Positions 1-64,000 of a stretch of 64,000 bases of DNA are shown here, one piece after another (position 1 is the first letter of the stretch; each line of letters starts with the position of its first letter). The stretch lies in IMG/VR virus record IMGVR_UViG_3300033463_000004, positions 128,001 through 192,000 of that record; one strand, given 5' to 3'. The stretch is from a virus (Duplodnaviria; Caudoviricetes). Position numbers and translations under genes: made by a program. Under the pieces are notes generated by a model that did no database searches, was not told the DNA's origin, and saw only the letters and a program-made list of their open reading frames with translations.

Positions 1-53
1 GAATTGGAAGTATTGATTGTCACATTCGATGCACCAATTTGTTCGTTAGCCAT
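1..53 (-). CDS. 5' end of a gene running off the window (MANEQIGASNVTINTSN...), probably virion structural
   Basis: ATG at 53-51 preceded by AAAGAGGGGG; overlaps the stop of the upstream 46..3105 gene; open to the window edge. Confidence 0.6.
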   Translation of the reverse strand, partial: MANEQIGASNVTINTSN

Positions 54-3000
54 TATTGTTCACCCCCTCTTTGGTTTGTTCAGCAGCCGCTTCAGATTTT
101 TGTTCAAGATTTCCTTGATTTACATTTTTACTTTGAGTCTGGTAATTATCAACAATCTGCTTATATGCTTGATAATATGTGTTGAAGAATTGATTTGTGA
201 TAGTATTCATGACATTCATTTGATATGTCTTTGCAACTTGTTGGAAAATTTTGAATAATGTTTCACAATTCTGTGAAACTGGTTTCGTGACACCATCAGC
301 TTCTTTTACAGCTTGTGTTTTTTGCATTGAAGCTTCTTCATTTTTACGAATCTTTTCAAGAACTTTCATGCCATCTTGAAGAGATTTTGTCATGGCTTTT
401 CCAGCTTCGTCAACAAGTCGTTGAGAATTTGTTAAATCACTCACCATATCTTTCCACATATTTGGTGCCAATGGACCAGTATATGATTTTATATGCTGAT
501 CAGGTGTTATATCGGAGAATAAAACATAATTACGAATTGCTTCAGCTTCTTTATTTTCATCATTTAATTCTGCAATAGCTTTAGCTGTATCATTATTACC
601 CGGATAAATTTTAGATTTGATTTCAATAACATTTATTTCTTTTGAAGGATCACGAGCATAATCATCAAGAATCTGTTGAACAGCATCTGTTTTACTCACA
701 ATATCTTTGAGAGGAATTTTATATAACGGGAAATTTGAAAATTGCGGATTGAATTGTTTATTCGTGATAGCTTGTTCAATTTGATCATTTATTTTTTGAT
801 GTTGAGTCACCCATGCTGCTTTTGCACCATTAATTTTTTGGAATAATGCAGGAATTTGAGAAAGTTTCTTTTGAATCCAATCTGAAAATTGGCGCATAAT
901 TGTTGTTAACTTATTTAATGCGCCGGTTTTTGGTGCAGTGTTCATGGTCTTTCCATTTGAATCAGCAAATGATACTGATGGTGGTGCCGGTTTTTCTCCA
1001 GCTTGTTCAGCCTCCATGTATACAAATGCTTCGCAATATGTATAACCAGGAATCATGGTGTCATTCATGTCATCGGAGTACGTAACAATCGTGCAGTGAT
1101 TGTTGTACAGCTTGATGACATTACGGGTGAAGCATTCACCGAGAACTGCAAGAATATCTTTGACAAGATCCTTGTTGTAACATGTCCACGGCTGTTCATT
1201 GATAATAGCCAACATAACACCGGTGATATTCAAGATGTTATTTGCAAGCTCTTCATTGGTTTTCAATGAGCAACCACAATACATCTTATGAAGCATTTTC
1301 AAAGTAACATAAATCGGATGACGATTTTCATTACCCATTGCATCCATACGATAATTGCCATCAAGGAAATTGTTGCCGTATGCAATCTTGTCAAGCCAGT
1401 TTACATCCGTAAGGAATCCAGCATGATCATAATCATAATCCGTATGACATGTTGTCGGACGGAAATATGGTTCAAACATTTGTAATGTTGACTGACAATT
1501 CATTCTGTTTGGAATTCGTTTCTCGGTAGCAGATTCAATCAGCATTGCATGAATCGGAGAACGTGAATCCTTCATCATGAAATGAAGTGCACTCTTTGTA
1601 TCTTTGAAGTTTGGTGTACAATCTTGCAGAACGATATTCCGCATATTGAAATCAAATGGAATACGAGAACGAATCATCATATCATTTGTTTTCACCAGAC
1701 AGAATTCAGATACATACTCAGAGAACGTTTTTGAATCTGCATCTTTTGCAAATTGCTTCAGTTTTGTTTTTACTGCAGCAGCGTCATACATTGTGCACGG
1801 ACCTTCATACAGTTTCACAAACTCGTTTGAATCCATGCTTTCCAATGATTTGAACATGTCATCCGGAGAAGGTGAATTCTTATCAGAGATTTTACCGATA
1901 AACTCTGCAATGATTGAATTCACAAATGCAGAACAAATCTTCTTGTTGTTATCCACACTTTCTTCGGCATTATCATTGAATGCTTTCTTCACAAGCAAAC
2001 CAAGATCATATTTTGTTTTACCAGAATCAATACGATCGTTGATTGCTTGCTTCATATCTTTGACGGTTTTATTTGGAGCATAGAATCCATAAATACAAAC
2101 TTCACCAGCAATGTTATTCAACATCTTAATGGATTCACGACGAAGTCCTTGTGATGCCGGAGCATATTCAGTTGTCGCAAATGTATACGAATACAAATGT
2201 TCCATGTCTTCGTCAAATGAAATTGCTGCATGTGACCATTTAGAATGTGTAAATTTCTTAATGGTGTTTGAAACAATATTTGTTCCAGAAATCAGTACAA
2301 CAAACACAGGTTTATTTCCACGAGTAGAAACACTTTCCTGTGTAACAGTTGATGACTTATCCTTTCGCAGATATGTGGACATTGGTTCACAATATCCAAT
2401 CATCTGTGTCAACATGCAAGTATTCAAACCAACTGTGAACAGAATAAAGGTTTCAATGTATGTCATAACGGTATCACAGTTACAGCACACAAAACTTGCA
2501 TATGAAGGATCAGTCATAGCTTTCTTGATAATGGTTGGAAGATTCTTTACAACCGCTTTCATGGTTGCGCCGAAATGCATGCTATTAATTTTGTCATAAT
2601 CAGACTTTGCATCTTTTGCACGTTTTTCCATTTCAAATTTAGAATACACACATCTATCAAAGAATGTATTCTCTGTTTGAACCAGGAGATCCATCAGAGT
2701 TTCATTTCTTGGATCAGAATATGTACCCTTTGCAAAGATATTATCCGGTTCGATATTCTTTCCGGTGTTCTTTGCAATAAAACATTTTGCCATTTCAACA
2801 GAAAACTTTTCCAGATCAGCAATATCACATTTGATCAGTTTCATGTTGATTGCTTTGAACATATTCGAAATATATTCCGAAATATCGTTCGGGGTAATGT
2901 ACCGCATATCATAGCAGCAATTGCAGATGCCATACTCATCCGTGAATCCTTTACCACTAACCAATGATTGAAGTTGGTCGAGTGCTTCATCATATGATTT

Positions 3001-3105
3001 GATTGCTTTATCAAATGATGCATGGAATTCAGGAGAGAATTCAACAACTGGTTTTCCGTCGGACTTGTTGTAATCAACAACTGCCGTTGTCTTACTATCA
3101 GCCAT
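46..3105 (-). CDS. Large probable internal head protein containing a permuted papain-like (YiiX/YebB-type NlpC/P60) domain
   Basis: His-before-Cys permuted motifs 'IKKFTHSKWSHAAISFD' ... 'YD' ... 'KKICSAFV' ... 'SPSPDD'; TQES/YMEA putative cleavage sites; late-type promoter at 3161-3173; start moved to ATG 3105 for RBS spacing. Confidence 0.65.
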   Translation of the reverse strand: MADSKTTAVVDYNKSDGKPVVEFSPEFHASFDKAIKSYDEALDQLQSLVSGKGFTDEYGICNCCYDMRYITPNDISEYISNMFKAINMKLIKCDIADLEKFSVEMAKCFIAKNTGKNIEPDNIFAKGTYSDPRNETLMDLLVQTENTFFDRCVYSKFEMEKRAKDAKSDYDKINSMHFGATMKAVVKNLPTIIKKAMTDPSYASFVCCNCDTVMTYIETFILFTVGLNTCMLTQMIGYCEPMSTYLRKDKSSTVTQESVSTRGNKPVFVVLISGTNIVSNTIKKFTHSKWSHAAISFDEDMEHLYSYTFATTEYAPASQGLRRESIKMLNNIAGEVCIYGFYAPNKTVKDMKQAINDRIDSGKTKYDLGLLVKKAFNDNAEESVDNNKKICSAFVNSIIAEFIGKISDKNSPSPDDMFKSLESMDSNEFVKLYEGPCTMYDAAAVKTKLKQFAKDADSKTFSEYVSEFCLVKTNDMMIRSRIPFDFNMRNIVLQDCTPNFKDTKSALHFMMKDSRSPIHAMLIESATEKRIPNRMNCQSTLQMFEPYFRPTTCHTDYDYDHAGFLTDVNWLDKIAYGNNFLDGNYRMDAMGNENRHPIYVTLKMLHKMYCGCSLKTNEELANNILNITGVMLAIINEQPWTCYNKDLVKDILAVLGECFTRNVIKLYNNHCTIVTYSDDMNDTMIPGYTYCEAFVYMEAEQAGEKPAPPSVSFADSNGKTMNTAPKTGALNKLTTIMRQFSDWIQKKLSQIPALFQKINGAKAAWVTQHQKINDQIEQAITNKQFNPQFSNFPLYKIPLKDIVSKTDAVQQILDDYARDPSKEINVIEIKSKIYPGNNDTAKAIAELNDENKEAEAIRNYVLFSDITPDQHIKSYTGPLAPNMWKDMVSDLTNSQRLVDEAGKAMTKSLQDGMKVLEKIRKNEEASMQKTQAVKEADGVTKPVSQNCETLFKIFQQVAKTYQMNVMNTITNQFFNTYYQAYKQIVDNYQTQSKNVNQGNLEQKSEAAAEQTKEGVNNNG

Positions 3106-3160
3106 GTTCATTCTCCTTTACATAAAATTTGAGTAAAAACTCTCTTAACACAGAGAGGTT

Positions 3161-3173
3161 TAACTCTTCGTTT
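3161..3173 (-). promoter_or_regulatory. Late-type promoter AAACG-N6-TA
   Basis: AAACG AAGAGT TAA on the minus strand; same pattern found upstream of five other virion-type genes. Confidence 0.6.
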
Positions 3174-3446
3174 TCATACAATATAAATGGTATTTTTCTT
3201 TTAGAAATTTTTTTAAATTTTGAAATATATAATCATTCCGATGAATGATTTCATATCATTTATTTCAAGTATGTACTTGGAAATTCATACGTCATTATAC
3301 TTGGGATTATTTTCAAAATTTAAGTATTAAATTAAGAACTCCCTAAAATGAATACTATATAAAGAATATAATAAATGAGATTGACAAAAATTTAATCTAT
3401 TTCCAATAGATTCTCTCATTCAATAGAAAGGAGGTTGCTTTTAATT

Positions 3447-4190
3447 ATGCGCAACACACGTTGTCCTTTTTGTGGAAAAATATATAATGACAAACATAAA
3501 TTTTGTAATCATATTGCAATGCAACATAATGAACAAATTCCAGAAGATCAACAACCTTTAGAATTTGCATATTCATTATTAGTACATAAACCAACAGGAA
3601 GAGTTTGTGTAATATGCAGAAAAAATCCTGTTCGATTCAATAACGAGACATTGAAATACGATAGACTGTGTGACAATCCTGCATGTAAAGATGAATATGT
3701 CAAAATTATGAAAGCCCGTATGGTAAAAGTACACGGACAAGAACATCTTCTCAATGATGCAGACATGCAACGAAAAATGATTTATAATCATCACAATGCA
3801 AAAGATTTTATTTGGGATGATGAACATAAATTCAGAATCATTGGAACATACGAAGAAGATTTCTTACGAAAGATGAAATCAATTGGTTGGTCTCCAAATG
3901 ATATTATTGCTCCATCTCCAAATAATTATTGGTACAAATGGAAAGATGGTACCACACATTTGTATATCCCTGATTTCTATATTCCTTCTCTATCATTGGA
4001 AGTTGAAATCAAAGAATCGGATAATCAACATCCAAGAATGGAACATGAGCGCGAAATGGAAGCGCTCAAGGATAAACGTCTTGCTGCTGAAGAGAAGACG
4101 ACGAATATCCATTACATCAAGATCGTTGACAAAAAATACGATGAATTCATGCGAGACTATGTTAAGTCTGATGAAAATAAACCAGATTGA
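3447..4190 (+). CDS. C2H2 Zn-finger plus PD-(D/E)XK nuclease (TnsA/head-completion-nuclease-like)
   Basis: CPFC..H...H finger, CxxC...C4 cluster, 'YIPDFYIPSLSLEVEIKE'; RBS AAGGAGG at 3428-3434. Confidence 0.65.
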   Translation: MRNTRCPFCGKIYNDKHKFCNHIAMQHNEQIPEDQQPLEFAYSLLVHKPTGRVCVICRKNPVRFNNETLKYDRLCDNPACKDEYVKIMKARMVKVHGQEHLLNDADMQRKMIYNHHNAKDFIWDDEHKFRIIGTYEEDFLRKMKSIGWSPNDIIAPSPNNYWYKWKDGTTHLYIPDFYIPSLSLEVEIKESDNQHPRMEHEREMEALKDKRLAAEEKTTNIHYIKIVDKKYDEFMRDYVKSDENKPD

Positions 4191-4201
4191 GGTGAATATA
4201 A

Positions 4202-5605
4202 ATGGAAGGATTACTCCAATACATTGATCAGATCGATCAATCGGTTGCAGATGCTGAAATCAATGTCATCGAATCATTGATTCAATCATATGATAAGTCA
4301 ATTACGATCATCACAGAGGCGTCTGATGATACAGACTTTTCTGCTTTCGATATCTTCCAGGAAGGTGAAAAATGGGATAAGTTCAAGGAAGATACAAAAG
4401 CTCCTATGTTTGGTAAAAAGGGCGAAGGTCTTATCAAACGAATACTGATGATTCTCCCGCGATTGATACAGAAGTTTGTGGCATTAATCCGCAGGCTTGT
4501 ATCAAGAAATAAAAGTTTCGAACAAAAAATGGATAAAGATATACAACAAATGAAGCAGCAAGCAACCACCGTTGTGGCAGAGCCTATTACTGATGAACAG
4601 GCTAAAATTATTGCCACCCGTGCAAAGGAACTTGAAAAGAAAAAACATGAAGAAATGCAAGCGGCTTATGATAAGTCTGCGGAAGAAGTTAAGCAGTCCA
4701 GCAGAGATTTGGAAGCAACAAAGAATCGTACGATGGATAGCATCTCCGCACGACACGCCGCATTCTGGCAATCATATGACGAGCTGATGAAATCATTGTA
4801 CGGCTCCGATGTACCAACACATTCTGAAACTATGCAAAGTATCAACAACATCGCAGATTCTATTCAGAAGATCGACAAAAAGAATCCGGGGTTTGCCGAT
4901 CAAGTTCTCGAGGAATTGGGAGCCCCGCCTCGTAAAAAGACAAAGCTCGAAGATACAGAAATTACAGTCAGAAATACGACATTCTTTGGTGCTGGTTACA
5001 GCGTACCAGAAACGACTGTATATGACGAAGATAACATAGGGGATCCTGTCGGAATGTGGAAATCATCGATTCCAGACGTGGTATCAAGAGATGCTTCCCT
5101 TGAGGAAATCAATAAATATAATAGAACGCTGATCATTGTACGTGACGAGTATAACAGACGAAATGAGAACTTCTTTCAGCAGCGGGGTACTCGACTCTTC
5201 AAAGTGAAATATAGCGAAGCATTGCATGTGTTTGAAGAGATGAAGCGTAAATTCGAGGAAAGCGTTGTTTCAAACAAAAATCTTATCTCGGTACTTGAAT
5301 CAAACGCGAAATGGCTGAGTGACCAGTGTGAAAGATTATCCGGCGAAGCAAATATGCGTGCTATAGAAATAGCTCAACGTGATAAAACATCTGTTGATAA
5401 TGTAAAAAATACTGACGCTGAGACAAAAGATAAACTTGAGAGAGCCAAAGCATTGCAACGCTCAACATCCTTACTCACTCAAATAGTATCACTCATTACA
5501 AACTTAATCGCTAATAAGGAAAATGAGTGGAATATAAACTACAAAGTTGTGAAGTCACACCTTGAGGCAATGACACCTTCTACAGTAGCGGATATCGATT
5601 TGTAA
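4202..5605 (+). CDS. Probable internal head protein (acidic propeptide plus coiled coil)
   Basis: Acidic N-terminus ending at 'IFQE|G', followed by a basic amphipathic helix (LIKRILMILPRLIQKFVALIRRL), a layout typical of phiKZ-type processed head proteins. Confidence 0.5.
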   Translation: MEGLLQYIDQIDQSVADAEINVIESLIQSYDKSITIITEASDDTDFSAFDIFQEGEKWDKFKEDTKAPMFGKKGEGLIKRILMILPRLIQKFVALIRRLVSRNKSFEQKMDKDIQQMKQQATTVVAEPITDEQAKIIATRAKELEKKKHEEMQAAYDKSAEEVKQSSRDLEATKNRTMDSISARHAAFWQSYDELMKSLYGSDVPTHSETMQSINNIADSIQKIDKKNPGFADQVLEELGAPPRKKTKLEDTEITVRNTTFFGAGYSVPETTVYDEDNIGDPVGMWKSSIPDVVSRDASLEEINKYNRTLIIVRDEYNRRNENFFQQRGTRLFKVKYSEALHVFEEMKRKFEESVVSNKNLISVLESNAKWLSDQCERLSGEANMRAIEIAQRDKTSVDNVKNTDAETKDKLERAKALQRSTSLLTQIVSLITNLIANKENEWNINYKVVKSHLEAMTPSTVADIDL

Positions 5606-5620
5606 AGGAGGAGAGTATAA

Positions 5621-5761
5621 ATGGCAAAACCTAGAAAAACTGAAAATCCGGATGAAATCTTAAAGTGGATTAATCCGGACATGGATGAAGAAACCTCTAA
5701 CGGTAAAGACGAAGATGAACTGGATTTGCCAGAAGAAAAGAAGGAGGATGAATCATCATGA
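5621..5761 (+). CDS. 46-aa acidic peptide translationally coupled to the endolysin (missing from the ORF track)
   Basis: RBS AAGGAGG at ~5605-5611; MAKPRKTENPDEILKWINPDMDEETSNGKDEDELDLPEEKKEDESS*; ATGA overlap with 5758. Confidence 0.65.
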   Translation: MAKPRKTENPDEILKWINPDMDEETSNGKDEDELDLPEEKKEDESS

Positions 5762-7608
5762 GTAACTTCACAAATTCCCCGTTAGTATCGTATACAAGAA
5801 TTTCTCCTAACAGAAATTCTCCACGTACTGAAGACAAGATCACGAAGATCATTATTCACCATATGGCAGGTGTTGCATCCGTTGAATCATTTGGTGAATT
5901 GGTTGCAAATCCTCAACGTGAGATGTCAGCAAACTATGCAATCGGCAATGATGGACGCATTGGTCTTTACTGTGAAGAAAAAGATAGATGTTGGTGTTCA
6001 TCTTCCAGATGGGCAGACAATCGTGGAATCGCGATTGAAGTATCAAATTCCAAACTCGGTGAACCATGGCCAATATCCAAGAAGGCATGGGATTCTATGA
6101 TCAATCTGTGTGCAGACATCTGTAAACGTAATGGTATTCCAAAGATGACATATACCGGAGACAAAGACGGTGTATTGTGTTTCCATCGTTGGTTTGCTGC
6201 GACAGGTTGTGTTCCGATTGATACTACTGAAGTATTGACACCAACTGGATGGGTTCCGATCCGAGATATCAAAGTTGGTGATGTAATTGCAACTGTGAAT
6301 CCGCGTGATTTTTCAATTAAATTTGATACAGTTGAAAATATGACTCCAGTTCATAAAGACACTGTATTCAAATTGAATGGAATGGATATCACGCGTGAGC
6401 ATCGTGTATTATATACATCAAATGATATCATTGGGTACAAACTTGATGAATATCAAAAGATTTGTAATCAAGCATTCACAGTACCAACTGCTGGAACATA
6501 TGAAACATCCGGAATGGATATCACATCTTCGGAAATGGTATTTCTTCTTGAGATACAACGTGTCGGTTCATATGATGAAAAGAATAAATATATCGAATTC
6601 CATTATATATCCGAACAGAAAGTTGGATATATGGATGGTCTCTTGAAGAATCTTGGATACAAATATGCAAGAGAACAAGAAGATCTGGGTCCTGTGAAAT
6701 TCACAATTACAGATCCTCGTGCATGGTCGCTTTGTAAAACTTATCTGTCTGGAATAGATTTCAACTGGAAATGGTTGAAGATGAATCCAACACAATTCTC
6801 ATACTTTATTTACAAAGCAACATCGCATGTCGATACTGGTTGGACACGCCGTTATGTGTCTGAATCTATTGTAAACATTGACATCGTTCAAGCATTGTGT
6901 GCTCTGAATGAACGGGGATCTCATTACATTCCTGAGGAAAATGCGTTGTATGTCAACGATGCATATAGAATGATTCACACTCATAATGTGAAAACACAAG
7001 AAGATGTTGATGTTGCTTGTGTCACTGTGAAAAGCGGATGCTTCCTGATGCGTCAATGTGGTACAACAACATTGACAGGCAACTGTCCTGGTGAATATAT
7101 TTATTCTCGAGCACAACAGATCTGTGATGAAGTCAATGCAAAGCTTGCTAAGATGAAAGATGATGCAAAACCTGAACCTGTTGTTGAACCCCAGAAACCT
7201 GCAGATGAGGTAAAACCATCACCATCAACAGCAATTGTTCCATATCTGAAAAGAATTGAACAAGGTACACGTGTGTACAACATTGATACATTAACTTCAG
7301 GACGAGTTGTTCCGATGACATCAGTATACACGATAGTCGAGGAAAGAATTGTCAATGGTACAAAATATGGAAAAATGAAGTCTGGTATTGGTTGGATTAT
7401 ACTCGAAACCAATATTGCAACCAGTAATCAGTTTTTCCCTGGTGATACTGTAGCACCTATTCAACCGATAACATATGATGGAAAAGCATTTGTTATCTAT
7501 GAGAAATCATATAAAGTTCTTCGAGTGAATGGAGATCGTGTCGTAATCTCTTCTGATGGTGTGAATGTCACTGCTGCCGTCAGAGCTTCTAATTTAATGA
7601 AACTTTAA
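5758..7608 (+). CDS. Endolysin: N-acetylmuramoyl-L-alanine amidase (Amidase_2) with an intein and C-terminal SH3-like cell-wall-binding domains
   Basis: 'KIIIHHMAG', 'SANYAIG', 'IAIEVSN', 'HRWFAATG/CPG'; C-terminal 'YTIVEE..YGKMKSGIGWI' and 'VNGDRVVI..VTAAV'. Confidence 0.9.
   Translation: MSNFTNSPLVSYTRISPNRNSPRTEDKITKIIIHHMAGVASVESFGELVANPQREMSANYAIGNDGRIGLYCEEKDRCWCSSSRWADNRGIAIEVSNSKLGEPWPISKKAWDSMINLCADICKRNGIPKMTYTGDKDGVLCFHRWFAATGCVPIDTTEVLTPTGWVPIRDIKVGDVIATVNPRDFSIKFDTVENMTPVHKDTVFKLNGMDITREHRVLYTSNDIIGYKLDEYQKICNQAFTVPTAGTYETSGMDITSSEMVFLLEIQRVGSYDEKNKYIEFHYISEQKVGYMDGLLKNLGYKYAREQEDLGPVKFTITDPRAWSLCKTYLSGIDFNWKWLKMNPTQFSYFIYKATSHVDTGWTRRYVSESIVNIDIVQALCALNERGSHYIPEENALYVNDAYRMIHTHNVKTQEDVDVACVTVKSGCFLMRQCGTTTLTGNCPGEYIYSRAQQICDEVNAKLAKMKDDAKPEPVVEPQKPADEVKPSPSTAIVPYLKRIEQGTRVYNIDTLTSGRVVPMTSVYTIVEERIVNGTKYGKMKSGIGWIILETNIATSNQFFPGDTVAPIQPITYDGKAFVIYEKSYKVLRVNGDRVVISSDGVNVTAAVRASNLMKL
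6208..7083 (+). mobile_element. Intein (292 aa) with a degenerate LAGLIDADG-like core, inserted directly before the amidase Zn-ligand Cys
   Basis: N-terminus CVPIDTTEVLTPTGWVPIRDIKVGD; block B 'ITREHRV'; C-terminus 'VACVTV...TLTGN|C'; removal restores HRWFAATG-CPGEY. Confidence 0.9.
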
Positions 7609-7613
7609 CAAAA

Positions 7614-7645
7614 AAAATGAGTGGGGCAAATGCCCCACTCATTTT
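7614..7645. terminator. Bidirectional intrinsic terminator
   Basis: AAAATGAGTGGGGC-AAAT-GCCCCACTCATTTT between convergent genes. Confidence 0.85.
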
Positions 7646-7922
7646 AATTCTTATATGACAATTCTGTCACGTCACCATCTTTGATGACGCGAATTGTAAT
7701 ATGACACATTCCGTTTGAAGAATGATCAAACATAGTATACCATCCGATGAGAATGGTATCCATTTCATCATGATCGACAGCCATTGTTCGACCGCCATGG
7801 GTATATATCCATATACCCTCACACAACTCCAGTACTTCTGTATCTGTACCGTACTGGAAAGAAATTTTGTCACCCGGGATTGTAAAAGTGCATCCCAGGA
7901 TGACTACCGGAATTTTTTCCAT
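7644..7922 (-). CDS. Early hypothetical protein
   Basis: RBS AGAAAGGAG before ATG 7922 (MEKIPVV); early-type promoter at 7977-7985. Confidence 0.65.
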   Translation of the reverse strand: MEKIPVVILGCTFTIPGDKISFQYGTDTEVLELCEGIWIYTHGGRTMAVDHDEMDTILIGWYTMFDHSSNGMCHITIRVIKDGDVTELSYKN

Positions 7923-7976
7923 ATTAGTCTTCTCCTTTCTATATTGAGACATTTGAATGTCTCTTTATTCCATAAG

Positions 7977-7985
7977 AATAATATA
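7977..7985 (-). promoter_or_regulatory. Early-type promoter TATATTATT
   Basis: Motif followed by the hairpin GAGACAT-TCAA-ATGTCTC and then the RBS. Confidence 0.6.
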
Positions 7986-8103
7986 CATATGAAATCTGTG
8001 AAAATATTCCTATTTACATACACATATTATTTGCTCGATGAGCCCGGGACTATCTAACAATCCAATTTGGGTTTATCAGAAATAAGAAAGTGAGGAATTA
8101 TTC

Positions 8104-9936
8104 ATGGCTGAAATGATAAGATCGAATCCACCGAAACCATTGACATATTCGGCGGATTCAGTGTTATTTGATGTTCGGTATTATCGTCAATCCGGACAAA
8201 ATAAAGAATGCTTTGAAGTCATCACATGGAATCCAATTACACGTCAATTGGAAGTAAATTATGAAGAACCAATTATTGATATCTGGTTTTTGAAACCGGA
8301 ATTCAGGAATAATACATATCAGATTGCTCAAGTTAATATGGATTTATGTTATCCATTCTACTGTAAGCCATCACAAATCGCCCGAGTCATTGCACAAGAA
8401 ATTGGTGGTGATTGGGCAGATTGGTATAATACATATAAAGATCAATATGAGAAAAATGATATTACACGTCATATGTGTGAATGTCCATGGGTATTTACAG
8501 CAGACTTTGAACCAACGGTATATTTCAGATTAAGATGGTTTGAGCAATATGGAAAAACAATTGACTTGACAAAAGTATCTACAGCACAACTTGATATTGA
8601 GACTGATGTTATTGATAGACCAGCTGATCCGAAAGATATTAACAATTCTCCGAATCCGATCAATGCGGTCTCATTGATTCTTCCACATGTTAAGATTGCT
8701 GTATTGTTTGCATTGGGTCCACGTCCACGACATAAGATTGATCAAAAGTTCTGGCCATATCTTGAAATGCAAGAAAAAGAATATGAATGGTTAATTAATC
8801 ATCAAAATGAATTCAAACGAATGATGTTAGAAGATGATGAAGATAACAAGAAATGGTTGGAAGGATTTGATATCCGTTTACATATATATGAATATGATGA
8901 TGAAATAAAATTGATCAAAACTGTATTTGATTATATCAATAAATATAGACCGATGTTCTTAGAATCATGGAATGCAAAGTTTGACCATCCGAAGATGTGG
9001 CATCGAATTGAATATCTTGGGTATGATCCGAAAGACATCATGATTCCAAAGGATTTTAAGACAGGTCGTATTTATTATCAAGAAGATCAATCTGGTAACT
9101 TCCAAATGAAGAATTCTCGAGATTGGTTTCATACATCGACATATTCTGTGTATATATGTCAAATGAGATTGTTCGCGGCAATACGTAAATCACAACAAGA
9201 ACGTAGATCATATGCATTGAATTCTGTTGGTAAGGATATGTGTGGTATTGTAAAATTAACAGATTCTAAAAGTGGTTCTTTCCGTACGTTTGCATATACA
9301 GATTACATCAAATTCTTGTTATATAACTTTCGTGATACTGTTGTTCAATATGCAATTGAACATACGACAAATGATTGTCGTACATTGGTTTCACGTTCAT
9401 TCAATTTTGCGACGATATATCCAAAGTGTTTCCAAGAAACTCATATCGTTCGTAATGCACGTGAATATTATTATCGCAAATTTTCAAATACAACACAAGC
9501 GTGTAGATTATTGGTCGATAAAGATCGAGATACTTCATTCAAAGGTGCATTTGTTGCACCGCCAGAAAAGAATGCACCAACTGGATTATTGTTAAATGGT
9601 AAGAATCATAATAACATCATATTCGGTGCATTGGATGCGGATGCTGCATCATATTACCCATCAACAAAGATGGGTATGAATATGGATCCAATGTCATTGT
9701 TGTACAAATGCATCATATCAAATGACAATTTCCAAAATGGCAATTGTATGAATCATTCATTATGTCAAGAATACATTTGGAAAGATTCTAAGAATAATCC
9801 ACATCCAGAAGATATGGCTGGACCGATTATCAATGCATTTAAGAATAAGAATGTTTGTTCATTAATGAATAACTGGTTTGCTTTACCAACCATGACCGAA
9901 TACTTTGAGTATTTGGATATGTGCGATACAAAATAA
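8104..9936 (+). CDS. Split family-B DNA polymerase, N-terminal subunit (3'-5' exonuclease plus motif A)
   Basis: ExoI LDIET, ExoII WNAKFD, ExoIII YNFRD, 'FKGAFV', motif A DADAASYYPS; motifs B and C absent; CATATTATT at 8023-8031 upstream. Confidence 0.85.
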   Translation: MAEMIRSNPPKPLTYSADSVLFDVRYYRQSGQNKECFEVITWNPITRQLEVNYEEPIIDIWFLKPEFRNNTYQIAQVNMDLCYPFYCKPSQIARVIAQEIGGDWADWYNTYKDQYEKNDITRHMCECPWVFTADFEPTVYFRLRWFEQYGKTIDLTKVSTAQLDIETDVIDRPADPKDINNSPNPINAVSLILPHVKIAVLFALGPRPRHKIDQKFWPYLEMQEKEYEWLINHQNEFKRMMLEDDEDNKKWLEGFDIRLHIYEYDDEIKLIKTVFDYINKYRPMFLESWNAKFDHPKMWHRIEYLGYDPKDIMIPKDFKTGRIYYQEDQSGNFQMKNSRDWFHTSTYSVYICQMRLFAAIRKSQQERRSYALNSVGKDMCGIVKLTDSKSGSFRTFAYTDYIKFLLYNFRDTVVQYAIEHTTNDCRTLVSRSFNFATIYPKCFQETHIVRNAREYYYRKFSNTTQACRLLVDKDRDTSFKGAFVAPPEKNAPTGLLLNGKNHNNIIFGALDADAASYYPSTKMGMNMDPMSLLYKCIISNDNFQNGNCMNHSLCQEYIWKDSKNNPHPEDMAGPIINAFKNKNVCSLMNNWFALPTMTEYFEYLDMCDTK

Positions 9937-9956
9937 AGAAAGAAGGATTGTATATC

Positions 9957-12233
9957 ATGGCAGAAGAATTTTATGATGATGACATTCAAAGTGTTGACTT
10001 GAATGAAGTTTCTAAGAAGTACATGTCATTATATGGCATGAACATTATATTGCAACGCGCAATTCCAATGTTGACCGATGGATTGAAGCCAATCCACCGA
10101 AGAATTATATGGGCGATCAAACGTGCATCGAATGGAAGTCCAATGAAAGTTGCAGAGATTCAAGGTGACACTATGAAGTTTTCTCCACATAGTGAATTGG
10201 GTACACGTTTCATTGTTGCAGGTTTAGCACAACCGTTTGCGAATAATGTTCCGTTGTTGGCATCGTCTTCTGGTTATGGCACCCCAACATGTGGTGATGA
10301 TGTTGCTGCCGCAAGATATTGGAGTGCTGGAATATCAAAATTTGCAATGGAAGTATTTTTCTCTGAATTTGACCCAAACGTAAACATGAAAGACAACTAT
10401 GATGGCAAATATAAAGAACCTATTACATTTCCTGCAAAGTTTCCGACGATTCTATTGAACGGATCTCATGGTATCGCATACTCAATGTCATCTGATATTC
10501 TTCCATATAATATCAATGAAGTTGCAGATGCAACAATTAAACTTCTGAAGAATCCTGATGCAAAAGTTCATTTGATTCCAGATTCACCGACATGGTGTGA
10601 TGTTATCAAACGTGATGATACGACGTTTGTATTCCAATCGTCATATGATGTTGATAATATCAATTATAAAATTATCATTATGAATACACCACCTGGTGAA
10701 TATTTACAAGACATTGATAAGAAACTCCGTGAAATACAGGATTCGCCAAATCCGATTAAGGAAATCATATCTGCTGATAATGAATCGGATTTGGCAGAAG
10801 GTGTATTCAAATATGTGATTCGGTGCAAGCCGTGTAATTTGTATCAAGTTATCAATACATTATTCCGTCGCGTACCCGGATTCCGTATTACAGTATCTAC
10901 ACGCAATTGTAGTGTTGTTGATGCTTCTTTGCAAACACGGTATTACAATGAACGGCAAATTCTGTTATCATGGATTAAGAATCGTTTAACTGAAAAACGT
11001 GCATGGTTCTTGAGAAAGTTAGTTGATGCTTCGACGGAATATAACATGTTAGAAGGTAAACGATTTATGTTATCTCCAGAGAATTTACAGAAGACAATTA
11101 AAGCATTCCGTGGCTGTGAAGAAGAATCCGAAATCATTCAAAAGTTGGTTGACACATATAAGGGAAAAGTCACAACATCACAAGCAAATTATGTTTCCGG
11201 AATGAAACTTGCAAAATTAACAAACGGCGAATACAAACGAACTGTTGAACGAATGGATGTCGTCTCAGAAGAAATCAAACGATTGAAGACAATTGTAAAT
11301 GATCCAGATTGTATCCGTGATGAAATCATAAATGACATAAAAAATATTCGAACAAACTTTGGACATCCTAGACGTTCAAAGATTCTGAACAATCAGAATG
11401 GTGATAATGTCAATATCGGTATCTGTCAAATATTAACGGATGGGACTGTTGTATTTTCTGAGACAGAAAATCCAAATCATTTTGCATCTGATGTAACTCC
11501 AATTGATGGTGACGAAGTTTGTCTGATCGATCAATATGGTAAATCATTATGGGTGAATGTAAATCAAGTTCCACATGATAAACCGATTACTTTAACATCG
11601 ATCGGGAAAGAACCAATGAGTGCGTGCATTGCAGTTGTTCCCAGATCGTCTAGGTCAATCGTGATGCTGTCAAATAAAGGACGTATCAAATTGATGCCAA
11701 TCGAAAAGATTCCTTCTAATCAGTCACGTAAAGCATTGATTCCTTTAAATGATGATGAACATCTTGTGACAATTCTGAATGTAGATCAATCCTCTGAGGA
11801 TTTACTCGTTTATACTTCTGACGGTTACGGGAAGCGTTTTTCTGTCGCTGATTTAAATTCTGTGAATTCGCCTGATGCACAAGGACAGTTCATTGTCAAA
11901 GGATACGACGTTGCTGGAGTCTTCGCAATAAGCTCCAGTAAGCCGTATATTTTCTATGCTACCCGACTGGGAAGAGTTCGTTTGAATAATGCTCGATTCC
12001 TTGTATCCGGAAAGAAGTTTGGCGGTTTGAAACCAATCATCAAGCTTTCCCCACAAGATGATTTAGTATCTGTTTTCTGTGCAGACAAAGATCAATCTGT
12101 TACATTATATCATGCAGATGGACGAGCTTCTACCGTTAATATCGATTCATTGGCAGTTGTCACGATGAACACACCTCCGGCCAAACCAAAACATGTTCCC
12201 GCAGTAAAAGTAATCCGAGCAACATTATCGTGA
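9957..12233 (+). CDS. gyrA: Type IIA topoisomerase subunit A (GyrA/ParC-like) with C-terminal pinwheel repeats
   Basis: 'RAIPMLTDGLKPIHRRI', catalytic 'AAARY', 'LLNGSHGIA', 'FGHPRRSKI'. Confidence 0.85.
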   Translation: MAEEFYDDDIQSVDLNEVSKKYMSLYGMNIILQRAIPMLTDGLKPIHRRIIWAIKRASNGSPMKVAEIQGDTMKFSPHSELGTRFIVAGLAQPFANNVPLLASSSGYGTPTCGDDVAAARYWSAGISKFAMEVFFSEFDPNVNMKDNYDGKYKEPITFPAKFPTILLNGSHGIAYSMSSDILPYNINEVADATIKLLKNPDAKVHLIPDSPTWCDVIKRDDTTFVFQSSYDVDNINYKIIIMNTPPGEYLQDIDKKLREIQDSPNPIKEIISADNESDLAEGVFKYVIRCKPCNLYQVINTLFRRVPGFRITVSTRNCSVVDASLQTRYYNERQILLSWIKNRLTEKRAWFLRKLVDASTEYNMLEGKRFMLSPENLQKTIKAFRGCEEESEIIQKLVDTYKGKVTTSQANYVSGMKLAKLTNGEYKRTVERMDVVSEEIKRLKTIVNDPDCIRDEIINDIKNIRTNFGHPRRSKILNNQNGDNVNIGICQILTDGTVVFSETENPNHFASDVTPIDGDEVCLIDQYGKSLWVNVNQVPHDKPITLTSIGKEPMSACIAVVPRSSRSIVMLSNKGRIKLMPIEKIPSNQSRKALIPLNDDEHLVTILNVDQSSEDLLVYTSDGYGKRFSVADLNSVNSPDAQGQFIVKGYDVAGVFAISSSKPYIFYATRLGRVRLNNARFLVSGKKFGGLKPIIKLSPQDDLVSVFCADKDQSVTLYHADGRASTVNIDSLAVVTMNTPPAKPKHVPAVKVIRATLS

Positions 12234-12248
12234 AAGGAATGACCAAAG

Positions 12249-12467
12249 ATGTTTAAGAAATTATTCAAAAAGAAGAAAGTATCATCATTGGCAGAAATTA
12301 GAGAGAAAGACGGTCATAAGGTATTGACAAAAACTGAAGATTTCCGTTTATATGTGATACGTGATAATTCTGATGAAATACTCGGGACGATTCTATTGAC
12401 TGAAGGACAACAAAATGTGTTGAATAAGTCAATTAATGATCAAGGAATTCATTTCACAAGGAAGTGA
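12249..12467 (+). CDS. Small hypothetical protein
   Basis: RBS GAAAGGA; lies in the operon between the topoisomerase and helicase genes. Confidence 0.65.
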   Translation: MFKKLFKKKKVSSLAEIREKDGHKVLTKTEDFRLYVIRDNSDEILGTILLTEGQQNVLNKSINDQGIHFTRK

Positions 12468-12472
12468 TGTAA

Positions 12473-14005
12473 TTGTCATTTAAAGTGACAATTCGTGCGA
12501 CGTCGATAACGGTGCGACCGGGAATAGAAGCGATGGTCCCGTTAGCACCGTTATTGGCAATGCATGAGTATGAAGACGAATACCAAGATACTACCGCAGT
12601 TCTTGGATATATGCTTGACGAAGAGCATGACGTTTTGTATCTTCATAAAGGTGTCGATATAGAATATCTTCGTCGATTATTGAAAGATATTGAATTCGAA
12701 TATGACAGATTCGATGAATATAAACAAATGAATTATGAATTCGAAGAAGCTTTTTCTCCACGTGATGAAGATCAGCAAGATGTGATAGACTTTATATCAG
12801 GAAAACCTCCATATCGTGATTCAATAAATGAATCGCAGATATTTGTTGTTAAGAAAGGTGGATTCGGCAAGACATATTGTTCTGGATATGCTTTAGGTGT
12901 TTTAGGTATGAAAACATTGATTATCATGCATCGTGATGCACTTCGAACACAATGGGTGAAATCATTGTACGATTTGAATGGATACCCCTCATCTGCAGTG
13001 TATGAACTAACATCTTCCGAAGAACTAGAAGCAATTGCTCATGGACAAATAAAGCTTGATTATGATGTGTATCTCATGACACATGCAACATTCCAAGCTG
13101 CATGTAATCGAATCCGTGATTGTGAGCTGATTCATAATATAACGAAAAATCTAAACATCGGTTTCAAGATTATTGATGAAGCACATTTATATTTCAAAGA
13201 TACATTATTGATGGATTTTCTGTTTAATGTAAAACGAAACTTGTATTTGACAGCAACAGATGGTAGATCATCAAAGGATGAAAATGCAATTTTCAGACAT
13301 GTCTTTTCCAAATCTGTGTTTTACAGAAAAGCTTCTACGTCTGAAACAGAAAAACACCCAGACAAATGGGTTGAATATATAACAGTAGACATCAATACAC
13401 ACTGCAAACCAAACATTTACAAATATCGAGTAAATGGTGGTCGTGGTATGTCTGCGGTCACATATGGAAAATGGGTTATCCAATATGATAAAAAACAAAC
13501 CCATTTCAAAGTATGCCGTGATATCATAAAAGAAATCTATGCGAATGAATCATCAGCCAAAGTTATTGTATTTATGCCATTGATTGATTTATGTACCGAT
13601 TGTGCATATTTCTTAAATATGGAATTAAACAATGATGAATCGTTTGAATATTCACTTGACATCAAAACAGTTAATTCACATAATTCAAAATCGGATAATG
13701 AATATAACAAACATCATGCTGACATCATTGTCACAACTGTACAATCGCTCGGAACTGGTTCGGACATTAAAGGTATTACCGATATCATAAATTGTTCACC
13801 AATCGTTTCGAAAATTGTTGTGCAGCAAGTTATGTGGCGTATTCGTTATATTCCAAAACCATGTCATTACTATGACATTGTTGATATATCCGTACCAATG
13901 GATCGTCATTGGTGGAATTCTCGTAAGAAAACATTGAAAGCAATGTGTACAAAATATTCACACATTTCATGGACTGACGAGGAGGAAGAAAATGACTCCA
14001 ATTAA
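12473..14005 (+). CDS. Superfamily 2 helicase (UvsW-like)
   Basis: Walker A GGFGKT, DEAH, motif III LTAT, 'LGTGSDI', 'QVMWRIR'. Confidence 0.85.
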   Translation: MSFKVTIRATSITVRPGIEAMVPLAPLLAMHEYEDEYQDTTAVLGYMLDEEHDVLYLHKGVDIEYLRRLLKDIEFEYDRFDEYKQMNYEFEEAFSPRDEDQQDVIDFISGKPPYRDSINESQIFVVKKGGFGKTYCSGYALGVLGMKTLIIMHRDALRTQWVKSLYDLNGYPSSAVYELTSSEELEAIAHGQIKLDYDVYLMTHATFQAACNRIRDCELIHNITKNLNIGFKIIDEAHLYFKDTLLMDFLFNVKRNLYLTATDGRSSKDENAIFRHVFSKSVFYRKASTSETEKHPDKWVEYITVDINTHCKPNIYKYRVNGGRGMSAVTYGKWVIQYDKKQTHFKVCRDIIKEIYANESSAKVIVFMPLIDLCTDCAYFLNMELNNDESFEYSLDIKTVNSHNSKSDNEYNKHHADIIVTTVQSLGTGSDIKGITDIINCSPIVSKIVVQQVMWRIRYIPKPCHYYDIVDISVPMDRHWWNSRKKTLKAMCTKYSHISWTDEEEENDSN

Positions 14006-14360
14006 AACAATAACCGAATTGTTACATCGATCTTATACGCGATCTCAAATCCATATATTTATAATGGGAATTCCATTGTTATTGTATTTCATTCTAACGC
14101 ATGTTGATAGCTTAACTAATCTACAACGGTTCTTAATTGTAATAATTACATATCGAATTCTATGGAGAATCGTTTCATATATCGATCGCAAATATTGTGA
14201 TCGATTAATAAAGCTTTATAACAAAATGCGTGAAGAAGAAAATCATGAATTTGCAACACTTATCATCGATGGTAAATTATATACGGATAATCGTATTATG
14301 GATATCATCGAAGAAATGGGTAAAATCATGATTGAACACGAGCAAACAAAAAGTGATTAA
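13992..14360 (+). CDS. Hypothetical membrane protein with two TM segments
   Basis: Two hydrophobic segments; RBS GAGGAGG. Confidence 0.6.
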   Translation: MTPIKTITELLHRSYTRSQIHIFIMGIPLLLYFILTHVDSLTNLQRFLIVIITYRILWRIVSYIDRKYCDRLIKLYNKMREEENHEFATLIIDGKLYTDNRIMDIIEEMGKIMIEHEQTKSD

Positions 14361-14391
14361 TATGGAGGGGCAAAGCCCCTCCATATTAATC
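14355..14391. terminator. Bidirectional terminator
   Basis: GATTAATATGGAGGGGC-AAA-GCCCCTCCATATTAATC between convergent genes. Confidence 0.8.
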
Positions 14392-14886
14392 TTATTCAGT
14401 TTCTTCTTTGTCGGTGTCTTTTGGAAATACATTCGGTGGGTCTGTATGTGACGGGAACTCAATAGAAGGATCAAGATCTTGAAGAGTTTTTTCAAGCCAG
14501 TCACGATAACGTTTATCATCACCGGTAACCCAGTTCATCAATGATGTAAGCTTCTGTTTCAAATCGTCAACACTTGATTTCAACGATGTTGATTCAGCAT
14601 GAAGCTTTTCATTTGATTCACGAAGTTCTTTGATCTCTTCTTTGAGTTCATCAATGGTTGCCTTGGCGGTATCTTTAAACTCATTGAATTGAGCCTTTGT
14701 CTCTTCATTGAGTTCCTTAAAAGATTTCTTGATATATTCCATCTCAGTCTCTTCGTTCTGTACACGAATAGAGTCTGCTTCAGCTTTGAATTTCTTTCGG
14801 GATAATACTGTCGTCAAGATGGATGTGATACCACCACCGCCAAGTGCACTGACAATTGCAATGACTACATCTGAAGTGTCCATCAT
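14392..14886 (-). CDS. N-terminal TM plus coiled-coil protein (possibly lysis-associated)
   Basis: 'VVIAIVSALGGGGITSILT..RKK' followed by heptad repeats. Confidence 0.6.
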   Translation of the reverse strand: MMDTSDVVIAIVSALGGGGITSILTTVLSRKKFKAEADSIRVQNEETEMEYIKKSFKELNEETKAQFNEFKDTAKATIDELKEEIKELRESNEKLHAESTSLKSSVDDLKQKLTSLMNWVTGDDKRYRDWLEKTLQDLDPSIEFPSHTDPPNVFPKDTDKEETE

Positions 14887-15016
14887 ATTTACCTCATTTC
14901 TATTTTAAATTGGTGGATAATGGTAAGATATACTTACTTACATTTGAGTCCGGGTTACACAAAATCGGTAACATATCAAAAATGATATGTAATTTTATTT
15001 ACATTGGAGGGTATCA

Positions 15017-15241
15017 ATGAAAAAAGGAACTATAATCAAACGTATTGTTATTTCAAATGATGGTAAAATAACGGCATATGCAGCTGTCCGAAATGGTGAA
15101 GAGTTTGTTTTACCGTTGACACGATCACAACGTAATGTATTCAGTCGATGGGGCAAAAAAGATTTCTTTGATGCCGTCCGTTCTGAATTTGGTATCGACT
15201 CAATTATTGATGAAAATACTTTTAAAATGGAAAAGAATTAA
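15017..15241 (+). CDS. Small hypothetical protein
   Basis: RBS GGAGG; followed by a terminator. Confidence 0.6.
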   Translation: MKKGTIIKRIVISNDGKITAYAAVRNGEEFVLPLTRSQRNVFSRWGKKDFFDAVRSEFGIDSIIDENTFKMEKN

Positions 15242-15245
15242 TTGA

Positions 15246-15272
15246 TTGGAGGGGAGATAAACTCCCCTCCAA
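15246..15272. terminator. Terminator hairpin between convergent genes
   Basis: TTGGAGGGGAG-ATAAA-CTCCCCTCCAA. Confidence 0.7.
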
Positions 15273-15280
15273 ACTCAATA

Positions 15281-15703
15281 TTAGCTGTCTTCGGATTCTG
15301 TTTCGGTTTCTTCCTCCGAAACATCATCACATTCAATCGGAGACTCATCGTCAATATCATCAATATCAACGATTGCATCTTCTTCGATTTCTTCTGTTAC
15401 GGATTCTTCTTCATCATTAGATGTAGGCGATTTCTTCAATTGTTTGAATACCTGATGGTATCCTGTTGCAGAAGCACCAGAAGCAAGACCGAAGAAAATT
15501 GCTTCGACAATGTTATTGCCCATTGTGACATTTGGCATGAAGTATCCGATTATGCCAAGAATCACACCGAATACGAGAGAGAAGATCGGAATGTATCGTT
15601 TGATCTTTTCCTCGTCACCTGTGATTGCAACAGCGATAATTTTTACGACTTCATTCAAAGCGACAACAAACGCGGCAAGAGTAATTGCTGTGAATTCCAA
15701 CAT
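15281..15703 (-). CDS. Holin (three TM segments, acidic tail)
   Basis: 'KRYIPIFSLVFGVILG', 'GLASGASATGYHQVFKQL' are typical Firmicute phage holin motifs; RBS AAAGGAGA. Confidence 0.8.
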   Translation of the reverse strand: MLEFTAITLAAFVVALNEVVKIIAVAITGDEEKIKRYIPIFSLVFGVILGIIGYFMPNVTMGNNIVEAIFFGLASGASATGYHQVFKQLKKSPTSNDEEESVTEEIEEDAIVDIDDIDDESPIECDDVSEEETETESEDS

Positions 15704-15787
15704 AAAAATCTCTCCTTTACATATATATTCTTCATTCGATATCAACAACAGTGTGTTGTGATATTAATAATTCGTGGAGGTGTTCTT

Positions 15788-15961
15788 TTGGATATTTTCA
15801 AGAGACCTAAAACAAAACCGAAAAAGGTGCATCGTTTAGATGTGCATCGGATCGTAACCGTAAAACGTCGTGATATGCGAGAGTATATCATAAATGGTGA
15901 AAAGATTCCTGATGTTGTCAGAAAACCTGAAGTGAGGAGTGAAAATACAAATGGCGATTGA
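15788..15961 (+). CDS. Small basic hypothetical protein (TTG start)
   Basis: GGAGG 7 nt before TTG; TATATTCTT plus hairpin upstream (15724-15765). Confidence 0.5.
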   Translation: MDIFKRPKTKPKKVHRLDVHRIVTVKRRDMREYIINGEKIPDVVRKPEVRSENTNGD

Positions 15962-16532
15962 TCCCAGAATTTTAAAACCGACACCAAAACATATTGACAT
16001 TACTGAAGAGCGTGATGTTTCTGAGGAAGTTATGGAACACGCCGAAGAACATACTGTTGATGAATCTACTATTCCATCAGATGATGAGATGCCTGTTAAT
16101 GGTATCATATTCCATTCTATGGATGGTAAAAGATATTTAATCAACAGAGATTCCATTAATTGGATGGATGCTGCGGCGAGTGTTCAGACAATTGAAAGTA
16201 ACCTGTTAGTTGTCAGACAGGTTCTTCAGCAATTGATTGCTTCCGCAGTTGAACCGAATTCAGAACCTGATACATCATTTGCTTTATCTGTTATCAAGGA
16301 TATTGTTGAAGGTTTTTGTAAACCAACATATACTGAATTATATTCTGGACTTGATACGGCAGATAATGATTATCATCTTGCCGTGTTATATTGTACGGAT
16401 GCGATTGAACTGATGAATATCATGTTGAAAGAAATCGCAGTTTTCAATGTGAGTAAATCATTTTCTGATTTATTTAATATCTATTCACAGGAGGAGATAC
16501 CCAATGACGATCACATTCAAGAAGATCAATGA
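15951..16532 (+). CDS. Hypothetical protein
   Basis: RBS GAGGAG; open frame; overlaps the next gene. Confidence 0.65.
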   Translation: MAIDPRILKPTPKHIDITEERDVSEEVMEHAEEHTVDESTIPSDDEMPVNGIIFHSMDGKRYLINRDSINWMDAAASVQTIESNLLVVRQVLQQLIASAVEPNSEPDTSFALSVIKDIVEGFCKPTYTELYSGLDTADNDYHLAVLYCTDAIELMNIMLKEIAVFNVSKSFSDLFNIYSQEEIPNDDHIQEDQ

Positions 16533-17358
16533 ACTGCCCGAGGGAATTCATAAGTTAACTGACAACTTTATGATTCTCGAAACCCCGCAGGATGATAAGG
16601 TTCAACTCGACCTTGTGTTTCCTGCAAAGAATGTAGAAGGAACTTACTATGATTTCATTGTAATTCCGGATGAGAGATATGGTTCTCTTACAGGTATTAT
16701 GCAGGAAATCATGAAGGGTCTTTACAGCAATGAAATTCAACTGGGAGATGCTGACGTAAATGATGTTATGCGTGCTGCAACAATTGCTTCCGGTGAATTG
16801 GCTGCAGATGGCCGCGATTATCAGAAACAGGAAGAAGATAATTCAAACAAAATCTTCTATCATCTGATCAATGGACAGATTATGTTTTCTGATGCAACCC
16901 AGATGAACTGGGATGAAAACATCAAAAACATGGGTAATACTATTTCTGCTGCAGATAGTGTTCGTCAGTTGATTGCACTGTTGGAATCTCGTGAAGAAGT
17001 TGAAATCAAATCTTCCGAAGAGGAAACAACTGGTGAGATGAAGTCTACGATTGAACTTGCCAAGGCTGAAATTGCAAAGTTCCATGAGATTCATAAGCTT
17101 GATATCGATTACAAAGTATTCGAAGAAGCAGGTATTGCAACTGAACGTGAACTGCTTGTTCTGAAGTTGATTGATATCCTTGAAGTTTATCAGCAGCTGA
17201 TTACAGCAACAGCTCTTGTCACAAATCAGCAGCAGCTCATTAATATGTATGAGCAGAGAATCAGAGAGTTGACAAATACAACATCTGAAACATCTGAAGA
17301 TGCTGGTGAAATGAAACCTATTGATGTTGAAGAAGTGACATCTGATAAGACGGAGTAA
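16504..17358 (+). CDS. Acidic hypothetical protein
   Basis: RBS AGGAGG; 284-aa ORF. Confidence 0.7.
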   Translation: MTITFKKINELPEGIHKLTDNFMILETPQDDKVQLDLVFPAKNVEGTYYDFIVIPDERYGSLTGIMQEIMKGLYSNEIQLGDADVNDVMRAATIASGELAADGRDYQKQEEDNSNKIFYHLINGQIMFSDATQMNWDENIKNMGNTISAADSVRQLIALLESREEVEIKSSEEETTGEMKSTIELAKAEIAKFHEIHKLDIDYKVFEEAGIATERELLVLKLIDILEVYQQLITATALVTNQQQLINMYEQRIRELTNTTSETSEDAGEMKPIDVEEVTSDKTE

Positions 17359-17460
17359 ATATATGAAAAAGGTACTGATCGGTTGTATGATTGGTGCCAT
17401 CGTAGCACTGGTCATTGAAAAATGCCATGAATTATATCAAAATAAATTAGAATCAGAACA

Positions 17461-17491
17461 AAGGGCAGCGGCTTCCCGCTGCCCTTATTTT
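17461..17491 (+). terminator. Intrinsic terminator
   Basis: AAGGGCAGCGG-CTTC-CCGCTGCCCTT-ATTTT. Confidence 0.7.
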
Positions 17492-17519
17492 GTTGAAACT
17501 GATTCGAAAGGAGAAAAAC

Positions 17520-18524
17520 ATGTCTTTCATTATTCACCATAATGATGACGATGGTAGATGTTCTGCAGCAATTATTTATAATGATTGCTGTATGGCGGAT
17601 CCATCTATGGAAATTCAAGGAAAGATATTTGAATATTCACACGGAAAAGATTTTCCCACAATTAACCCAGAAGAAATTCAGAAGAATGATACAATCTATA
17701 TTGTTGATCTTGCTTTAGATTGGACCATCTTCAATTTCATGGTTAATGTATTGCATGCATGTGAAAATGTAAATATTGTTCACATTGATCATCATCAAAG
17801 CACACTTACATTTATCGAGAGCCTTGATGAACAAGGAAAAGCGTTCATGAAGAACATCACGACAATGTACAAGATTGGTGTATCCGCAACAATCCTGTGT
17901 TGGGTTTATTCATGCATGAATGAAGATGAGAGAAAACGTCTCGATACAGTTGTCTGGGACAATACAGCACAGTTTTCTCATATTGGTATTGGTCCAGATT
18001 TTGATCATCTTCGTGAATATCGTGTACCAATGGTTGCACGTTTTATCAATGACTGGGATGTATGGATTCATGAATTAAGCGGGACGCGAGCATTCCATTA
18101 CGGTTTCTCATTAGAACAGGATAAGAAACCAACTAGCAGAGTTTGGGTTGATTTGTTATGGAGTACAAACAACAAAATGCTCAATGATAAATATGTTGAA
18201 CCCGGCAATGCAATTGTTGCATATAAGGATTCCGACGCAAAGAATTGCATGCAACAAGCGTTCCAATATGACCTTGAATACAATGGGAAAACCATTAAAG
18301 TTCTTATGGTAAATGCACGTGGAGATTCATTCTTATTTGGTGATCTGATAAAAGACTATGATGCAGTATGCATGTTCTGGAGAACTGCTGCGAAGTGGTA
18401 TTATAGCTTTAGATCCGATGAGGAGAAAGGTGTTAACGTCGCTGAAATATGTGAATCATTTGGTGGTGGTGGACATATACACGCTGCTGGATTCACCAGT
18501 GATGAATTAATGTTTATCAAATAA
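17520..18524 (+). CDS. DHH/DHHA1 phosphoesterase (nanoRNase NrnA/NrnB-like)
   Basis: HHNDDDG, IVDL, IDHH, 'YSFRS', GGGGHIHAAGF; RBS GAAAGGAG. Confidence 0.85.
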   Translation: MSFIIHHNDDDGRCSAAIIYNDCCMADPSMEIQGKIFEYSHGKDFPTINPEEIQKNDTIYIVDLALDWTIFNFMVNVLHACENVNIVHIDHHQSTLTFIESLDEQGKAFMKNITTMYKIGVSATILCWVYSCMNEDERKRLDTVVWDNTAQFSHIGIGPDFDHLREYRVPMVARFINDWDVWIHELSGTRAFHYGFSLEQDKKPTSRVWVDLLWSTNNKMLNDKYVEPGNAIVAYKDSDAKNCMQQAFQYDLEYNGKTIKVLMVNARGDSFLFGDLIKDYDAVCMFWRTAAKWYYSFRSDEEKGVNVAEICESFGGGGHIHAAGFTSDELMFIK

Positions 18525-18530
18525 TGGGGA

Positions 18531-18565
18531 TTAATTGTGAGGGGCTGTTCGCCCCTCACAATTAA
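18531..18565. terminator. Terminator hairpin
   Basis: TTAATTGTGAGGGGC-TGTTC-GCCCCTCACAATTAA. Confidence 0.75.
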
Positions 18566-18903
18566 CCGTACCTTTGACGCGAGAAAATGCTTTCCTTTGA
18601 CACTACTGACCGACTATAAGGATCTCACAGAAGAAGTAGGTTGGACGGAACCTCATAGAAGACAATACCATCAGCTTGTGTCTATATATGTATCAAATCA
18701 CACAACATATGCATGTCATTTGTCATGTTCCGAATCTGTGTATGCGTGTCACAGATTGATGGCCATCTTTACGGATTCATATGATCATAATCTGAAAATA
18801 ATAAATGAGACTTTATTTTTTATAGACATAACCTGTCAAAGATATCTCTTGTATTACTTCGTCATATGATACATATTACATGACGCCTGACAATTCTATG
18901 CCA
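18566..18903 (-). ncRNA. Candidate ~340-nt structured non-coding RNA of unknown family
   Basis: No credible ORF; nested inverted repeats (18595-602/18834-841, 18679-686/18821-828) and several local hairpins; AACA-N6-TG at 18902-18913 on the minus strand; strand is tentative. Confidence 0.45.
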
Positions 18904-18922
18904 TGTAATTGTTAACATATCA

Positions 18923-20845
18923 TCAAGCTTTTACAACTTTTTCCAAAGGTGTTGTTGTCGGTTTAACCCCATCGATTGTTTGTGCAAGTCCAACATTAAT
19001 TGCAGATGAAATATCTTGGAATAATAAACCTTGTAAGATACCTGCACGTTGAACTGCAACACGGAATTGTTCCTTGTCATATGACATTGGATCAACTCCA
19101 CCATGACCATATTTCAATGCAAATGATTTACCACCAGCGCGACAAACACGTCTTGCAATAATCTCATATGTAATAGAAGGTCCGGTCAAATCAATTTTGT
19201 TAATTTCCATACAACGGAACATCATTTCTGTCATCATATTATATGGAATTTGTGCAGTCTTTGAATACAAATATATTTGGTTAATATAAAACTCAACATT
19301 CTTAACAGATTGACGAATTGCAACAGAACAGATTTGTGAGTCAGGTTCATATTGCAAAATAAAGTAATCAGGGTCTTCTTGAATGTCATCATAGATTTTG
19401 AAATCCAATGTTGTCGGCACAGTCATTCTGGTTGACAGTATTTCACGTCCTTCGTTGTTATAGAACTTCACAGGGACAACCCCGAATGAAGAACATGTGG
19501 TTGCTTCCAATGAGAATCCCTTAAATTCATCAAACATTTTCGGAATGAATATTTTCATCGGAAGCTTATTAACAATAAATCCTTCTTGAATATCAAAATA
19601 ACTATTCGGTTGCTCAAAAATCCATTTCTTATCAATGACCGCAGCCGATTGTGATAAGTCATGCTTTGATTTCAATTTCAAGTTCAATAACTTTTGTGTG
19701 ATTGATGTAACAAGTAGACCAATCTGTGTGACTTCCAAATTATGGAATACTCTACCTGCACATTTGCCACAAATTTGTTCGTGTGTACAACACTGCGGTG
19801 AATACATATTGACAGTCTTACCAACATAATTACCAATATTATCAATGGTAGTTAATACTTTCTTACCACCTTCATTGATATATCGATAAAGCATATACTG
19901 TTTATTTCGATCAGTAATTGTGAGAGGTATCGCTTGTGTAGTACCACAATCAGAATCAGGATCTGGGTCGATACTAATGGATTGCAACAATGCAAGAATG
20001 ATTTTTGCCATATAACCGGCATCAGCAGTACCAATTGCTGACGGATATGCACCTGCAACAACAGAGTTAGCAAATGACGGAATGTCTTTTTTATTGATAC
20101 CATCCATCAGTGAAGACTCAGAAATATCGAATCGACCAGTTAAACTATTGAAAACTGCACCACGCATGACATTAATTGTCTTATAATTGTTATCCAAATT
20201 TCCGTCACCAGATGCATACATGTCATATCCGTAATCATTTTTCAGATTCTCACGGACGAGTTTCATCAACTCTTTTTCAACTGCATTTGATGCAAGTAAT
20301 TGTTTTGTTGGATCTTTTGAATGTAAGTCATCATGATATTTTTCAAGTAATTGTAATTTCAATTGTTTTACATTTTGCATGGGTCGAACAAGTGATGGTG
20401 AAATTGTTGATGATAAGAATGAAGCACTTTGGAATCCAAGTTTATCACGTCTATCAACAAACATACCAAGAATTTTTGTATCGATTTGAGATGTGATAAC
20501 GAGGTTATTCACCAACATATTTAACTGTCCCAAACCTTTCTTGTGAAGAGGGATGTTCCAATATCCAAGAAATTTAATGATACCTGTATATTCCAATAAG
20601 TATCGGTTCATGAATAATATCCCAAGTGTTGTTTCAACTTCATCTTTCACGAATTCATATTCTGAATGTGTTAATTTGATATGATCATTGGCATTAAATG
20701 CAGATTGTTTTTGTGAATTTGTAGACCTATCATAATAAGATGCAAACAAGCTTTCAAGAAAAGCTTTATTAAATTCTGATATATCAGCACCCAAGATACG
20801 TTGTTTTCCAACCTGGGATGATGACGATGTCATAGGTTGTGCCAT
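18923..20845 (-). CDS. Multisubunit RNA polymerase beta'-like C-terminal subunit (probably the virion RNAP)
   Basis: Bridge helix TADAGYMAK, DCGT, SPQCC..ICGKC Zn site, trigger-loop-like 'IGLL..ITQKLLNLKLKSKH'; late-type promoter upstream. Confidence 0.85.
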   Translation of the reverse strand: MAQPMTSSSSQVGKQRILGADISEFNKAFLESLFASYYDRSTNSQKQSAFNANDHIKLTHSEYEFVKDEVETTLGILFMNRYLLEYTGIIKFLGYWNIPLHKKGLGQLNMLVNNLVITSQIDTKILGMFVDRRDKLGFQSASFLSSTISPSLVRPMQNVKQLKLQLLEKYHDDLHSKDPTKQLLASNAVEKELMKLVRENLKNDYGYDMYASGDGNLDNNYKTINVMRGAVFNSLTGRFDISESSLMDGINKKDIPSFANSVVAGAYPSAIGTADAGYMAKIILALLQSISIDPDPDSDCGTTQAIPLTITDRNKQYMLYRYINEGGKKVLTTIDNIGNYVGKTVNMYSPQCCTHEQICGKCAGRVFHNLEVTQIGLLVTSITQKLLNLKLKSKHDLSQSAAVIDKKWIFEQPNSYFDIQEGFIVNKLPMKIFIPKMFDEFKGFSLEATTCSSFGVVPVKFYNNEGREILSTRMTVPTTLDFKIYDDIQEDPDYFILQYEPDSQICSVAIRQSVKNVEFYINQIYLYSKTAQIPYNMMTEMMFRCMEINKIDLTGPSITYEIIARRVCRAGGKSFALKYGHGGVDPMSYDKEQFRVAVQRAGILQGLLFQDISSAINVGLAQTIDGVKPTTTPLEKVVKA

Positions 20846-20873
20846 ATCTTTTCCTCCTTTATATGATAAAGAT

Positions 20874-20886
20874 TATCGTTCGGTTT
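20874..20886 (-). promoter_or_regulatory. Late-type promoter AAACC-N6-TA
   Basis: AAACC GAACGA TAA. Confidence 0.6.
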
Positions 20887-20912
20887 CCTGAACTATTTTT
20901 ATTTTTGATATG

Positions 20913-20921
20913 TATATTATT
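20913..20921 (+). promoter_or_regulatory. Early-type promoter TATATTATT
   Basis: Followed by the hairpin AATAGGA-N7-TCCTATT. Confidence 0.6.
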
Positions 20922-20980
20922 GCCATGAATAGGATGAATGTTCCTATTTAAATAATTAAATTGAAAGTGAGGACTCCACA

Positions 20981-21577
20981 ATGATTATCCCCGACCAACT
21001 GCTAAAAGAGATAGCGGAAAAGAATCTTGAAATGTTTTTCGCAAGGAATGTATTTCAGATTGAGATTGAGCATATCAAACATACATTATTGCTCAAGATC
21101 TATCCAGCAGACAGACATGATTCACCATTATCTGCAATACTTGAAATCAATTGTAAAGAGAGACGAAAGATGATGACATTTATGAGCGTTCAATTGTATT
21201 GCGAAGCAATTGATGATGATTTCTTGGAGTTCGTGAAATGTTGCCAAGAAATCCAAATCAAGATCGATCAGATATCCTGTTATCAGAAAATTTATTATGG
21301 ATATGAAGATCGATTGTTGGTAAACTTCACAGAAATCGGTATCGACAAAGATGATTTAACGAGAGACCTGATCGTTAAACGTGACGGTGATATCTCGTTA
21401 ATCAGTTTCAAAGAAGACGGTACTGCAACAACAACAGCATTTTTATCGATCGACGAATTCGTTGAATACTTGGATAAAATTGATGATGTAAATATCGATT
21501 ACTGTGGAGCAACATTCGTCTATCTGACAGATTATGACCGTTATGATGATTCTGATATCGATGATGAGGATGAATAA
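20981..21577 (+). CDS. Early hypothetical protein
   Basis: Monocistronic unit with its own promoter, RBS and terminator. Confidence 0.7.
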   Translation: MIIPDQLLKEIAEKNLEMFFARNVFQIEIEHIKHTLLLKIYPADRHDSPLSAILEINCKERRKMMTFMSVQLYCEAIDDDFLEFVKCCQEIQIKIDQISCYQKIYYGYEDRLLVNFTEIGIDKDDLTRDLIVKRDGDISLISFKEDGTATTTAFLSIDEFVEYLDKIDDVNIDYCGATFVYLTDYDRYDDSDIDDEDE

Positions 21578-21622
21578 ATGTGGGGGCGAAAGCCCCCACA
21601 TTACCCATTTCTTCTTTTTTTT
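21578..21622 (+). terminator. Intrinsic terminator (GAAA loop)
   Basis: ATGTGGGGGC-GAAA-GCCCCCACAT with a T-rich tail. Confidence 0.8.
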
Positions 21623-22064
21623 ACTTGAATATCTTTCCGAATATCTTGTAGCGAGGTTCCTCCTCGTCAAACCAGATATACCGGATTACATCATCAAGAA
21701 AAATTCCGATTGCTGATAATAAGAACCACAAGCATGAATTTAACAGACAAATTTGTCCATAGAAGTTCAGAAATCTTCCTGAGTAATCCCAGATGTTCCA
21801 TCCAAGTTTGATATTAAGAATATATCCAGATATCAATTCGAGTGCTGTAATCACAAATGCACCATAGAACATTTGTAACAGTAAAGGAATATCCCAAGTA
21901 TACCACTCATTCAGAAGACCAATGATGACAAAACAAATACCACCGACAATGAACATTGACCAATGTGTGAATCCGCGTAAACCAATTTCAATACCGGCAT
22001 AAATAAAACCGCCAATTAGAAACAGTATACATTCCATGATCAAATTTTTTGTCAGTTTATTCAT
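21621..22064 (-). CDS. Four-TM membrane protein (putative ABC permease / CmpB-like family)
   Basis: 'GGFIY..IEI..RG.THWSMF..GG', 'WNIWDYS...NFYGQICL'. Confidence 0.7.
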   Translation of the reverse strand: MNKLTKNLIMECILFLIGGFIYAGIEIGLRGFTHWSMFIVGGICFVIIGLLNEWYTWDIPLLLQMFYGAFVITALELISGYILNIKLGWNIWDYSGRFLNFYGQICLLNSCLWFLLSAIGIFLDDVIRYIWFDEEEPRYKIFGKIFK

Positions 22065-22462
22065 TATGATTCACCACCATTGTTCGCGTTTATTACAGCG
22101 GTAAAGATTTCTTCAAACAATCCAATGATCATGGTGTGATCAACGACATTATCGACATTTGATAACGCTTCACTGATTGTTCTTGACGATGTGATTGTCA
22201 TTGTTGCAAATCTTGCATACTCTTGTGATTCAAGTTTTTTATTGATTGCAACAATGACTGTACCGTTGTACAGATCCTCATTCAACGAAACTGCAATCAA
22301 CCATGTATGATCAACAACGAGATCATATGTTGTCGCGGAACGACGATTCATCGTATCTGAATAATGTTCTTCAATAACAGATATTGTTGTATCAAACAAC
22401 GTATTCTGATTTCGAACTTCTGTAACATTGGTTTCCATGTGTTCTTGAATTTCAGGTTTCAT
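22064..22462 (-). CDS. Hypothetical protein
   Basis: RBS AGGAGG; coupled to the next gene. Confidence 0.65.
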   Translation of the reverse strand: MKPEIQEHMETNVTEVRNQNTLFDTTISVIEEHYSDTMNRRSATTYDLVVDHTWLIAVSLNEDLYNGTVIVAINKKLESQEYARFATMTITSSRTISEALSNVDNVVDHTMIIGLFEEIFTAVINANNGGES

Positions 22463-22477
22463 AAGTCAGTTTCCTCC

Positions 22478-23167
22478 TTACATTGTAAAATATGCATTCA
22501 TATCAACCATCGGTATTGATTCTTCACGTTGAGGATGATAGATACTTTCATAATCAAACGGATCTTCAATAATACTCGTAAACGTGACTTGAGTCGTTTC
22601 TATAATTGCTTCCATCTGTCTATTGAGTTCATCATCTTCAATTCTGGAACCATAATTGAATGCAGCTATCTGTTCGAAATCAGATAGTGATTTGATATAT
22701 GCCTTAACAAAGTTATTATATGTCGTGTGGTATGTAACCCAGTTGACACAAAGTTGCGAAATCATCAGAATCTCTTCTGGTGTATATTGCCGACACAACT
22801 TCCCATCTGCATGATAAAAGATGGGAAGTTGCGGAGCCATAGCTGCTTGTGTTGCCAATTTAGATAAATTCATCTGATCATTTGTTGTTAATGAATAATG
22901 ATCGTCACCAACTTGAATGCCTGATTCAATCATTGAATGACATGTGGATGAGATGAATTCAAGTTTGATACGTTTTGCTTCTGCAATATGTTCTGCATCA
23001 GCATCAGCACGTTTTACGAATCTTCCTTCGATATATCGATATGAAAAGATATCATCTGCAATGTCTGGTGGGATGTTATCTACTTGACAACACCCTTCCG
23101 CGTTGGGATCTCCTCCAACGCGGCAGAATTCAATAATGTTATATTCATTATCAAGCTTAATAACCAT
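22478..23167 (-). CDS. Tail-fibre-associated protein (DUF4376-like, possible chaperone)
   Basis: 'YSLTTNDQMNL', 'FYHADGKLCRQY'; immediately downstream of the fibre gene. Confidence 0.6.
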   Translation of the reverse strand: MVIKLDNEYNIIEFCRVGGDPNAEGCCQVDNIPPDIADDIFSYRYIEGRFVKRADADAEHIAEAKRIKLEFISSTCHSMIESGIQVGDDHYSLTTNDQMNLSKLATQAAMAPQLPIFYHADGKLCRQYTPEEILMISQLCVNWVTYHTTYNNFVKAYIKSLSDFEQIAAFNYGSRIEDDELNRQMEAIIETTQVTFTSIIEDPFDYESIYHPQREESIPMVDMNAYFTM

Positions 23168-23183
23168 TTTAGATCAAACCTCC

Positions 23184-26100
23184 TTACATGATTCCATAAA
23201 TTCTTATTGATTTAAATTTCAAATAATAAGAAGTACTGGTCCATCTAGAACCAGTGAACGTGAGTGTGTAGTTATTGCTGTACCCGACATTTAGTGTTAA
23301 ATGTGGACCATATGATGATGAAGATCCCCAGTTTGGGTGATAACCGATACCGACATTATATGAAACACCGGTTCCACTTACTGCCAACAAGTACTTTATT
23401 GGTATTAAGAAATTAAATCTGAAACCATATGAACCTTCACCAGAATCAGTCGATGATGTTGAAATTGTACATGTCATGACGCAATATAATAATTTCCATT
23501 GAGTCATAATAGCGTCTGTACATGTAACACTGGCATTTGAAACATTTCCACCTGAAGTATTGTTCCATGTTTGATCTGCCAATAATGGTTGAATCTCTTC
23601 ACGACCATTTGAGTATCCATCGATAGTCCAATGCGGATTATAATTCGTATTTTGTGACAAATGATATGTTGCAGTATGACCAGAAGGAAATTCATAATAT
23701 CCTGATGTGATCGTACCGATACGTTGTTCTGCACCCGAGGTTATTTTCAACAAATATGTTCCATAACTTTGTGGTGGATGTGAGCCTGTATTTTCACACA
23801 TACCAATGAATTCAAAAGTTGCACCGCATAAATGCATTTCATAATAAATTCCATCTACAGTAAATTGTAGAATGTCATTATAATCATAAGAATATTTTGA
23901 TTGAATAATCACATGTTCCCATGTACTTGCGTGAATATATCCTTGTGATATAAAATGTGCCATCAAATCAGCTAATGTAACTCGTTGTTTGTCACTTGAT
24001 TTACATTTGATATATACATTTCCAATAGTGGAGATTTGTCCGGGAATTGTTAATAAACCATTTGAATTAAATACCCATGATTTAGACGAATTTTGTATTT
24101 TTAATGTTGTTGAAGCAGCTGCTATATTCCAATCATATGTTGACGTTGCGGTATCTGATGTATGGAAGTTAATACCTGAACCAATACCCATAGCACCATC
24201 AGATGCAATCCATGGGAACTTATCAAACCATGCACCTGAAACAGCTTTTACAGATGTATCGATAATATCATAATATGTACTTCCATTAGAAAGATAATGT
24301 CGAAACAATCCTGTTGTAGAAGCTAATGCGAGATATCCGAGTGTTTGTGTTGCATTATTATTTACATTTGTAAATTTAATCGCAGCAGTACCAGTGCCTT
24401 CACGATGAATTGTCAAAGGTGCCCATGAAGAATTGGATATGTTTACATTTGCAAAGTATCCCCAATTCCATCTGGCTGTCGAATAACCTATCTGACCTTT
24501 TTTGTCTATCGACGGACAGAAAACACCTTGTGAATCAATATATATTGTTCTTAAATTTGTCCAATCTTCATGCGCTGTTGTTGATAAACTATCAGAACCA
24601 GTTATGAATGTAATATTTGTATCTGAAGATATTATCATCCGTTCTTCAGTAACACTGAATGCTGATGAATATGGGGTCAAGCTTGCATCAAATGCTGTCT
24701 CAAATAGATTTTTACCAGATTCACCAGAACTAATCATTGTTATTCCGCCATGAGTGTACCCCAAAAATAATCCGTAACCATAACTATTACCAGGGATCAT
24801 TTTAACGAATGAACCTGAGTAGCTCGATGAAAGATTCGCAGGTTGATAATTTATCACAAAGCCAGCATTATCTGCATCTGATAATAATATAGAATCTTTG
24901 TAAAGACGCAACCATGTATTGTTATAAGCCGTACCCATATAGAAATATTGAGTTTCAGTATTATTTGCAGAAAAGGCACCAAATGAACCAATTGCAGTTG
25001 ACCAGTCATCAGAGAAAACTGTTATTCCACGTGCCCATGATGAATTTATAACTTGGAATTGTGTGCCATAATATGTTAAACGACAGCTGTTTGCGTTACT
25101 TGATGGGATCGTTATCGTCGCAGATGCATCCATAGTTCCACCTGCAAGCGGTAAATACGGGTGTGTATGCGAAGGTAAATCAGATGCCGCAACTGAAGCA
25201 GTACCTGTGATATGACCGGATGCATTGTATTTGATTTTATATAAACCTGCTGTTGTCACTGCGGTAACAGAATCCGTATGATTAATCGTATATGTATTAC
25301 CAGTATAACTTGTCGAAGCAGCTGTAGCAATTGATAAACCTGTTCCTGCTAATAGATTTCCAGTATGGAGTATTGGATATTCTGTACTATGACTAGAATT
25401 ACTTGCATTGGGCAAGTAAACATTGATTGTCATATTACCTTTTGAATTTGTTGAATCATATCCTGTTGAAATATATGTCTTTCCAACGTGTCCTGCAACC
25501 GACGACGATTTTGCACCAATCCACAAATTCGTACCATTATCACTGATTCCTGCATAAACATTCGATCCACTGTCTTTCAAGTAAATACCTTTACCTGTTG
25601 CATTAAACTTTAAGTCACCAGAAATCTGATCGGAACCAGCTAATGGAATATATGAATGTGTATGACTGATGGGTGCGTAAACACTGTCAGCTTTTCCTTT
25701 TACATATGACCATAAAGCAGACATTGGTCGACGGTGATATGTTGTTGTAGATGTTCCACCGCCAACATATTGAGAGACATAATAATCGGCATCTACAGGT
25801 GTGGATGATCCTGTACTGAGTTTGTTTATTAAACCGCTTACATCAGTTGCATCCAAAGCTGATGCAGCTGAAACATGACCAGTGCCATCAACTGTAATTT
25901 TATAAACGCCTGACGATTTTGAAGTGTATGTCTTGTGTGAAAGTGACACACCATATTTGACTGTAACCGCGGTATTACCGGATCCAATTGTTTGAGAATT
26001 CTCTGTTACTGTTATAACATTATCTCCGCTGGTTATACATCCAGGTGTTAATAATCCAACCCAATCACTCCATGTATCAGTGTCTTTTTGTCTAAATAAT

Positions 26101-27905
26101 GGACGATCATTTGTTGCAGTCATCTGCCATACGTCTGCTGCTGAACCAGATTGAATACCAACCCAATCGTACATTCCACCAATCAAGTCATTACCCCAGA
26201 AGAAGAAATTTCCATCAGTGGAATCAACTGTCGATGATGTCAATTGTTTTACATAACCGGCAGCTAAATCATATGCAGATTTAACAGCAGATGGTGTGGC
26301 TGCTAATGCTGTTGATGTTGATGATGTAGATGATGATAATTTGACAAGACCATATGCCGATGTTGTACCAGCTGGAACTGTTGCGGTTGTTGCAGATCCG
26401 GTAGATGGTGTTAATGTGACAACGTACGTTGCATCACTCGCAGCTCCTGACAATGAATATGTTGTATTCGTGTCACTACCAGGAATACCCAACGCAGTGA
26501 TATCCGCTTTCACAACTGCTGTAGAACCAGTGATATGTCCTTGTGCATCATATTTGAATTTCAAAAATGAATTCGATGTTACTGCAGTAACAGAATTCGT
26601 ATGACTTAAACGCACACCAGAATTGAATGTCACAGCACCATCATCGGTTCCAATTGTCGTTGTTGTAATTGTAGCAGTTATACCACCATTCGCCGTAACA
26701 GATGATGGTGATAATAAACTGATCCAATCTTGCCAAACAGTACTACTTCCACCGTTATCATTTTGACGATATAGCAACATATTTCCTGCATATGGCATAA
26801 GTTGAAATTTATCGGAACCAGAATCTCCCTGGATACCAATCCAGTCATAGCTTCCATTACCTAATAAATTATCACCATAGAAAAAACAAGATCCCGCGGT
26901 AGAATCAACTGTTGATGATGTAAATAATTTTGGTGCAAGGAATCCATCAAATTTAGTCGCAAAAATTGTACCAGATGCTGGTTGACAATAAATTGCCTGT
27001 GTTGTAAACGTCGTATCTGTCACAGTTGATGGTGCGAATCCAGCAGTTGCACTATTGGATGCACCTATTACGAGTGGACGATAATTTGTATATGTCGATC
27101 CAACTGCGGTTTGTGTAACCTTCGTATCAGTATTAGTATTCGTCTGACAATAGATATCTGTTGACGTACCGTTGATCTTAATTGTACCAATCTTTGTTCC
27201 AGAGGTGAGTACTTGTGTGAATGACGTCGTCCCAGTATTCAGAACTGTTCCTGATGTTGCCGGAAATGTTTGAATGATTTCAGAATTCGTCGATGAAACT
27301 TTGAATGTGTGGTACGATGTTCCAGGAGAATATAAACGGATCAAGCCCTCTTCATTGTCAGCTGTTCCTGAAGCTGTTGAATTACCTAATATCAACCGTG
27401 AATTACCGACTGCTGATGTTGTACCTTTGGTATGATTGAACTTAATTGATGCCATGATATTAACACCAGCAGTACCTGCGCCAGTTACAAACGTCGGCAT
27501 GTAAGAGGTGTCAGCAGTTGATGCAGGTAATAATGTCGCAGTAACCTTGGTATCAGTATTGGTATCATCGTGATAATCATTCATAATCCATGAGGTTCCA
27601 TCATATGTAAATGATACAATGGATCCAGCAGGCCATGATGCTGCAACAGTTGTACCAGGAACTGTTGTTCCATATCTATACACATTCTTTGCTGCAGTTG
27701 ATCCGACCTTTAATGTCGGTGAAGCAGCTGTATTTGAATATGTAAATTTGACATGGATTGTGACTCCGGATAATAATTTATCGAAATCTGCACATGTGAC
27801 AACCTTTGCTGCGGTTGCAGCTGCTGTGTCACATGTTCCATATAATGTAGAACCAATCAAGCCGGTACTACCGGCTGAGTCGGTTATCTTACCTACAAAC
27901 GGCAT
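23184..27905 (-). CDS. Long tail fibre / receptor-binding protein
   Basis: Thr/Ser/Gly-rich; 'GLVKLSSSTSSTSTALAATPSAVKSAYDLA' fibre repeat; HTH(S/P)Y.PLAG knots; GHITG repeats. Confidence 0.85.
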   Translation of the reverse strand: MPFVGKITDSAGSTGLIGSTLYGTCDTAAATAAKVVTCADFDKLLSGVTIHVKFTYSNTAASPTLKVGSTAAKNVYRYGTTVPGTTVAASWPAGSIVSFTYDGTSWIMNDYHDDTNTDTKVTATLLPASTADTSYMPTFVTGAGTAGVNIMASIKFNHTKGTTSAVGNSRLILGNSTASGTADNEEGLIRLYSPGTSYHTFKVSSTNSEIIQTFPATSGTVLNTGTTSFTQVLTSGTKIGTIKINGTSTDIYCQTNTNTDTKVTQTAVGSTYTNYRPLVIGASNSATAGFAPSTVTDTTFTTQAIYCQPASGTIFATKFDGFLAPKLFTSSTVDSTAGSCFFYGDNLLGNGSYDWIGIQGDSGSDKFQLMPYAGNMLLYRQNDNGGSSTVWQDWISLLSPSSVTANGGITATITTTTIGTDDGAVTFNSGVRLSHTNSVTAVTSNSFLKFKYDAQGHITGSTAVVKADITALGIPGSDTNTTYSLSGAASDATYVVTLTPSTGSATTATVPAGTTSAYGLVKLSSSTSSTSTALAATPSAVKSAYDLAAGYVKQLTSSTVDSTDGNFFFWGNDLIGGMYDWVGIQSGSAADVWQMTATNDRPLFRQKDTDTWSDWVGLLTPGCITSGDNVITVTENSQTIGSGNTAVTVKYGVSLSHKTYTSKSSGVYKITVDGTGHVSAASALDATDVSGLINKLSTGSSTPVDADYYVSQYVGGGTSTTTYHRRPMSALWSYVKGKADSVYAPISHTHSYIPLAGSDQISGDLKFNATGKGIYLKDSGSNVYAGISDNGTNLWIGAKSSSVAGHVGKTYISTGYDSTNSKGNMTINVYLPNASNSSHSTEYPILHTGNLLAGTGLSIATAASTSYTGNTYTINHTDSVTAVTTAGLYKIKYNASGHITGTASVAASDLPSHTHPYLPLAGGTMDASATITIPSSNANSCRLTYYGTQFQVINSSWARGITVFSDDWSTAIGSFGAFSANNTETQYFYMGTAYNNTWLRLYKDSILLSDADNAGFVINYQPANLSSSYSGSFVKMIPGNSYGYGLFLGYTHGGITMISSGESGKNLFETAFDASLTPYSSAFSVTEERMIISSDTNITFITGSDSLSTTAHEDWTNLRTIYIDSQGVFCPSIDKKGQIGYSTARWNWGYFANVNISNSSWAPLTIHREGTGTAAIKFTNVNNNATQTLGYLALASTTGLFRHYLSNGSTYYDIIDTSVKAVSGAWFDKFPWIASDGAMGIGSGINFHTSDTATSTYDWNIAAASTTLKIQNSSKSWVFNSNGLLTIPGQISTIGNVYIKCKSSDKQRVTLADLMAHFISQGYIHASTWEHVIIQSKYSYDYNDILQFTVDGIYYEMHLCGATFEFIGMCENTGSHPPQSYGTYLLKITSGAEQRIGTITSGYYEFPSGHTATYHLSQNTNYNPHWTIDGYSNGREEIQPLLADQTWNNTSGGNVSNASVTCTDAIMTQWKLLYCVMTCTISTSSTDSGEGSYGFRFNFLIPIKYLLAVSGTGVSYNVGIGYHPNWGSSSSYGPHLTLNVGYSNNYTLTFTGSRWTSTSYYLKFKSIRIYGIM

Positions 27906-27929
27906 AAAATAACCTCCATTATTTTATTT

Positions 27930-28865
27930 TTAACTCTTAACAGCCACCACCGTCTTCGAAGAAACAGAAATATTCGGAATACTTCTTGCAGTGTATGAAA
28001 GAGATGGGAGCGTACCCGGATCCCAACTATCTGTTGTGATTGCATCAAATGTAATTGCGGTACCAAGAACTGGTAATGTACCGGCAGACCAAGAATCTGC
28101 GGAATTTACTTTGATAGCTGTACCGAGTGTTGCAGCAGATCCAGCTGACCATGCTGAAATATATGTTGCAGTTTTATCTTCTGTCACCACAGTTGCAGTT
28201 GGAGTTGCTATTGTCAATACACCTTCTGAAATGGTTGCTGATGGAACAGCATTGTTTATCGTCTTAACTGATTTTGCAGTAACATTTGATTTTGTCATTG
28301 ATGGCGCCGTTCCTGCTGATGTTACATTTGGAATAGTCTTTTCAGTTGGTGTTAATGAAGGTAGTGTACCAACTGATGTAACATTTGGAACAACTATTGT
28401 TTCAACAGTTACGCTTGGTAATGTACCGGCAGACCACGCAGTGATATCATCAGCGGCAATTGCTGTACCTGCAGTTGCAGACCCCACTGATGTAGTTGTT
28501 AAAGCGGGTTGATCATTTAATACCCAATATCCTGTACCGGATACTTCAACATATGTCACCGCAATGATTGCACCAGCAGGCCATGATTCAATCACAGTTG
28601 TGCCAGGTTTGACAATTGTTCCATCGATACCATAACGAGCAATTGTTTTTGCACCTGTTGAATTAATATTCAATGTTGGATTTGCTACAGTATTGGAATA
28701 TTTAAATCGAACATGTACAGTGACGCCAATGAGTAATTTATCAAAATCAGATAACGTTACAACCTTTGCAGCAGTTGCAGCTGCTGTGTCACATGTACCA
28801 TATAATGTAGAACCTACTAGACCAGTTGTACCACTGGTATCTGTTATTTTACCTACATATGCCAT
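27930..28865 (-). CDS. Short fibre-like protein sharing the N-terminal domain of the long fibre
   Basis: First ~115 aa highly similar to 27905 (GSTLYGTCDTAAATAAKVVT); WSAGTLPS repeats. Confidence 0.75.
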   Translation of the reverse strand: MAYVGKITDTSGTTGLVGSTLYGTCDTAAATAAKVVTLSDFDKLLIGVTVHVRFKYSNTVANPTLNINSTGAKTIARYGIDGTIVKPGTTVIESWPAGAIIAVTYVEVSGTGYWVLNDQPALTTTSVGSATAGTAIAADDITAWSAGTLPSVTVETIVVPNVTSVGTLPSLTPTEKTIPNVTSAGTAPSMTKSNVTAKSVKTINNAVPSATISEGVLTIATPTATVVTEDKTATYISAWSAGSAATLGTAIKVNSADSWSAGTLPVLGTAITFDAITTDSWDPGTLPSLSYTARSIPNISVSSKTVVAVKS

Positions 28866-28878
28866 ATAGTTTTCCTCC

Positions 28879-30249
28879 TTATGGTGTTATACTTGAATCA
28901 AGCGTAAATGTTAATACACCTTGATTAATGTCACATGTTGTTGGATTTGGTGCATAGAGTTTCGTTCCATTCACAGAACCAATCTCAACACCAGACGTCA
29001 ATGTCTGTTGTACATCAACCGCAATCGCAACCGCATCATCTAAAAATTTTTTATCCGCATCAATCAGATTTGTACCATCATAATATAACACCGGATGCAT
29101 TTCCGTCAATGATATTTGATACGTGTTTCGTGGCATTCCAATATAAATATAATAGTACCCTGATCGAAGTGTTTGTGTTAAACCATTTTCCGTAACAGAC
29201 CAATGTCGATTTTCATCAAATGTTACTTCCCAATATATTGGTTTATACATCGTCCATCCAACTGTATCAGTGATACCGGTTGCTGAATAACGGGAATCAA
29301 TCGTTGTAATAATTGGAAATTCTGCGTCAGAACCTATCGCACTGCCTGATGCAACATTGGAGCTTCCAGAATAATAGTATATGTTTGGCTTATATCGGAA
29401 CTTTCCTGTTGTATAGAAAGACTTTGTTCCTGTACCATGTGTTGTTGTCAATGATTCCATTTGATCGTCTTTATTGATTGCGCACAATGAATATTGCTTT
29501 ACACCATTTGGTCCAGCTTTTAGACGTTCATTAACGTATGTCTGACTGTATGTATTATTGTCAGGAAGCGTTTGGTTTCCTGTAAACGCAATCGTGGAGA
29601 CAGAGAAGTTTGTTGAACTATATCCCGGAACGTCGGCAGGTTTCAAAGCATTATCATAGAACGTGAATTCACAACCTTGTTCTTCAAGTATCTCCAGAAC
29701 AATTGTACGTTTGTAACTCGCACTGGTTGGATTCGAGGATGATTGCATACCGATGCCAATTATGTTTCCATAATTTGTTGACGCATTATATCCGGCAGAA
29801 GTTAATCTTCCAATATAATGATAATATACTGGACGATACGATGTGTTCACCATATTATTGATGATATTATAAGACAACGCCGCTCTGGTGATTGTATATG
29901 TAACATCAGCATATGCCCGGTAGTTCACCTGACCAGGGACGTATATAAGAATTCGAAATCGGATGAATGCCGTATCGTCATACGTTGTAGGTCTCGCATA
30001 TCCAAAATAAAACACAGCACCCGTAGAATCATTTGAGGAGCCTATTACATCGGTAAATGTTTTGGATCTGATAATTAAATCATTTCGTGATGTACCATTA
30101 AATACTTCTGGTCGAAAGTCTTGATACCATTTTTGTATCTTACCCATCTGAGTTGCCAAATCTTCCGATGTTGATAACAGGTTTGCACGTGTCTGTTGTT
30201 CATGTAGCGTCATATTGACTTTGACGTTATCAAATTCCTTGTTCGACAT
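28879..30249 (-). CDS. Tail-fibre-associated structural protein
   Basis: N-terminus paralogous to 32304 ('F.NVK.N.T', 'DLA...GKIQ.WY'); late-type promoter upstream. Confidence 0.65.
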   Translation of the reverse strand: MSNKEFDNVKVNMTLHEQQTRANLLSTSEDLATQMGKIQKWYQDFRPEVFNGTSRNDLIIRSKTFTDVIGSSNDSTGAVFYFGYARPTTYDDTAFIRFRILIYVPGQVNYRAYADVTYTITRAALSYNIINNMVNTSYRPVYYHYIGRLTSAGYNASTNYGNIIGIGMQSSSNPTSASYKRTIVLEILEEQGCEFTFYDNALKPADVPGYSSTNFSVSTIAFTGNQTLPDNNTYSQTYVNERLKAGPNGVKQYSLCAINKDDQMESLTTTHGTGTKSFYTTGKFRYKPNIYYYSGSSNVASGSAIGSDAEFPIITTIDSRYSATGITDTVGWTMYKPIYWEVTFDENRHWSVTENGLTQTLRSGYYYIYIGMPRNTYQISLTEMHPVLYYDGTNLIDADKKFLDDAVAIAVDVQQTLTSGVEIGSVNGTKLYAPNPTTCDINQGVLTFTLDSSITP

Positions 30250-30280
30250 ATACGGATAACATCTCCTTTCTGTAAAAATT

Positions 30281-30293
30281 TACCGAAACGTTT
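30281..30293 (-). promoter_or_regulatory. Late-type promoter AAACG-N6-TA
   Basis: AAACG TTTCGG TAA. Confidence 0.6.
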
Positions 30294-30309
30294 TCGGTGA
30301 TATAGTAAA

Positions 30310-30337
30310 AAGGTGCGGGGTTAATACCCCGCACCTT
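30310..30337 (-). terminator. Intrinsic terminator
   Basis: AAGGTGCGGGG-N6-CCCCGCACCTT with a T-run on the minus strand. Confidence 0.8.
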
Positions 30338-30348
30338 AATTATATTTA

Positions 30349-32304
30349 TCAAACGACGTTCAATGTGAGAATATCCAATTCAATAACTGGATCATCACTC
30401 CATGTTCCATCTGCACGGAGATAATGCGTTCCGTTTGTTCCAGATGCAGCAGCAGGTACAAGACCGTGTGTGCCAGCGGCATTTGCTGTTGATCCAACAT
30501 AATCCGAATTATTGTTGGAACCAAGTTGATTCAAATACTTCCACTGAGCAGTACCTGAAGCAGAATATACTAAAATCTGATCTGCAGCACCACCTGTCGG
30601 AATATGTTTGTTTCCGGCTGTTGTTGGGTGTGTATATATCGTTAAATCTGAATCTGGTTTATCACTGTATTTGCGCGTGATAACGCCATTGGATTTATAT
30701 ATAACATCCAATAATGCAGATACCGAAGGTGATTTCAGTGATACGAACGTTGTACCACTCCAACGATATGTTGGACCATCATCTTTTACCGGATCACTCA
30801 GGTCAACATAGATTTTATCACGTGCAGGCGTGATCTCTTGTGTTTTTGCAGAATCAGAGTAAATCTTTCCTGCCGTAGAATCATAGTAACACTCAATAAC
30901 ATCATCGACATATGATGGCAAATAAATCGAGTTAACAACTTTTGCACCACCATCAGTGATAATCAAATCATTTGTCGAGTCAGGTTTTGCTGGAACAAAT
31001 GCTGTTGTCGGTTGATAAGCTGCGGTGTTCAAACCATGAATTGTGACAGATTGTGCAGTTCCACCAGAAGGTGTAACAGTAAACTTACCATTTGTCGAAC
31101 CTTCCGCAAATGTGTATGTTGTATCTGTAAACACAGCGTCTGAAGGAACAGACACATTTACATTACCACCGATTGTATAGTTGTTTACCTTACTGACGAT
31201 ATTTGTTGCAACGATTTCACCTGCATTTGTTGATAAGTAAACACCTGTGTCAGCAACAGATTCAACTGCTGCTGCTGTCGTCGTAGGTGTTGTTGTTGTA
31301 CCAAGTAAATATGCTTTATGTGTTTCATCTTTGGTAACATTGACTTTGGTATCAGTATTGGTATTCGTTTGACAATAGATATCTGTTGACGTACCGTTGA
31401 TCGTGATCGTACCAATCTTTGTTCCAGATGTAAGCACCTGTGTAAATGAAGTTGTTCCGGTATTCAGAATCGTACCAGCTGTTGCAGGTAATGTTTGTGT
31501 AACATCAGCTGTTGTTAATGAAGCAGATGTTAAGATATTTGCATATGATCCACTTGTAACTGCTAATGAACCAACTTGCAATCTACCCGCAGTTGTAGTC
31601 AAGAATACACCAGTATCAGCAATTGATTCAACTGCTTGGTTGGATGACGTTGGTGTTGTTGATGAACCTAATAAATATGCCTTTGTTGTTGTACCAAGCT
31701 TCATATTAACCTTGGTATCAACATTCGTTTGACAATACAGATCCGTCGATGTTCCATCAATCGTAATCGTACCAACTTTTGTACCAGAAGTCAGATTACG
31801 AGTAAATGAAACTGTTGATTTTCCTGATGCTAAATCATATGCCGATTTAACCGCCGATGGTGTTGCAGCAACAGTTGTAGATGTCGAATCTGTTGCAGAT
31901 GAAAGTGTTGTAATACCATATACAGATGTAGATGCCGTTGGAACAGTTGACGTTGTGGCTGATCCGGTTGACGGTGTTAATGTTGTAACCCATGTATTTC
32001 CATCATATGCTCCGGATAAACTGTATGTCGTATCAGTGAATACTGCATTCGATGGAACATCCTTACCGACCGTATGTCCATTGACGGTTGCAGCAGCACC
32101 GGTCCATACAACAGAATGCCAATTGTTATACCAGTTTTGAATTTTACCCAATGCAAGCGCTAGGTCTTGTCCATGGGGGTGTTGTTCCGTTGTGGAACCA
32201 TCAATGTTTGAAGCATGGTTATTACCGCCTTCAACAGTGACATCTGAAGTAGCTTGTGAAAATGTAACATTTATTTTTACTTCATTAAATGTCTTGCTTG
32301 ACAT
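30349..32304 (-). CDS. Tail fibre protein
   Basis: Fibre repeats shared with 23184..27905; 'LPSYVDDVIE', 'GLVPA...YLRADGTW'. Confidence 0.8.
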   Translation of the reverse strand: MSSKTFNEVKINVTFSQATSDVTVEGGNNHASNIDGSTTEQHPHGQDLALALGKIQNWYNNWHSVVWTGAAATVNGHTVGKDVPSNAVFTDTTYSLSGAYDGNTWVTTLTPSTGSATTSTVPTASTSVYGITTLSSATDSTSTTVAATPSAVKSAYDLASGKSTVSFTRNLTSGTKVGTITIDGTSTDLYCQTNVDTKVNMKLGTTTKAYLLGSSTTPTSSNQAVESIADTGVFLTTTAGRLQVGSLAVTSGSYANILTSASLTTADVTQTLPATAGTILNTGTTSFTQVLTSGTKIGTITINGTSTDIYCQTNTNTDTKVNVTKDETHKAYLLGTTTTPTTTAAAVESVADTGVYLSTNAGEIVATNIVSKVNNYTIGGNVNVSVPSDAVFTDTTYTFAEGSTNGKFTVTPSGGTAQSVTIHGLNTAAYQPTTAFVPAKPDSTNDLIITDGGAKVVNSIYLPSYVDDVIECYYDSTAGKIYSDSAKTQEITPARDKIYVDLSDPVKDDGPTYRWSGTTFVSLKSPSVSALLDVIYKSNGVITRKYSDKPDSDLTIYTHPTTAGNKHIPTGGAADQILVYSASGTAQWKYLNQLGSNNNSDYVGSTANAAGTHGLVPAAASGTNGTHYLRADGTWSDDPVIELDILTLNVV

Positions 32305-32325
32305 GAAATCATCTCCTTTATGAAG

Positions 32326-33858
32326 TTACACCTCAACATTTAATGTGAGGCGATGATAGTCCGGAATACTTACAACACCGTTTGTGACATCCAAATCCTG
32401 TGAAAATTGCATGATGGTCGAAGTTTCACCATTCTCAATAGAGATTAATGACGGACCATTCATCTCGAGATGTGTTACTCCCGTATTTGTAATGACGTAT
32501 TTGCCAATTTCAATTGGCCATGATATTTCACAATATTGGAGTGAGTTCTCATCGATTGTAATGTCATTCTGTTCTTTTAATAGTAATATGACATATGTAG
32601 CATGTTCAGGACGTGTTGAATCACCGGATAATGTATGCCATGTTGAATCCATTTGTATGAATTCATGATTGGAATTATAATATGCTGCTTTCCATACCAT
32701 ATCTGTCGAATCTGTTGCTTGGGCTGATACATTCAACATCTGTGTCAAACCAGTTTCAATTTCAGGAGATCGAATGACATTTGTAATTGTATCATCATGA
32801 GTTCCAGTAGTTGGATCAATTGAACCTTGTTCCCAAGCCAATGACGTGATATCTTGTGTTGTTTCACCTTCATCAATAGAAATTCCATCACCAGCAACAT
32901 ATTCAGGAACTTCGCCTGATCCAGTTACCCATAAAACACCTTGCGAATTGACAGATAAACCATTGCCGACAATAACACCACCAAGTGTTTCCGTTGTTGC
33001 TGGTTCAATTGTTACTCCTTCGACCGTTTTCCATGTACCTTCCGCGGATAAGAATTTATCTTTATCAGCAGGATATGGTGCTGGTACCATACCGTCAGTA
33101 CCAGCATGCAAACCGTCAGTTCCTTCAAACACTTCATAGTTTTGCAAACTTGCAAGCTTTTCTTTTTCTTCACGAGTATATGACGCAGTAGTATCATTTA
33201 AGATATCAATGTTATTGTGTATATGTGCTTTTTCTTGTAATTCTTCGATATCTTCTTTGACTTCAGTGTCATCATAATTTTCCAAACTCGCAAGTTTTGT
33301 TTTTTCTTCACGAGTATATGGTGCAGTTGTTTGATCTAAAATATCTTTGTTCGCATGTGTATGTGAAGCATTTTCCAATCGGTTAATTGTTGGCATAATT
33401 TCAACACGTTTCACATATGCAGATAAGTCAACATCAAAAGCTCCACCAATAGAAATCCATTTACTATCATTCCATAAATATGTTATTGGATCTGGATATC
33501 CTGGATTATTTACAAATCGAATTTCTCCAAGTTTATTGCCAGTGATTGGTAATGATTCTTTTGTCGGATAAATTTGAGTTGATGGAATTGATACAGCTTT
33601 CAGATTTGTAATGATTCTGTCAACTTGTTCTTTTGTGTAATAATTGGATAAATCTCCACCTTCTCCACCTATATATGGGAGTTGACGATAATATTTATCA
33701 CCCTCGCCAACTTTCAATTTGGTGAGTCCTTCTGGAAATAATTCTATACACAGAACACCGCGTGGAATAGGCCAGTTTGCAATACCGGCTTCTGTCCACT
33801 GTTTGGATGTTCGGATGACATGTTCGAAATGATCATATTGAACATTTTGTGAAGCCAT
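32326..33858 (-). CDS. Tail-fibre base/adapter protein (Mtd-N/hyaluronidase-N-like start)
   Basis: 'W...N..I.RG.L.IE...KLKVGEG...Y.QLPY'; HTHANKDILD repeats; ATTETLGGV. Confidence 0.65.
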   Translation of the reverse strand: MASQNVQYDHFEHVIRTSKQWTEAGIANWPIPRGVLCIELFPEGLTKLKVGEGDKYYRQLPYIGGEGGDLSNYYTKEQVDRIITNLKAVSIPSTQIYPTKESLPITGNKLGEIRFVNNPGYPDPITYLWNDSKWISIGGAFDVDLSAYVKRVEIMPTINRLENASHTHANKDILDQTTAPYTREEKTKLASLENYDDTEVKEDIEELQEKAHIHNNIDILNDTTASYTREEKEKLASLQNYEVFEGTDGLHAGTDGMVPAPYPADKDKFLSAEGTWKTVEGVTIEPATTETLGGVIVGNGLSVNSQGVLWVTGSGEVPEYVAGDGISIDEGETTQDITSLAWEQGSIDPTTGTHDDTITNVIRSPEIETGLTQMLNVSAQATDSTDMVWKAAYYNSNHEFIQMDSTWHTLSGDSTRPEHATYVILLLKEQNDITIDENSLQYCEISWPIEIGKYVITNTGVTHLEMNGPSLISIENGETSTIMQFSQDLDVTNGVVSIPDYHRLTLNVEV

Positions 33859-33882
33859 AATAAGACCTCCTTTCTGTCAAGT

Positions 33883-33895
33883 TACTGAAACGTTT
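33883..33895 (-). promoter_or_regulatory. Late-type promoter AAACG-N6-TA
   Basis: AAACG TTTCAG TAA. Confidence 0.6.
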
Positions 33896-33901
33896 TTGTG
33901 C

Positions 33902-33933
33902 ATAATCGGGTGGGGATATCCCCACCCGATTAT
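33902..33933. terminator. Terminator hairpin
   Basis: ATAATCGGGTGGGG-ATAT-CCCCACCCGATTAT. Confidence 0.7.
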
Positions 33934-33939
33934 TTTGTA

Positions 33940-34917
33940 TTATTCATTTATATCCCATATACAAACAAAATCCACAATGTCAACAAGAGTTCTATCTAAC
34001 CAGCTATCTACTGTTCCATTAGTATTCATAATAGTGTCAGGATACTGCGCAGTGTTTCTTCTTCTGATAACACAAAATGGGAATTGGTAACTCGGTATAG
34101 GCACTTCCGGAGGTACTGTAAAGAGTCCAGTCTGCCAACCAGTTGAGAAGTTTCCCATCGTGATAGATACTTGCATAATAGCCATGTTGTCTATTATTTG
34201 TATACCTCCGGATGAACTGGAAACCTTTGTCGTATCAACACTTACTTGATACTCCGGTGTTATCACATCCCATGAGAAATCACCTGCCACAATTGCAGCA
34301 CTATTACCACTGATTGCAATATGCACTTCGCCGTTTGGTAAAATATATCCGGTGTAGTCAAATCCATAACCACCATTGCCACATTTGAACAGATATTTTG
34401 TGAATGGTCTGATTTCTTCTGGTAAAATAAATGCAAGTTTATCACCGGATACAGAAGACTTGAATGTTACTCTACCAGTCCATGTTACTTTTGGACCAAT
34501 CTTGACAGGTTTTCCAGTGACTTCCGATACATCGGAAGCCGGTGTAACCTCGTAAAATACTGGAACCGCACCTGTCTTGACATTGACATCAACGGACGAA
34601 TACCCATCAGCACTATCATCGGTGGCATTATATACGCCATTTTCAGTGATAGATTTGTCAATTAATACTGCAGGAGTTCCTCCGCCACCATGTGGATCCT
34701 CTTCAGGAAATAACTCATAAAAGTTATCACCGGTAATTGGATCACCCGTGGAAGAATCAGTTATATAATATTTTGAAAAATTAATTAAATACCGAATCTG
34801 TGATGCTGTTGCCGTAAATCCAACAACAGGATTCGGTTGATTAATGATCGCGATGTTCACATTGTTTCCAGGTGGAACTGTAACATCACGAACATCAATT
34901 ACCAGTGTAGAAGACAT
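33940..34917 (-). CDS. Virion protein with fibre-tip-like beta domains
   Basis: 'KSITENGVY...DGYSSVDVNV', 'FILPEEIRP' receptor-tip-like motif. Confidence 0.55.
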   Translation of the reverse strand: MSSTLVIDVRDVTVPPGNNVNIAIINQPNPVVGFTATASQIRYLINFSKYYITDSSTGDPITGDNFYELFPEEDPHGGGGTPAVLIDKSITENGVYNATDDSADGYSSVDVNVKTGAVPVFYEVTPASDVSEVTGKPVKIGPKVTWTGRVTFKSSVSGDKLAFILPEEIRPFTKYLFKCGNGGYGFDYTGYILPNGEVHIAISGNSAAIVAGDFSWDVITPEYQVSVDTTKVSSSSGGIQIIDNMAIMQVSITMGNFSTGWQTGLFTVPPEVPIPSYQFPFCVIRRRNTAQYPDTIMNTNGTVDSWLDRTLVDIVDFVCIWDINE

Positions 34918-34931
34918 TCATATCCCTCCGA

Positions 34932-36107
34932 TCATTCTTGTTCGATCAAAGGAACGAGCTTTCCGTCAAGCACATCAGTTGCCAGAGCTTCCTCAACTGG
35001 AATTGAATCGTCATTTGTTGTGGTATATTCCATTGTCGTCTGATACAACGTTCCAGGAATTAACCATACAATGGTTCCTTTGTGATATGTTGTACCTTTA
35101 CGATATTCATCACATGTGAGATACAGATTATTGAGATCATACTGCATCTCCTGAATCTGAAATTCCAGAGCATTTATCTTCTGCATAAGAGTTGCAATGA
35201 TCTGTTCAGTTGGATTAAACAAAGACTTGTAGATTCCATAAGAATCGCCAGCCATAATAGTATTCGACATGAATACAGTGAATGCGATACGTAGACGTGT
35301 TGTCACATTCAGCTGAACGGCAATACTCCAGTTCACATTCATTGAACCAATCATCAGTAACACATCTTGTGTCGTTGAGTTGATTGTGTCATGTTGAACT
35401 GCGACATGCGTATTGTTATTTGTCCATTGATAATATGGATTCAATGTATTGACAATATGTTCCTTTGTATCAATAACACCGACATATGCCTCGACACGTT
35501 CGATTGCCAACTGATATACACCGGCATAGTCAAGTTGTGGAATATTTGTCACAGCTATGTTTTTGAATGATGTGATGAAGAAATCATTGATATCAGTATA
35601 ATGGAACAGATGGTTGGAACAAGTTGAATCTACATGGGAAGAGTAAACCACACCACCATTACGATCGCGCAACGTGAAATGGAACCGGAAAATCACACTC
35701 GATTTTTGAATCGGAAGAACTTGTTCCAAAGTTTCATATTGAGAGGAAATCACACTTTCGATGAATGATTTCCATACTGTATTTGTGACAATGTCACCAG
35801 TCATATCAAAAGATCCTGTCAGATTAATGCAAGACGGATCAGTTGATTTCGAAATTCTGGTATAAACATTTTCAGAAACACTCAGTTTTGTGCCATATGT
35901 AGTCGAAGTGTTGTCCAACAAATATGGTGTATTGTTGATGATCATATATGCATTCTCTTGCATGTCACCGGACACAGGATACTGTGCAGTATTTGGTTGA
36001 TGCATACTGGTGCAACAATCACATTGATACAACGCACCTCTTGTGAACGGATATGACACGAGTACCGGTTGCTGAGATCCACAGCCTCCACATCCAATGT
36101 TGTTCAT
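34932..36107 (-). CDS. Hypothetical structural protein
   Basis: RBS GAGGAGG before ATG 36107; part of a late operon. Confidence 0.6.
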   Translation of the reverse strand: MNNIGCGGCGSQQPVLVSYPFTRGALYQCDCCTSMHQPNTAQYPVSGDMQENAYMIINNTPYLLDNTSTTYGTKLSVSENVYTRISKSTDPSCINLTGSFDMTGDIVTNTVWKSFIESVISSQYETLEQVLPIQKSSVIFRFHFTLRDRNGGVVYSSHVDSTCSNHLFHYTDINDFFITSFKNIAVTNIPQLDYAGVYQLAIERVEAYVGVIDTKEHIVNTLNPYYQWTNNNTHVAVQHDTINSTTQDVLLMIGSMNVNWSIAVQLNVTTRLRIAFTVFMSNTIMAGDSYGIYKSLFNPTEQIIATLMQKINALEFQIQEMQYDLNNLYLTCDEYRKGTTYHKGTIVWLIPGTLYQTTMEYTTTNDDSIPVEEALATDVLDGKLVPLIEQE

Positions 36108-36121
36108 AAAAATTTTCCTCC

Positions 36122-37405
36122 TCACTTGATTTTCAATGTTTGTTTAATAATCCATATAATGATCGGAGTCCATAAGAATACTTCTTGTGATAATGAATTA
36201 TCAAACAATTGATCGCCCGTATAGAGCGAAAGATCCTGAATTGTACGAATTCTGCCATGAATATAATCATGAATTAATGAAATATAATCATGACGAGAAA
36301 GTTTAAATGCACGGATACATTTATCACGACATTTACAGCATGGACAATCACAGATTTGACATTCACGGATATCATTCTCGGCTGCAAGAATATTGTATAC
36401 TTCCATTGGGAAGTATAAACCTTCACCCGGATTCAGACACCATTCATCACCAGGAATCATGATATCTACATCATATCCATAATTTGCAAATGATGAATCT
36501 GGGAATTCTGAACCTTTTACAGTTCGATATTTGAATGTCGAAAGATATCGTAATGGCGCCTCACGTTCAATCCATTTATATGGAGAACGTTGATAATGAA
36601 AATCCATTTCAGGTTTATTACGAATCTTATTTTCATTCAGAACAATATTCCGATGTCCATTATCACGTATCATAATTCCAGTACGTGCCATGAACATGTT
36701 TCCACAAACATCAAATAATGTTCGTCCATTTAAATGCAATAAGAAACAATTGTGTGTTCGATCATAATAATTGGCAATATAATTTTCAATCATATCATCA
36801 GTCATTTTGATCAGTCTGGAACGAAGCTCGTAATCTTCTTTACCAATGACAGGAGTAAGATCTTCACCACCAACAGTTTGAAGATCCATCACATATTTAC
36901 CGACAACTTGCTTTTCAAGATATTGCAGTTCTTTCGGTTCAGTTGTATATAAACTATATGTGATGCGATATGAGCCATCGGTATTCAATCCGTCTTGTGT
37001 AACTTCTGTGACACGAATCAAATGTGTCATACGCAAATGATTTACAATAAAGAAATCATTTTCTTTTGGCATAATTGTTCCAGGAATTATGAATGCTTCA
37101 CCATTTAAATTATAATCACGAACATTTGTAGAACCCGCATTTCCATTTTCTGGAGACAATGGAGAAAATGCAATCAATACCATGTTCTCAATTTTACGAT
37201 AACGCAAAGGTGAATCATTTCCAAGAATTTGATAAGCGTCATTCAGACCAAGTGAATCTGTTGTATTTTGCTCGTCGATATTAAAATATGTGACAAGTGT
37301 TCTACCGCTACCAGTATATTTATTAATACGAGAATGCAAAAATTTATCGTATTTATAAATTTGCTGATCGACTAACGATTTTTCGTCATAAATCAATTGT
37401 GCCAT
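36122..37405 (-). CDS. Hypothetical virion structural protein
   Basis: Long ORF; late-type promoter at 37455-37467. Confidence 0.6.
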   Translation of the reverse strand: MAQLIYDEKSLVDQQIYKYDKFLHSRINKYTGSGRTLVTYFNIDEQNTTDSLGLNDAYQILGNDSPLRYRKIENMVLIAFSPLSPENGNAGSTNVRDYNLNGEAFIIPGTIMPKENDFFIVNHLRMTHLIRVTEVTQDGLNTDGSYRITYSLYTTEPKELQYLEKQVVGKYVMDLQTVGGEDLTPVIGKEDYELRSRLIKMTDDMIENYIANYYDRTHNCFLLHLNGRTLFDVCGNMFMARTGIMIRDNGHRNIVLNENKIRNKPEMDFHYQRSPYKWIEREAPLRYLSTFKYRTVKGSEFPDSSFANYGYDVDIMIPGDEWCLNPGEGLYFPMEVYNILAAENDIRECQICDCPCCKCRDKCIRAFKLSRHDYISLIHDYIHGRIRTIQDLSLYTGDQLFDNSLSQEVFLWTPIIIWIIKQTLKIK

Positions 37406-37454
37406 CTTCTTATCACCAACTTTCAAAAAAGAAATTATAAACGTATCCAACGTT

Positions 37455-37467
37455 TACAATGCGGTTT
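37455..37467 (-). promoter_or_regulatory. Late-type promoter AAACC-N6-TA
   Basis: AAACC GCATTG TAA. Confidence 0.55.
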
Positions 37468-37494
37468 AATGAAAATATTTTATTTCTGAACACA

Positions 37495-37503
37495 TATATT
37501 ATT
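37495..37503 (+). promoter_or_regulatory. Early-type promoter TATATTATT
   Basis: Followed by the hairpin GCACGG-N18-CCGTGC and then the RBS. Confidence 0.6.
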
Positions 37504-37555
37504 GGGAAGCACGGATACAAAATATTTCTCTACCGTGCAGAAAGGAAGTATTATC

Positions 37556-38179
37556 ATGGTAAAAATCAGAATCATTAGCAGTGCACAGACCGATGTTACA
37601 GATCTGCGTGCAAAAGGTTGGCATGTCCTGGTATTCAGAGGCACAAAACTTGATGACGATTTCATCACATTCGAAAAGAAAGACATTCGATTTGTCGTTA
37701 AAATCGGTGAGAAGGATGGTAATCGTGTCGTTGAAATCTTCAAGTTCATCGATGGTCATCAGAAAGATGAGAAACAGTTCTTCGAAAACGGATGTGGCAT
37801 CAATGGTACTTACTGGATTTCCGAAGGTAAGACGAATGAGTTGACATACATGTTCTACAGAAATGAGAAGCTGCAGACTCTTATCGACGAATTCGGTATC
37901 CGTCGAGTTGTATTTCCGAAGGATCCTGGCGAAAAATTTGAGAAGGATGTATATCTGGATATCGAGAAAGCAAAACGTTATTCCGGAACATTACCGGAAG
38001 CTCCATCGTTCCATACAGATGGAACATATGAGGAAGTTGGCACTGATGTGAAGGGTACTCGTAAATGGCATGTCACAGATGCAAGTTACATTTATGAATA
38101 CAATACCCTCACACTTACAATTCCACAGGTATATGATACGGAAAAGATCCGCGAGTTATTGGATGAATTGACTCAGTAA
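37556..38179 (+). CDS. Early hypothetical protein
   Basis: RBS GAAAGGA before ATG 37556. Confidence 0.7.
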   Translation: MVKIRIISSAQTDVTDLRAKGWHVLVFRGTKLDDDFITFEKKDIRFVVKIGEKDGNRVVEIFKFIDGHQKDEKQFFENGCGINGTYWISEGKTNELTYMFYRNEKLQTLIDEFGIRRVVFPKDPGEKFEKDVYLDIEKAKRYSGTLPEAPSFHTDGTYEEVGTDVKGTRKWHVTDASYIYEYNTLTLTIPQVYDTEKIRELLDELTQ

Positions 38180-38197
38180 TACAAAGGAGGGTGTTCG

Positions 38198-39364
38198 ATG
38201 AGTGATATCCAATATAATTATCCAGTCGAAAAATTGGACGAACTCATCTCCATGATTTATGAACAGGGAATGACACCATTGTTGCCCCCTGATCTGCGTG
38301 CTGAAGTAGATCTTCGTTATCAGGAAATGCTTCATTATGGTGAAGATATTGACGACGACGATGATTCTGCATTTGCAAATGCAAGACGTCAGCATGAAGA
38401 AGTCATGAAGAACATTGAACAACAAAAGCGCAAATCTCATTCGAGAAATGTTCTCGTCTTGGAATTGACAGATGAAGAGAAAGCAGAATTAAAAGACGCC
38501 ATGTCATCATCTTATGTTCGTTCTGATCCGAATTTGCCATATTATATATCCGATAAAGATTTGGATATGAATGAAGAACGCAAGCGAATTTATGCACAAT
38601 TAAATTCGCTTGGAAAAGTGTATTATCATCAGGAAGATTTCAACAATGCAATTGCGATTATTGTTGAAGCAATCGAATTCTCGTTGAAATATGATTATCC
38701 TCATATACCACATGCAGAAGCGGTTAGAAGATTCAATGAAGGAACAATCAAATTCACGTATATTCAGATGCCAACATTATTCGTCGATTATAATACACAG
38801 ATTGATGATCCGAAACTTCTGAAAGGAATATTTACAGGTGATATCAATCTCACTGATAAAGATGCAGAACCTCCGAAGAAGAAGAAACGGAAATCCAAAC
38901 CTGTCGAGATGCCGTATTCTGTTATCACACCTGCACAGCATGCTGAAATGGTCAAGATCCATCAGATGGGATATAATACGGATATTTCTACAATCCTCAA
39001 AGCTTGTTCAACAGTTTACAATCGTTATGTGATCCCGACATCATTCACATATGGAAGCGATACACCGAAGACAATTCCAGAGTTCGATTGGATGCAACCA
39101 GATGCAGGTGCACAATATTTCGATCTCATTCATGGTGTAAAGCATAATACGACGGCAGAAATTGTAAGCTTGCTGAATGAACAAAACGACAGAAAGTTGA
39201 ATCATGTTCTTGGTACAAGTATGAAAGAATTCTTCCAGTCTTGGACACCCAAAGAGCAATCATTCAAAACAATATCAACATCATTGGAACAAACAAACGA
39301 GGCCGTTCAAATCGAGAACAAATTGCTTGATTTGATTAGACAGACAAATGCTGGAACAACATGA
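38198..39364 (+). CDS. Hypothetical protein
   Basis: RBS AAAGGAGG; 388 aa. Confidence 0.75.
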   Translation: MSDIQYNYPVEKLDELISMIYEQGMTPLLPPDLRAEVDLRYQEMLHYGEDIDDDDDSAFANARRQHEEVMKNIEQQKRKSHSRNVLVLELTDEEKAELKDAMSSSYVRSDPNLPYYISDKDLDMNEERKRIYAQLNSLGKVYYHQEDFNNAIAIIVEAIEFSLKYDYPHIPHAEAVRRFNEGTIKFTYIQMPTLFVDYNTQIDDPKLLKGIFTGDINLTDKDAEPPKKKKRKSKPVEMPYSVITPAQHAEMVKIHQMGYNTDISTILKACSTVYNRYVIPTSFTYGSDTPKTIPEFDWMQPDAGAQYFDLIHGVKHNTTAEIVSLLNEQNDRKLNHVLGTSMKEFFQSWTPKEQSFKTISTSLEQTNEAVQIENKLLDLIRQTNAGTT

Positions 39365-39431
39365 CAGAAAGGTAAGTCATGGCATATCCTTGTGCATTCG
39401 TATATGTCATTGACAACTTTTCCTTTCGGTT

Positions 39432-39480
39432 CGGATATAAATGGCGGGGCAAATGCCCCGCCACATATCCGTATTTTTTT
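39432..39480 (+). terminator. Intrinsic terminator
   Basis: TGGCGGGGC-AAAT-GCCCCGCCA in an extended stem with a T7 tail. Confidence 0.8.
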
Positions 39481-42400
39481 ATTTAATTTGGATTGGTTCA
39501 ACATTTGGAAGTGTAGAATGAATCCACATTCCGTCAAATGTATCACTGACAATGATTCTTGTACCAGGACGAATCATTGGAATGATTTGTTTCGTTTTTG
39601 TAATCTCATCAATCTTTCCAGTCTTGGAAGTTGATATGTACAATGTGAAACACTCATCCGACAATCCAGTTGTATATATCTCATAACCATCTTCTACTTT
39701 TTGTACATGAAGAATTTGATTCTTTCCAATTGTATCAATATAAGCAGACAGATGTTTGAAAGGTGTGATACCATTCAAACCTTCCAGTTTCCAAGTTTTA
39801 TCGTATGCTTTGAGAAGTTGTTCATTTTTTATTTCTTGTAAGCCAAGATTTGTAGATGTTAAATTGAACAACGATACGCTATTGATCGTTGGAATATTGT
39901 GTAATTGATTATATGATGTAATTTCTGGACTCTGAATGTATGACATAATATCTGTTTCATAATCGTGATTATTTGCAACACGAATATCATCATACAGATA
40001 TGTGTCAAGCGGTGTCTTTTGTGATTGATTGAATATAAATCCAATGGATTGATCGACAATGTCTGCACGATGTTTCAATACGTCGAGATATGATGTATAA
40101 ATATTTCCATCGAAATCAACATATGCATTTCCAATTCGATTGATTGCATTAATTGAAATGTCATCAACCAATTCAACAACATCAAGGTTCTTCAATGATG
40201 TCATATTTCTCAATTGGAAAGATGTTGGTGACAATATTATGATTTGTGATGGGTCAGAAACATATCGTCCATTTACCCAGAACTCATAACGATCACGAGA
40301 TAATGGTGTTGGAATCAACCCGGTTAAATCAACAACACCATCAGACGGAATCTTTTGTGTTGCATATCGACAAATTCCAATATGATTAGAACGAATTGTA
40401 TCAACATTTGTATTCGTTGTCAAATCGATTGTCAAACGTTTATTGGAGGTATTTGTCAATACATTACCGATTGGATATTTGATATCATTTTCTTTGTCAT
40501 AATAATACACATAAAGATCATCTTCATTTGTATTATCTTCTGAAACATCATGGAATGTATCAAGTTGATATAAGTTCCCAAGTTCCAAATAAAGGAATTG
40601 AGATAAATCAACACCTGAATGTGGTAACAATGCAACTTCATTCGGAATCAACCGGTATGCCAACAAAGATATTCCTTGTTCTGATATGTCATGAAGTTTA
40701 ATCCAATCTCCGTTATTTGCATCAGTTGTTGTCGTTGACGACACAGATACAATATATACACCACCGATGATTGGATGACTTTCATCAGGTATAATTGTGC
40801 ACACATAATCATGTGTATCATTTGTCTGAATTGTTGATTGTTGGATTTGAATACCTTCATCTGTTGTAATTGCTGTGAACATAACACTGGATGCAGTTTT
40901 ATCAAATGATGAAAATTCATCATCATTGACAGATATCAATGTGATAACATGTCCTGCTTCCATATTCTCTGCAGCATGCATAACCGACACATTATATGAT
41001 ACATCAATTATTTTTTGATCAATAGAAGTGTCAATCACCGGTTTCTTTATATATACATCAAAATCTTGATATGTGTATGTGTTGTTTTCTGTGTAGAATC
41101 TCAAATCACCAAAACGAATCGGAGAACCGGTTGTATAGTAACCACTTCTTGAAGGTCTATCGAATGTAAAACCATTTACAGGACCGAATGATTCTGGCAA
41201 AGGTTTTAATTTGGAACTGCGATAGATTTCAGACTCGTCATAGTGTTTTCTGATACGGATAGATTCGTATTGGTCATTTTGTTTATTTGGATCATCTGCA
41301 TATACAGATATCACAGGTTGGAATCGTGCCACACAATTCATATCATGTAATTCAATTTCACTGTAAACATCGGATGATTCATATACGAAATAAATCAATA
41401 AACGTTTTGATCTGAAATACGTATCATTGAATATAATCGTCATAGAAGTCATCACATTATCAGTGTCAGAATCATTACAATCATTGAGATGTATACCATT
41501 TTCAACTGTTGTTTCAATATAATATGCAGACGGATCGATCCATTCTTTGTGTTCCCAATCATATAACAACACTTGCATTTTATCAGAATACAATAAATCC
41601 ATCACATATGGATGGAATGTTCTTGATAAATGCGCACGTCCATTATTGATATACACTAATGCATCATCATATGCACGAACATTATACCAAGTTGTCGGAG
41701 ATTCTAATTGTGCTTCATATTCATCCATACGAAGTCTGTGGGCATACCAATAATTCTTTTTCAGTTCACATTCTTCAATTTGAATTCTGATAGAACGTTT
41801 TTCTTCTTCGGTTGTTGCTTCCGCCATTTGTTCATATAATGCATAAATTCTTGCATCATATTCACGAACTTTTGTCATTGCCAATATTGATTGTTGTTGG
41901 AATACTTCTTTTTCTTTATCCCATATTTGATGATCGTCAGGTTCTGTACGCAACACTGTATACAATTCTGGAAGCGTATATGTATTGAAATTATGATTGA
42001 TCATATTCAATTCAATGAATGCATCATCTGTCATAATATCCGCAGATCCAATATATACAAAATGATGATGTAAATTATCGTCAACATGGAATCGATTTGG
42101 AACACCATCTTCACCAAACATTTCTGCGAGCTTTTCATAGATGTCATCGGACTTTGATTGAACAGACGGTGGATCTCCTGGGATGGGATCAGATACATCA
42201 ATTGTATAATCGGAAAATTCATCCAAGAAATTCCGAATATTGTCATCAGCAATATTACAATCAATATTTGTTGTAAGATATTTGTGGATTACATCAATAT
42301 CATTTGTTTCCGTCCATTTTGTATGCTGCATATCGACTTTTGCTTCGATAAATCCGCGTTCGATGGAATGATCGATTTTTGTAATGATGATTGGGAAAAT

Positions 42401-45400
42401 ACACAACAAATCATCAGTAATTGCATATAATGTTTGTCCTTCAAAGTATTTTCCACCAATCGAAGTCATTGTATCTTCAACGGGTTCAATGTGGAATACT
42501 TGACATGGACGGAAGAACATTGTTCTTGTTGGACGATTTGATTCATCATACATCGATAACTTGTTCATTTGCTCACATGATAAATATAATTTATCAATTG
42601 GACCTTGTAATTCGTATCTGTATGGTGAGCAATATTCAGATGTATGTGTAATTGGTGAAAAATGATTTCCACATAATAATTCATAATGCAATTCGGCATG
42701 ACGTGTTTGGATGATATTTCCATCACCATTTACGTCAAATGATTCATGTACATTCTGAACATCAATTGGAATATTTTGTGTATTCAGGAAACGCTCAATA
42801 TTATTTCTGATATCAGAGGATAAACCAACCTTTGTGAATGTGACTGGGATATCTGTAAATGTTTGAATTTCATTTCCATTTACATCAAATATGACAACAG
42901 AAACATTGATATCATCACCCGCGCAGAATGCATTTTCACATGTAGGAATGAGATCTGTGACATAATATGTTGAACCAGAATTATCATATTTCACTTGTGC
43001 AAGAATTGCAAATGTCTTATCAGTAAATTGACGAATTGGGAATGCAACATGTGGAAGATTCGATGATAACTGGATTTCAGCATATGCAGGTTTTGCATTG
43101 AGAGTTTGTGTAAACGATATCTTGTTCATAACATAATAATCGAAAATGCAATTATTCATGACATCGTCACAATAATCGATTAATATGTCAAAATATGTTG
43201 TTTGTAATGTTGTCAATAATGAATCTAAGAATGGTTGAACTTGACTGATTCGAGTTTGTGCAATCATACGACATGCAAGAAAATCTCGAACTGTTGCAAT
43301 GATATAAGAATCAGTATATGGTCTATTTGGATTATTTGACAAATAATCTGTCAGGTGTTCCATTGTTTCGACATCAATATTTTCTAACCATTCTGCATAT
43401 TGATACAGACCCATACCCTGATTCAATTGCTTTAATTGAATATATAACCGGCGAACATTTCGAATTGCATATCGATCAAATCCTGTATTCTCATGTAATT
43501 TGCGAATTACTGTCAATAATTTGTCCGTTGTCGTGAATATTGTTTTGTCAGGTTGTCCATGTGTAACAACAGTTCCTTTCACATAATACAATAACGTATC
43601 CAATTCATTCATTTTGAAATAAACTGGGTTTGATTCATGTGCAACAGAACAATATTCAATCACAGTTGATGCATTCTGTCCATAAACTTGTAAATTGTCG
43701 CCACGTTGTTCCAGATAATTTTGAATATCATCACAACGTTTTTCAACTGTATGTTTGATTGATTTGATAGTTGTTTGTGTATTCCACATAGAAACATAGT
43801 TTGTTGTTAATACAGAAATTCCATCATATAATTCAGATACCAAGATTGAAATCATTGATGCAAGTTGTGCGTCATCATAATACGTTGTGATCGGTTGTGT
43901 TCCCATGACACTAAGGATATTATTATATTTCAAATAGTATTCCGTATCAAGACCATCTGACGTCAACATATAAAACGGAGATTGTGATTGATACACATTG
44001 AATGTGAACGGGTAACGAATGACATCTTGCGATGAAGGTTCATATGCAACGAATGTTGATGGATTCAATGGGAATTGAATTCCATTGAATACTGATAAAT
44101 CAGAAATATCTGGCATAGATGAAATGGAACGATCTGTTGACAATGTTGCTTGCGGAGAATATGAAATAACAGAATAATTGATCAATTCCTTTTCTAAATC
44201 ATGATTCAATTCATTCAATTTCAAATCAGAATAACGTGGATAAAATTCTTTATCCGTAATCATATGCAACAAATAGGATTGCATCCGATTTTTATTCCGA
44301 TAGAACAATGATAAAGTATAGAATAAGAAATTGATTGTAAATGGCGCTCGAATGGATTGCTCGGTATAATCTTGAATATTATCCGAAGTAACATTTGACA
44401 ATTCATAATTTACTTCAGAAGCATAATCCAAGAAGATATCACCATCCAACTTCCGTTTCATGACTTTTGTGATGATAGATAACTCGGTTGATTCATCATG
44501 TATCCGATAAAACATATGAGACAGTTTCAACAGACGATTTGATACGTCCCAATACCGAATGTATCCCATGTGTTTATCGACTTCTTTTGTGAACAAATCA
44601 AAATCAATCAGTTCATCGTCTGTCATTGTAATCATTTCACGTTCTGATGGATTCTCTGTATCTGTATACAGGAACATGAACTTGAACAGTTCATCACCAT
44701 TCAGATCGGATGAAATATAAAATGTATTATCAATTCCATGGAAATGTTCAATCTTTGGATAATCAAATACCCAGCAACCATCTTCATCTGTATTGTATTT
44801 CAGAACAATCAAACATTGTTCGGATACAGGACGATTCACGCAATTTGTAGATTGTGGAAAGTAATCCGGAAGTTTGATTTTTCCGAATGTAGAAAATGGA
44901 GGTTGTTGTAATGGTGTACAAATCTTTTTCACAAAGATTTTGAAATTGTCACCATATAACAGATCAAATTCAGAAGGTGTTTCTTGAATACTTCTGAAAT
45001 TCGGTTGTGCATTTGATAATACATAGAAACGTTCGATTTCTTTACGGAAGTATTGAATCAAATCCATTGGAATTAATGTTGTCATCATTGCACCGTTTGC
45101 ATAGTTTGTATATGCACGATATAAAGTATTATAAATATTCCGAGATAAATCCAATACATTTTCTTGATACCATTCCGACAACGGTTGACCTGGTGTTACT
45201 GGTGGATTACTATTATTCCGATTTTCACCCAATACTTTTATTTTCAATCGAACAGATTCAAGATCCATATCAACGTTCGCGCATTTTGTAATGATTGCAT
45301 GACGATCGTCATCTTCGTTAACACGGGTTAACGATATTGGAGGAGTACAGATTGGAAGTTTGTCATCTGCTTTGGTATCTTGTAAAACAATACGTTTCGC

Positions 45401-46444
45401 ATCACCATTATCGATGTGATCATATTTATCATTATACACATATTTCGCAGACATCATGTCATAATAATTTACAGCAGGGAAAATACCCGGTACTTCACGT
45501 AAATACTTAATGACATAGATACGGAATTTCGTTGTTTCCGATTTGTAATTCTGCAAATCAGTGATGGTTTTTGTTTGGATATTCGGAATTAATAAACCTT
45601 CTCTTGTGAAATATCCAAAGTTTGGTGCAATATTAACTTCCTTTCGGAAATTGATATCAGATATTTGAACGATACAATTCTTACCAATCAAACTCATATC
45701 ATCAATTCCAAGTTCCGAAAAAGTAAATGTATGGTCTTGTCGAATGATTGATGTTGGCACGTTTGCTTCCAATACAGAAGATTCATCCAATTTCATAATC
45801 ATGAATTCGACATCAGAAGAATACCGCCATCCAATTTTAAATCGGAAACCTTGTTCAGATATACCAACATACCAATCATCTGACATATAACCATTTGTGC
45901 AACAGATGATTGTGAATCCTAAAATTCGTGAGATTTCATTTGATAAAAATCTATCTGCTGGCATAAAGTATCTGCTTTCCGTTTCATAAAAAGCATGTAA
46001 TTTTTGGCGAACAAATTCGTCACGTTCGCCAAAATGCATTTGTGCAAAAGGTACATCAATGATGTAATAATGTGCATATTTATCTTGCGAAACGTGTTTC
46101 TTATCATCATACCGATATTTTGCAATAACACAATGGGTGTTTACCATCATATTACCCATTGCATTTTGTAATGTCATTCGATATGTTTCAATCAAAGATT
46201 GATCAATATCTTCAAATGTATAATTCGATTTCTGCATCAAATCATACAATTGTTGAAATCCTGTATAATTTCCGATAACATTGTATGGTTGCTCATCCAA
46301 TAATGATGACATGGTATCTACAAGTTTTGAATATCGGTCATTGATCGTCTCCCATTTTGTATCATTATATCCCTTTGGACCTTTCGTTCCAGTGAGATAT
46401 TCATGATATTTATAGAACCAATCATTGTAGTTCATAATACTCAT
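39479..46444 (-). CDS. Very large (2321 aa) virion structural protein, possibly baseplate
   Basis: Size, late-type promoter and proximity to the fibre block; no enzyme motifs recognised. Confidence 0.6.
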   Translation of the reverse strand: MSIMNYNDWFYKYHEYLTGTKGPKGYNDTKWETINDRYSKLVDTMSSLLDEQPYNVIGNYTGFQQLYDLMQKSNYTFEDIDQSLIETYRMTLQNAMGNMMVNTHCVIAKYRYDDKKHVSQDKYAHYYIIDVPFAQMHFGERDEFVRQKLHAFYETESRYFMPADRFLSNEISRILGFTIICCTNGYMSDDWYVGISEQGFRFKIGWRYSSDVEFMIMKLDESSVLEANVPTSIIRQDHTFTFSELGIDDMSLIGKNCIVQISDINFRKEVNIAPNFGYFTREGLLIPNIQTKTITDLQNYKSETTKFRIYVIKYLREVPGIFPAVNYYDMMSAKYVYNDKYDHIDNGDAKRIVLQDTKADDKLPICTPPISLTRVNEDDDRHAIITKCANVDMDLESVRLKIKVLGENRNNSNPPVTPGQPLSEWYQENVLDLSRNIYNTLYRAYTNYANGAMMTTLIPMDLIQYFRKEIERFYVLSNAQPNFRSIQETPSEFDLLYGDNFKIFVKKICTPLQQPPFSTFGKIKLPDYFPQSTNCVNRPVSEQCLIVLKYNTDEDGCWVFDYPKIEHFHGIDNTFYISSDLNGDELFKFMFLYTDTENPSEREMITMTDDELIDFDLFTKEVDKHMGYIRYWDVSNRLLKLSHMFYRIHDESTELSIITKVMKRKLDGDIFLDYASEVNYELSNVTSDNIQDYTEQSIRAPFTINFLFYTLSLFYRNKNRMQSYLLHMITDKEFYPRYSDLKLNELNHDLEKELINYSVISYSPQATLSTDRSISSMPDISDLSVFNGIQFPLNPSTFVAYEPSSQDVIRYPFTFNVYQSQSPFYMLTSDGLDTEYYLKYNNILSVMGTQPITTYYDDAQLASMISILVSELYDGISVLTTNYVSMWNTQTTIKSIKHTVEKRCDDIQNYLEQRGDNLQVYGQNASTVIEYCSVAHESNPVYFKMNELDTLLYYVKGTVVTHGQPDKTIFTTTDKLLTVIRKLHENTGFDRYAIRNVRRLYIQLKQLNQGMGLYQYAEWLENIDVETMEHLTDYLSNNPNRPYTDSYIIATVRDFLACRMIAQTRISQVQPFLDSLLTTLQTTYFDILIDYCDDVMNNCIFDYYVMNKISFTQTLNAKPAYAEIQLSSNLPHVAFPIRQFTDKTFAILAQVKYDNSGSTYYVTDLIPTCENAFCAGDDINVSVVIFDVNGNEIQTFTDIPVTFTKVGLSSDIRNNIERFLNTQNIPIDVQNVHESFDVNGDGNIIQTRHAELHYELLCGNHFSPITHTSEYCSPYRYELQGPIDKLYLSCEQMNKLSMYDESNRPTRTMFFRPCQVFHIEPVEDTMTSIGGKYFEGQTLYAITDDLLCIFPIIITKIDHSIERGFIEAKVDMQHTKWTETNDIDVIHKYLTTNIDCNIADDNIRNFLDEFSDYTIDVSDPIPGDPPSVQSKSDDIYEKLAEMFGEDGVPNRFHVDDNLHHHFVYIGSADIMTDDAFIELNMINHNFNTYTLPELYTVLRTEPDDHQIWDKEKEVFQQQSILAMTKVREYDARIYALYEQMAEATTEEEKRSIRIQIEECELKKNYWYAHRLRMDEYEAQLESPTTWYNVRAYDDALVYINNGRAHLSRTFHPYVMDLLYSDKMQVLLYDWEHKEWIDPSAYYIETTVENGIHLNDCNDSDTDNVMTSMTIIFNDTYFRSKRLLIYFVYESSDVYSEIELHDMNCVARFQPVISVYADDPNKQNDQYESIRIRKHYDESEIYRSSKLKPLPESFGPVNGFTFDRPSRSGYYTTGSPIRFGDLRFYTENNTYTYQDFDVYIKKPVIDTSIDQKIIDVSYNVSVMHAAENMEAGHVITLISVNDDEFSSFDKTASSVMFTAITTDEGIQIQQSTIQTNDTHDYVCTIIPDESHPIIGGVYIVSVSSTTTTDANNGDWIKLHDISEQGISLLAYRLIPNEVALLPHSGVDLSQFLYLELGNLYQLDTFHDVSEDNTNEDDLYVYYYDKENDIKYPIGNVLTNTSNKRLTIDLTTNTNVDTIRSNHIGICRYATQKIPSDGVVDLTGLIPTPLSRDRYEFWVNGRYVSDPSQIIILSPTSFQLRNMTSLKNLDVVELVDDISINAINRIGNAYVDFDGNIYTSYLDVLKHRADIVDQSIGFIFNQSQKTPLDTYLYDDIRVANNHDYETDIMSYIQSPEITSYNQLHNIPTINSVSLFNLTSTNLGLQEIKNEQLLKAYDKTWKLEGLNGITPFKHLSAYIDTIGKNQILHVQKVEDGYEIYTTGLSDECFTLYISTSKTGKIDEITKTKQIIPMIRPGTRIIVSDTFDGMWIHSTLPNVEPIQIK

Positions 46445-46470
46445 ACGAGTACGCTCCTTTCATTTAGAGT

Positions 46471-46483
46471 TACAGAACCGTTT
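46471..46483 (-). promoter_or_regulatory. Late-type promoter AAACG-N6-TA
   Basis: AAACG GTTCTG TAA. Confidence 0.6.
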
Positions 46484-46525
46484 GATGTGGGGCACATAGC
46501 CCCACAAAATCGCGATTTTCATATA

Positions 46526-46534
46526 TATATTATT
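46526..46534 (+). promoter_or_regulatory. Early-type promoter TATATTATT
   Basis: Preceded by the perfect palindrome AAAATCGCGATTTT (46506-46519); followed by a long stem. Confidence 0.6.
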
Positions 46535-46581
46535 ATTATGAATAAAAGAAATCCATGGTGGATCGAAAGGAGATGATAGAT

Positions 46582-46638
46582 ATGAGTGAAATCGTAATTA
46601 TCACCATCCCTGTAGACACTGAAATCATCTGTGAATGA
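46582..46638 (+). CDS. 18-aa peptide MSEIVIITIPVDTEIICE inside a structured leader
   Basis: Strong RBS GAAAGGAG 9 nt upstream; enclosed by a 22-bp imperfect stem. Confidence 0.45.
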   Translation: MSEIVIITIPVDTEIICE

Positions 46639-46781
46639 TAATGTGTGACGAGTCCCCAATTTAACTCGGAACGTCAGAAACCATGAATTTCTAATATTCA
46701 TTATAAGAAGGGTAAGAAACCCTAAAACAATTAAATCCCTCACGCCACGAGGGATGCAACAGAATCAAGGAGGAACTTATT

Positions 46782-47369
46782 ATGAAAGATTACAAAAGAG
46801 AACTGAGTTTTGCAGAAGACCGTCTGCAAAAATACGTCGCAAAACGAGATGAAATAATCTCGCTTTATGGAGCAACATTTGTACCGAAAGAGCTCGAGAA
46901 TACGATTATCGAAGCTCAAAACGAAGCATATGCCGCAAAAGCGGCATATGAAGCACAGTTGTTAACCAACAGCAATTGTGCTACTGTAAGAGCAAATACT
47001 AAAATCGATCGTTTAGTATTCGCTCGAAACAATGTTGAATTCTATCGCTCGCGGAAGAGCGATGGTTCATCATGGGGTATCGCGTTTATCAGTACTGATA
47101 AACGAGTTGATTGTTGCATCATGATGTCGGAGACATCCGGCAGCGCAACAATTCTCAGCTTCAACCCGGCTGAGAAAACAATTTTAAACGAATATGTTAT
47201 CGACATCGACAACGCCAGAGCACATGAAGACCTTTGGTCTGTCATGTGCACCGCAGGTTTCGATTACCTGCAAGAGGCTGAATTGAAATATATTCAGACT
47301 CAAATTTTAACCGAGCTTAAAAACCTCGGTTATACAGAGCAGGGTCTGCGACTCTGCAAAGAATTCTAA
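46782..47369 (+). CDS. Early hypothetical protein
   Basis: RBS AAGGAGG. Confidence 0.7.
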   Translation: MKDYKRELSFAEDRLQKYVAKRDEIISLYGATFVPKELENTIIEAQNEAYAAKAAYEAQLLTNSNCATVRANTKIDRLVFARNNVEFYRSRKSDGSSWGIAFISTDKRVDCCIMMSETSGSATILSFNPAEKTILNEYVIDIDNARAHEDLWSVMCTAGFDYLQEAELKYIQTQILTELKNLGYTEQGLRLCKEF

Positions 47370-47398
47370 AAAATAAAAAAAAAAGAAGGAGACAGAAA

Positions 47399-47602
47399 AT
47401 GAATAAACAATTTATCGAGTATGTGCGGGCATACATGCCCGTACATACAGTAGTAAAATGTAATGGTGAAAGAATCACCATTACCGATGCAGCCGTTGAT
47501 CGACAGATAATTATCGATATCAACGGAAATATTATCAGAAACGACGGGGTTCGTCCTATCGTTTCAGAAATGATCACAGTGCTCACAAGAGCACTGCAAT
47601 AA
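47399..47602 (+). CDS. Small early hypothetical protein
   Basis: RBS AAGGAG. Confidence 0.65.
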   Translation: MNKQFIEYVRAYMPVHTVVKCNGERITITDAAVDRQIIIDINGNIIRNDGVRPIVSEMITVLTRALQ

Positions 47603-47682
47603 AAAGTATGAGCTGGCTGCAGTAAGGCATTCAGTGCCTACAGATTCCTGCAGCCGGCGAAAAATAAAACAGGAAGTGGTAA

Positions 47683-47720
47683 AATAAGCGGGGCTTTAGG
47701 CCCCGCTTATTATTATTTTT
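47683..47720. terminator. Bidirectional terminator
   Basis: AATAAGCGGGGC-TTTAG-GCCCCGCTTATT. Confidence 0.8.
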
Positions 47721-50700
47721 TTATTGACCGTTCCATGTTTTTGCAATTTGACGCTTGAGATTAATCAAGACTTTATTTGCAGCAGCTGTTAATACAACAG
47801 ATGGAATCATTCGCTTTAAGATACTACCTGCCGATACGAACATTGAAATCTCTTCATCAGGATCAGTTTCACCGTATGGTTCCAATCCTTCAGGAACAAT
47901 TTCAGAGATGACTTGTTTTGATGCAGCATAAACAACGCATTTATCTCCGATAGATACATCATCACTATGTTCAATGTATATTTCAACAAGAACATCACAA
48001 CGAATTCCTTTGATTGTTTGACCTGATAAAGGTTGTGTTGGTGCACTATACAATGTTCCCATTTTCATGACAGAATCATTCTTATCATATTTATCGAGAA
48101 TACGACGTTTCTGAATATTGTCTTTGAAATGTTTATCAATTATCTCAAACAATGACGGAGATAATCTGTCAAGTGGTCTGTTTGTATAAATACGAATGTC
48201 TTTTACAACTCCAGCATGTTTAGAACGAACAACACGTTTTGCAGTATCTAAACTACTACCAGCATCACGGAATGCATTCAAGAATGAGTCAACTGCTTTG
48301 TCACCAGTATCTCCCAGACCAAATACGATCAGAGGATCACCGATTTCAATTTCGTCACCAACTTGAACAATCTTTTCAATGTCATCAGTTGCTTCCAATT
48401 TTGATGCTTGACACATTGTCACGTGCGTTCCGAGTCGTTTGGACATTTTATTTGTCATAATGCCAGCATCTTCATACGTGGCATATGTTCCACAGAATGC
48501 GACTTTTGCCAATGGTCCAACATTCATTCTCACCATTCCAGAAGAATCTTTTGAGAAGAATTTGGTATGATATGCAAGAATATCATTCTTCACAAATTTG
48601 TCTCCTTTTTGGAAATTTGATACAAGTTTATTGTCGACATAGAAACCTGAACCAGGATTGAATGAATATCTGGAATTAACCGGTATTGCTTGTTTCTGTT
48701 TTGAATCATATTGTACGATCATGTATCCATCAGCGATATCGAGAACTTGACCATTCTCTTTTGCTGTTACTGCAAATTCATCTGACAAATATGACGCAGC
48801 AATCTCATCAATACCATTTGAAACAAGAACCGGTTGAGCATCGTCAACTGGTAGAATATGTCCAGTTTGTGATGTTGCGATTGCAGTACGAATTGCATCA
48901 TCATGCGTAACAGTTCCTGGTGTTAACAGTTCAGAGAATGATGCAAGTTGTAAATCGTTGAATTCTGTTTCAGATGGGTTATCTGCAACTGTATAACCAC
49001 GGACAGATGATACTTTCGGATCAACTGTAAGTTGACGCACCATACCAACATTTGCAGAGTTTGGTGTTGACATTGCCATCTTACCAATCATCGATTCATC
49101 AAATGAACGTTTTGCTTCTGTGTATGCTTTAGCTTGGTTAACACCGCCATATCCTTTTTTGGTAATAGTTTCATCTTCATGAAGTTCGATCATCGGATTC
49201 AAAGCAGATGATGTTGATACAGTTTCAGTTGCCATCAATTCATTCATGATTGCCATGCGGTTGAATACAAGTTTATTATCGCGCGTTTTTGAACCGACAG
49301 CATTGTTATACTTCGAAATTGCAACCGCGAGATGATAATGAATCATTGCAGGAATAATTTCAGAAGAACGAATTCTGTATAATGATGAATTATTTTCTGA
49401 TGTGAAATTGTTATCTGCTAACATATGTGCGGCATAAATCAACATGTCACAAATGTTATTTGGAACATGATAATGCTGACAAACATCTTCTGTGATTGCA
49501 TCTACGAAGAAATGATAATATGTGATAAATGTTGTGCGTTGTGAATATTGTTTGAAGAATAACTGATTGAAGATATCAACAAATACAGAATTGTCATCCA
49601 TAATTGTCGTCTCAAAATCAGTTGAATTGTACTGACGTGTATTGATGCGATAAAAACCATTGAAAATCAATTGGTTTAAAACCGTATTTTGTATTGCAAG
49701 TGTTCGATCCTTAAAAGGAATCTTTAAGAACCCTGGAACATTCTCTCTCGGTGCAACGTATTTATATTGTGCACCAGAACGTTTTAACAGAGAAGGCATT
49801 CCTTCCCATGCTGCAATAGCAACACCCAACGGAATCAATACACCGATCTTAATATCAGCATACATGGAAAGCTTATTGGGTTTTCCTTTTGTATATAATT
49901 GCACAATATCGGATGGTAAATATTGTGTAATGATTTCTGTAATGGATTTACCATGACGATCCAAACCGGTTTCTGTATTTAAAACAATTGGAACTTGATT
50001 TACCATTCCACAACAGAATTCATTTTCTCCAACTGTGACAAATCCGAAATCACGTTGACATTGATCGCGGTTGAAAATAATTTTACAATTTGCATCTTTA
50101 TTTTCAAACATATACCAACGACGTGCATATTCATCATATTCAATCGTCGAAACGAATCGGTTGTTTGTAACCATTGAACTTCCGTATTGAACATATGGGT
50201 TTTTACCTTTTGAATCGTTCTTTGATGCAACTGCTTTCAGCATCATTGTAATGTCAACAAGAGATTTTGTATCATATCTTGAAACTGTAATCTTGTTGTA
50301 ATTTGTTGTCAGTATTACTTTTTTCTTGTTGATTTTCAAAATCGGAATCGGGAAATCCTGTTTTCCAATATTATAATATGAACCGTTATAAAGAAAACGT
50401 CCGTTGTTCATCACAGGAACAACGATGTCAATATGTGATTGTGAACCAGACCGTTTATTCTTTAAATGTACACGCCAATTATGCATCAATGATATTGGTG
50501 TTGATATATCTGTCACATCAATCTTTGTAACATTAAATCCTTCCGGAAGTTTCTGTAATGTCATGAATGTGGATATAATGTCTTGATCCATCATATTCTC
50601 TTCGTATGCTTGCGCAATTTTTGGAAATGATGTACCACGTTGTGCTCCAGGATTCAATGTTGTAATCTTCGCAGGTTTAATTGGTTCTGGTAACGGGATA

Positions 50701-51926
50701 TCTGTTACAGAACTCAACGAATTCACATTTAAGTCTTTTAATTGAATTTGACCAATATTGGAACGAAGTTGATATTCACGCGCAGATGTTGTTGTACGTA
50801 ATACAGAATCTTCATTCGTTGGTGTACGCATTGTCGCAATTGATTTTGATGCTTGATTAATCAATTGATTTTCAACGGGATTATCACCGCCAACTTCTAG
50901 ATCTGCTGCAATACGTTTATAATTTGAAACGGTTGTTTCGTTTGGAGTGATACGATGTAACAATTGTGTGTTAATATCAAATGTCTTTGCACGATAGATA
51001 CCATCTTTTTCACTACTTCCGGCAGCAATCCCAAACTTATCTTTGATTGCCTGAATCGATGATGATAACTTAGAACGTGTCCCTGATCCACCATTTGTCG
51101 GGGTTGTATCTTGTCCATTATCGTTTTCTGATGTGTTTGCATTAATAGTATCCATCATTTCATCCAACGATTCGTCTTCGTCAATCGATGACGTTGTTCT
51201 TGGACCATTAAATGGTGAACCAATTGAATGACACATTGTATTCAGATTCTCAACATCACTTTCTGATATTGACCTGAGATCCATCTTATAATCAGCAAGG
51301 GTTGATCTGAAAATAACTGTGATATCTTGTGATGTTGGTTTACCAGAACCAGAACGATATGAACCAATCAATCCATTAATCAAATCTGATTTAACCGTTT
51401 CTTCTGAATCATAAATCTTATACCGATCCGTATTTACAATCAGAATCTTTTTCTTTGCACCGGTAAACTGCTGCATCAATGTTGACATCATTTGCGGTGC
51501 ATTTCGTTCAATATATTCTGCAGATAATGATTTCAATGATTGATTTAAATAACGCATCACATCAGACATTGAAATATATACGTCATCCTTAGACAATTTA
51601 TTGATCGGAGGTTTTACAACTTGAATGGCAGGAATCAATTTCTGTTTCATTAAATAATCAACTTTTTTCCGATATTCACTTTCGGAAATAGAATACCGTA
51701 CATTCACGGGTCCTATTTTACTATTTAAAGAATACGGAATTATAATTTTTTTAATTACACGAGGTGGCGGCATTTTCTTAATCAATTCAAGATCATATTC
51801 ATACGAACCTGATACCAAGAAAACCGCCACGTCTTCCGTATCTTTTGGAAGCGTATAAATCGAGCGTGATGCTTGAAAATTCTTTCCAGTGGAAAGATCA
51901 GTTGCTTCCTGATATAAAAAAGACAT
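47721..51926 (-). CDS. Multisubunit RNA polymerase beta-like subunit (probably the virion RNAP) with a long N-terminal extension
   Basis: STPNSANVG, IATSQTGH, 'GPLAKVAF..YATYEDAGI', IGDK..SKQVIS, 'SILKRM'; ends before the beta C-terminal clamp region; RBS AAGGAG before ATG 51926; LYQE|A near the N-terminus. Confidence 0.85.
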   Translation of the reverse strand: MSFLYQEATDLSTGKNFQASRSIYTLPKDTEDVAVFLVSGSYEYDLELIKKMPPPRVIKKIIIPYSLNSKIGPVNVRYSISESEYRKKVDYLMKQKLIPAIQVVKPPINKLSKDDVYISMSDVMRYLNQSLKSLSAEYIERNAPQMMSTLMQQFTGAKKKILIVNTDRYKIYDSEETVKSDLINGLIGSYRSGSGKPTSQDITVIFRSTLADYKMDLRSISESDVENLNTMCHSIGSPFNGPRTTSSIDEDESLDEMMDTINANTSENDNGQDTTPTNGGSGTRSKLSSSIQAIKDKFGIAAGSSEKDGIYRAKTFDINTQLLHRITPNETTVSNYKRIAADLEVGGDNPVENQLINQASKSIATMRTPTNEDSVLRTTTSAREYQLRSNIGQIQLKDLNVNSLSSVTDIPLPEPIKPAKITTLNPGAQRGTSFPKIAQAYEENMMDQDIISTFMTLQKLPEGFNVTKIDVTDISTPISLMHNWRVHLKNKRSGSQSHIDIVVPVMNNGRFLYNGSYYNIGKQDFPIPILKINKKKVILTTNYNKITVSRYDTKSLVDITMMLKAVASKNDSKGKNPYVQYGSSMVTNNRFVSTIEYDEYARRWYMFENKDANCKIIFNRDQCQRDFGFVTVGENEFCCGMVNQVPIVLNTETGLDRHGKSITEIITQYLPSDIVQLYTKGKPNKLSMYADIKIGVLIPLGVAIAAWEGMPSLLKRSGAQYKYVAPRENVPGFLKIPFKDRTLAIQNTVLNQLIFNGFYRINTRQYNSTDFETTIMDDNSVFVDIFNQLFFKQYSQRTTFITYYHFFVDAITEDVCQHYHVPNNICDMLIYAAHMLADNNFTSENNSSLYRIRSSEIIPAMIHYHLAVAISKYNNAVGSKTRDNKLVFNRMAIMNELMATETVSTSSALNPMIELHEDETITKKGYGGVNQAKAYTEAKRSFDESMIGKMAMSTPNSANVGMVRQLTVDPKVSSVRGYTVADNPSETEFNDLQLASFSELLTPGTVTHDDAIRTAIATSQTGHILPVDDAQPVLVSNGIDEIAASYLSDEFAVTAKENGQVLDIADGYMIVQYDSKQKQAIPVNSRYSFNPGSGFYVDNKLVSNFQKGDKFVKNDILAYHTKFFSKDSSGMVRMNVGPLAKVAFCGTYATYEDAGIMTNKMSKRLGTHVTMCQASKLEATDDIEKIVQVGDEIEIGDPLIVFGLGDTGDKAVDSFLNAFRDAGSSLDTAKRVVRSKHAGVVKDIRIYTNRPLDRLSPSLFEIIDKHFKDNIQKRRILDKYDKNDSVMKMGTLYSAPTQPLSGQTIKGIRCDVLVEIYIEHSDDVSIGDKCVVYAASKQVISEIVPEGLEPYGETDPDEEISMFVSAGSILKRMIPSVVLTAAANKVLINLKRQIAKTWNGQ

Positions 51927-51957
51927 ATTATCATCTCCTTGAAAGGTGGGTTTACAA

Positions 51958-52155
51958 ATGAATTCCAAACATACCTATTACCACACTTGCCCATATTGTG
52001 GTGCAAATCTTGATCCTAATGAATCATGTGACTGTCAGTATGAAGTTACAGAAAAGTCTGAGGAAAGTAAAGTGAATAATTCAGATGTATTCTCAAACAA
52101 ACGATCTTCGTTTTGTGACAATGGAAGATATCACAGGAATGAAGGAAGAACTTAA
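51958..52155 (+). CDS. Small Zn-ribbon protein
   Basis: CPYCGANLDPNESCDC; RBS GAAAGGTG. Confidence 0.6.
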   Translation: MNSKHTYYHTCPYCGANLDPNESCDCQYEVTEKSEESKVNNSDVFSNKRSSFCDNGRYHRNEGRT

Positions 52156-52345
52156 TTACGTGATATACAATACAAATCTTCCAACTGAACGACGTACAAT
52201 GCTTTTTCAAGCTTATATGTCAAAAAAATATCCACACAAATTCTCAAAACAAGAATTGGAACATTTGATGTCTTTTGACATGTTCCATTTAAAAGATTTC
52301 ATTCAAACTGCCCGGAAATATATTGGTCTTCCGGAACGTACCTAA
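52085..52345 (+). CDS. Hypothetical protein (start uncertain)
   Basis: ORF fills the gap; weak RBS. Confidence 0.4.
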   Translation: MYSQTNDLRFVTMEDITGMKEELNYVIYNTNLPTERRTMLFQAYMSKKYPHKFSKQELEHLMSFDMFHLKDFIQTARKYIGLPERT

Positions 52346-52353
52346 ACGTAATT

Positions 52354-52537
52354 TCAGAATGGTCAACCATGGGTATGTAAACCTCCTTTCTTAATAAAGT
52401 CTATTCGGTACCTCCTGCTTGGCAACAGAATTTCGGGTGTTCGGTCATCATAAACTTGCGTACTGGGCCACGCAAGTTATTGACCATTCTGAGAGAAGAT
52501 GATGACGGCGGGGAAACCCGCCGTCTCATTCTTTTTT
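52354..52537 (+). ncRNA. Candidate small RNA with two anti-Shine-Dalgarno motifs
   Basis: 13-bp perfect closing stem (52354-66/52480-92); ACCTCCTTTC and TACCTCCT in the loop; 9-bp hairpin at 52453-78; AAACG-N6-CA at its 5' end; GAAA-loop terminator at 52504-52537. Confidence 0.55.
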
Positions 52538-53138
52538 ATTCGTCATCATCGATAAATTCTGCACACAGCATTCCACCACTCATATTCACAAGTCGTTGAA
52601 CAGTCGATATTGATATAATCATTTTCGATCGTTCTTCCGGTGATGACTTATAGAATTTTGATACAAGTTGTGATACATTATTCACAATTGTCGGTTTTAA
52701 AGTTTCCGTCATTTTCCGTCTAATGTCAGATGGAGTTATTTTATAATATTCTAAAATATCTCCAAACATTTGAGTGAAGTTAATTGGTTCTTTGTAGAAA
52801 AACCATTCAAATGATCTTTCAAATGTATCACTATCATATCGATCCAACCACACATAGCAATATATTTTTGGTTGTTTAATATGAATAATTTCCAATACCT
52901 CTTGTAATTTTGATTGAGATATTGTATTCGTTTCAGAATTTAATAACTTCACGAGTCTGTCATTCAATGTTGTCAATTTGATTGTACCGTAATCTACGGC
53001 TTTACATAATGCTGACATCAGGATATCATTGTTGACTTTCTTGGAAAAATCAACAACTGGTTTGATATCAACGACATCATGTAACTTCTCAACAGATTCT
53101 TTTGTAATCATTGCTTTTGCTTCTTCCAAAGTCAACAT
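52536..53138 (-). CDS. Early hypothetical protein (possible HTH-like domains)
   Basis: RBS AAGGAGG; TATATAATT at 53196-53204 and a 5' hairpin GTGTCATG/CATGACAC. Confidence 0.7.
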   Translation of the reverse strand: MLTLEEAKAMITKESVEKLHDVVDIKPVVDFSKKVNNDILMSALCKAVDYGTIKLTTLNDRLVKLLNSETNTISQSKLQEVLEIIHIKQPKIYCYVWLDRYDSDTFERSFEWFFYKEPINFTQMFGDILEYYKITPSDIRRKMTETLKPTIVNNVSQLVSKFYKSSPEERSKMIISISTVQRLVNMSGGMLCAEFIDDDE

Positions 53139-53221
53139 GATTATTTTCCTCCTTTTATTTTTTGTGTCATGCGTATTATTTCACCATGACACGAAAATTA
53201 TATATTTATTAAATAATAAAA

Positions 53222-53251
53222 ATTATACGGGGGCCGAAGCCCCCGTATAAT
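53222..53251 (-). terminator. Intrinsic terminator with a C(UUCG)G loop on the minus strand
   Basis: ATTATACGGGGG-CTTCGG-CCCCCGTATAAT-TTTT. Confidence 0.85.
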
Positions 53252-53258
53252 ATTCGTA

Positions 53259-54032
53259 TTAGTATCTCGCCATATGAGATGCACTCGGATCAAGCTTGAA
53301 CATATAATCCATCTCACACAGACAGTACTCAATGATTGCTCGATTGAGACCTTCCTCTGCAGACATGGTATTACCAGCATAAGCTGCTTCAGAAACAAAC
53401 TTTGCAGAGATACGAAGAATGACAGATTCATTCGTTGATTCATCTGTTGCAACATTTGATTTTCTTTCCACAAGCTTTTCATCAAGATCAGTAAATACCG
53501 GTGCAGCATTTGATTGTGTAATGACCTTTGCAACATCATTAACAACCTTTTTAGATACGACTTCTTTGATACGTTTCCGGAGTTCATCATAGTTCTCAAT
53601 ATTCTCGAGTTCTTCTTTCAGATCCTCCGAATCGGCTGTGGTAGAATCATCCTGACGATCAACAACTTTTGACTGAACAGTCATGGTCTTTGCATCAATC
53701 TCCTGAATAATATCAGAGAGAATTGGTGAATTGAGCTTGTTACTTGCCTTGCACAGATAGTCATAGCAAGAACAACCATAATCATCATGGATGTGTTTCA
53801 TAATGGACTGATCAATCATTCCATCAAGATCCTTTGTCTCATCATGCATCATTGCACAGATGAGATCCTTAAGAACATACAGTGACAGCTTCTCACGGAA
53901 CTTACCTGCATCAAATGTGTGTGGCATATCCACACCAGGATTTTGATGAATCGTTGAGTTTACCGTGTTCGGAAACTTGTTGTTGGCGCCATCAATGATC
54001 GCATCCAACATACTTTTGATATCAGCCGGCAT
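53259..54032 (-). CDS. Hypothetical probable head/virion protein
   Basis: RBS AAGGAG; same operon as the polyprotein; TNES/VSEA motifs. Confidence 0.6.
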   Translation of the reverse strand: MPADIKSMLDAIIDGANNKFPNTVNSTIHQNPGVDMPHTFDAGKFREKLSLYVLKDLICAMMHDETKDLDGMIDQSIMKHIHDDYGCSCYDYLCKASNKLNSPILSDIIQEIDAKTMTVQSKVVDRQDDSTTADSEDLKEELENIENYDELRKRIKEVVSKKVVNDVAKVITQSNAAPVFTDLDEKLVERKSNVATDESTNESVILRISAKFVSEAAYAGNTMSAEEGLNRAIIEYCLCEMDYMFKLDPSASHMARY

Positions 54033-54053
54033 TGTATTTCACTCCTTTCATTA

Positions 54054-55712
54054 TTAATAACATTGGCTGGTGAAATCTGCTTTAGTGAAATCCTTCTTTT
54101 TCAAAGATTCTTTCGTGATAAACAGATAAGCATTGCCATTGTCACCCCAACCGATGAAATCGTCGCTCGTCAATTGAAGCAACGTGACACTGTTATTTTT
54201 GTTATATCTGGAATCTCTGATGTCGTACTGGATGAATGCTGGATATCCACCGATTTTGTCTGCTCCACATGGATAGTCCCAACGCGGGAATGCATTTGGA
54301 TACTTAAACACCAATTGAAAAACATCTTCTGCAGTATGTGTTTTGGTTGTATCGTATTCATTCCATTTCTTAGCAAAGAGCTCTTCATAGTTATTGATCT
54401 CATCGCTGGTAGAAGGATTCAATGATTCTTTCATAGTTTTGAATCCGACATGACGCAAGACCGGTGAACCTTCAAACCACGGATCTTCCAAATAATCGGG
54501 TCTGTTATATACATTATCAGAAACCTGGTCAGCAATCGAAGGTTTTTTTGTATCTGAATAATACAAGACCTTCGATTCTTGTCCACCTTTTCTAAGGGGT
54601 CCCAACCATAATTGCAGAATACCACTTGTAGGAAGATCCGGTATCGCTCTAGGAACATCTGCGAGATTGATTTGGATTATGAATCTCATCTCTTTACCGT
54701 CGGATGTTTTTGGGATCACTGGAGCATATACAGGTTTTCCATACGCGCAGGAATCGTCAGGTTTCGGATTTTGTAAAGCATGGAAATCTGTTAATACAAC
54801 AACATCTGTTTGTGTTTCTGACTTGATTTCATCAAGAATCTTTTTGAACAGAGTTCTTTCGATTGGGAAATCGGATGGGATTGATTCTTTCTTATCAGAA
54901 GTTTTTGGTTGTGGTTTGGCTCCAGGGAATTTTTTATTGGCATTTTCTTTTGCCTTTTCCCACATCTTACTGAAGAATCCTTCTTGAATCATACCATTGT
55001 CATTGATGTAACGTTTATACATTGACTTGACATATTCTTCGAAGGTTCCATTAAATTCTTTTTCACCCTTTGTGTCGTAAACATATACTGAGTTTTTATA
55101 GTATAACAAAGCATCATCGTGTTGTATTACACCAAACACGAGTTCGCCATCCGTATACATTTCGTCATCATCAGATTTTGTATACCACGCGACAGTCTCA
55201 GCATCTGCGAAGAAATAATACGTTTCGTAACCATCTTCATCTTTTACTTCGAATTCGCTGGCTTTTACAAGTGCTTGATATTCCTTTGATTTGAATACCT
55301 TAACAAACTCAGCTGGAAGTTTTCTACCGAGCCACGTTTCAATGTACTCGACATCATCAGGTTCAGGTCTCGTAAGAACTTTTTCAAGTTCGGCGAATGT
55401 TGATGCAAGCTCATGTGTCTTTGTACCATTTCTGAGCATATAAGACTTTGACGCAATATCATAATAGATAGAAGCGTCATTAGAACATTCGAACAGAGGA
55501 ATTTGTGTTCGAATAATGTTCATTTTAAGCAACATCTTAGCTTGCCAGATACGGGTGACAATATAGATAGTATTGTCTATTTTGACAAACTTTCCACGCC
55601 ATCCATATCCATTTCTTGCGTTGTTAACAAGAAACTTTTTAAGATCGTCTGGTAATGGTCCTGACATTTTTTCAATTTTTGAGACAGTCTTATTCGCCAT
55701 CAACTGGCTCAA
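54054..55712 (-). CDS. Two SMI1/KNR4(SUKH)-like domains plus DUF1963/YwqG; probably the -1 frameshift extension of 55709..58108
   Basis: 'VSKIEKMSGPLPDDLKKFL...LASTFAEL', 'DDVEYIETWLGRKLPAEF...GTFEEYV', 'KIGGYPAFIQ...LLQL...WGDNGNAYLFI..ESLKKKDF...QCY'; no RBS of its own. Confidence 0.75.
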   Translation of the reverse strand: MSQLMANKTVSKIEKMSGPLPDDLKKFLVNNARNGYGWRGKFVKIDNTIYIVTRIWQAKMLLKMNIIRTQIPLFECSNDASIYYDIASKSYMLRNGTKTHELASTFAELEKVLTRPEPDDVEYIETWLGRKLPAEFVKVFKSKEYQALVKASEFEVKDEDGYETYYFFADAETVAWYTKSDDDEMYTDGELVFGVIQHDDALLYYKNSVYVYDTKGEKEFNGTFEEYVKSMYKRYINDNGMIQEGFFSKMWEKAKENANKKFPGAKPQPKTSDKKESIPSDFPIERTLFKKILDEIKSETQTDVVVLTDFHALQNPKPDDSCAYGKPVYAPVIPKTSDGKEMRFIIQINLADVPRAIPDLPTSGILQLWLGPLRKGGQESKVLYYSDTKKPSIADQVSDNVYNRPDYLEDPWFEGSPVLRHVGFKTMKESLNPSTSDEINNYEELFAKKWNEYDTTKTHTAEDVFQLVFKYPNAFPRWDYPCGADKIGGYPAFIQYDIRDSRYNKNNSVTLLQLTSDDFIGWGDNGNAYLFITKESLKKKDFTKADFTSQCY

Positions 55713-58108
55713 ATTTGAAAAAAACCTTCTTGAACATTTGATGTCAACTTGCTTTTGAATTTAGACCATGATTTCGCAATGACAACTTTTTCCGAATTCA
55801 TCTTGTCAAGGAAGAATACATCATTCGATTTGAGATCAAAGAATAACGTAAATTGATCACCCGATTCAATAGATTCAGCTGTGCCAATTTGGATTTTCGT
55901 ACAGGGATACTTTTCGAACGTTGCGATATCCTCATCAACAGAAGTCTGTTTTCCGTTGTTAATCACAGCAATCATATGTCTTGCGTCTTCATCATAATAT
56001 TCAGACCAGTCAGCAAGATGTATGTCGACAATCAAATCACTAATCAAATCACTAATACCGGATGCAGAATATTTAAATTCCCCATCACAGTTACTATTGC
56101 CTTGTTCAGATGCTTTCACATCATCCCTGAAATCAGCAGGCATGTGATCTTCGGCATATTTATAAATAGCCGATCTCAGTCTACTTCTTTCATCAACTGA
56201 TTCTTGAACAGGTTTACCCATCTTTGCTTCAACCATCTTCAGAACACCGGTTGCTTCTGAAACAAATGCTTGAATCATTCTCTTGACAGTCATGATACTT
56301 CCCTGATCGATATCTGCACGAAGCATCTTAATCAGATCAGACAGACAATGATTCAGTTTTAAGAGTTGATTGCGTTCAGTTTCATTAAAACTTTTTGTCA
56401 TTTTAGAAGCATGATGGACTACACGATTGAGCTTCCATCCTTCTTTCTTGAATTCAGAACAAATTTGCTCAATCTCCATATCGGAGCTATTCAATATGCC
56501 GAGCGCTTTTCTGAGGTGAATATCCAGCTCCTTATTAATATTACCTCTTGTCAGAAAAAAAGCTTCTTGCTCCACATTATCAACCGGCGGAACATCGGAA
56601 TCAACAGGTGGTTGAACATTTGTATCAGAACTCTGTAAGAATTCTTTCAGTTTTTCCATTGGCATGCTCTTCATCTTTTCTTGTGCTTGTGCAAGAATTT
56701 CATCCATTGACATATTATCAAAGTCAACATCAGAAGTTTCTGCTGGCATGTCATCAACTGCAGGAGCAGCTTCATCTCCACCGCCGAGTTCTGCATTCAA
56801 CTCATCTTCGGTCGGAGCTTCGTCTCCACCCAGATCTGCATCAACACCATCGATATTTACATCGTTCTCAGCATTTGCATCATTCTGGGTTTCATCTGCA
56901 ACCTTCTCTGCGATTTGGTCAGATACATTATTCGTATCGACGACTTCTTTGTTCTCACCATCTGCAGGAGTTTCGGTTCCAGTATCACCTTCAACAGGTG
57001 CTTCGGTTCCTTCTGCAGGCGGAGCAGCTGTTGTATCATCACCAGCAGGTTGTTCCATACCATCTGCTGGAGGAGCATCAAATGATACTGCTGGAGCATC
57101 AGGATTTGCAGCAGGTGCTTCATCAGGATTACCGAAATCAATTGCTTCTTGAACAAACCGACTCGGTGCACGATAACCTGATGCGATCATTGCAGCTTCC
57201 TGCTGAATTGCAACGCTCTTTGTCATTGTGTAAATATGAGGAATATCCATTGTTGTTACAGTGGATTCACCACCTTTAATAGGTTGACTCCATTCAACAA
57301 ATGACTTTTCACCGGTACTGTCGATTTCAAACTCAACGACAACTGCCAATTTGTCAGCTGGCTCTTTTGGAACCGTAATACCGACAGGAGTGATCTTATC
57401 CCACAATGCATCAGAAGTCTGTGCGTCAACCTTTGGACCGAACTGAGTGAATGCAGCCTCCTGAATTGCTTCAATGCCATTTTGACGGAATGCGATAACA
57501 CTGTCAAGTTGCTTCTTTAGAATCGTACGATTCTGTGCAGCCTCGAAGTTAACATCGAGCTTAACAGAATAATCTTTTCCATACAATGTACCACATTCCA
57601 TGACAATCTTCGAAGGAACACGATCATCATGAAGTTCAACTCGATCAAAACCGAACAAACCTTCCTGAATGCAGTAATTTTTGTATGCTGCAAACTGCTC
57701 TCTGGCAATTCCCTCAACACGATTTGCAAATTCCTCGTCAGATTCGCGTTGATACTGCATCGTAGTATTATACGCTTCCTGATAGAAATCATTCATTGTT
57801 TTCATTCTGGTGTAATCTGTATCAGACTCCTGAACATTTGCATCACCAGGAACATTCGTGACACGACCGTCAAGAAGATTCATCTCAACAGCAGTGATTT
57901 CAATATCATCTTCCAAAGGAATATCAATCTTAGTGAACGGACGAGAGCTACCTGCTTCAGTTCCTTCGACACTCAGATCATCCAGCTCTTGGAAGAGATG
58001 CGCACATTCCAGAATTGCTTCATTCATTTGTGCTTCTTCATTTACAGCTTCAAAAGCTTTTGCTTCTTCTTGGCGAGCTTTAAGCTGCTGGCTGATGTAA
58101 TCAAGCAT
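55709..58108 (-). CDS. Acidic probable internal head polyprotein with many QE sites and a C-terminal SUKH-like domain
   Basis: VQES, YQEA, IQEG, QQEA, VQEA, EQEA, VQES, VQEG; Asp/Ala/Pro-rich linker; 'HMPADF...LFFDL..NDVFFLD...VIAKSWSKF'; RBS AAGGAG before ATG 58108. Confidence 0.7.
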   Translation of the reverse strand: MLDYISQQLKARQEEAKAFEAVNEEAQMNEAILECAHLFQELDDLSVEGTEAGSSRPFTKIDIPLEDDIEITAVEMNLLDGRVTNVPGDANVQESDTDYTRMKTMNDFYQEAYNTTMQYQRESDEEFANRVEGIAREQFAAYKNYCIQEGLFGFDRVELHDDRVPSKIVMECGTLYGKDYSVKLDVNFEAAQNRTILKKQLDSVIAFRQNGIEAIQEAAFTQFGPKVDAQTSDALWDKITPVGITVPKEPADKLAVVVEFEIDSTGEKSFVEWSQPIKGGESTVTTMDIPHIYTMTKSVAIQQEAAMIASGYRAPSRFVQEAIDFGNPDEAPAANPDAPAVSFDAPPADGMEQPAGDDTTAAPPAEGTEAPVEGDTGTETPADGENKEVVDTNNVSDQIAEKVADETQNDANAENDVNIDGVDADLGGDEAPTEDELNAELGGGDEAAPAVDDMPAETSDVDFDNMSMDEILAQAQEKMKSMPMEKLKEFLQSSDTNVQPPVDSDVPPVDNVEQEAFFLTRGNINKELDIHLRKALGILNSSDMEIEQICSEFKKEGWKLNRVVHHASKMTKSFNETERNQLLKLNHCLSDLIKMLRADIDQGSIMTVKRMIQAFVSEATGVLKMVEAKMGKPVQESVDERSRLRSAIYKYAEDHMPADFRDDVKASEQGNSNCDGEFKYSASGISDLISDLIVDIHLADWSEYYDEDARHMIAVINNGKQTSVDEDIATFEKYPCTKIQIGTAESIESGDQFTLFFDLKSNDVFFLDKMNSEKVVIAKSWSKFKSKLTSNVQEGFFQI

Positions 58109-58189
58109 AATGAAATTCTCCTTTACAAATTTTTTTATAAATAGAGACACATATCGTTTTCATGTGTGGCGATATGTTATCTCTATTTA

Positions 58190-58336
58190 TTATAGTATGA
58201 CACCAAATGTTTCAAGAAAAATCTCTGAAACCATTTCTGGTGTTAACTCTGAAATACCAACGTCTTCTAATTCAAGATCACCTTCAAGTGTGGTCCCGTT
58301 GATAGAAGGTTTGTTTTCAAGTTCATTATAATCCAT
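58190..58336 (-). CDS. 48-aa protein (YNELENKPSINGTTLEGD fibre-type motif)
   Basis: RBS GGAGG before ATG 58336; motif common in Firmicute phage fibre proteins. Confidence 0.6.
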   Translation of the reverse strand: MDYNELENKPSINGTTLEGDLELEDVGISELTPEMVSEIFLETFGVIL

Positions 58337-58364
58337 AGGCCACCTCCAGAAAGGAATGAATAAT

Positions 58365-60293
58365 ATGAATCCGTATGATGAATATTTGGACAGAGTTTTC
58401 AAAGTATATATGCAGATGCATCCGGATCGAAATCCGGATAAAGTAAAGCAACATATACAAGAAATGACTGACCGGAATTTTAAAGATATCCCATGCCAAT
58501 TGAATAATAACATTACACATGAAACAATCAACACGAGTGTTTGTCAAACATTTAATTGGATTGAACAACGTTCGCCGATTATTTCAGGTAATGGTACATT
58601 TTTCATGCAACATGAAGAATACCTTGCACCGATTGTGGTCATGCTTGAAACATTGCAGGCTGAACGTAAAGGTGTCAAGAAAGAAATGTACAAGCACGAC
58701 AAAAAATCGGTTGAATATGCTCTGTTGAATACAGAGCAAGGATCGATTAAGGTCATTATGAATGCTGACTACGGCGGGTCTGGAACGACGTTGTCACCAT
58801 TCTATTCTTGCTATATCCCGCCTGCAACGACGGGCTCCGCTAAGGTTATGACCACAACCTTAATCTGCTGTTTGGAAATGCTCTCTGGTAATCAAGATAA
58901 ATGGGCAAAGATTCAAAATATCAATGGTCTATACGATTTCATTCATATTGTATTAACTGATACAGAAGAGCGTCCAAATGCAATTAAGGATAAATTTGAT
59001 ATTGATGAAATATGCGATGCTTTGCTGAGTTTCGTTCATAATTATTCATATGAAGATGTCAAATATCTGAAAGCATTTCTTTTCACGCTAACAGACGAGC
59101 AGCGAACAAGATTGCGGTTAGCATTCCAAGTGAAATATGTTTTAAATGAATATTTGCAAACAGAAATCGATGTGGTAATGGAATATTTGAAATCACATCG
59201 TATAAACTGGAATAATATCTCAAAAGAAACATTACAGATATCTGGATTTGGTACCGAGATACCACCAGAAATCAAACCACAAATGGATCGAATCAGTCAG
59301 GTTGTATTGGATAATTGTTGTTATCCATTTATATTAAATGATAATGAAGTTCGTGCAGCAGAAATGCAACGAGTTATTGTATGTATTACAGATACGGATT
59401 CGTTGATGGTTCATTTTGCAAATTATCTGGACGAGTTCCATGCACATGTTGAGAACTTCCGTGATAGTTGCATTGTTGCATCTGCCTTGGGTATGCGATT
59501 ATTCGTTGAAAATATTATTCCAAAAATGGTACGATATCTGACGATTGGTTGTAATATTAAAGATGAATACTATCGAAAGAAGTTTGTGTTCAAAAATGAA
59601 TTTGGTTTCTTGGCACAAGCATTAATTGCAAAGAAAATGTATGCCTCATCTATGTTTGTGCAAGAGGGTTCTCCGCGTGATATTCATGATATTGCCGTAT
59701 CGGGTTTGTCATTTAAGAAACGTGATTCCGCAGAATTCTTGGAAGACATTATGGTGCATCTTTATGATAAATACATTCTGACACCAGATCGTGTATCCGT
59801 TGAAGGAATCATGGATGAATATTATGCATTACGTGACAAATTGAAAGGAGAACTCACGTACAATCCAAAGTATTATCAGGTATTAAGTTTGAAGGATGTA
59901 TCGGCATATGATCCGACAAAACGACTTCCTGCTCAAATGCTTGGTGCGTTGGTATGGAATGAAATCATGCCTGATGAACAGTTACTTCCGATGGATCGTG
60001 TCATTGTTGTTCGTTTATCATTTGAGAAAATGCAACAGCATGCCCCGAACAATCAACGAATTGCAACGGTGTTAAGATTGTCTTTGAATAACAACGAAAA
60101 GATGAAAGATACACCTTTCATCTGTCTGCCAGAACATTATCATGAAATTCCAGACTGGGTTTCATTAATCATTGATGAAGAAGGCATGGTAGATAAGTTG
60201 TTAACGCCTTTCAAACAACTGTTAAGTTTGTTTGATATTATGGTCGCAGAGACCAAAGCTGGAGCAGTATCATCTAGAATGATCTGCTTATAA
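58365..60293 (+). CDS. Split family-B DNA polymerase, C-terminal subunit (motifs B and C)
   Basis: 'KVIMNADYG', 'TDTDS', 'KKMY', 'SGLSFKKRD'. Confidence 0.85.
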   Translation: MNPYDEYLDRVFKVYMQMHPDRNPDKVKQHIQEMTDRNFKDIPCQLNNNITHETINTSVCQTFNWIEQRSPIISGNGTFFMQHEEYLAPIVVMLETLQAERKGVKKEMYKHDKKSVEYALLNTEQGSIKVIMNADYGGSGTTLSPFYSCYIPPATTGSAKVMTTTLICCLEMLSGNQDKWAKIQNINGLYDFIHIVLTDTEERPNAIKDKFDIDEICDALLSFVHNYSYEDVKYLKAFLFTLTDEQRTRLRLAFQVKYVLNEYLQTEIDVVMEYLKSHRINWNNISKETLQISGFGTEIPPEIKPQMDRISQVVLDNCCYPFILNDNEVRAAEMQRVIVCITDTDSLMVHFANYLDEFHAHVENFRDSCIVASALGMRLFVENIIPKMVRYLTIGCNIKDEYYRKKFVFKNEFGFLAQALIAKKMYASSMFVQEGSPRDIHDIAVSGLSFKKRDSAEFLEDIMVHLYDKYILTPDRVSVEGIMDEYYALRDKLKGELTYNPKYYQVLSLKDVSAYDPTKRLPAQMLGALVWNEIMPDEQLLPMDRVIVVRLSFEKMQQHAPNNQRIATVLRLSLNNNEKMKDTPFICLPEHYHEIPDWVSLIIDEEGMVDKLLTPFKQLLSLFDIMVAETKAGAVSSRMICL

Positions 60294-60312
60294 AATGAAA
60301 GGAGAATCCATA

Positions 60313-60873
60313 ATGTTTGAAGAAATCTACGTATGGTTGGAATCATATGGTGGAACATCATTTGATTTCGACGAATCAATTCAAGAAATTGGAGAGACTG
60401 AAGCAATCGTTGATCCATTTACATGGCATACGGGAATTGATATTATATTAACACAATTGGACGAAGCATGTGATATCATTGATGAATATTGGCGTGCAAT
60501 TCCAGAAGGTATGCCAAATCGTAAAAAGATGAAACGTATGTTGACCGAAAATGTTCTTGGTTTAGTTGTTGGCAATATTCGTTCAATCTGTAATATGTTA
60601 AATTTAAATCTTGAAGAAATCAAAACAATGGATCAACTCCATGTTGTAATTGATGCGTTATATGAATTGATCAATCTGTTGCGCACACATACGATTGATG
60701 AAATCATTAAGAACGGATTATATGATCAACATGAAGAGGAAAATGATAATTCATTTGCAAATGTGCTGAATGTCATGAAAGAAGATATGGCGCAGCTTGC
60801 AATGAATGTGACATCTATTCAAGATGAGTATTACGATTCTTTGGATAATGAGGATTTAGACGAATTATATTGA
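60313..60873 (+). CDS. Acidic hypothetical protein
   Basis: RBS GAAAGGAG. Confidence 0.7.
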   Translation: MFEEIYVWLESYGGTSFDFDESIQEIGETEAIVDPFTWHTGIDIILTQLDEACDIIDEYWRAIPEGMPNRKKMKRMLTENVLGLVVGNIRSICNMLNLNLEEIKTMDQLHVVIDALYELINLLRTHTIDEIIKNGLYDQHEEENDNSFANVLNVMKEDMAQLAMNVTSIQDEYYDSLDNEDLDELY

Positions 60874-60949
60874 TTCAGAACATAATATATATTGTTCTGA
60901 ATGGTCACAACATTAACATATATCATATTCTGAAAGGAGAGTGGCTGCA

Positions 60950-61534
60950 ATGCCGTTCCAAAATTCCAATGGTTTTAATAACCAAAATGCATCACAAGGC
61001 GAAAAGAAAAAGACTAACTTCCCTGTTGGTAGACTTTTCGGTACTGACGCTGTCATGAATCTGAGCGTTTGGAATTCTGATTCCGCTGTTTACACCATAT
61101 TCTCAATCAAACAATCTGTCGGTAAAGATCCGACAACTGGTGGAAATGTTTATGAACAGAAAATGCCGAATGAACTTCCGCGTGTGTTCATGAATCCGGA
61201 AATTCTTACAGCTTTCACAACTGGTTGTGAATCTCTGGATATTACCCAATCAGTAACAATTCAGATCCCGCAGAAGAATGGTTCTAAAATCACAATCGCA
61301 ACGAATGATTCTCAAGTCAAAATTACACTTGAGACACAGAAACAGGGTACTAGAACTGTGACGTTCGAACCGATTCCGTTTGGTTCTACGAAGATCAATT
61401 CTCAGTGGAAGAATATGTTGTATCTTCTGAATATTGCTATGAAGAAAGCACTCCTGGCAAAGTTGGATACAGCTGAATTCGGTACTGCAATTGCTGCATC
61501 AGGTGATGCTGCAGATGAGGAGTTGCCAATCTAA
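60950..61534 (+). CDS. Putative single-stranded DNA-binding protein
   Basis: Beta-rich core; acidic C-terminal tail 'DAADEELPI' resembling SSB 'DDxPF'; replication context. Confidence 0.45.
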   Translation: MPFQNSNGFNNQNASQGEKKKTNFPVGRLFGTDAVMNLSVWNSDSAVYTIFSIKQSVGKDPTTGGNVYEQKMPNELPRVFMNPEILTAFTTGCESLDITQSVTIQIPQKNGSKITIATNDSQVKITLETQKQGTRTVTFEPIPFGSTKINSQWKNMLYLLNIAMKKALLAKLDTAEFGTAIAASGDAADEELPI

Positions 61535-62148
61535 TGGTTGATTTTTCCAGTATCGGACAAGACGCTTTTCTGGTTCAATATGAAGATATCATATCTTTAA
61601 TCGGATTGAATGTTGTTCGTTTTATCAGATCGAAACAGAATCTGGAATCAACGGATGAATTGACATTGGAATATCTAAATCGGACGGATTATGATATTGC
61701 AAAGTTTGTTCGTGAACGAAATCTGATTGATTGTGATTTTCCGATTACGCAAATGATGAATTCAAAGATTGCATGTCAACCAAATTTGGCATATGCTTTC
61801 AAGATGATCAATGCGGCACATCAGAATGGAATTACTCGTTTCTATATTCATTCAAATGAATATTCTCCTGTAATTGAGCAATTTGTCAATGATTTGGAAA
61901 TCAAAATAACGTATGTGCACGGGGATATTATCCCCGTGCTCAATGCGTTGCCCAACTGTACATATACAACATCTAACCCAGATAATATTCGGAAATGTAT
62001 GAATGTTAATGTTCCATTTGCATTGACAATTGTCGATGATTTCCAATATGTTGGACCGATCGTATTGGATCAATCATTTATAGATAAACTGAGACAGAAA
62101 AACGTTTATGTTCAATTCACCGGTGTGATATCCGCCGGAATCATCTGA
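61534..62148 (+). CDS. Hypothetical protein (possibly a degenerate HAD-like fold)
   Basis: TAATG coupling with the upstream gene. Confidence 0.6.
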   Translation: MVDFSSIGQDAFLVQYEDIISLIGLNVVRFIRSKQNLESTDELTLEYLNRTDYDIAKFVRERNLIDCDFPITQMMNSKIACQPNLAYAFKMINAAHQNGITRFYIHSNEYSPVIEQFVNDLEIKITYVHGDIIPVLNALPNCTYTTSNPDNIRKCMNVNVPFALTIVDDFQYVGPIVLDQSFIDKLRQKNVYVQFTGVISAGII

Positions 62149-62181
62149 TATCATTTCCACTTAGTCAGGAGGTTGAAGACA

Positions 62182-63810
62182 TTGGCCGAGCCCGTAAACA
62201 AGACAATGTTGTATCTGTATGACCCAGACGAGACGTATGAATACAACGCAAACCATGGTACTGAATATCCGTATAATGGATTCCCGACAGGACAGTATGG
62301 CAGAAAATATAAAAAGACCCGATTCATTAACTGGGAACCTATTCCGGAAGACATCATTATTCGACATAATGGTTCACAAATCTTTGTGAACTTTGCTGCG
62401 TTATTTCCTAACGATGTTCCTGACCCAGCCGTCCAGTTATTTCAGATGAGAACTCGGCGATTGGATTTACAAAACCTGATATGTGAACAGATCAATTTCT
62501 TTACCGCATTATATGATGATGACAATGATCTCATCACATCAATGCTGATTGCAAAACTGATGACAGATTCTCAAACATATACAATTGTGACATTTGACGA
62601 ATATCAACAACAGTTATTCGAGATTTTGTTTCCAGAAAGAACAATCGACAGAATCAGAAAAATGGTTGAAGAAAATGATGTTGGTGATGATGTCAAAGGA
62701 TTGTTCCCAGAAGATATGCCAAGAGATATTTTTATCGTATCATTCATGATTAAAGTGATGCATATTTTTATCGAGCATTTCATTATCTCAACTGGTAATT
62801 CGCCGAAGGATCTGTATGAATTGTTTGCAACCGCATTCACAAACATCATGAATCACATCAATCCAAACATTTATGTGTTGTTGTATGATTATGTGTACAA
62901 CTCGGTTGTTCAATCCTGTTCATCGAATGCAAATATCTATGATATGCAAGCAATCGATGGTGTTACAATTCCGACAACTGCACAATTTGTCATGCGGAAA
63001 AGTTTATTGTGTGACGGTTTAATCAAACTTACATTTGCATCTGCGTGGGATAAGATTAACAAACGTCCGACATTTTCATGTGTCGGTTTAATTAAAGCAA
63101 TTATTACACAAGCTTCATTTGTAACAAGAAAAGTACAACTCCGATATTCACTGGTCAACGTTGATGATATTTCTCAACTGCTTCCTGATCAGATATCGAA
63201 TAATTCTCCAATCTCAATGATTCGTTCTTTTAATCCTGGAGAATATTCCTGCATGTATAAGGATTTGAAGATTATCATTGCACATGTTGCATTGGAGATT
63301 GATTTGTCTCCGGTTGATTTCTATTTAGAAAATCTTCCGCAGATGAATGATCTTTCCAAGATTCTTGTTGAAGCTGTGTTGTATAATAAATTCCATTCAA
63401 GTATTTCAATTAATACATTATCCATGAAACAAAAATACATTCTTCTGTTGTATGTCAGACATTTAATCATGCAGATATATAATTTAACAGAAGAATCAAC
63501 AAAAACAAATCCATTGATTAACATGTTAATGGCAAAGACTGTAACGTATACAACGAAAACATTGACTGCAAAAGACTTGAATTCAATCAAGAAATTTGTG
63601 AAGTTAAATAACTTACGTGAGTTCTTATTGTCTGAAAAGAATGTCACAACGTTTATCGAATCTATTGTACATTCTGTTCTCTCATCATATACAATCGTGA
63701 ATCATAATGATGAATCATTGTTAAACACATCTCTTCAGTACGATGCAAATACGATGACATTGGATCTGTTGGATATGTGTGTATCATTGTTTGATTTCAT
63801 TACACGTTAA
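62182..63810 (+). CDS. Probable non-virion RNAP promoter-specificity (sigma-like, phiKZ gp68/AR9 gp226-type) subunit
   Basis: ~540 aa, appears mostly helical; directly upstream of the beta'-N gene; TTG 62182 is well spaced from AGGAGG; family call is from memory of the sequence pattern only. Confidence 0.4.
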   Translation: MAEPVNKTMLYLYDPDETYEYNANHGTEYPYNGFPTGQYGRKYKKTRFINWEPIPEDIIIRHNGSQIFVNFAALFPNDVPDPAVQLFQMRTRRLDLQNLICEQINFFTALYDDDNDLITSMLIAKLMTDSQTYTIVTFDEYQQQLFEILFPERTIDRIRKMVEENDVGDDVKGLFPEDMPRDIFIVSFMIKVMHIFIEHFIISTGNSPKDLYELFATAFTNIMNHINPNIYVLLYDYVYNSVVQSCSSNANIYDMQAIDGVTIPTTAQFVMRKSLLCDGLIKLTFASAWDKINKRPTFSCVGLIKAIITQASFVTRKVQLRYSLVNVDDISQLLPDQISNNSPISMIRSFNPGEYSCMYKDLKIIIAHVALEIDLSPVDFYLENLPQMNDLSKILVEAVLYNKFHSSISINTLSMKQKYILLLYVRHLIMQIYNLTEESTKTNPLINMLMAKTVTYTTKTLTAKDLNSIKKFVKLNNLREFLLSEKNVTTFIESIVHSVLSSYTIVNHNDESLLNTSLQYDANTMTLDLLDMCVSLFDFITR

Positions 63811-63830
63811 AAAGAAAGAAGGAGAATAAT

Positions 63831-64000
63831 ATGAAAGCAGTAAGATGTAATCTGGAAACAGAATACAGAGCAGACATCGCGACAAACAATGGATTTCGAA
63901 TTGAGAAAGAAGACCACTATTCACCAACAAATGTAAATGCACTTGTGGATTCCTCTAAATTCACCGATTGTGAATATAGATGTGAGTGTGGTGCATTTAT
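63831..64000 (+). CDS. RNA polymerase beta'-like N-terminal subunit (truncated by the window edge)
   Basis: RBS AAGGAG; MKAVRCNL...EYRCECGAF matches the start of the beta' Zn-binding domain. Confidence 0.6.
   Translation, partial: MKAVRCNLETEYRADIATNNGFRIEKEDHYSPTNVNALVDSSKFTDCEYRCECGAF

Follow-up and report, generated by a model that had tools for sequence, protein, structure and literature searches.

The 190-nt gap between two convergent transcription units of a 263-kb jumbo phage raises the question of what this DNA encodes, on which strand and to what effect. The window, i.e., the whole 64,000-nt stretch of DNA that was analyzed, covers positions 128001-192000 within a virus record of 262,694 bp (G+C 37%). 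As judged from sequence comparisons, the source phage is a distant relative of phages of the PBS1/AR9 and Staphylococcus S6 type. Its RNA polymerase beta subunit gene (rpoB, 47721-51968, - strand) was recognized as that of a jumbo phage (PHROG 3148, E 3e-137), and the encoded protein was at most 30% identical to those of Staphylococcus S6-type phages, Bacillus PBS1 and Listeria LPJP1. The gap itself is bounded on one side by p65 (51958..52155, + strand) and p86 (52085..52345, + strand; stop codon 52343-52345) and on the other by p200 (52536..53138, - strand). The first gene of the p65-p86 operon, which is preceded by the ribosome-binding site (RBS) GAAAGGTGGG, encodes a small Cys-rich (zinc-ribbon-like) protein with homologs at every syntenic locus by tblastn, no Pfam family and one weak PHROG match of unknown function. 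Homologs of p86 were likewise noted at all syntenic loci, and neither p86 nor p200 was assigned to a known family by family searches or given a usable function by ESM Atlas look-up. Concerning the start of rpoB (window 51924-51968), ATG 51926 (MSFLYQEA..., RBS AAGGAG) appeared most likely, rather than TTG 51968. With this ATG, translation of rpoB and of the divergent p65 would start just 31 nt apart, and the promoter of each gene would have to sit within the coding region of the other.

A sequence-only reading of the gap had listed a 13-bp stem, the sequences AAACCTCCTTTCTT and TACCTCCT within it, a 9-bp hairpin, a terminator with a GAAA loop and, on the opposite strand, a 23-aa ORF. Each of these features was present as described, and the stem was found to enclose exactly 113 nt. 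The conservation of this arrangement was evident from syntenic loci gathered from IMG/VR, JGI metagenomes, Logan and ENA with p200 as the handle. Thus, 20 additional contigs of uncultured jumbo phages, all from metagenomes, carried a homologous element at the syntenic position (21 members including that of the window), and the gene order rpoB, p65, p86, element, terminator, p200 was kept across related contigs. The element, which is single-copy in the window genome, is 139 nt long there and approximately 120-170 bases long across members, the interiors of which varied around a common overall plan. Within the element-bearing sub-clade, p200 was about 58-73% identical to that of the window. The gap in other relatives held either the terminator alone (L054, L057, L058, L071) or extra small genes, which indicates that the element is optional and limited to one sub-clade.

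Searches of the whole window against Rfam 15 at gathering score gave no match, including none to the RsaE/RoxS, LhrC and RNAIII families. With E values up to 10 allowed, the best match over the element was to U8 (15.7 bits, E 1.7, compared with a gathering score of 41), and the best in the region was to BSnc120 (18.8 bits, E 0.14), on the terminator. No tRNA or tmRNA was detected, blastn against known phages gave no match, and a scan of IMG/VR for the pattern TAGACTT-N-AGAAAGGAGG returned, beyond two known relatives, ordinary RBSs only. A covariance model (R1) built from four members (subgroup A) picked up A-type members only and recovered two independent ones from other datasets, with scores of 74 and 55 bits. 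The element is a previously uncatalogued RNA family; the anti-Shine-Dalgarno (anti-SD) regulatory theme itself is already familiar. Likenesses to MITEs, integron attC sites, retrons and phi29 pRNA were considered and dropped for want of multiple copies, partner genes or conserved ends, as was a hammerhead or C/D-box likeness on the minus strand (AUGAUGA...CUGA), which fell under every threshold and was not conserved.

The common plan of the element consisted, from 5' to 3', of a TAAT(T/C) edge, the 5' arm of an outer stem (P1), a hairpin or single strand, the anti-SD core, one or two hairpins, the 3' arm of P1, a spacer and the terminator. The edge, represented in the window by the TAATT junction motif (52349..52353, + strand), was invariant in the first ten members (alignments A2 and A3) and read TAATT or TAATC in 19 of 21. 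In the window, its TAA lies in frame with p86 and provides this gene with a second stop, and its TT opens the extended outer stem. By reading of the sequences, this TAA was in frame with p86, or was its stop, in 11 of the 19 members, and in two it was the p86 stop codon itself. P1, which starts 8 nt beyond the p86 stop codon in the window, is there a perfect stem of 13 bp (52354..52366 with 52480..52492, + strand) that extends to 15 bp, from 52352 to 52494, with one U.G pair; its length across members was 10-18 bp. The region 5' of the core formed a hairpin whose loop reads YCCAUNYC, except in subgroup A, where it was represented by a single-stranded CAUGGGU. The CCAUGGGUA motif of the window (52367..52375, + strand) was conserved in this subgroup, and its GGGU may, according to the modeled fold, pair with the ACCU of the core and so partly mask it. 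In 12-13 of 20 members, a second pyrimidine motif, YCCAU, was located in an apical loop. One or two more hairpins of variable sequence followed the core, and inner hairpin Pc of the window (52453..52478, + strand; 52453-52461 with 52470-52478, 9 bp, 8-nt loop) had equivalents of different sequence in homologs. Beyond the 3' arm of P1, a spacer rich in A led to the terminator, the hairpin of which was G+C-rich. The intrinsic terminator of the window (52504..52537, + strand) has a 9-bp G+C stem and GAAA loop (hairpin 52504-52525) followed by a T tract, and it extends into the stop codon of p200, the convergent gene.

Since MAFFT did not align the full set of members well enough for a single covariance model, family-wide covariation was measured on P1 anchored at its conserved TT...AA ends. 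Base pairing was noted at 169 of 170 positions in 17 sequences. When the partners of P1 arms were swapped between genomes, 6.9 of 10 positions paired, and none of 100000 permutations matched the observed total. Each of P1 positions 3-10 was represented by 2-5 pair types. The covariation analysis suggested in the sequence-only reading thus bore out its stem, and P1 covaries strongly. Similar results were obtained from an Infernal alignment of subgroup A, in which 94% of cells were paired and 11 of 15 pairs had changed on both sides, compared with 32-52% pairing in slid registers; the observed values were reached by none of 500 shuffles for four of five measures and by one of 500 for the fifth. 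Fold stability also exceeded that of shuffled sequences on both strands (z -4.7 for + and -5.7 for -).

These findings bear on the proposal that the element acts, if at all, as DNA, i.e., that it has no function as RNA and is what remains of a cassette of small genes, or else a recombination site or a miniature inverted-repeat element. Its presence or absence does vary at a hot spot where other relatives have extra small genes, its ends are terminal inverted repeats, and one member (L121) contains an inserted RBS and 13-codon ORF. However, only one copy was found per genome, and the inverted repeats differed between genomes yet stayed complementary, which is covariation rather than conservation of ends. 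Together with an asymmetry of wobble pairs that indicates RNA, described below, these observations make a DNA-level element very improbable.

The strand of this RNA was evident from several features. A strand-symmetric search for P1 in the 21 members gave, in the + orientation, 249 Watson-Crick, 11 G.U and 3 A.C pairs, i.e., wobble pairs in P1 favored the + strand by 11 to 3. The corresponding asymmetry over all helices of the first ten members was weak (11 to 8 for +), and in subgroup B (L055, L076, L077 and L063) wobble pairs leaned to the minus orientation. The decisive case is locus L120, where p200 alone is inverted, so that a single orientation is shared by p86, the element, a terminator, an AT-rich stretch resembling a promoter, and p200; here, the element and terminator were still directly 3' of p86 and in the sense orientation. 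A terminator scan of the window called 52504-52525 and its T tract on the + strand only, and a T-rich tail followed the terminator hairpin on this strand in most members. The terminator loop was of the GNRA or UNCG type on the + strand in 13 of 21 members and on the minus strand in none. Among 31 terminators of the window genome, such loops showed no orientation preference (six sense, four antisense), and loop orientation therefore provides weak support only. P1 started 0-15 nt past the p86 stop codon in nearly all members. Taken together, the P1 wobble pairs, the arrangement in L120, the position relative to the p86 stop codon and the tails and loops of the terminators assign the RNA to the + strand, where it forms the 3'UTR of the message for p65 and p86. 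That the element is a real structured RNA of the + strand is thus very probable, and the discrete + strand RNA postulated from the sequence is supported by its homologs in 20 contigs, the covariation of P1 and the strand specificity of the terminator.

The same sequences were considered as a minus-strand product, i.e., read-through from the p200 operon into a strong RBS enclosed by a stem, which would drive synthesis of a small peptide or act as a stabilizer of the STAB-SD type. The complement of the core is the canonical RBS of the phage and is followed by an ATG in most members, the two strands fold equally well, subgroup B has more wobble pairs in the minus orientation, the genome contains two further units in which a stem encloses an RBS and a small ORF, and a real-looking small ORF occupies the site in L072 and L073. 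The ORFs behind the core complement, however, varied in length (3 codons (MGN), 7, 14, 17, 22, 23 and about 45-50), were in different frames, encoded nothing hydrophobic and began 5-22 nt from the core complement, and the ATG is part of the separately conserved CCAU motif of the + strand. The 23-aa ORF of the window (52299..52370, - strand), for which the sequence-only reading had allowed an SD-rich leader, was judged not to be a gene on account of these variable lengths, frames and spacings. Moreover, a minus-strand transcript would reach the element only past the p200 terminator, and in several relatives (e.g., L055, L063 and L070) this terminator is followed by a good T tract in that direction; transcription in L120 would have to cross all of p200 in the antisense direction; the P1 wobble pairs, at 11 to 3, point the other way; and nothing save antisense p86 lies downstream to be stabilized. 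A minus-strand product is accordingly improbable.

With the + strand settled, the origin of the RNA could be addressed. The sequence-only reading had assigned the element a late promoter of its own, AAACG-N6-CA, with transcription starting at the outer stem. In the whole genome, AAACG-N6-TA was enriched before genes with strong RBSs, 13 of 41 copies being intergenic compared with about 2.5 expected. The element matches this motif only by half, since its copy at 52344-52356 has C at -1; the CA variant was not enriched (5 of 54 copies intergenic), and the upstream pentamer AAACG was absent from homologs of the element. A sigma-70-like site was not found on the + strand at the element. For these reasons, a promoter of its own, as expected of an independent small RNA gene, was rejected. 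An AR9-type late promoter was rejected also, the AACG-N6-C of the element, with C at -1, being off the AR9 late consensus AACA-N6-T(A/G) (PMC7598289). The genuine phage motif, as (A)AAACG-N6-TAA, was noted about 25-45 nt upstream of start codons (e.g., window 33883, 30281 and 46471, all on the - strand) and resembles that consensus. The beginning of the element 0-15 nt after the p86 stop codon indicates that it is first of all a 3'UTR, and other features of a 3'UTR held as well, i.e., a fixed place after the stop codon, sense orientation, a terminator next to it and linkage to p86 when neighboring genes are rearranged. A separate RNA may be processed from the p65-p86 mRNA.

A 3'UTR in this position could simply be a stabilizer or terminator-associated structure of the p65-p86 mRNA, protecting it from exonucleases or insulating convergent transcription, with the core needed for folding or protein binding. 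The constant place of the element, right after the stop codon and ahead of the terminator, is what such a structure would show, and its optional occurrence, with close relatives having only the terminator, is also consistent with this role. An invariant single-stranded sequence of 8-10 nt, on the other hand, is not needed for it, and the interior helices vary freely whereas the core does not. We therefore regard a mainly structural role as quite unlikely.

The core, ACCTCCTTTC (52381..52390, + strand), lies within AAACCTCCTTTCTT (52379-52392, + strand). In the form CTCCTTTC it was invariant in the first 10 of 10 members and kept in 19 of 21, while flanks and interior helices varied; an A preceded CCUCC in about 17 of 21 members, hence the notation (A)CCUCCUUUC. 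The core is identical over ten letters to the 3' tail of Bacillota 16S rRNA, ACCUCCUUUC. It is also the exact complement of GAAAGGAG(G), the word most enriched upstream of the phage's own genes. Thus, the RBS consensus complementary to the core, GAAAGGAGG(U), is that of the phage itself and presumably of its host as well. The remaining three copies of AGAAAGGAGG in the genome are true RBSs. The probability of being unpaired was predicted to be 0.75 for CCUCC, compared with 0.41 for the whole element, and ranged from 0.28 to 1.0 between members; the core was often placed in a short hairpin loop by the same predictions. Of the two anti-SD sequences recognized in the sequence-only reading, the first is thus conserved, in 19 of 21 members, as a copy of the 16S tail, whereas the second CCUCC (TACCTCCT, 52409-52416, + strand) was found in the window genome alone, in a segment absent from homologs.

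Taken as a whole, the element is best explained as an anti-SD RNA borne on the 3'UTR, and possibly released from it, that would repress translation, an explanation to which we assign a probability of roughly 0.5. The element forms the 3' untranslated end of the p65-p86 mRNA, with P1 closing a multi-branched fold directly before the intrinsic terminator, and its compact body and terminator could persist as a 3'UTR-derived small RNA. The fold would present ACCUCCUUUC in a loop or junction, from which the core could pair with Shine-Dalgarno (SD) regions of mRNAs and so block 30S binding and repress translation, either of its own operon or in trans. By analogy with the C-rich small RNAs of Bacillota, SD pairing would be the simplest use of an invariant anti-SD that is predicted to be exposed, and we put action through such pairing at close to an even chance.

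Candidate targets were sought in two ways. The p65 initiation region showed no co-evolution with the flanks of the element, own pairs having a mean duplex energy of -15.0 kcal/mol and cross pairs one of -15.6 kcal/mol (p 0.82), and a genome-wide ranking of duplexes followed SD strength only and indicated no specific target. Counting further against the explanation as an SD-pairing repressor, a generic anti-SD would also hit the late genes of the phage itself, and the core would be equally conserved if it were read by a protein.

The latter consideration leads to a different use of the same sequence, i.e., as a decoy of the 16S tail that titrates a tail-recognizing protein and does not pair with mRNA. 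This protein could be a factor bound to ribosomes, a nuclease that serves maturation, quality control, host defense or as a toxin, or a protein of the phage, e.g., p65, p86 or p200. The ten-letter match to the tail, including the A before CCUCC in about 17 of 21 members, the drift of all flanks around an invariant core and the failure of both the duplex ranking and the p65 co-evolution analysis to yield a specific mRNA target are in keeping with a decoy. The conserved stretch, however, is exactly the part that pairs with an RBS, so that pairing explains it equally well; no resemblance to helix 45 or to other parts of the 16S 3' domain was seen outside the core, and no Rfam rRNA family was matched; and p65, p86 and p200 belong to no recognizable RNA-binding family. 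A decoy is therefore unlikely. The broader claim that a true 16S 3'-tail mimic reprograms translation globally, whether as a broad mask of SD sequences that would shift translation between host, early and late messages or as a decoy for a host factor or defense nuclease, is rather doubtful on the evidence of the sequences compared here.

The proposed repressor can be compared with several known regulators. RsaE/RoxS, the hairpins of Staphylococcus aureus RNAIII and Listeria LhrC are C-rich RNAs that pair with G-rich ribosome-binding sites. The element appears to resemble them in having a pyrimidine- or C-rich motif in a loop or unpaired region, a compact body and an intrinsic terminator at its end. 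It differs in that its motif, instead of UCCC or CCCC, reproduces the 16S tail over a full 10 nt, in that it is phage-borne and located in a 3'UTR with no promoter of its own detected, in that its body is closed by a long covarying stem and in lacking any sequence or structure match to an Rfam family. The 3'UTR of S. aureus icaR reportedly contains an anti-SD motif that pairs with the 5'UTR of its own mRNA. The element would be similar in carrying an anti-SD in the 3'UTR of a protein-coding mRNA, an arrangement that would allow self-repression in cis, but it did not co-vary with the RBS of its own operon and it is a large autonomous fold, whereas the icaR motif is short. STAB-SD or polypurine 5' stabilizers occur in Bacillus, e.g., in the cryIIIA leader and the early RNA of phage SP82. 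The core of the element, read on the minus strand, would be SD-like in the same manner, with no tie to a conserved ORF; unlike these stabilizers, however, the element has its RNA on the other strand according to the strand evidence, and nothing lies downstream of it to be stabilized.

The element can thus be recognized as a conserved phage RNA family with a clear structure, a settled strand and an invariant 10-letter motif that corresponds to the mRNA-docking tail of the ribosome. To our knowledge, few small RNAs have been described from virulent phages, and almost none from jumbo phages of Gram-positive-type hosts. If SD masking is its function, the phage would make a regulator of translation that is carried at the 3' end of an mRNA, next to phage RNA polymerase genes, and mutation of CCUCC would offer a simple handle on the timing or redirection of translation by giant phages. 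Even as no more than a structure of the 3' end, the element would be a new RNA motif for catalogues.

Several further observations were made at this and related sites. The element of L121 (1784-2120, on the minus strand of the locus) was enlarged and its core was degenerate (ACCUCCCCCUCUCUUUC); its inserted RBS and 13-codon ORF (MKHTIVISTAFMA) were reminiscent of the small peptides MSEIVIITIPVDTEIICE and MTEEIVIIQIPKGTEIICE. The latter correspond to the conserved small ORFs, each preceded by an RBS, of the two stem-enclosed units of this phage (window 46538-46701, + strand; genome 193281-193467, + strand). Both units are in 5' leaders after AT-rich promoter-like motifs and belong to a different family from the element, with which they have in common the design of a long stem that closes the unit. 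In L072 and L073, an RBS (AAAGAAAGGAG) and a small ORF, MNNQSY(I/V)VVERTVIP..., took the place of the element directly after p200 and on the p200 strand; this ORF includes an 11-bp hairpin with a CCUCC loop, and p86 was not adjacent in L072.

Words enriched upstream of genes were AT-rich, i.e., ATACTATA(T) and, in divergent gaps, the palindromic TATATTAT and ATAATATA. These words may be an early (virion RNA polymerase) promoter motif. GTAATTYC, considered as a general promoter word, showed no enrichment upstream of genes and was rejected. The rearrangement in L120 (536-1794) is a local single-gene inversion in which p200 has its own promoter-like TATATTAT stretch and its own terminator. Finally, a palindrome, AATATATT (window 52324-52331), preceded TAATT by 23-25 nt in nine of the first ten members; in L052, where it read AAATTATTT, the distance was 28 nt. 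As a separate signal, AATATATT was discarded, since it is mostly accounted for by conserved Tyr-Ile codons of p86; what is left over is its spacing to TAATT, which was constant although the C-terminal tails of p86 vary in length.

Follow-up and report, generated by a model that had tools for sequence, protein, structure and literature searches.

What might a lytic jumbo phage do with an acidic protein in which immunity-type domains are strung behind putative protease sites? The question is raised by positions 54054-58108 of the window (the whole stretch of 64,000 nucleotides analysed here), which comes from an uncultured 263-kb cow-rumen phage. The best explanation of what we describe is an internal head (ejection) protein of an AR9/PBS1-like jumbo phage, with a conserved carrier and exchangeable cargo. 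We put at roughly 0.55 the probability that the locus encodes such a protease-processed protein, which would be packaged, cleaved and used to deliver immunity-type binding domains with the DNA.

Layout of the locus

The first-pass annotation treated the locus as one protein. There are in fact two open reading frames, in different frames, with a run of seven T between them:

55709..58108, minus strand: ORF1, 799 aa, carrier and first SUKH cargo
54054..55712, minus strand: ORF2, 552 aa, in the -1 frame relative to ORF1
55718..55724, minus strand: T7 run, a slippery heptamer U_UUU_UUU in the ORF1 frame
55672..55717, minus strand: modest hairpin, starting 4 nt after the heptamer

The true start of ORF1 is the ATG at 58108, with the Shine-Dalgarno sequence AAAGGAGA 8 nt upstream, and the 799-aa protein is called identically on seven independent contigs (ORF1 residues are nevertheless numbered below from the GTG at 58150). 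Its stop, TGA 55709-55711, lies inside the hairpin. The first ATG of ORF2 is at 55698-55700, and no Shine-Dalgarno sequence precedes it; the T7 run is the sole connection between the two frames. The protein is acidic, as had been claimed (pI 4.3, with 53 D+E against 6 K+R in residues 336-529). The gene is flanked by those for the DNA polymerase and the RNA polymerase, outside the head module, and no toxin partner gene is encoded near the two ORFs.

Carrier and cargo

The two frames can be divided as follows ("|" marks the putative cut):

57662..58108, minus strand: propeptide-like N-terminus, residues 15-163 (AF2 model)
57146..57661, minus strand: conserved folded alpha/beta domain, DUF6985-like, residues 164-335, ending FVQE|A 335
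56564..57145, minus strand: acidic linker, mostly disordered, residues 336-529, pI 4.05, ending EQE|A 529
56201..56563, minus strand: four-helix bundle, residues 530-650, pI 9.2, ending GKPVQE|S
55727..56200, minus strand: cargo 1, divergent SUKH fold, residues 651-808, ending NVQE|GFF
55371..55712, minus strand: cargo 2, SUKH fold, ORF2 residues 1-114 (structure search)
54993..55367, minus strand: cargo 3, SUKH fold, ORF2 residues 116-240, followed by MIQE|GFF at 54981-54992
54057..54851, minus strand: cargo 4, DUF1963/YwqG (TYPP), ORF2 residues 288-552 (Pfam and structure)

In the AF2 model the N-terminus is made of a long helix, a disordered stretch and a helical hairpin, and it holds four conserved sites (FQE|L 55, VQE|S 108, YQE|A 125, IQE|G 163). 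The alpha/beta domain, modelled with pLDDT above 90, resembles the DUF6985 cluster of the ESM Atlas (TM 0.66, 120 residues aligned, rmsd 2.5); its Pfam DUF6985 matches are weak (E 0.004-0.1), and hhalign against the DUF6985 found as cargo gives E 0.003 at a probability of only 10%. The four-helix bundle finds generic four-helix-bundle matches (Z about 11). The GKPVQE|S at its end is the carrier/cargo junction, and [KE]-P-V-Q-E|[GAS] is kept in every relative that has cargo after the carrier. Because a profile search with the N-terminal part of the carrier matched nothing in AR9, Goe21 or Staphylococcus phage DC4, we draw no homology link to known virion proteins, and by BLAST the similarity of this possible "targeting" region to other predicted propeptides is not significant.

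The prediction that the segments between QE sites would contain three SUKH domains and a DUF1963 is supported by structure searches. Sequence alone detects just one SUKH domain (19.7 bits against a Pfam threshold of 25.4): cargo 3 reaches E 0.0014 with SMI1_KNR4, below threshold, and a Pfam search with cargo 1 gave no match. Cargo 1 nevertheless matches 3d5p with probability 0.96 in Foldseek, its ESM Atlas neighbours in two structure searches are all Syd/SMI1-KNR4 (TM 0.52-0.61), and it is homologous to cargo of the relatives P0027 and P0006. Cargo 2 matches Syd 3ffv (Z 9.0), 3d5p (Z 8.5) and the RhsPI immunity protein 8bd1_B (Z 8.2), and cargo 3 matches 2icg (Z 9.1), the Knr4 core (Z 7.5) and FBXO3 (Z 7.3), the next unrelated structure for both standing at Z 4.4. 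Cargo 4, preceded by a K/P-rich linker (ORF2 residues 245-287), is a DUF1963 by Pfam (103 bits, E 4e-29) and by comparison with YwqG 1pv5 (Z 18.8, 232 aligned, rmsd 3.4), and keeps the GGYP..Q motif.

Whether these are antitoxin domains, as first suggested, is a different matter. The SUKH folds are of an immunity type, although they also occur in proteins that are not immunity proteins (Syd, Knr4, FBXO3), but the published description of DUF1963 is of a TYPP domain that binds proteins or acts like a chaperone, and not of an established immunity protein (PMC4275035). We found in the literature no demonstrated immunity role for DUF1963 or DUF6985, and indeed no mention of the latter.

The carrier family comprises 257 matches, all metagenomic and many on contigs of 175-281 kb, and the part common to relatives is about 635 aa long. 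Among the matches listed, 73 of 120 have cargo of at least 70 aa directly after P-V-Q-E, and in 47 of 120 the protein ends there, without cargo, so that the conserved N-terminal carrier with variable cargo expected of orthologues was found. The cargo forms 16 sequence clusters in varied order, often linked via QE|GFF, and differs even between close relatives; its only credible Pfam families are SMI1_KNR4 (20), SUKH_6 (18), DUF6985 (20) and DUF1963 (5).

The QE motif as a probable head-protease site

All eight hydrophobic-Q-E|[AGS] motifs reported earlier are present at the positions given:

NVQE|S, ORF1 residue 108
FYQE|A, ORF1 residue 125
CIQE|G, ORF1 residue 163
AIQE|A, ORF1 residue 231
FVQE|A, ORF1 residue 335
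PVQE|S, ORF1 residue 650 (nt 56201-56212)
NVQE|GFF, ORF1 residue 808 (nt 55727-55738)
MIQE|GFF, ORF2 residue 244 (nt 54981-54992)

The seven in ORF1 compare with 0.11 expected from composition (Poisson p 4e-11) and, if the frequency elsewhere in the genome is applied, with 0.32 (Poisson p 5e-8). In a 120-sequence family alignment, sites 55, 108, 125, 163, 335 and 529 are kept in 103-120 sequences: FVQE|A 335 is invariant (120/120), EQE|A 529 is kept in 109 and the four N-terminal sites in 103-116. Site 650 is kept in 72, the remainder being mostly without cargo. Across homologues of 35-68% identity the QE sites are conserved above their flanking sequence, and in the AF2 model the well-kept ones occupy disordered or inter-domain positions; site 231 and a 318-type site, which fall within predicted helices, show poor conservation (12/120 and 47/120). 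The idea that QE sites mark domain boundaries holds for PVQE|S 650, NVQE|GFF 808 and MIQE|GFF, but two of the eight lie inside helices, and between the second and third SUKH domains there is no QE site.

That QE is a head-protease motif is supported by the rest of the phage proteome. Outside the locus we count 31 instances of hydrophobic-Q-E-[AGS] where 11.0 would be expected (2.8-fold, p 5.5e-7), the most enriched residues being Q at P2 and E at P1, and 11 of the 31 sites fall among residues 1-60 of their proteins (expectation 15%, p 0.004). The major capsid protein has F-[LM]-[VIY]-Q-E|S-Y-N, invariant across 120 homologues, exactly where identity jumps from 0.4-0.7 in the variable N-terminus to 0.9-0.99 in the conserved body. 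The motif is also found at residue 20 of the head protease, at residue 21 of an RNA polymerase beta subunit and, in a paralogous head-module family, near residue 55. The head protease itself is a Peptidase_S80 of the phiKZ gp175 type (28.5 bits, cut-off 23.4); related giant-phage proteases cleave after Glu, the motif of SPN3US gp245 being A-X-E (PMC10052503). Also encoded in this genome is a multi-domain protein of 1550 aa that combines a GNAT domain, the same KPVQE|S linker and a weak match to Gln_amidase, a papain-fold toxin (20.7 bits against a threshold of 24.1).

The junction between the two frames

Of the four cargo domains, only cargo 1 shares the frame of the carrier; the other three need a -1 shift to be attached. 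A -1 shift, or an eighth T, at the T7 run gives ..QEGFFSNLSQLMANK.. and joins ORF2. Relatives have this junction in frame (L001/P0003 and P0006); in P0006 a cargo-1-like domain, ITQE|GFFSKIG.. and a SUKH pair follow each other in one frame. The hairpin behind the heptamer (-10.3 kcal/mol, z -2.1, with 9 of 200 shuffles folding equally well) lends modest support to a frameshift signal.

A serious competitor, which we hold to be somewhat short of an even chance, is that there is no recoding at all: a 1-nt deletion from T8 to T7 would have split an ancestral polyprotein, only the first SUKH domain would be delivered, and ORF2 would either be translated on its own through reinitiation (at the overlapping TTGA or the ATG close by), giving a separate protein that is not packaged, or be a decaying remnant. 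Both the stop and the change of frame are genuine, and they are identical in at least seven contigs and in the relatives L003 and L004, which also have the T7 run; the in-frame junctions of relatives lack the homopolymer (GGT TTC TTC TCC), and the hairpin is weak. L003 is 95-100% identical around the junction and is therefore not independent evidence that T7 is conserved, and the T7 allele appears fixed, since the database holds no fused protein that is 100% identical. Against the deletion, U_UUU_UUU lies in the exact X_XXY_YYZ phase with the stop two codons downstream, the shifted product restores the family junction QEGFFS[NK], and ORF2 lacks a Shine-Dalgarno sequence, AGGAG preceding 72 of 204 phage ORFs (with crude ORF starts). 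ORF2 is, moreover, intact in two backgrounds that differ downstream by ~25% in nucleotides.

Comparison with known systems

The closest analogy is with phage T4, whose internal proteins IPI*, IPII, IPIII and Alt are small proteins that an N-terminal propeptide directs to the prohead core; the prohead protease releases them by cutting after Glu, and they stay in the capsid until they are ejected along with the DNA, as we propose here; the set differs between related T4-like phages, as the cargo does (PMC9026906). IPI, processed by gp21, inhibits a host restriction nuclease, and fusion to IPIII or to its targeting sequence is enough for foreign proteins to be packaged and delivered as well (PMC9026906). 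Unlike T4, the present phage has a multi-domain carrier of roughly 635 aa with about seven conserved predicted cut sites, and several cargo domains in one polypeptide; these are SUKH, DUF1963 and DUF6985, without similarity to IPI, and the protease is an S80 enzyme with hydrophobic-Q-E as its predicted motif. It belongs to the family of phiKZ gp175 (Pfam S80), which invites comparison with SPN3US gp53/gp54 and the phiKZ inner body (processed by gp245/gp175). Giant-phage ejection proteins are cleaved after Glu, have long, multiply cut propeptides whose N-termini are shared by paralogous families, and accompany a packaged virion RNA polymerase (PMC10052503, PMC5694885). Their motif is A-X-E in SPN3US and not hydrophobic-Q-E, we found no sequence or fold match to ejection or inner-body proteins, and the searchable literature gave no report of immunity-type cargo in SPN3US/phiKZ-type phages.

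Bacterial polyimmunity proteins (Zhang et al. 2012, PMC3482391) also fuse several immunity-type domains, SUKH being the one they have in common, with no adjacent toxin gene, and they are proposed to be a pre-emptive, polyvalent guard against varied toxins; the searched text of that paper, including its immunity-family list, contains neither DUF1963 nor DUF6985. They differ from our case, a lytic jumbo phage gene with a carrier predicted to be cleavable by the head protease and protease motifs between modules. The "polyvalent proteins" of phages and conjugative elements (Iyer et al. 2017, PMC5512222), like MuF-fused toxins, are built of several domains and belong to invading elements; the prediction for them is packaging, delivery with DNA and processing into separate effectors. 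Their domains are enzymes and anti-restriction modules, and a peptidase of their own or a MuF/portal anchor is often present, whereas the cargo here consists of binding domains and the proposed cutter is the head-maturation protease; PMC5512222 does not mention SUKH or TYPP domains. The Dar proteins of P1 (DarA, DarB, Hdf, Ddr) enter the head during morphogenesis, are in some cases processed, and after injection protect incoming DNA from restriction (PMC12810830; PMC5512222), but they are unrelated proteins that protect or modify DNA and lack the modular carrier/cargo design. Our literature search found no paper describing a head protein of such design.

Alternative explanations

One could think of a cytoplasmic poly-immunity or anti-defence protein that is made during infection and never packaged, its QE sites being conserved linker sequence or recombination junctions. 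The neighbouring polymerase genes fit this, as do the coincidence of module-exchange points with QE|GFF junctions and the action of bacterial polyimmunity proteins (fused SUKH and others), uncleaved, in the cytoplasm (PMC3482391). We think it unlikely: the motif is invariant at the capsid propeptide boundary and enriched in head-module proteins and at N-termini, the QE sites outconserve their surroundings in exposed linkers, and there is no evident use in the cytoplasm for an N-terminus divided into 2-6 kDa pieces and an acidic, disordered stretch of 194 residues.

Other readings keep the protein in the head or change its target. The carrier may be mainly a prohead core or scaffold protein, its cargo keeping the phage's own packaged toxic effectors inert in assembly and capsid. 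An acidic, multiply cleavable, largely helical or disordered protein does resemble a scaffold or core protein, and the 1550-aa GNAT/Gln_amidase-like protein is a candidate packaged effector that could need an inhibitor, but its Gln_amidase match is under threshold, and the absence of cargo from 47 of 120 family members, together with its variation among close relatives, is more in keeping with an arms race against changing external targets than with a conserved phage-toxin partner; we judge this distinctly improbable. We see but a slender chance that the cargo shields the infected cell from the toxins of neighbours (T6SS, T7SS/LXG, CDI) in the dense rumen community, letting infection finish without acting on the host's own anti-phage effectors. 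Among immunity proteins against polymorphic toxins, those with SUKH domains are the most frequent, and "orphan" polyimmunity arrays, which the cassette-like polymorphism of the cargo resembles, guard against non-kin toxins (PMC3113570, PMC3482391). The present data fit an anti-defence reading alike, and because such protection needs no readiness at injection, the head-targeting, cleavable design would be left unexplained.

Conclusion

We therefore return to an internal head protein. It would be synthesised late, its N-terminal helical propeptide bringing it into the prohead core, where the S80 protease (phiKZ gp175-type) would cleave after hydrophobic-Q-E in exposed inter-domain linkers, cutting the propeptide to small peptides and releasing the DUF6985-like domain, the acidic disordered segment, the four-helix bundle and at least one cargo domain (18-35 kDa). 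The in-frame fusion would contribute the first SUKH only; the SUKH-SUKH-DUF1963 block, in the -1 frame behind U_UUU_UUU, would be attached in frameshift or slippage products alone, and therefore packaged only in that fraction. The folded domains would stay inside the head and accompany the DNA into the cell, where SUKH, DUF1963 and DUF6985 domains may bind and block host proteins ahead of phage gene expression, toxin-type effectors such as nucleases or deaminases being the likeliest targets. More broadly, the cargo of this family could be directed at host defence, at the toxins of neighbouring bacteria, or at the phage's own packaged effectors.

Organization of the locus

The locus lies on a single virus contig of 262,694 bp with 37% G+C, of which the window takes in bases 128001-192000. 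The RNA polymerase beta-type subunit adjoining it is about 30% identical to its counterparts in the uracil-DNA jumbo phages of Staphylococcus, Bacillus (the PBS1/AR9 group), Listeria and Yersinia (phiR1-37), and on this ground we place the phage, which is uncultured, in the same broad group as a distant member. The first-pass annotation had read window positions 54054-58108 as one coding stretch; the motifs and domains that it described there were largely right, but the interval is made of two ORFs in different frames (↓ marks a predicted head-protease cut here and below).

Table. Genes at the locus (window positions)
58190-58336, minus strand: ORF of 48 aa immediately before the carrier gene; has a Shine-Dalgarno (GGAGGTG) of its own
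55709-58108, minus strand: ORF1, 799 aa, carrier and cargo 1; ATG with a AAAGGAGA Shine-Dalgarno 8 nt upstream
54054-55712, minus strand: ORF2, 552 aa, cargo 2 to 4; frame differs from that of ORF1
53259-54032, minus strand: ORF of 257 aa directly downstream; position conserved in L001, L002 and L003
52536-53138, minus strand: ORF of 200 aa, downstream; position conserved in L001, L002 and L003
47721-51968, minus strand: RNA polymerase beta-type subunit, 1415 aa, downstream of the locus; SFLYQE↓A at residue 21

The ORFs of 257 and 200 aa gave no Pfam or PHROG match and contain no QE motif (hydrophobic-Q-E↓[AGS]). The 48-aa ORF contains ..ELENKPSINGTTLEGDLELEDVGI.., which is like the short motif behind matches to PHROG 10372/36614 that sit inside two tail-fibre-like ORFs of the window (23184-27905 and 30349-32304). 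Between this small ORF and the ribosome-binding site of the carrier there is a near-perfect inverted repeat, AAATAGAGA.ACATATCG ... CGATATGTGTCTCTATTT (window ~58135-58190, minus strand), that may act as a terminator or as a regulatory hairpin.

A conserved carrier followed by variable cargo

The search for homologues returned 257 proteins; the 120 matches listed are all metagenomic, many of them on contigs of 175-281 kb, and no carrier homologue among these 120 bears a functional name. In 47 of the 120 the protein ends before the last site of the carrier or extends fewer than 25 residues past it, and the remaining 73 continue with 70-750 aa of cargo starting straight after [KE]-P-V-Q-E↓[GAS]. 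A Pfam scan of these 73 cargos identified SMI1_KNR4 (20), SUKH_6 (18), DUF6985 (20) and DUF1963 (5), and no other credible Pfam family. Split at the QE sites, the cargos fall into 16 sequence clusters whose order varies between phages and which are often joined by QE↓GFF, so that the expectation of a conserved N-terminal carrier with variable cargo in the orthologues is borne out. The logic of carrier and variable module is that of the polymorphic toxins, except that here the immunity-type domains are the variable part.

Neither ORF had a match by megablast or tblastn in 50,697 phage records, hence the family is absent from the isolated phages of this collection. A profile of the carrier N-terminus found no homologue in the genomes of AR9, Goe21 and DC4, the characterized phages searched, so that the carrier could not be linked to a virion proteome through them. 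Elsewhere in the same genome, outside the window, there is one more protein with the junction linker:

Genome 225246-229898 (5246-9898 of the sequence L014), minus strand: multi-domain protein of 1550 aa with DUF6582 and a GNAT acetyltransferase

It also has a weak match to a papain-fold toxin (Gln_amidase), and its QE sites include TKPVQE↓S at residue 502, the linker of the carrier/cargo junction. By its sequence, this protein is a candidate for a second packaged "polyvalent" protein.

The QE motif as a probable head-protease site

The motif of phiKZ gp175 is S/A/G-X-E and that of T4 gp21 is L/I-X-E. We called 204 non-overlapping ORFs (at least 100 aa each) in the genome and set ORF1 and ORF2 aside. 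The others contain 31 occurrences of hydrophobic-Q-E-[AGS], where composition predicts 11.0 (p 5.5e-7), and 11 of these 31 sites lie within 60 residues of the N-terminus, against an expected 15% (p 0.004). Within hydrophobic-X-E-[AGS] the most enriched P2 residue is Q (2.8-fold), the most enriched P1 residue is E, and P3 favours V, I and F (about 3-fold).

Table. Other proteins with the motif
Genome 114369-116642 (4369-6642 of the sequence L011), outside the window, minus strand: major capsid protein, 757 aa; VQE↓S at residue 121
Genome 121693-122580: head protease; VQE↓A at residue 20
Window 4202-5605, plus strand: paralogous helical-N-terminus set; QE↓G after about 55 aa
Genome 120098-121177, 231073-232299, 234800-235960 and 111044-112159: the same paralogous set; QE↓G after about 55 aa

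In the capsid protein, F-[LM]-[VIY]-Q-E↓S-Y-N is invariant among 120 homologues, and identity to the query passes from 0.4-0.7 before QE↓S to 0.9-0.99 right after E121. Such a jump is the signature of a putative propeptide/mature-protein boundary and would predict a propeptide of about 121 aa, shorter in the relatives of about 660 aa. The RNA polymerase beta subunit of the window also carries the motif (YQE↓A at residue 21), which would be consistent with a short propeptide on a polymerase subunit that is packaged in the virion. The paralogous proteins share a helical N-terminal stretch (..AEINV.ESL..SY.K..), about 55 aa long, that ends in F-[ED]-[IV]-F-Q-E↓G, and they resemble the head-protein families of giant phages with their propeptide-bearing paralogues. 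The N-terminus of the carrier itself aligns loosely with five other predicted propeptides ending in hydrophobic-Q-E, with a BLAST similarity that is not significant.

The head protease matches Pfam Peptidase_S80, the phiKZ gp175 family (28.5 bits, cut-off 23.4), and the PHROG "head maturation protease". In giant phages related to this one, cleavage is after Glu; gp245 of SPN3US recognizes A-X-E and cuts long propeptides at several points, and a large number of that phage's internal proteins are ejected (PMC10052503). We infer that the S80 prohead protease of the present phage likewise cuts after Glu, and hydrophobic-Q-E↓small is very probably the maturation site of its clade.

Sites in the carrier and the predicted fragments

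ORF1 has seven strict QE motifs where 0.1-0.3 are expected. In what follows its residues are counted from an upstream GTG at 58150, i.e. 14 higher than from the ATG, and conservation was scored in the family alignment of 120 sequences.

Table. Conserved sites of ORF1 in the family alignment
55, FQE↓L: kept in 116/120
108, VQE↓S: kept in 107/120
125, YQE↓A: kept in 103/120
163, IQE↓G: kept in 104/120
335, hydrophobic-QE↓A: kept in 120/120
529, QE↓A: kept in 109/120
650, VQE↓[GAS]: kept in 72/120; most others have little or no cargo beyond it, and 19 are gapped at the site

All seven are in disordered or inter-domain positions of the ORF1 model; sites 231 and 318 are inside helices and are kept in only 12/120 and 47/120. 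The carrier shares the predicted maturation motif of the capsid protein, at linker positions conserved in 103-120 of the 120 sequences (72 at site 650). In ORF1, cuts are predicted after E55, E108, E125, E163, E335, E529, E650 and E808, and the new N-termini would include S651, G809 and, in ORF2, G245. Complete cleavage is predicted to release four N-terminal peptides (2-6 kDa), the DUF6985-like domain (19 kDa), the acidic segment (20 kDa; 53 D+E, 6 K+R), the basic helical bundle (14 kDa) and a SUKH domain (18 kDa); with ORF2 attached, a SUKH pair (29 kDa) and a DUF1963 piece (35 kDa) would be added.

Domains and folds

The first reading of this region as three SUKH domains and a DUF1963 holds at the level of fold, but by sequence only DUF1963 is clear and one SUKH domain comes up below threshold. 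DUF1963 has 103 bits against Pfam PF09234 (cut-off 23, E 4e-29), and ORF2 residues 288-552 superpose on B. subtilis YwqG (1pv5; Z 18.8, 232 aligned, rmsd 3.4, 25% identity). The GGxP motif and conserved Gln that characterize the DUF1963/YwqG family (PMC4275035) are present as KIGGYPAFIQ in ORF2 and as GGYP.F.Q in all six aligned DUF1963 cargos. ORF2 residues 118-228 match SMI1_KNR4 with 19.7 bits (cut-off 25.4, E 0.0014), and cargo 1 and cargo 2 have no Pfam match; the related proteins P0055 and P0042 pass the Pfam SUKH threshold (E 4e-10 to 1e-16).

In the AlphaFold model of ORF2 (10-sequence alignment, mean pLDDT 74.9), cargo 2 (residues 1-114) is closest to Syd (Z 9.0), to the Bacteroides SMI1/KNR4 protein 3d5p (Z 8.5) and to the RhsPI immunity protein (Z 8.2), and cargo 3 (116-239) to 2icg (Z 9.1), the Knr4 core (Z 7.5) and FBXO3 (Z 7.3), the next unrelated structure dropping to Z 4.4. 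The model of ORF1 (99-sequence alignment, mean pLDDT 73.7) is organized as follows.

Table. Predicted architecture of ORF1 (from the model)
N-terminus: long helix, then a disordered stretch
119-330: helical hairpin and a confident alpha/beta domain
330-530: acidic disordered region
538-644: four-helix bundle
650-807: alpha/beta cargo domain (cargo 1)

The structures nearest to cargo 1 are SUKH proteins (Foldseek probability 0.96 for 3d5p), and its ESM Atlas neighbours all belong to SUKH clusters (Syd, SMI1/KNR4) with TM 0.47-0.61; for the Syd and SMI1/KNR4 clusters the Atlas model of the domain gave 0.52-0.56, and the AlphaFold model reached 0.61. An exhaustive search of representatives with cargo 1 gave just two matches, a fragment of the same protein and a spurious repeat protein; its profile had none among PDB sequences, and hhalign against the Pfam-positive SUKH cargo of the family aligned only the C-terminal helix (probability 37%). 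The modelled assignment of cargo 1 to SUKH is weaker than those of cargo 2 and cargo 3.

In the carrier, the conserved alpha/beta domain (residues 172-307) has a DUF6985 cluster as a structural match (TM 0.66, 120 aligned, rmsd 2.5), in agreement with weak Pfam DUF6985 matches there; aligned by profile to the DUF6985 cargos in relatives, it scores poorly (E 0.003, probability 10%). In the model, the carrier also holds a DUF6985-like domain. Two PDB fold searches with the entire 813-residue ORF1 model were swamped by the four-helix bundle, and the BFVD viral library gave no match; PHROGs had none for either ORF, and neither Pfam nor PHROGs detected a peptidase, MuF or enzymatic domain in them.

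Recoding or a fixed split at the ORF1/ORF2 junction

ORF1 ends in ..NVQEGFFQI-stop, with GGTTTTTTTC (a T7 run, 55718-55724) shortly ahead of the stop; one base back at this run, the reading becomes ..NVQEGFFSNLSQLMANK.. and continues into ORF2, with GFFSNLSQLMANK as the predicted trans-frame peptide. The IMG/VR relative L001, a contig of 277 kb, has a single homologous ORF of 1130 aa whose junction, ..VTVQE GFFSKIGDAMAGRTVSKLEKM.., is coded free of homopolymers (GGT TTC TTC TCC), and in the homologous protein P0006 (1282 aa) the equivalent of cargo 1 is followed by an in-frame ITQE↓GFFSKIG.. and the same SUKH pair. The ancestral state was therefore one polyprotein. A sequencing error as the source of the frame break is ruled out by the presence of the same allele in at least seven assemblies of different origin: the identical 799-aa product is found on 7 contigs (ENA, JGI and Logan assemblies), each time with DUF1963 on a separate ORF behind it (about 548 aa).

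The frame break may still be crossed by a -1 frameshift or may be a fixed split. The points in favour of recoding are that U_UUU_UUU is in the zero-frame X_XXY_YYZ phase with a stop two codons on, that the -1-shifted product restores the family junction QEGFFS[NK], that ORF2 has no Shine-Dalgarno sequence, and that there is a modest hairpin 4 nt downstream of the heptamer (-10.3 kcal/mol, z -2.1). On the side of a fixed split, the only other carriers of T7 (L003 and L004) are near-identical around the site and the diverged relatives are simply in frame, and the matches of the homologue search did not include a fused protein (about 1350 aa) of ~100% identity. T6-T9 alleles of the junction, as phase variation would give, had 0 matches in metagenome and viral contigs, a collection that possibly does not cover the phage's own records. 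We consider recoding and a fixed split roughly equally likely.

L003 could be taken for a diverged relative that conserves T7, a view that we rejected: compared with window 54054-56800, it is 95-100% identical in nucleotides down to ~55400, around the junction, and about 75% identical from 55380 onward, so that it is not independent evidence for the run. Its breakpoint coincides with the boundary of the second and third SUKH domains, at which there is no QE site, and modules are therefore swapped at such junctions too.

Relation to known systems and interpretation

SUKH (SMI1/KNR4, Syd, US22) is the most widespread superfamily of immunity proteins against polymorphic nuclease, deaminase and other toxins, and bacterial "polyimmunity proteins" fuse several such immunity domains (PMC3113570, PMC3482391). 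A SUKH immunity protein neutralizes its cognate toxin by binding it, and the toxin gene is usually adjacent; here the neighbouring ORFs (53259-54032 and 52536-53138) have no family match. DUF1963 is another matter. It would be wrong to treat it as a SuFu-type immunity domain, since the literature places this YwqG family in the TYPP superfamily, with a proposed protein-binding, chaperone-like role (PMC4275035); an immunity role is not established for it. DUF6985 was not mentioned in the literature searched, where we also found nothing relevant that links SUKH or KNR4 with jumbo phages, virions or packaging.

Counter-defence proteins that are packaged in the head and injected are known from T4 (IPI, with a capsid-targeting sequence and processing by gp21; PMC9026906) and P1 (the Dar proteins; PMC12810830), and are predicted for the "polyvalent proteins" (PMC5512222). 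The latter, as described by Iyer et al. in 2017 in a paper that does not mention SUKH or TYPP, combine their own peptidase or a MuF/portal anchor with enzymatic or anti-restriction effectors; Pfam and PHROGs found no such elements here, and the likeness is one of logic only. Packaged anti-defence cargo being already known, the proposed mechanism is not categorically new.

Our reading, to which we would give a probability of roughly 0.55, is that this locus encodes a packaged carrier, processed by the head protease, for the delivery of immunity-type binding domains. This interpretation has withstood all the computational tests applied, though its key steps rest on inference. A wider proposal, which we advance tentatively and consider rather more doubtful, is that a clade of rumen/gut jumbo phages has a system of "polymorphic immunity" delivery, mirroring the polymorphic toxins of bacteria. 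A conserved, head-targeted carrier would bear swappable C-terminal cassettes (SUKH, DUF6985, DUF1963 and some dozen unknown modules) that recombine at QE↓GFF junctions. Once freed by the head protease, these cassettes would be injected as ready-made inhibitors of toxin-type effectors of the host, and the amount of longer cargo loaded in this phage would be governed by a -1 frameshift.

Injection of ready-made counter-defence proteins is already established for a few phage proteins, T4 IPI and the P1 Dar proteins among them. The idea put forward here is directly testable, with exact predicted cleavage products and small, easily expressed cargo domains, and the putative natural cargo-loading signal (propeptide and hydrophobic-Q-E linkers) could serve for protein packaging in jumbo phages. 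If true, it would mean that a whole phage clade has turned the toxin-immunity repertoire of bacteria into exchangeable, capsid-delivered cargo, and it would provide a functional context for DUF6985 and DUF1963, as well as a new source of inhibitors against nuclease- or deaminase-type defence effectors.
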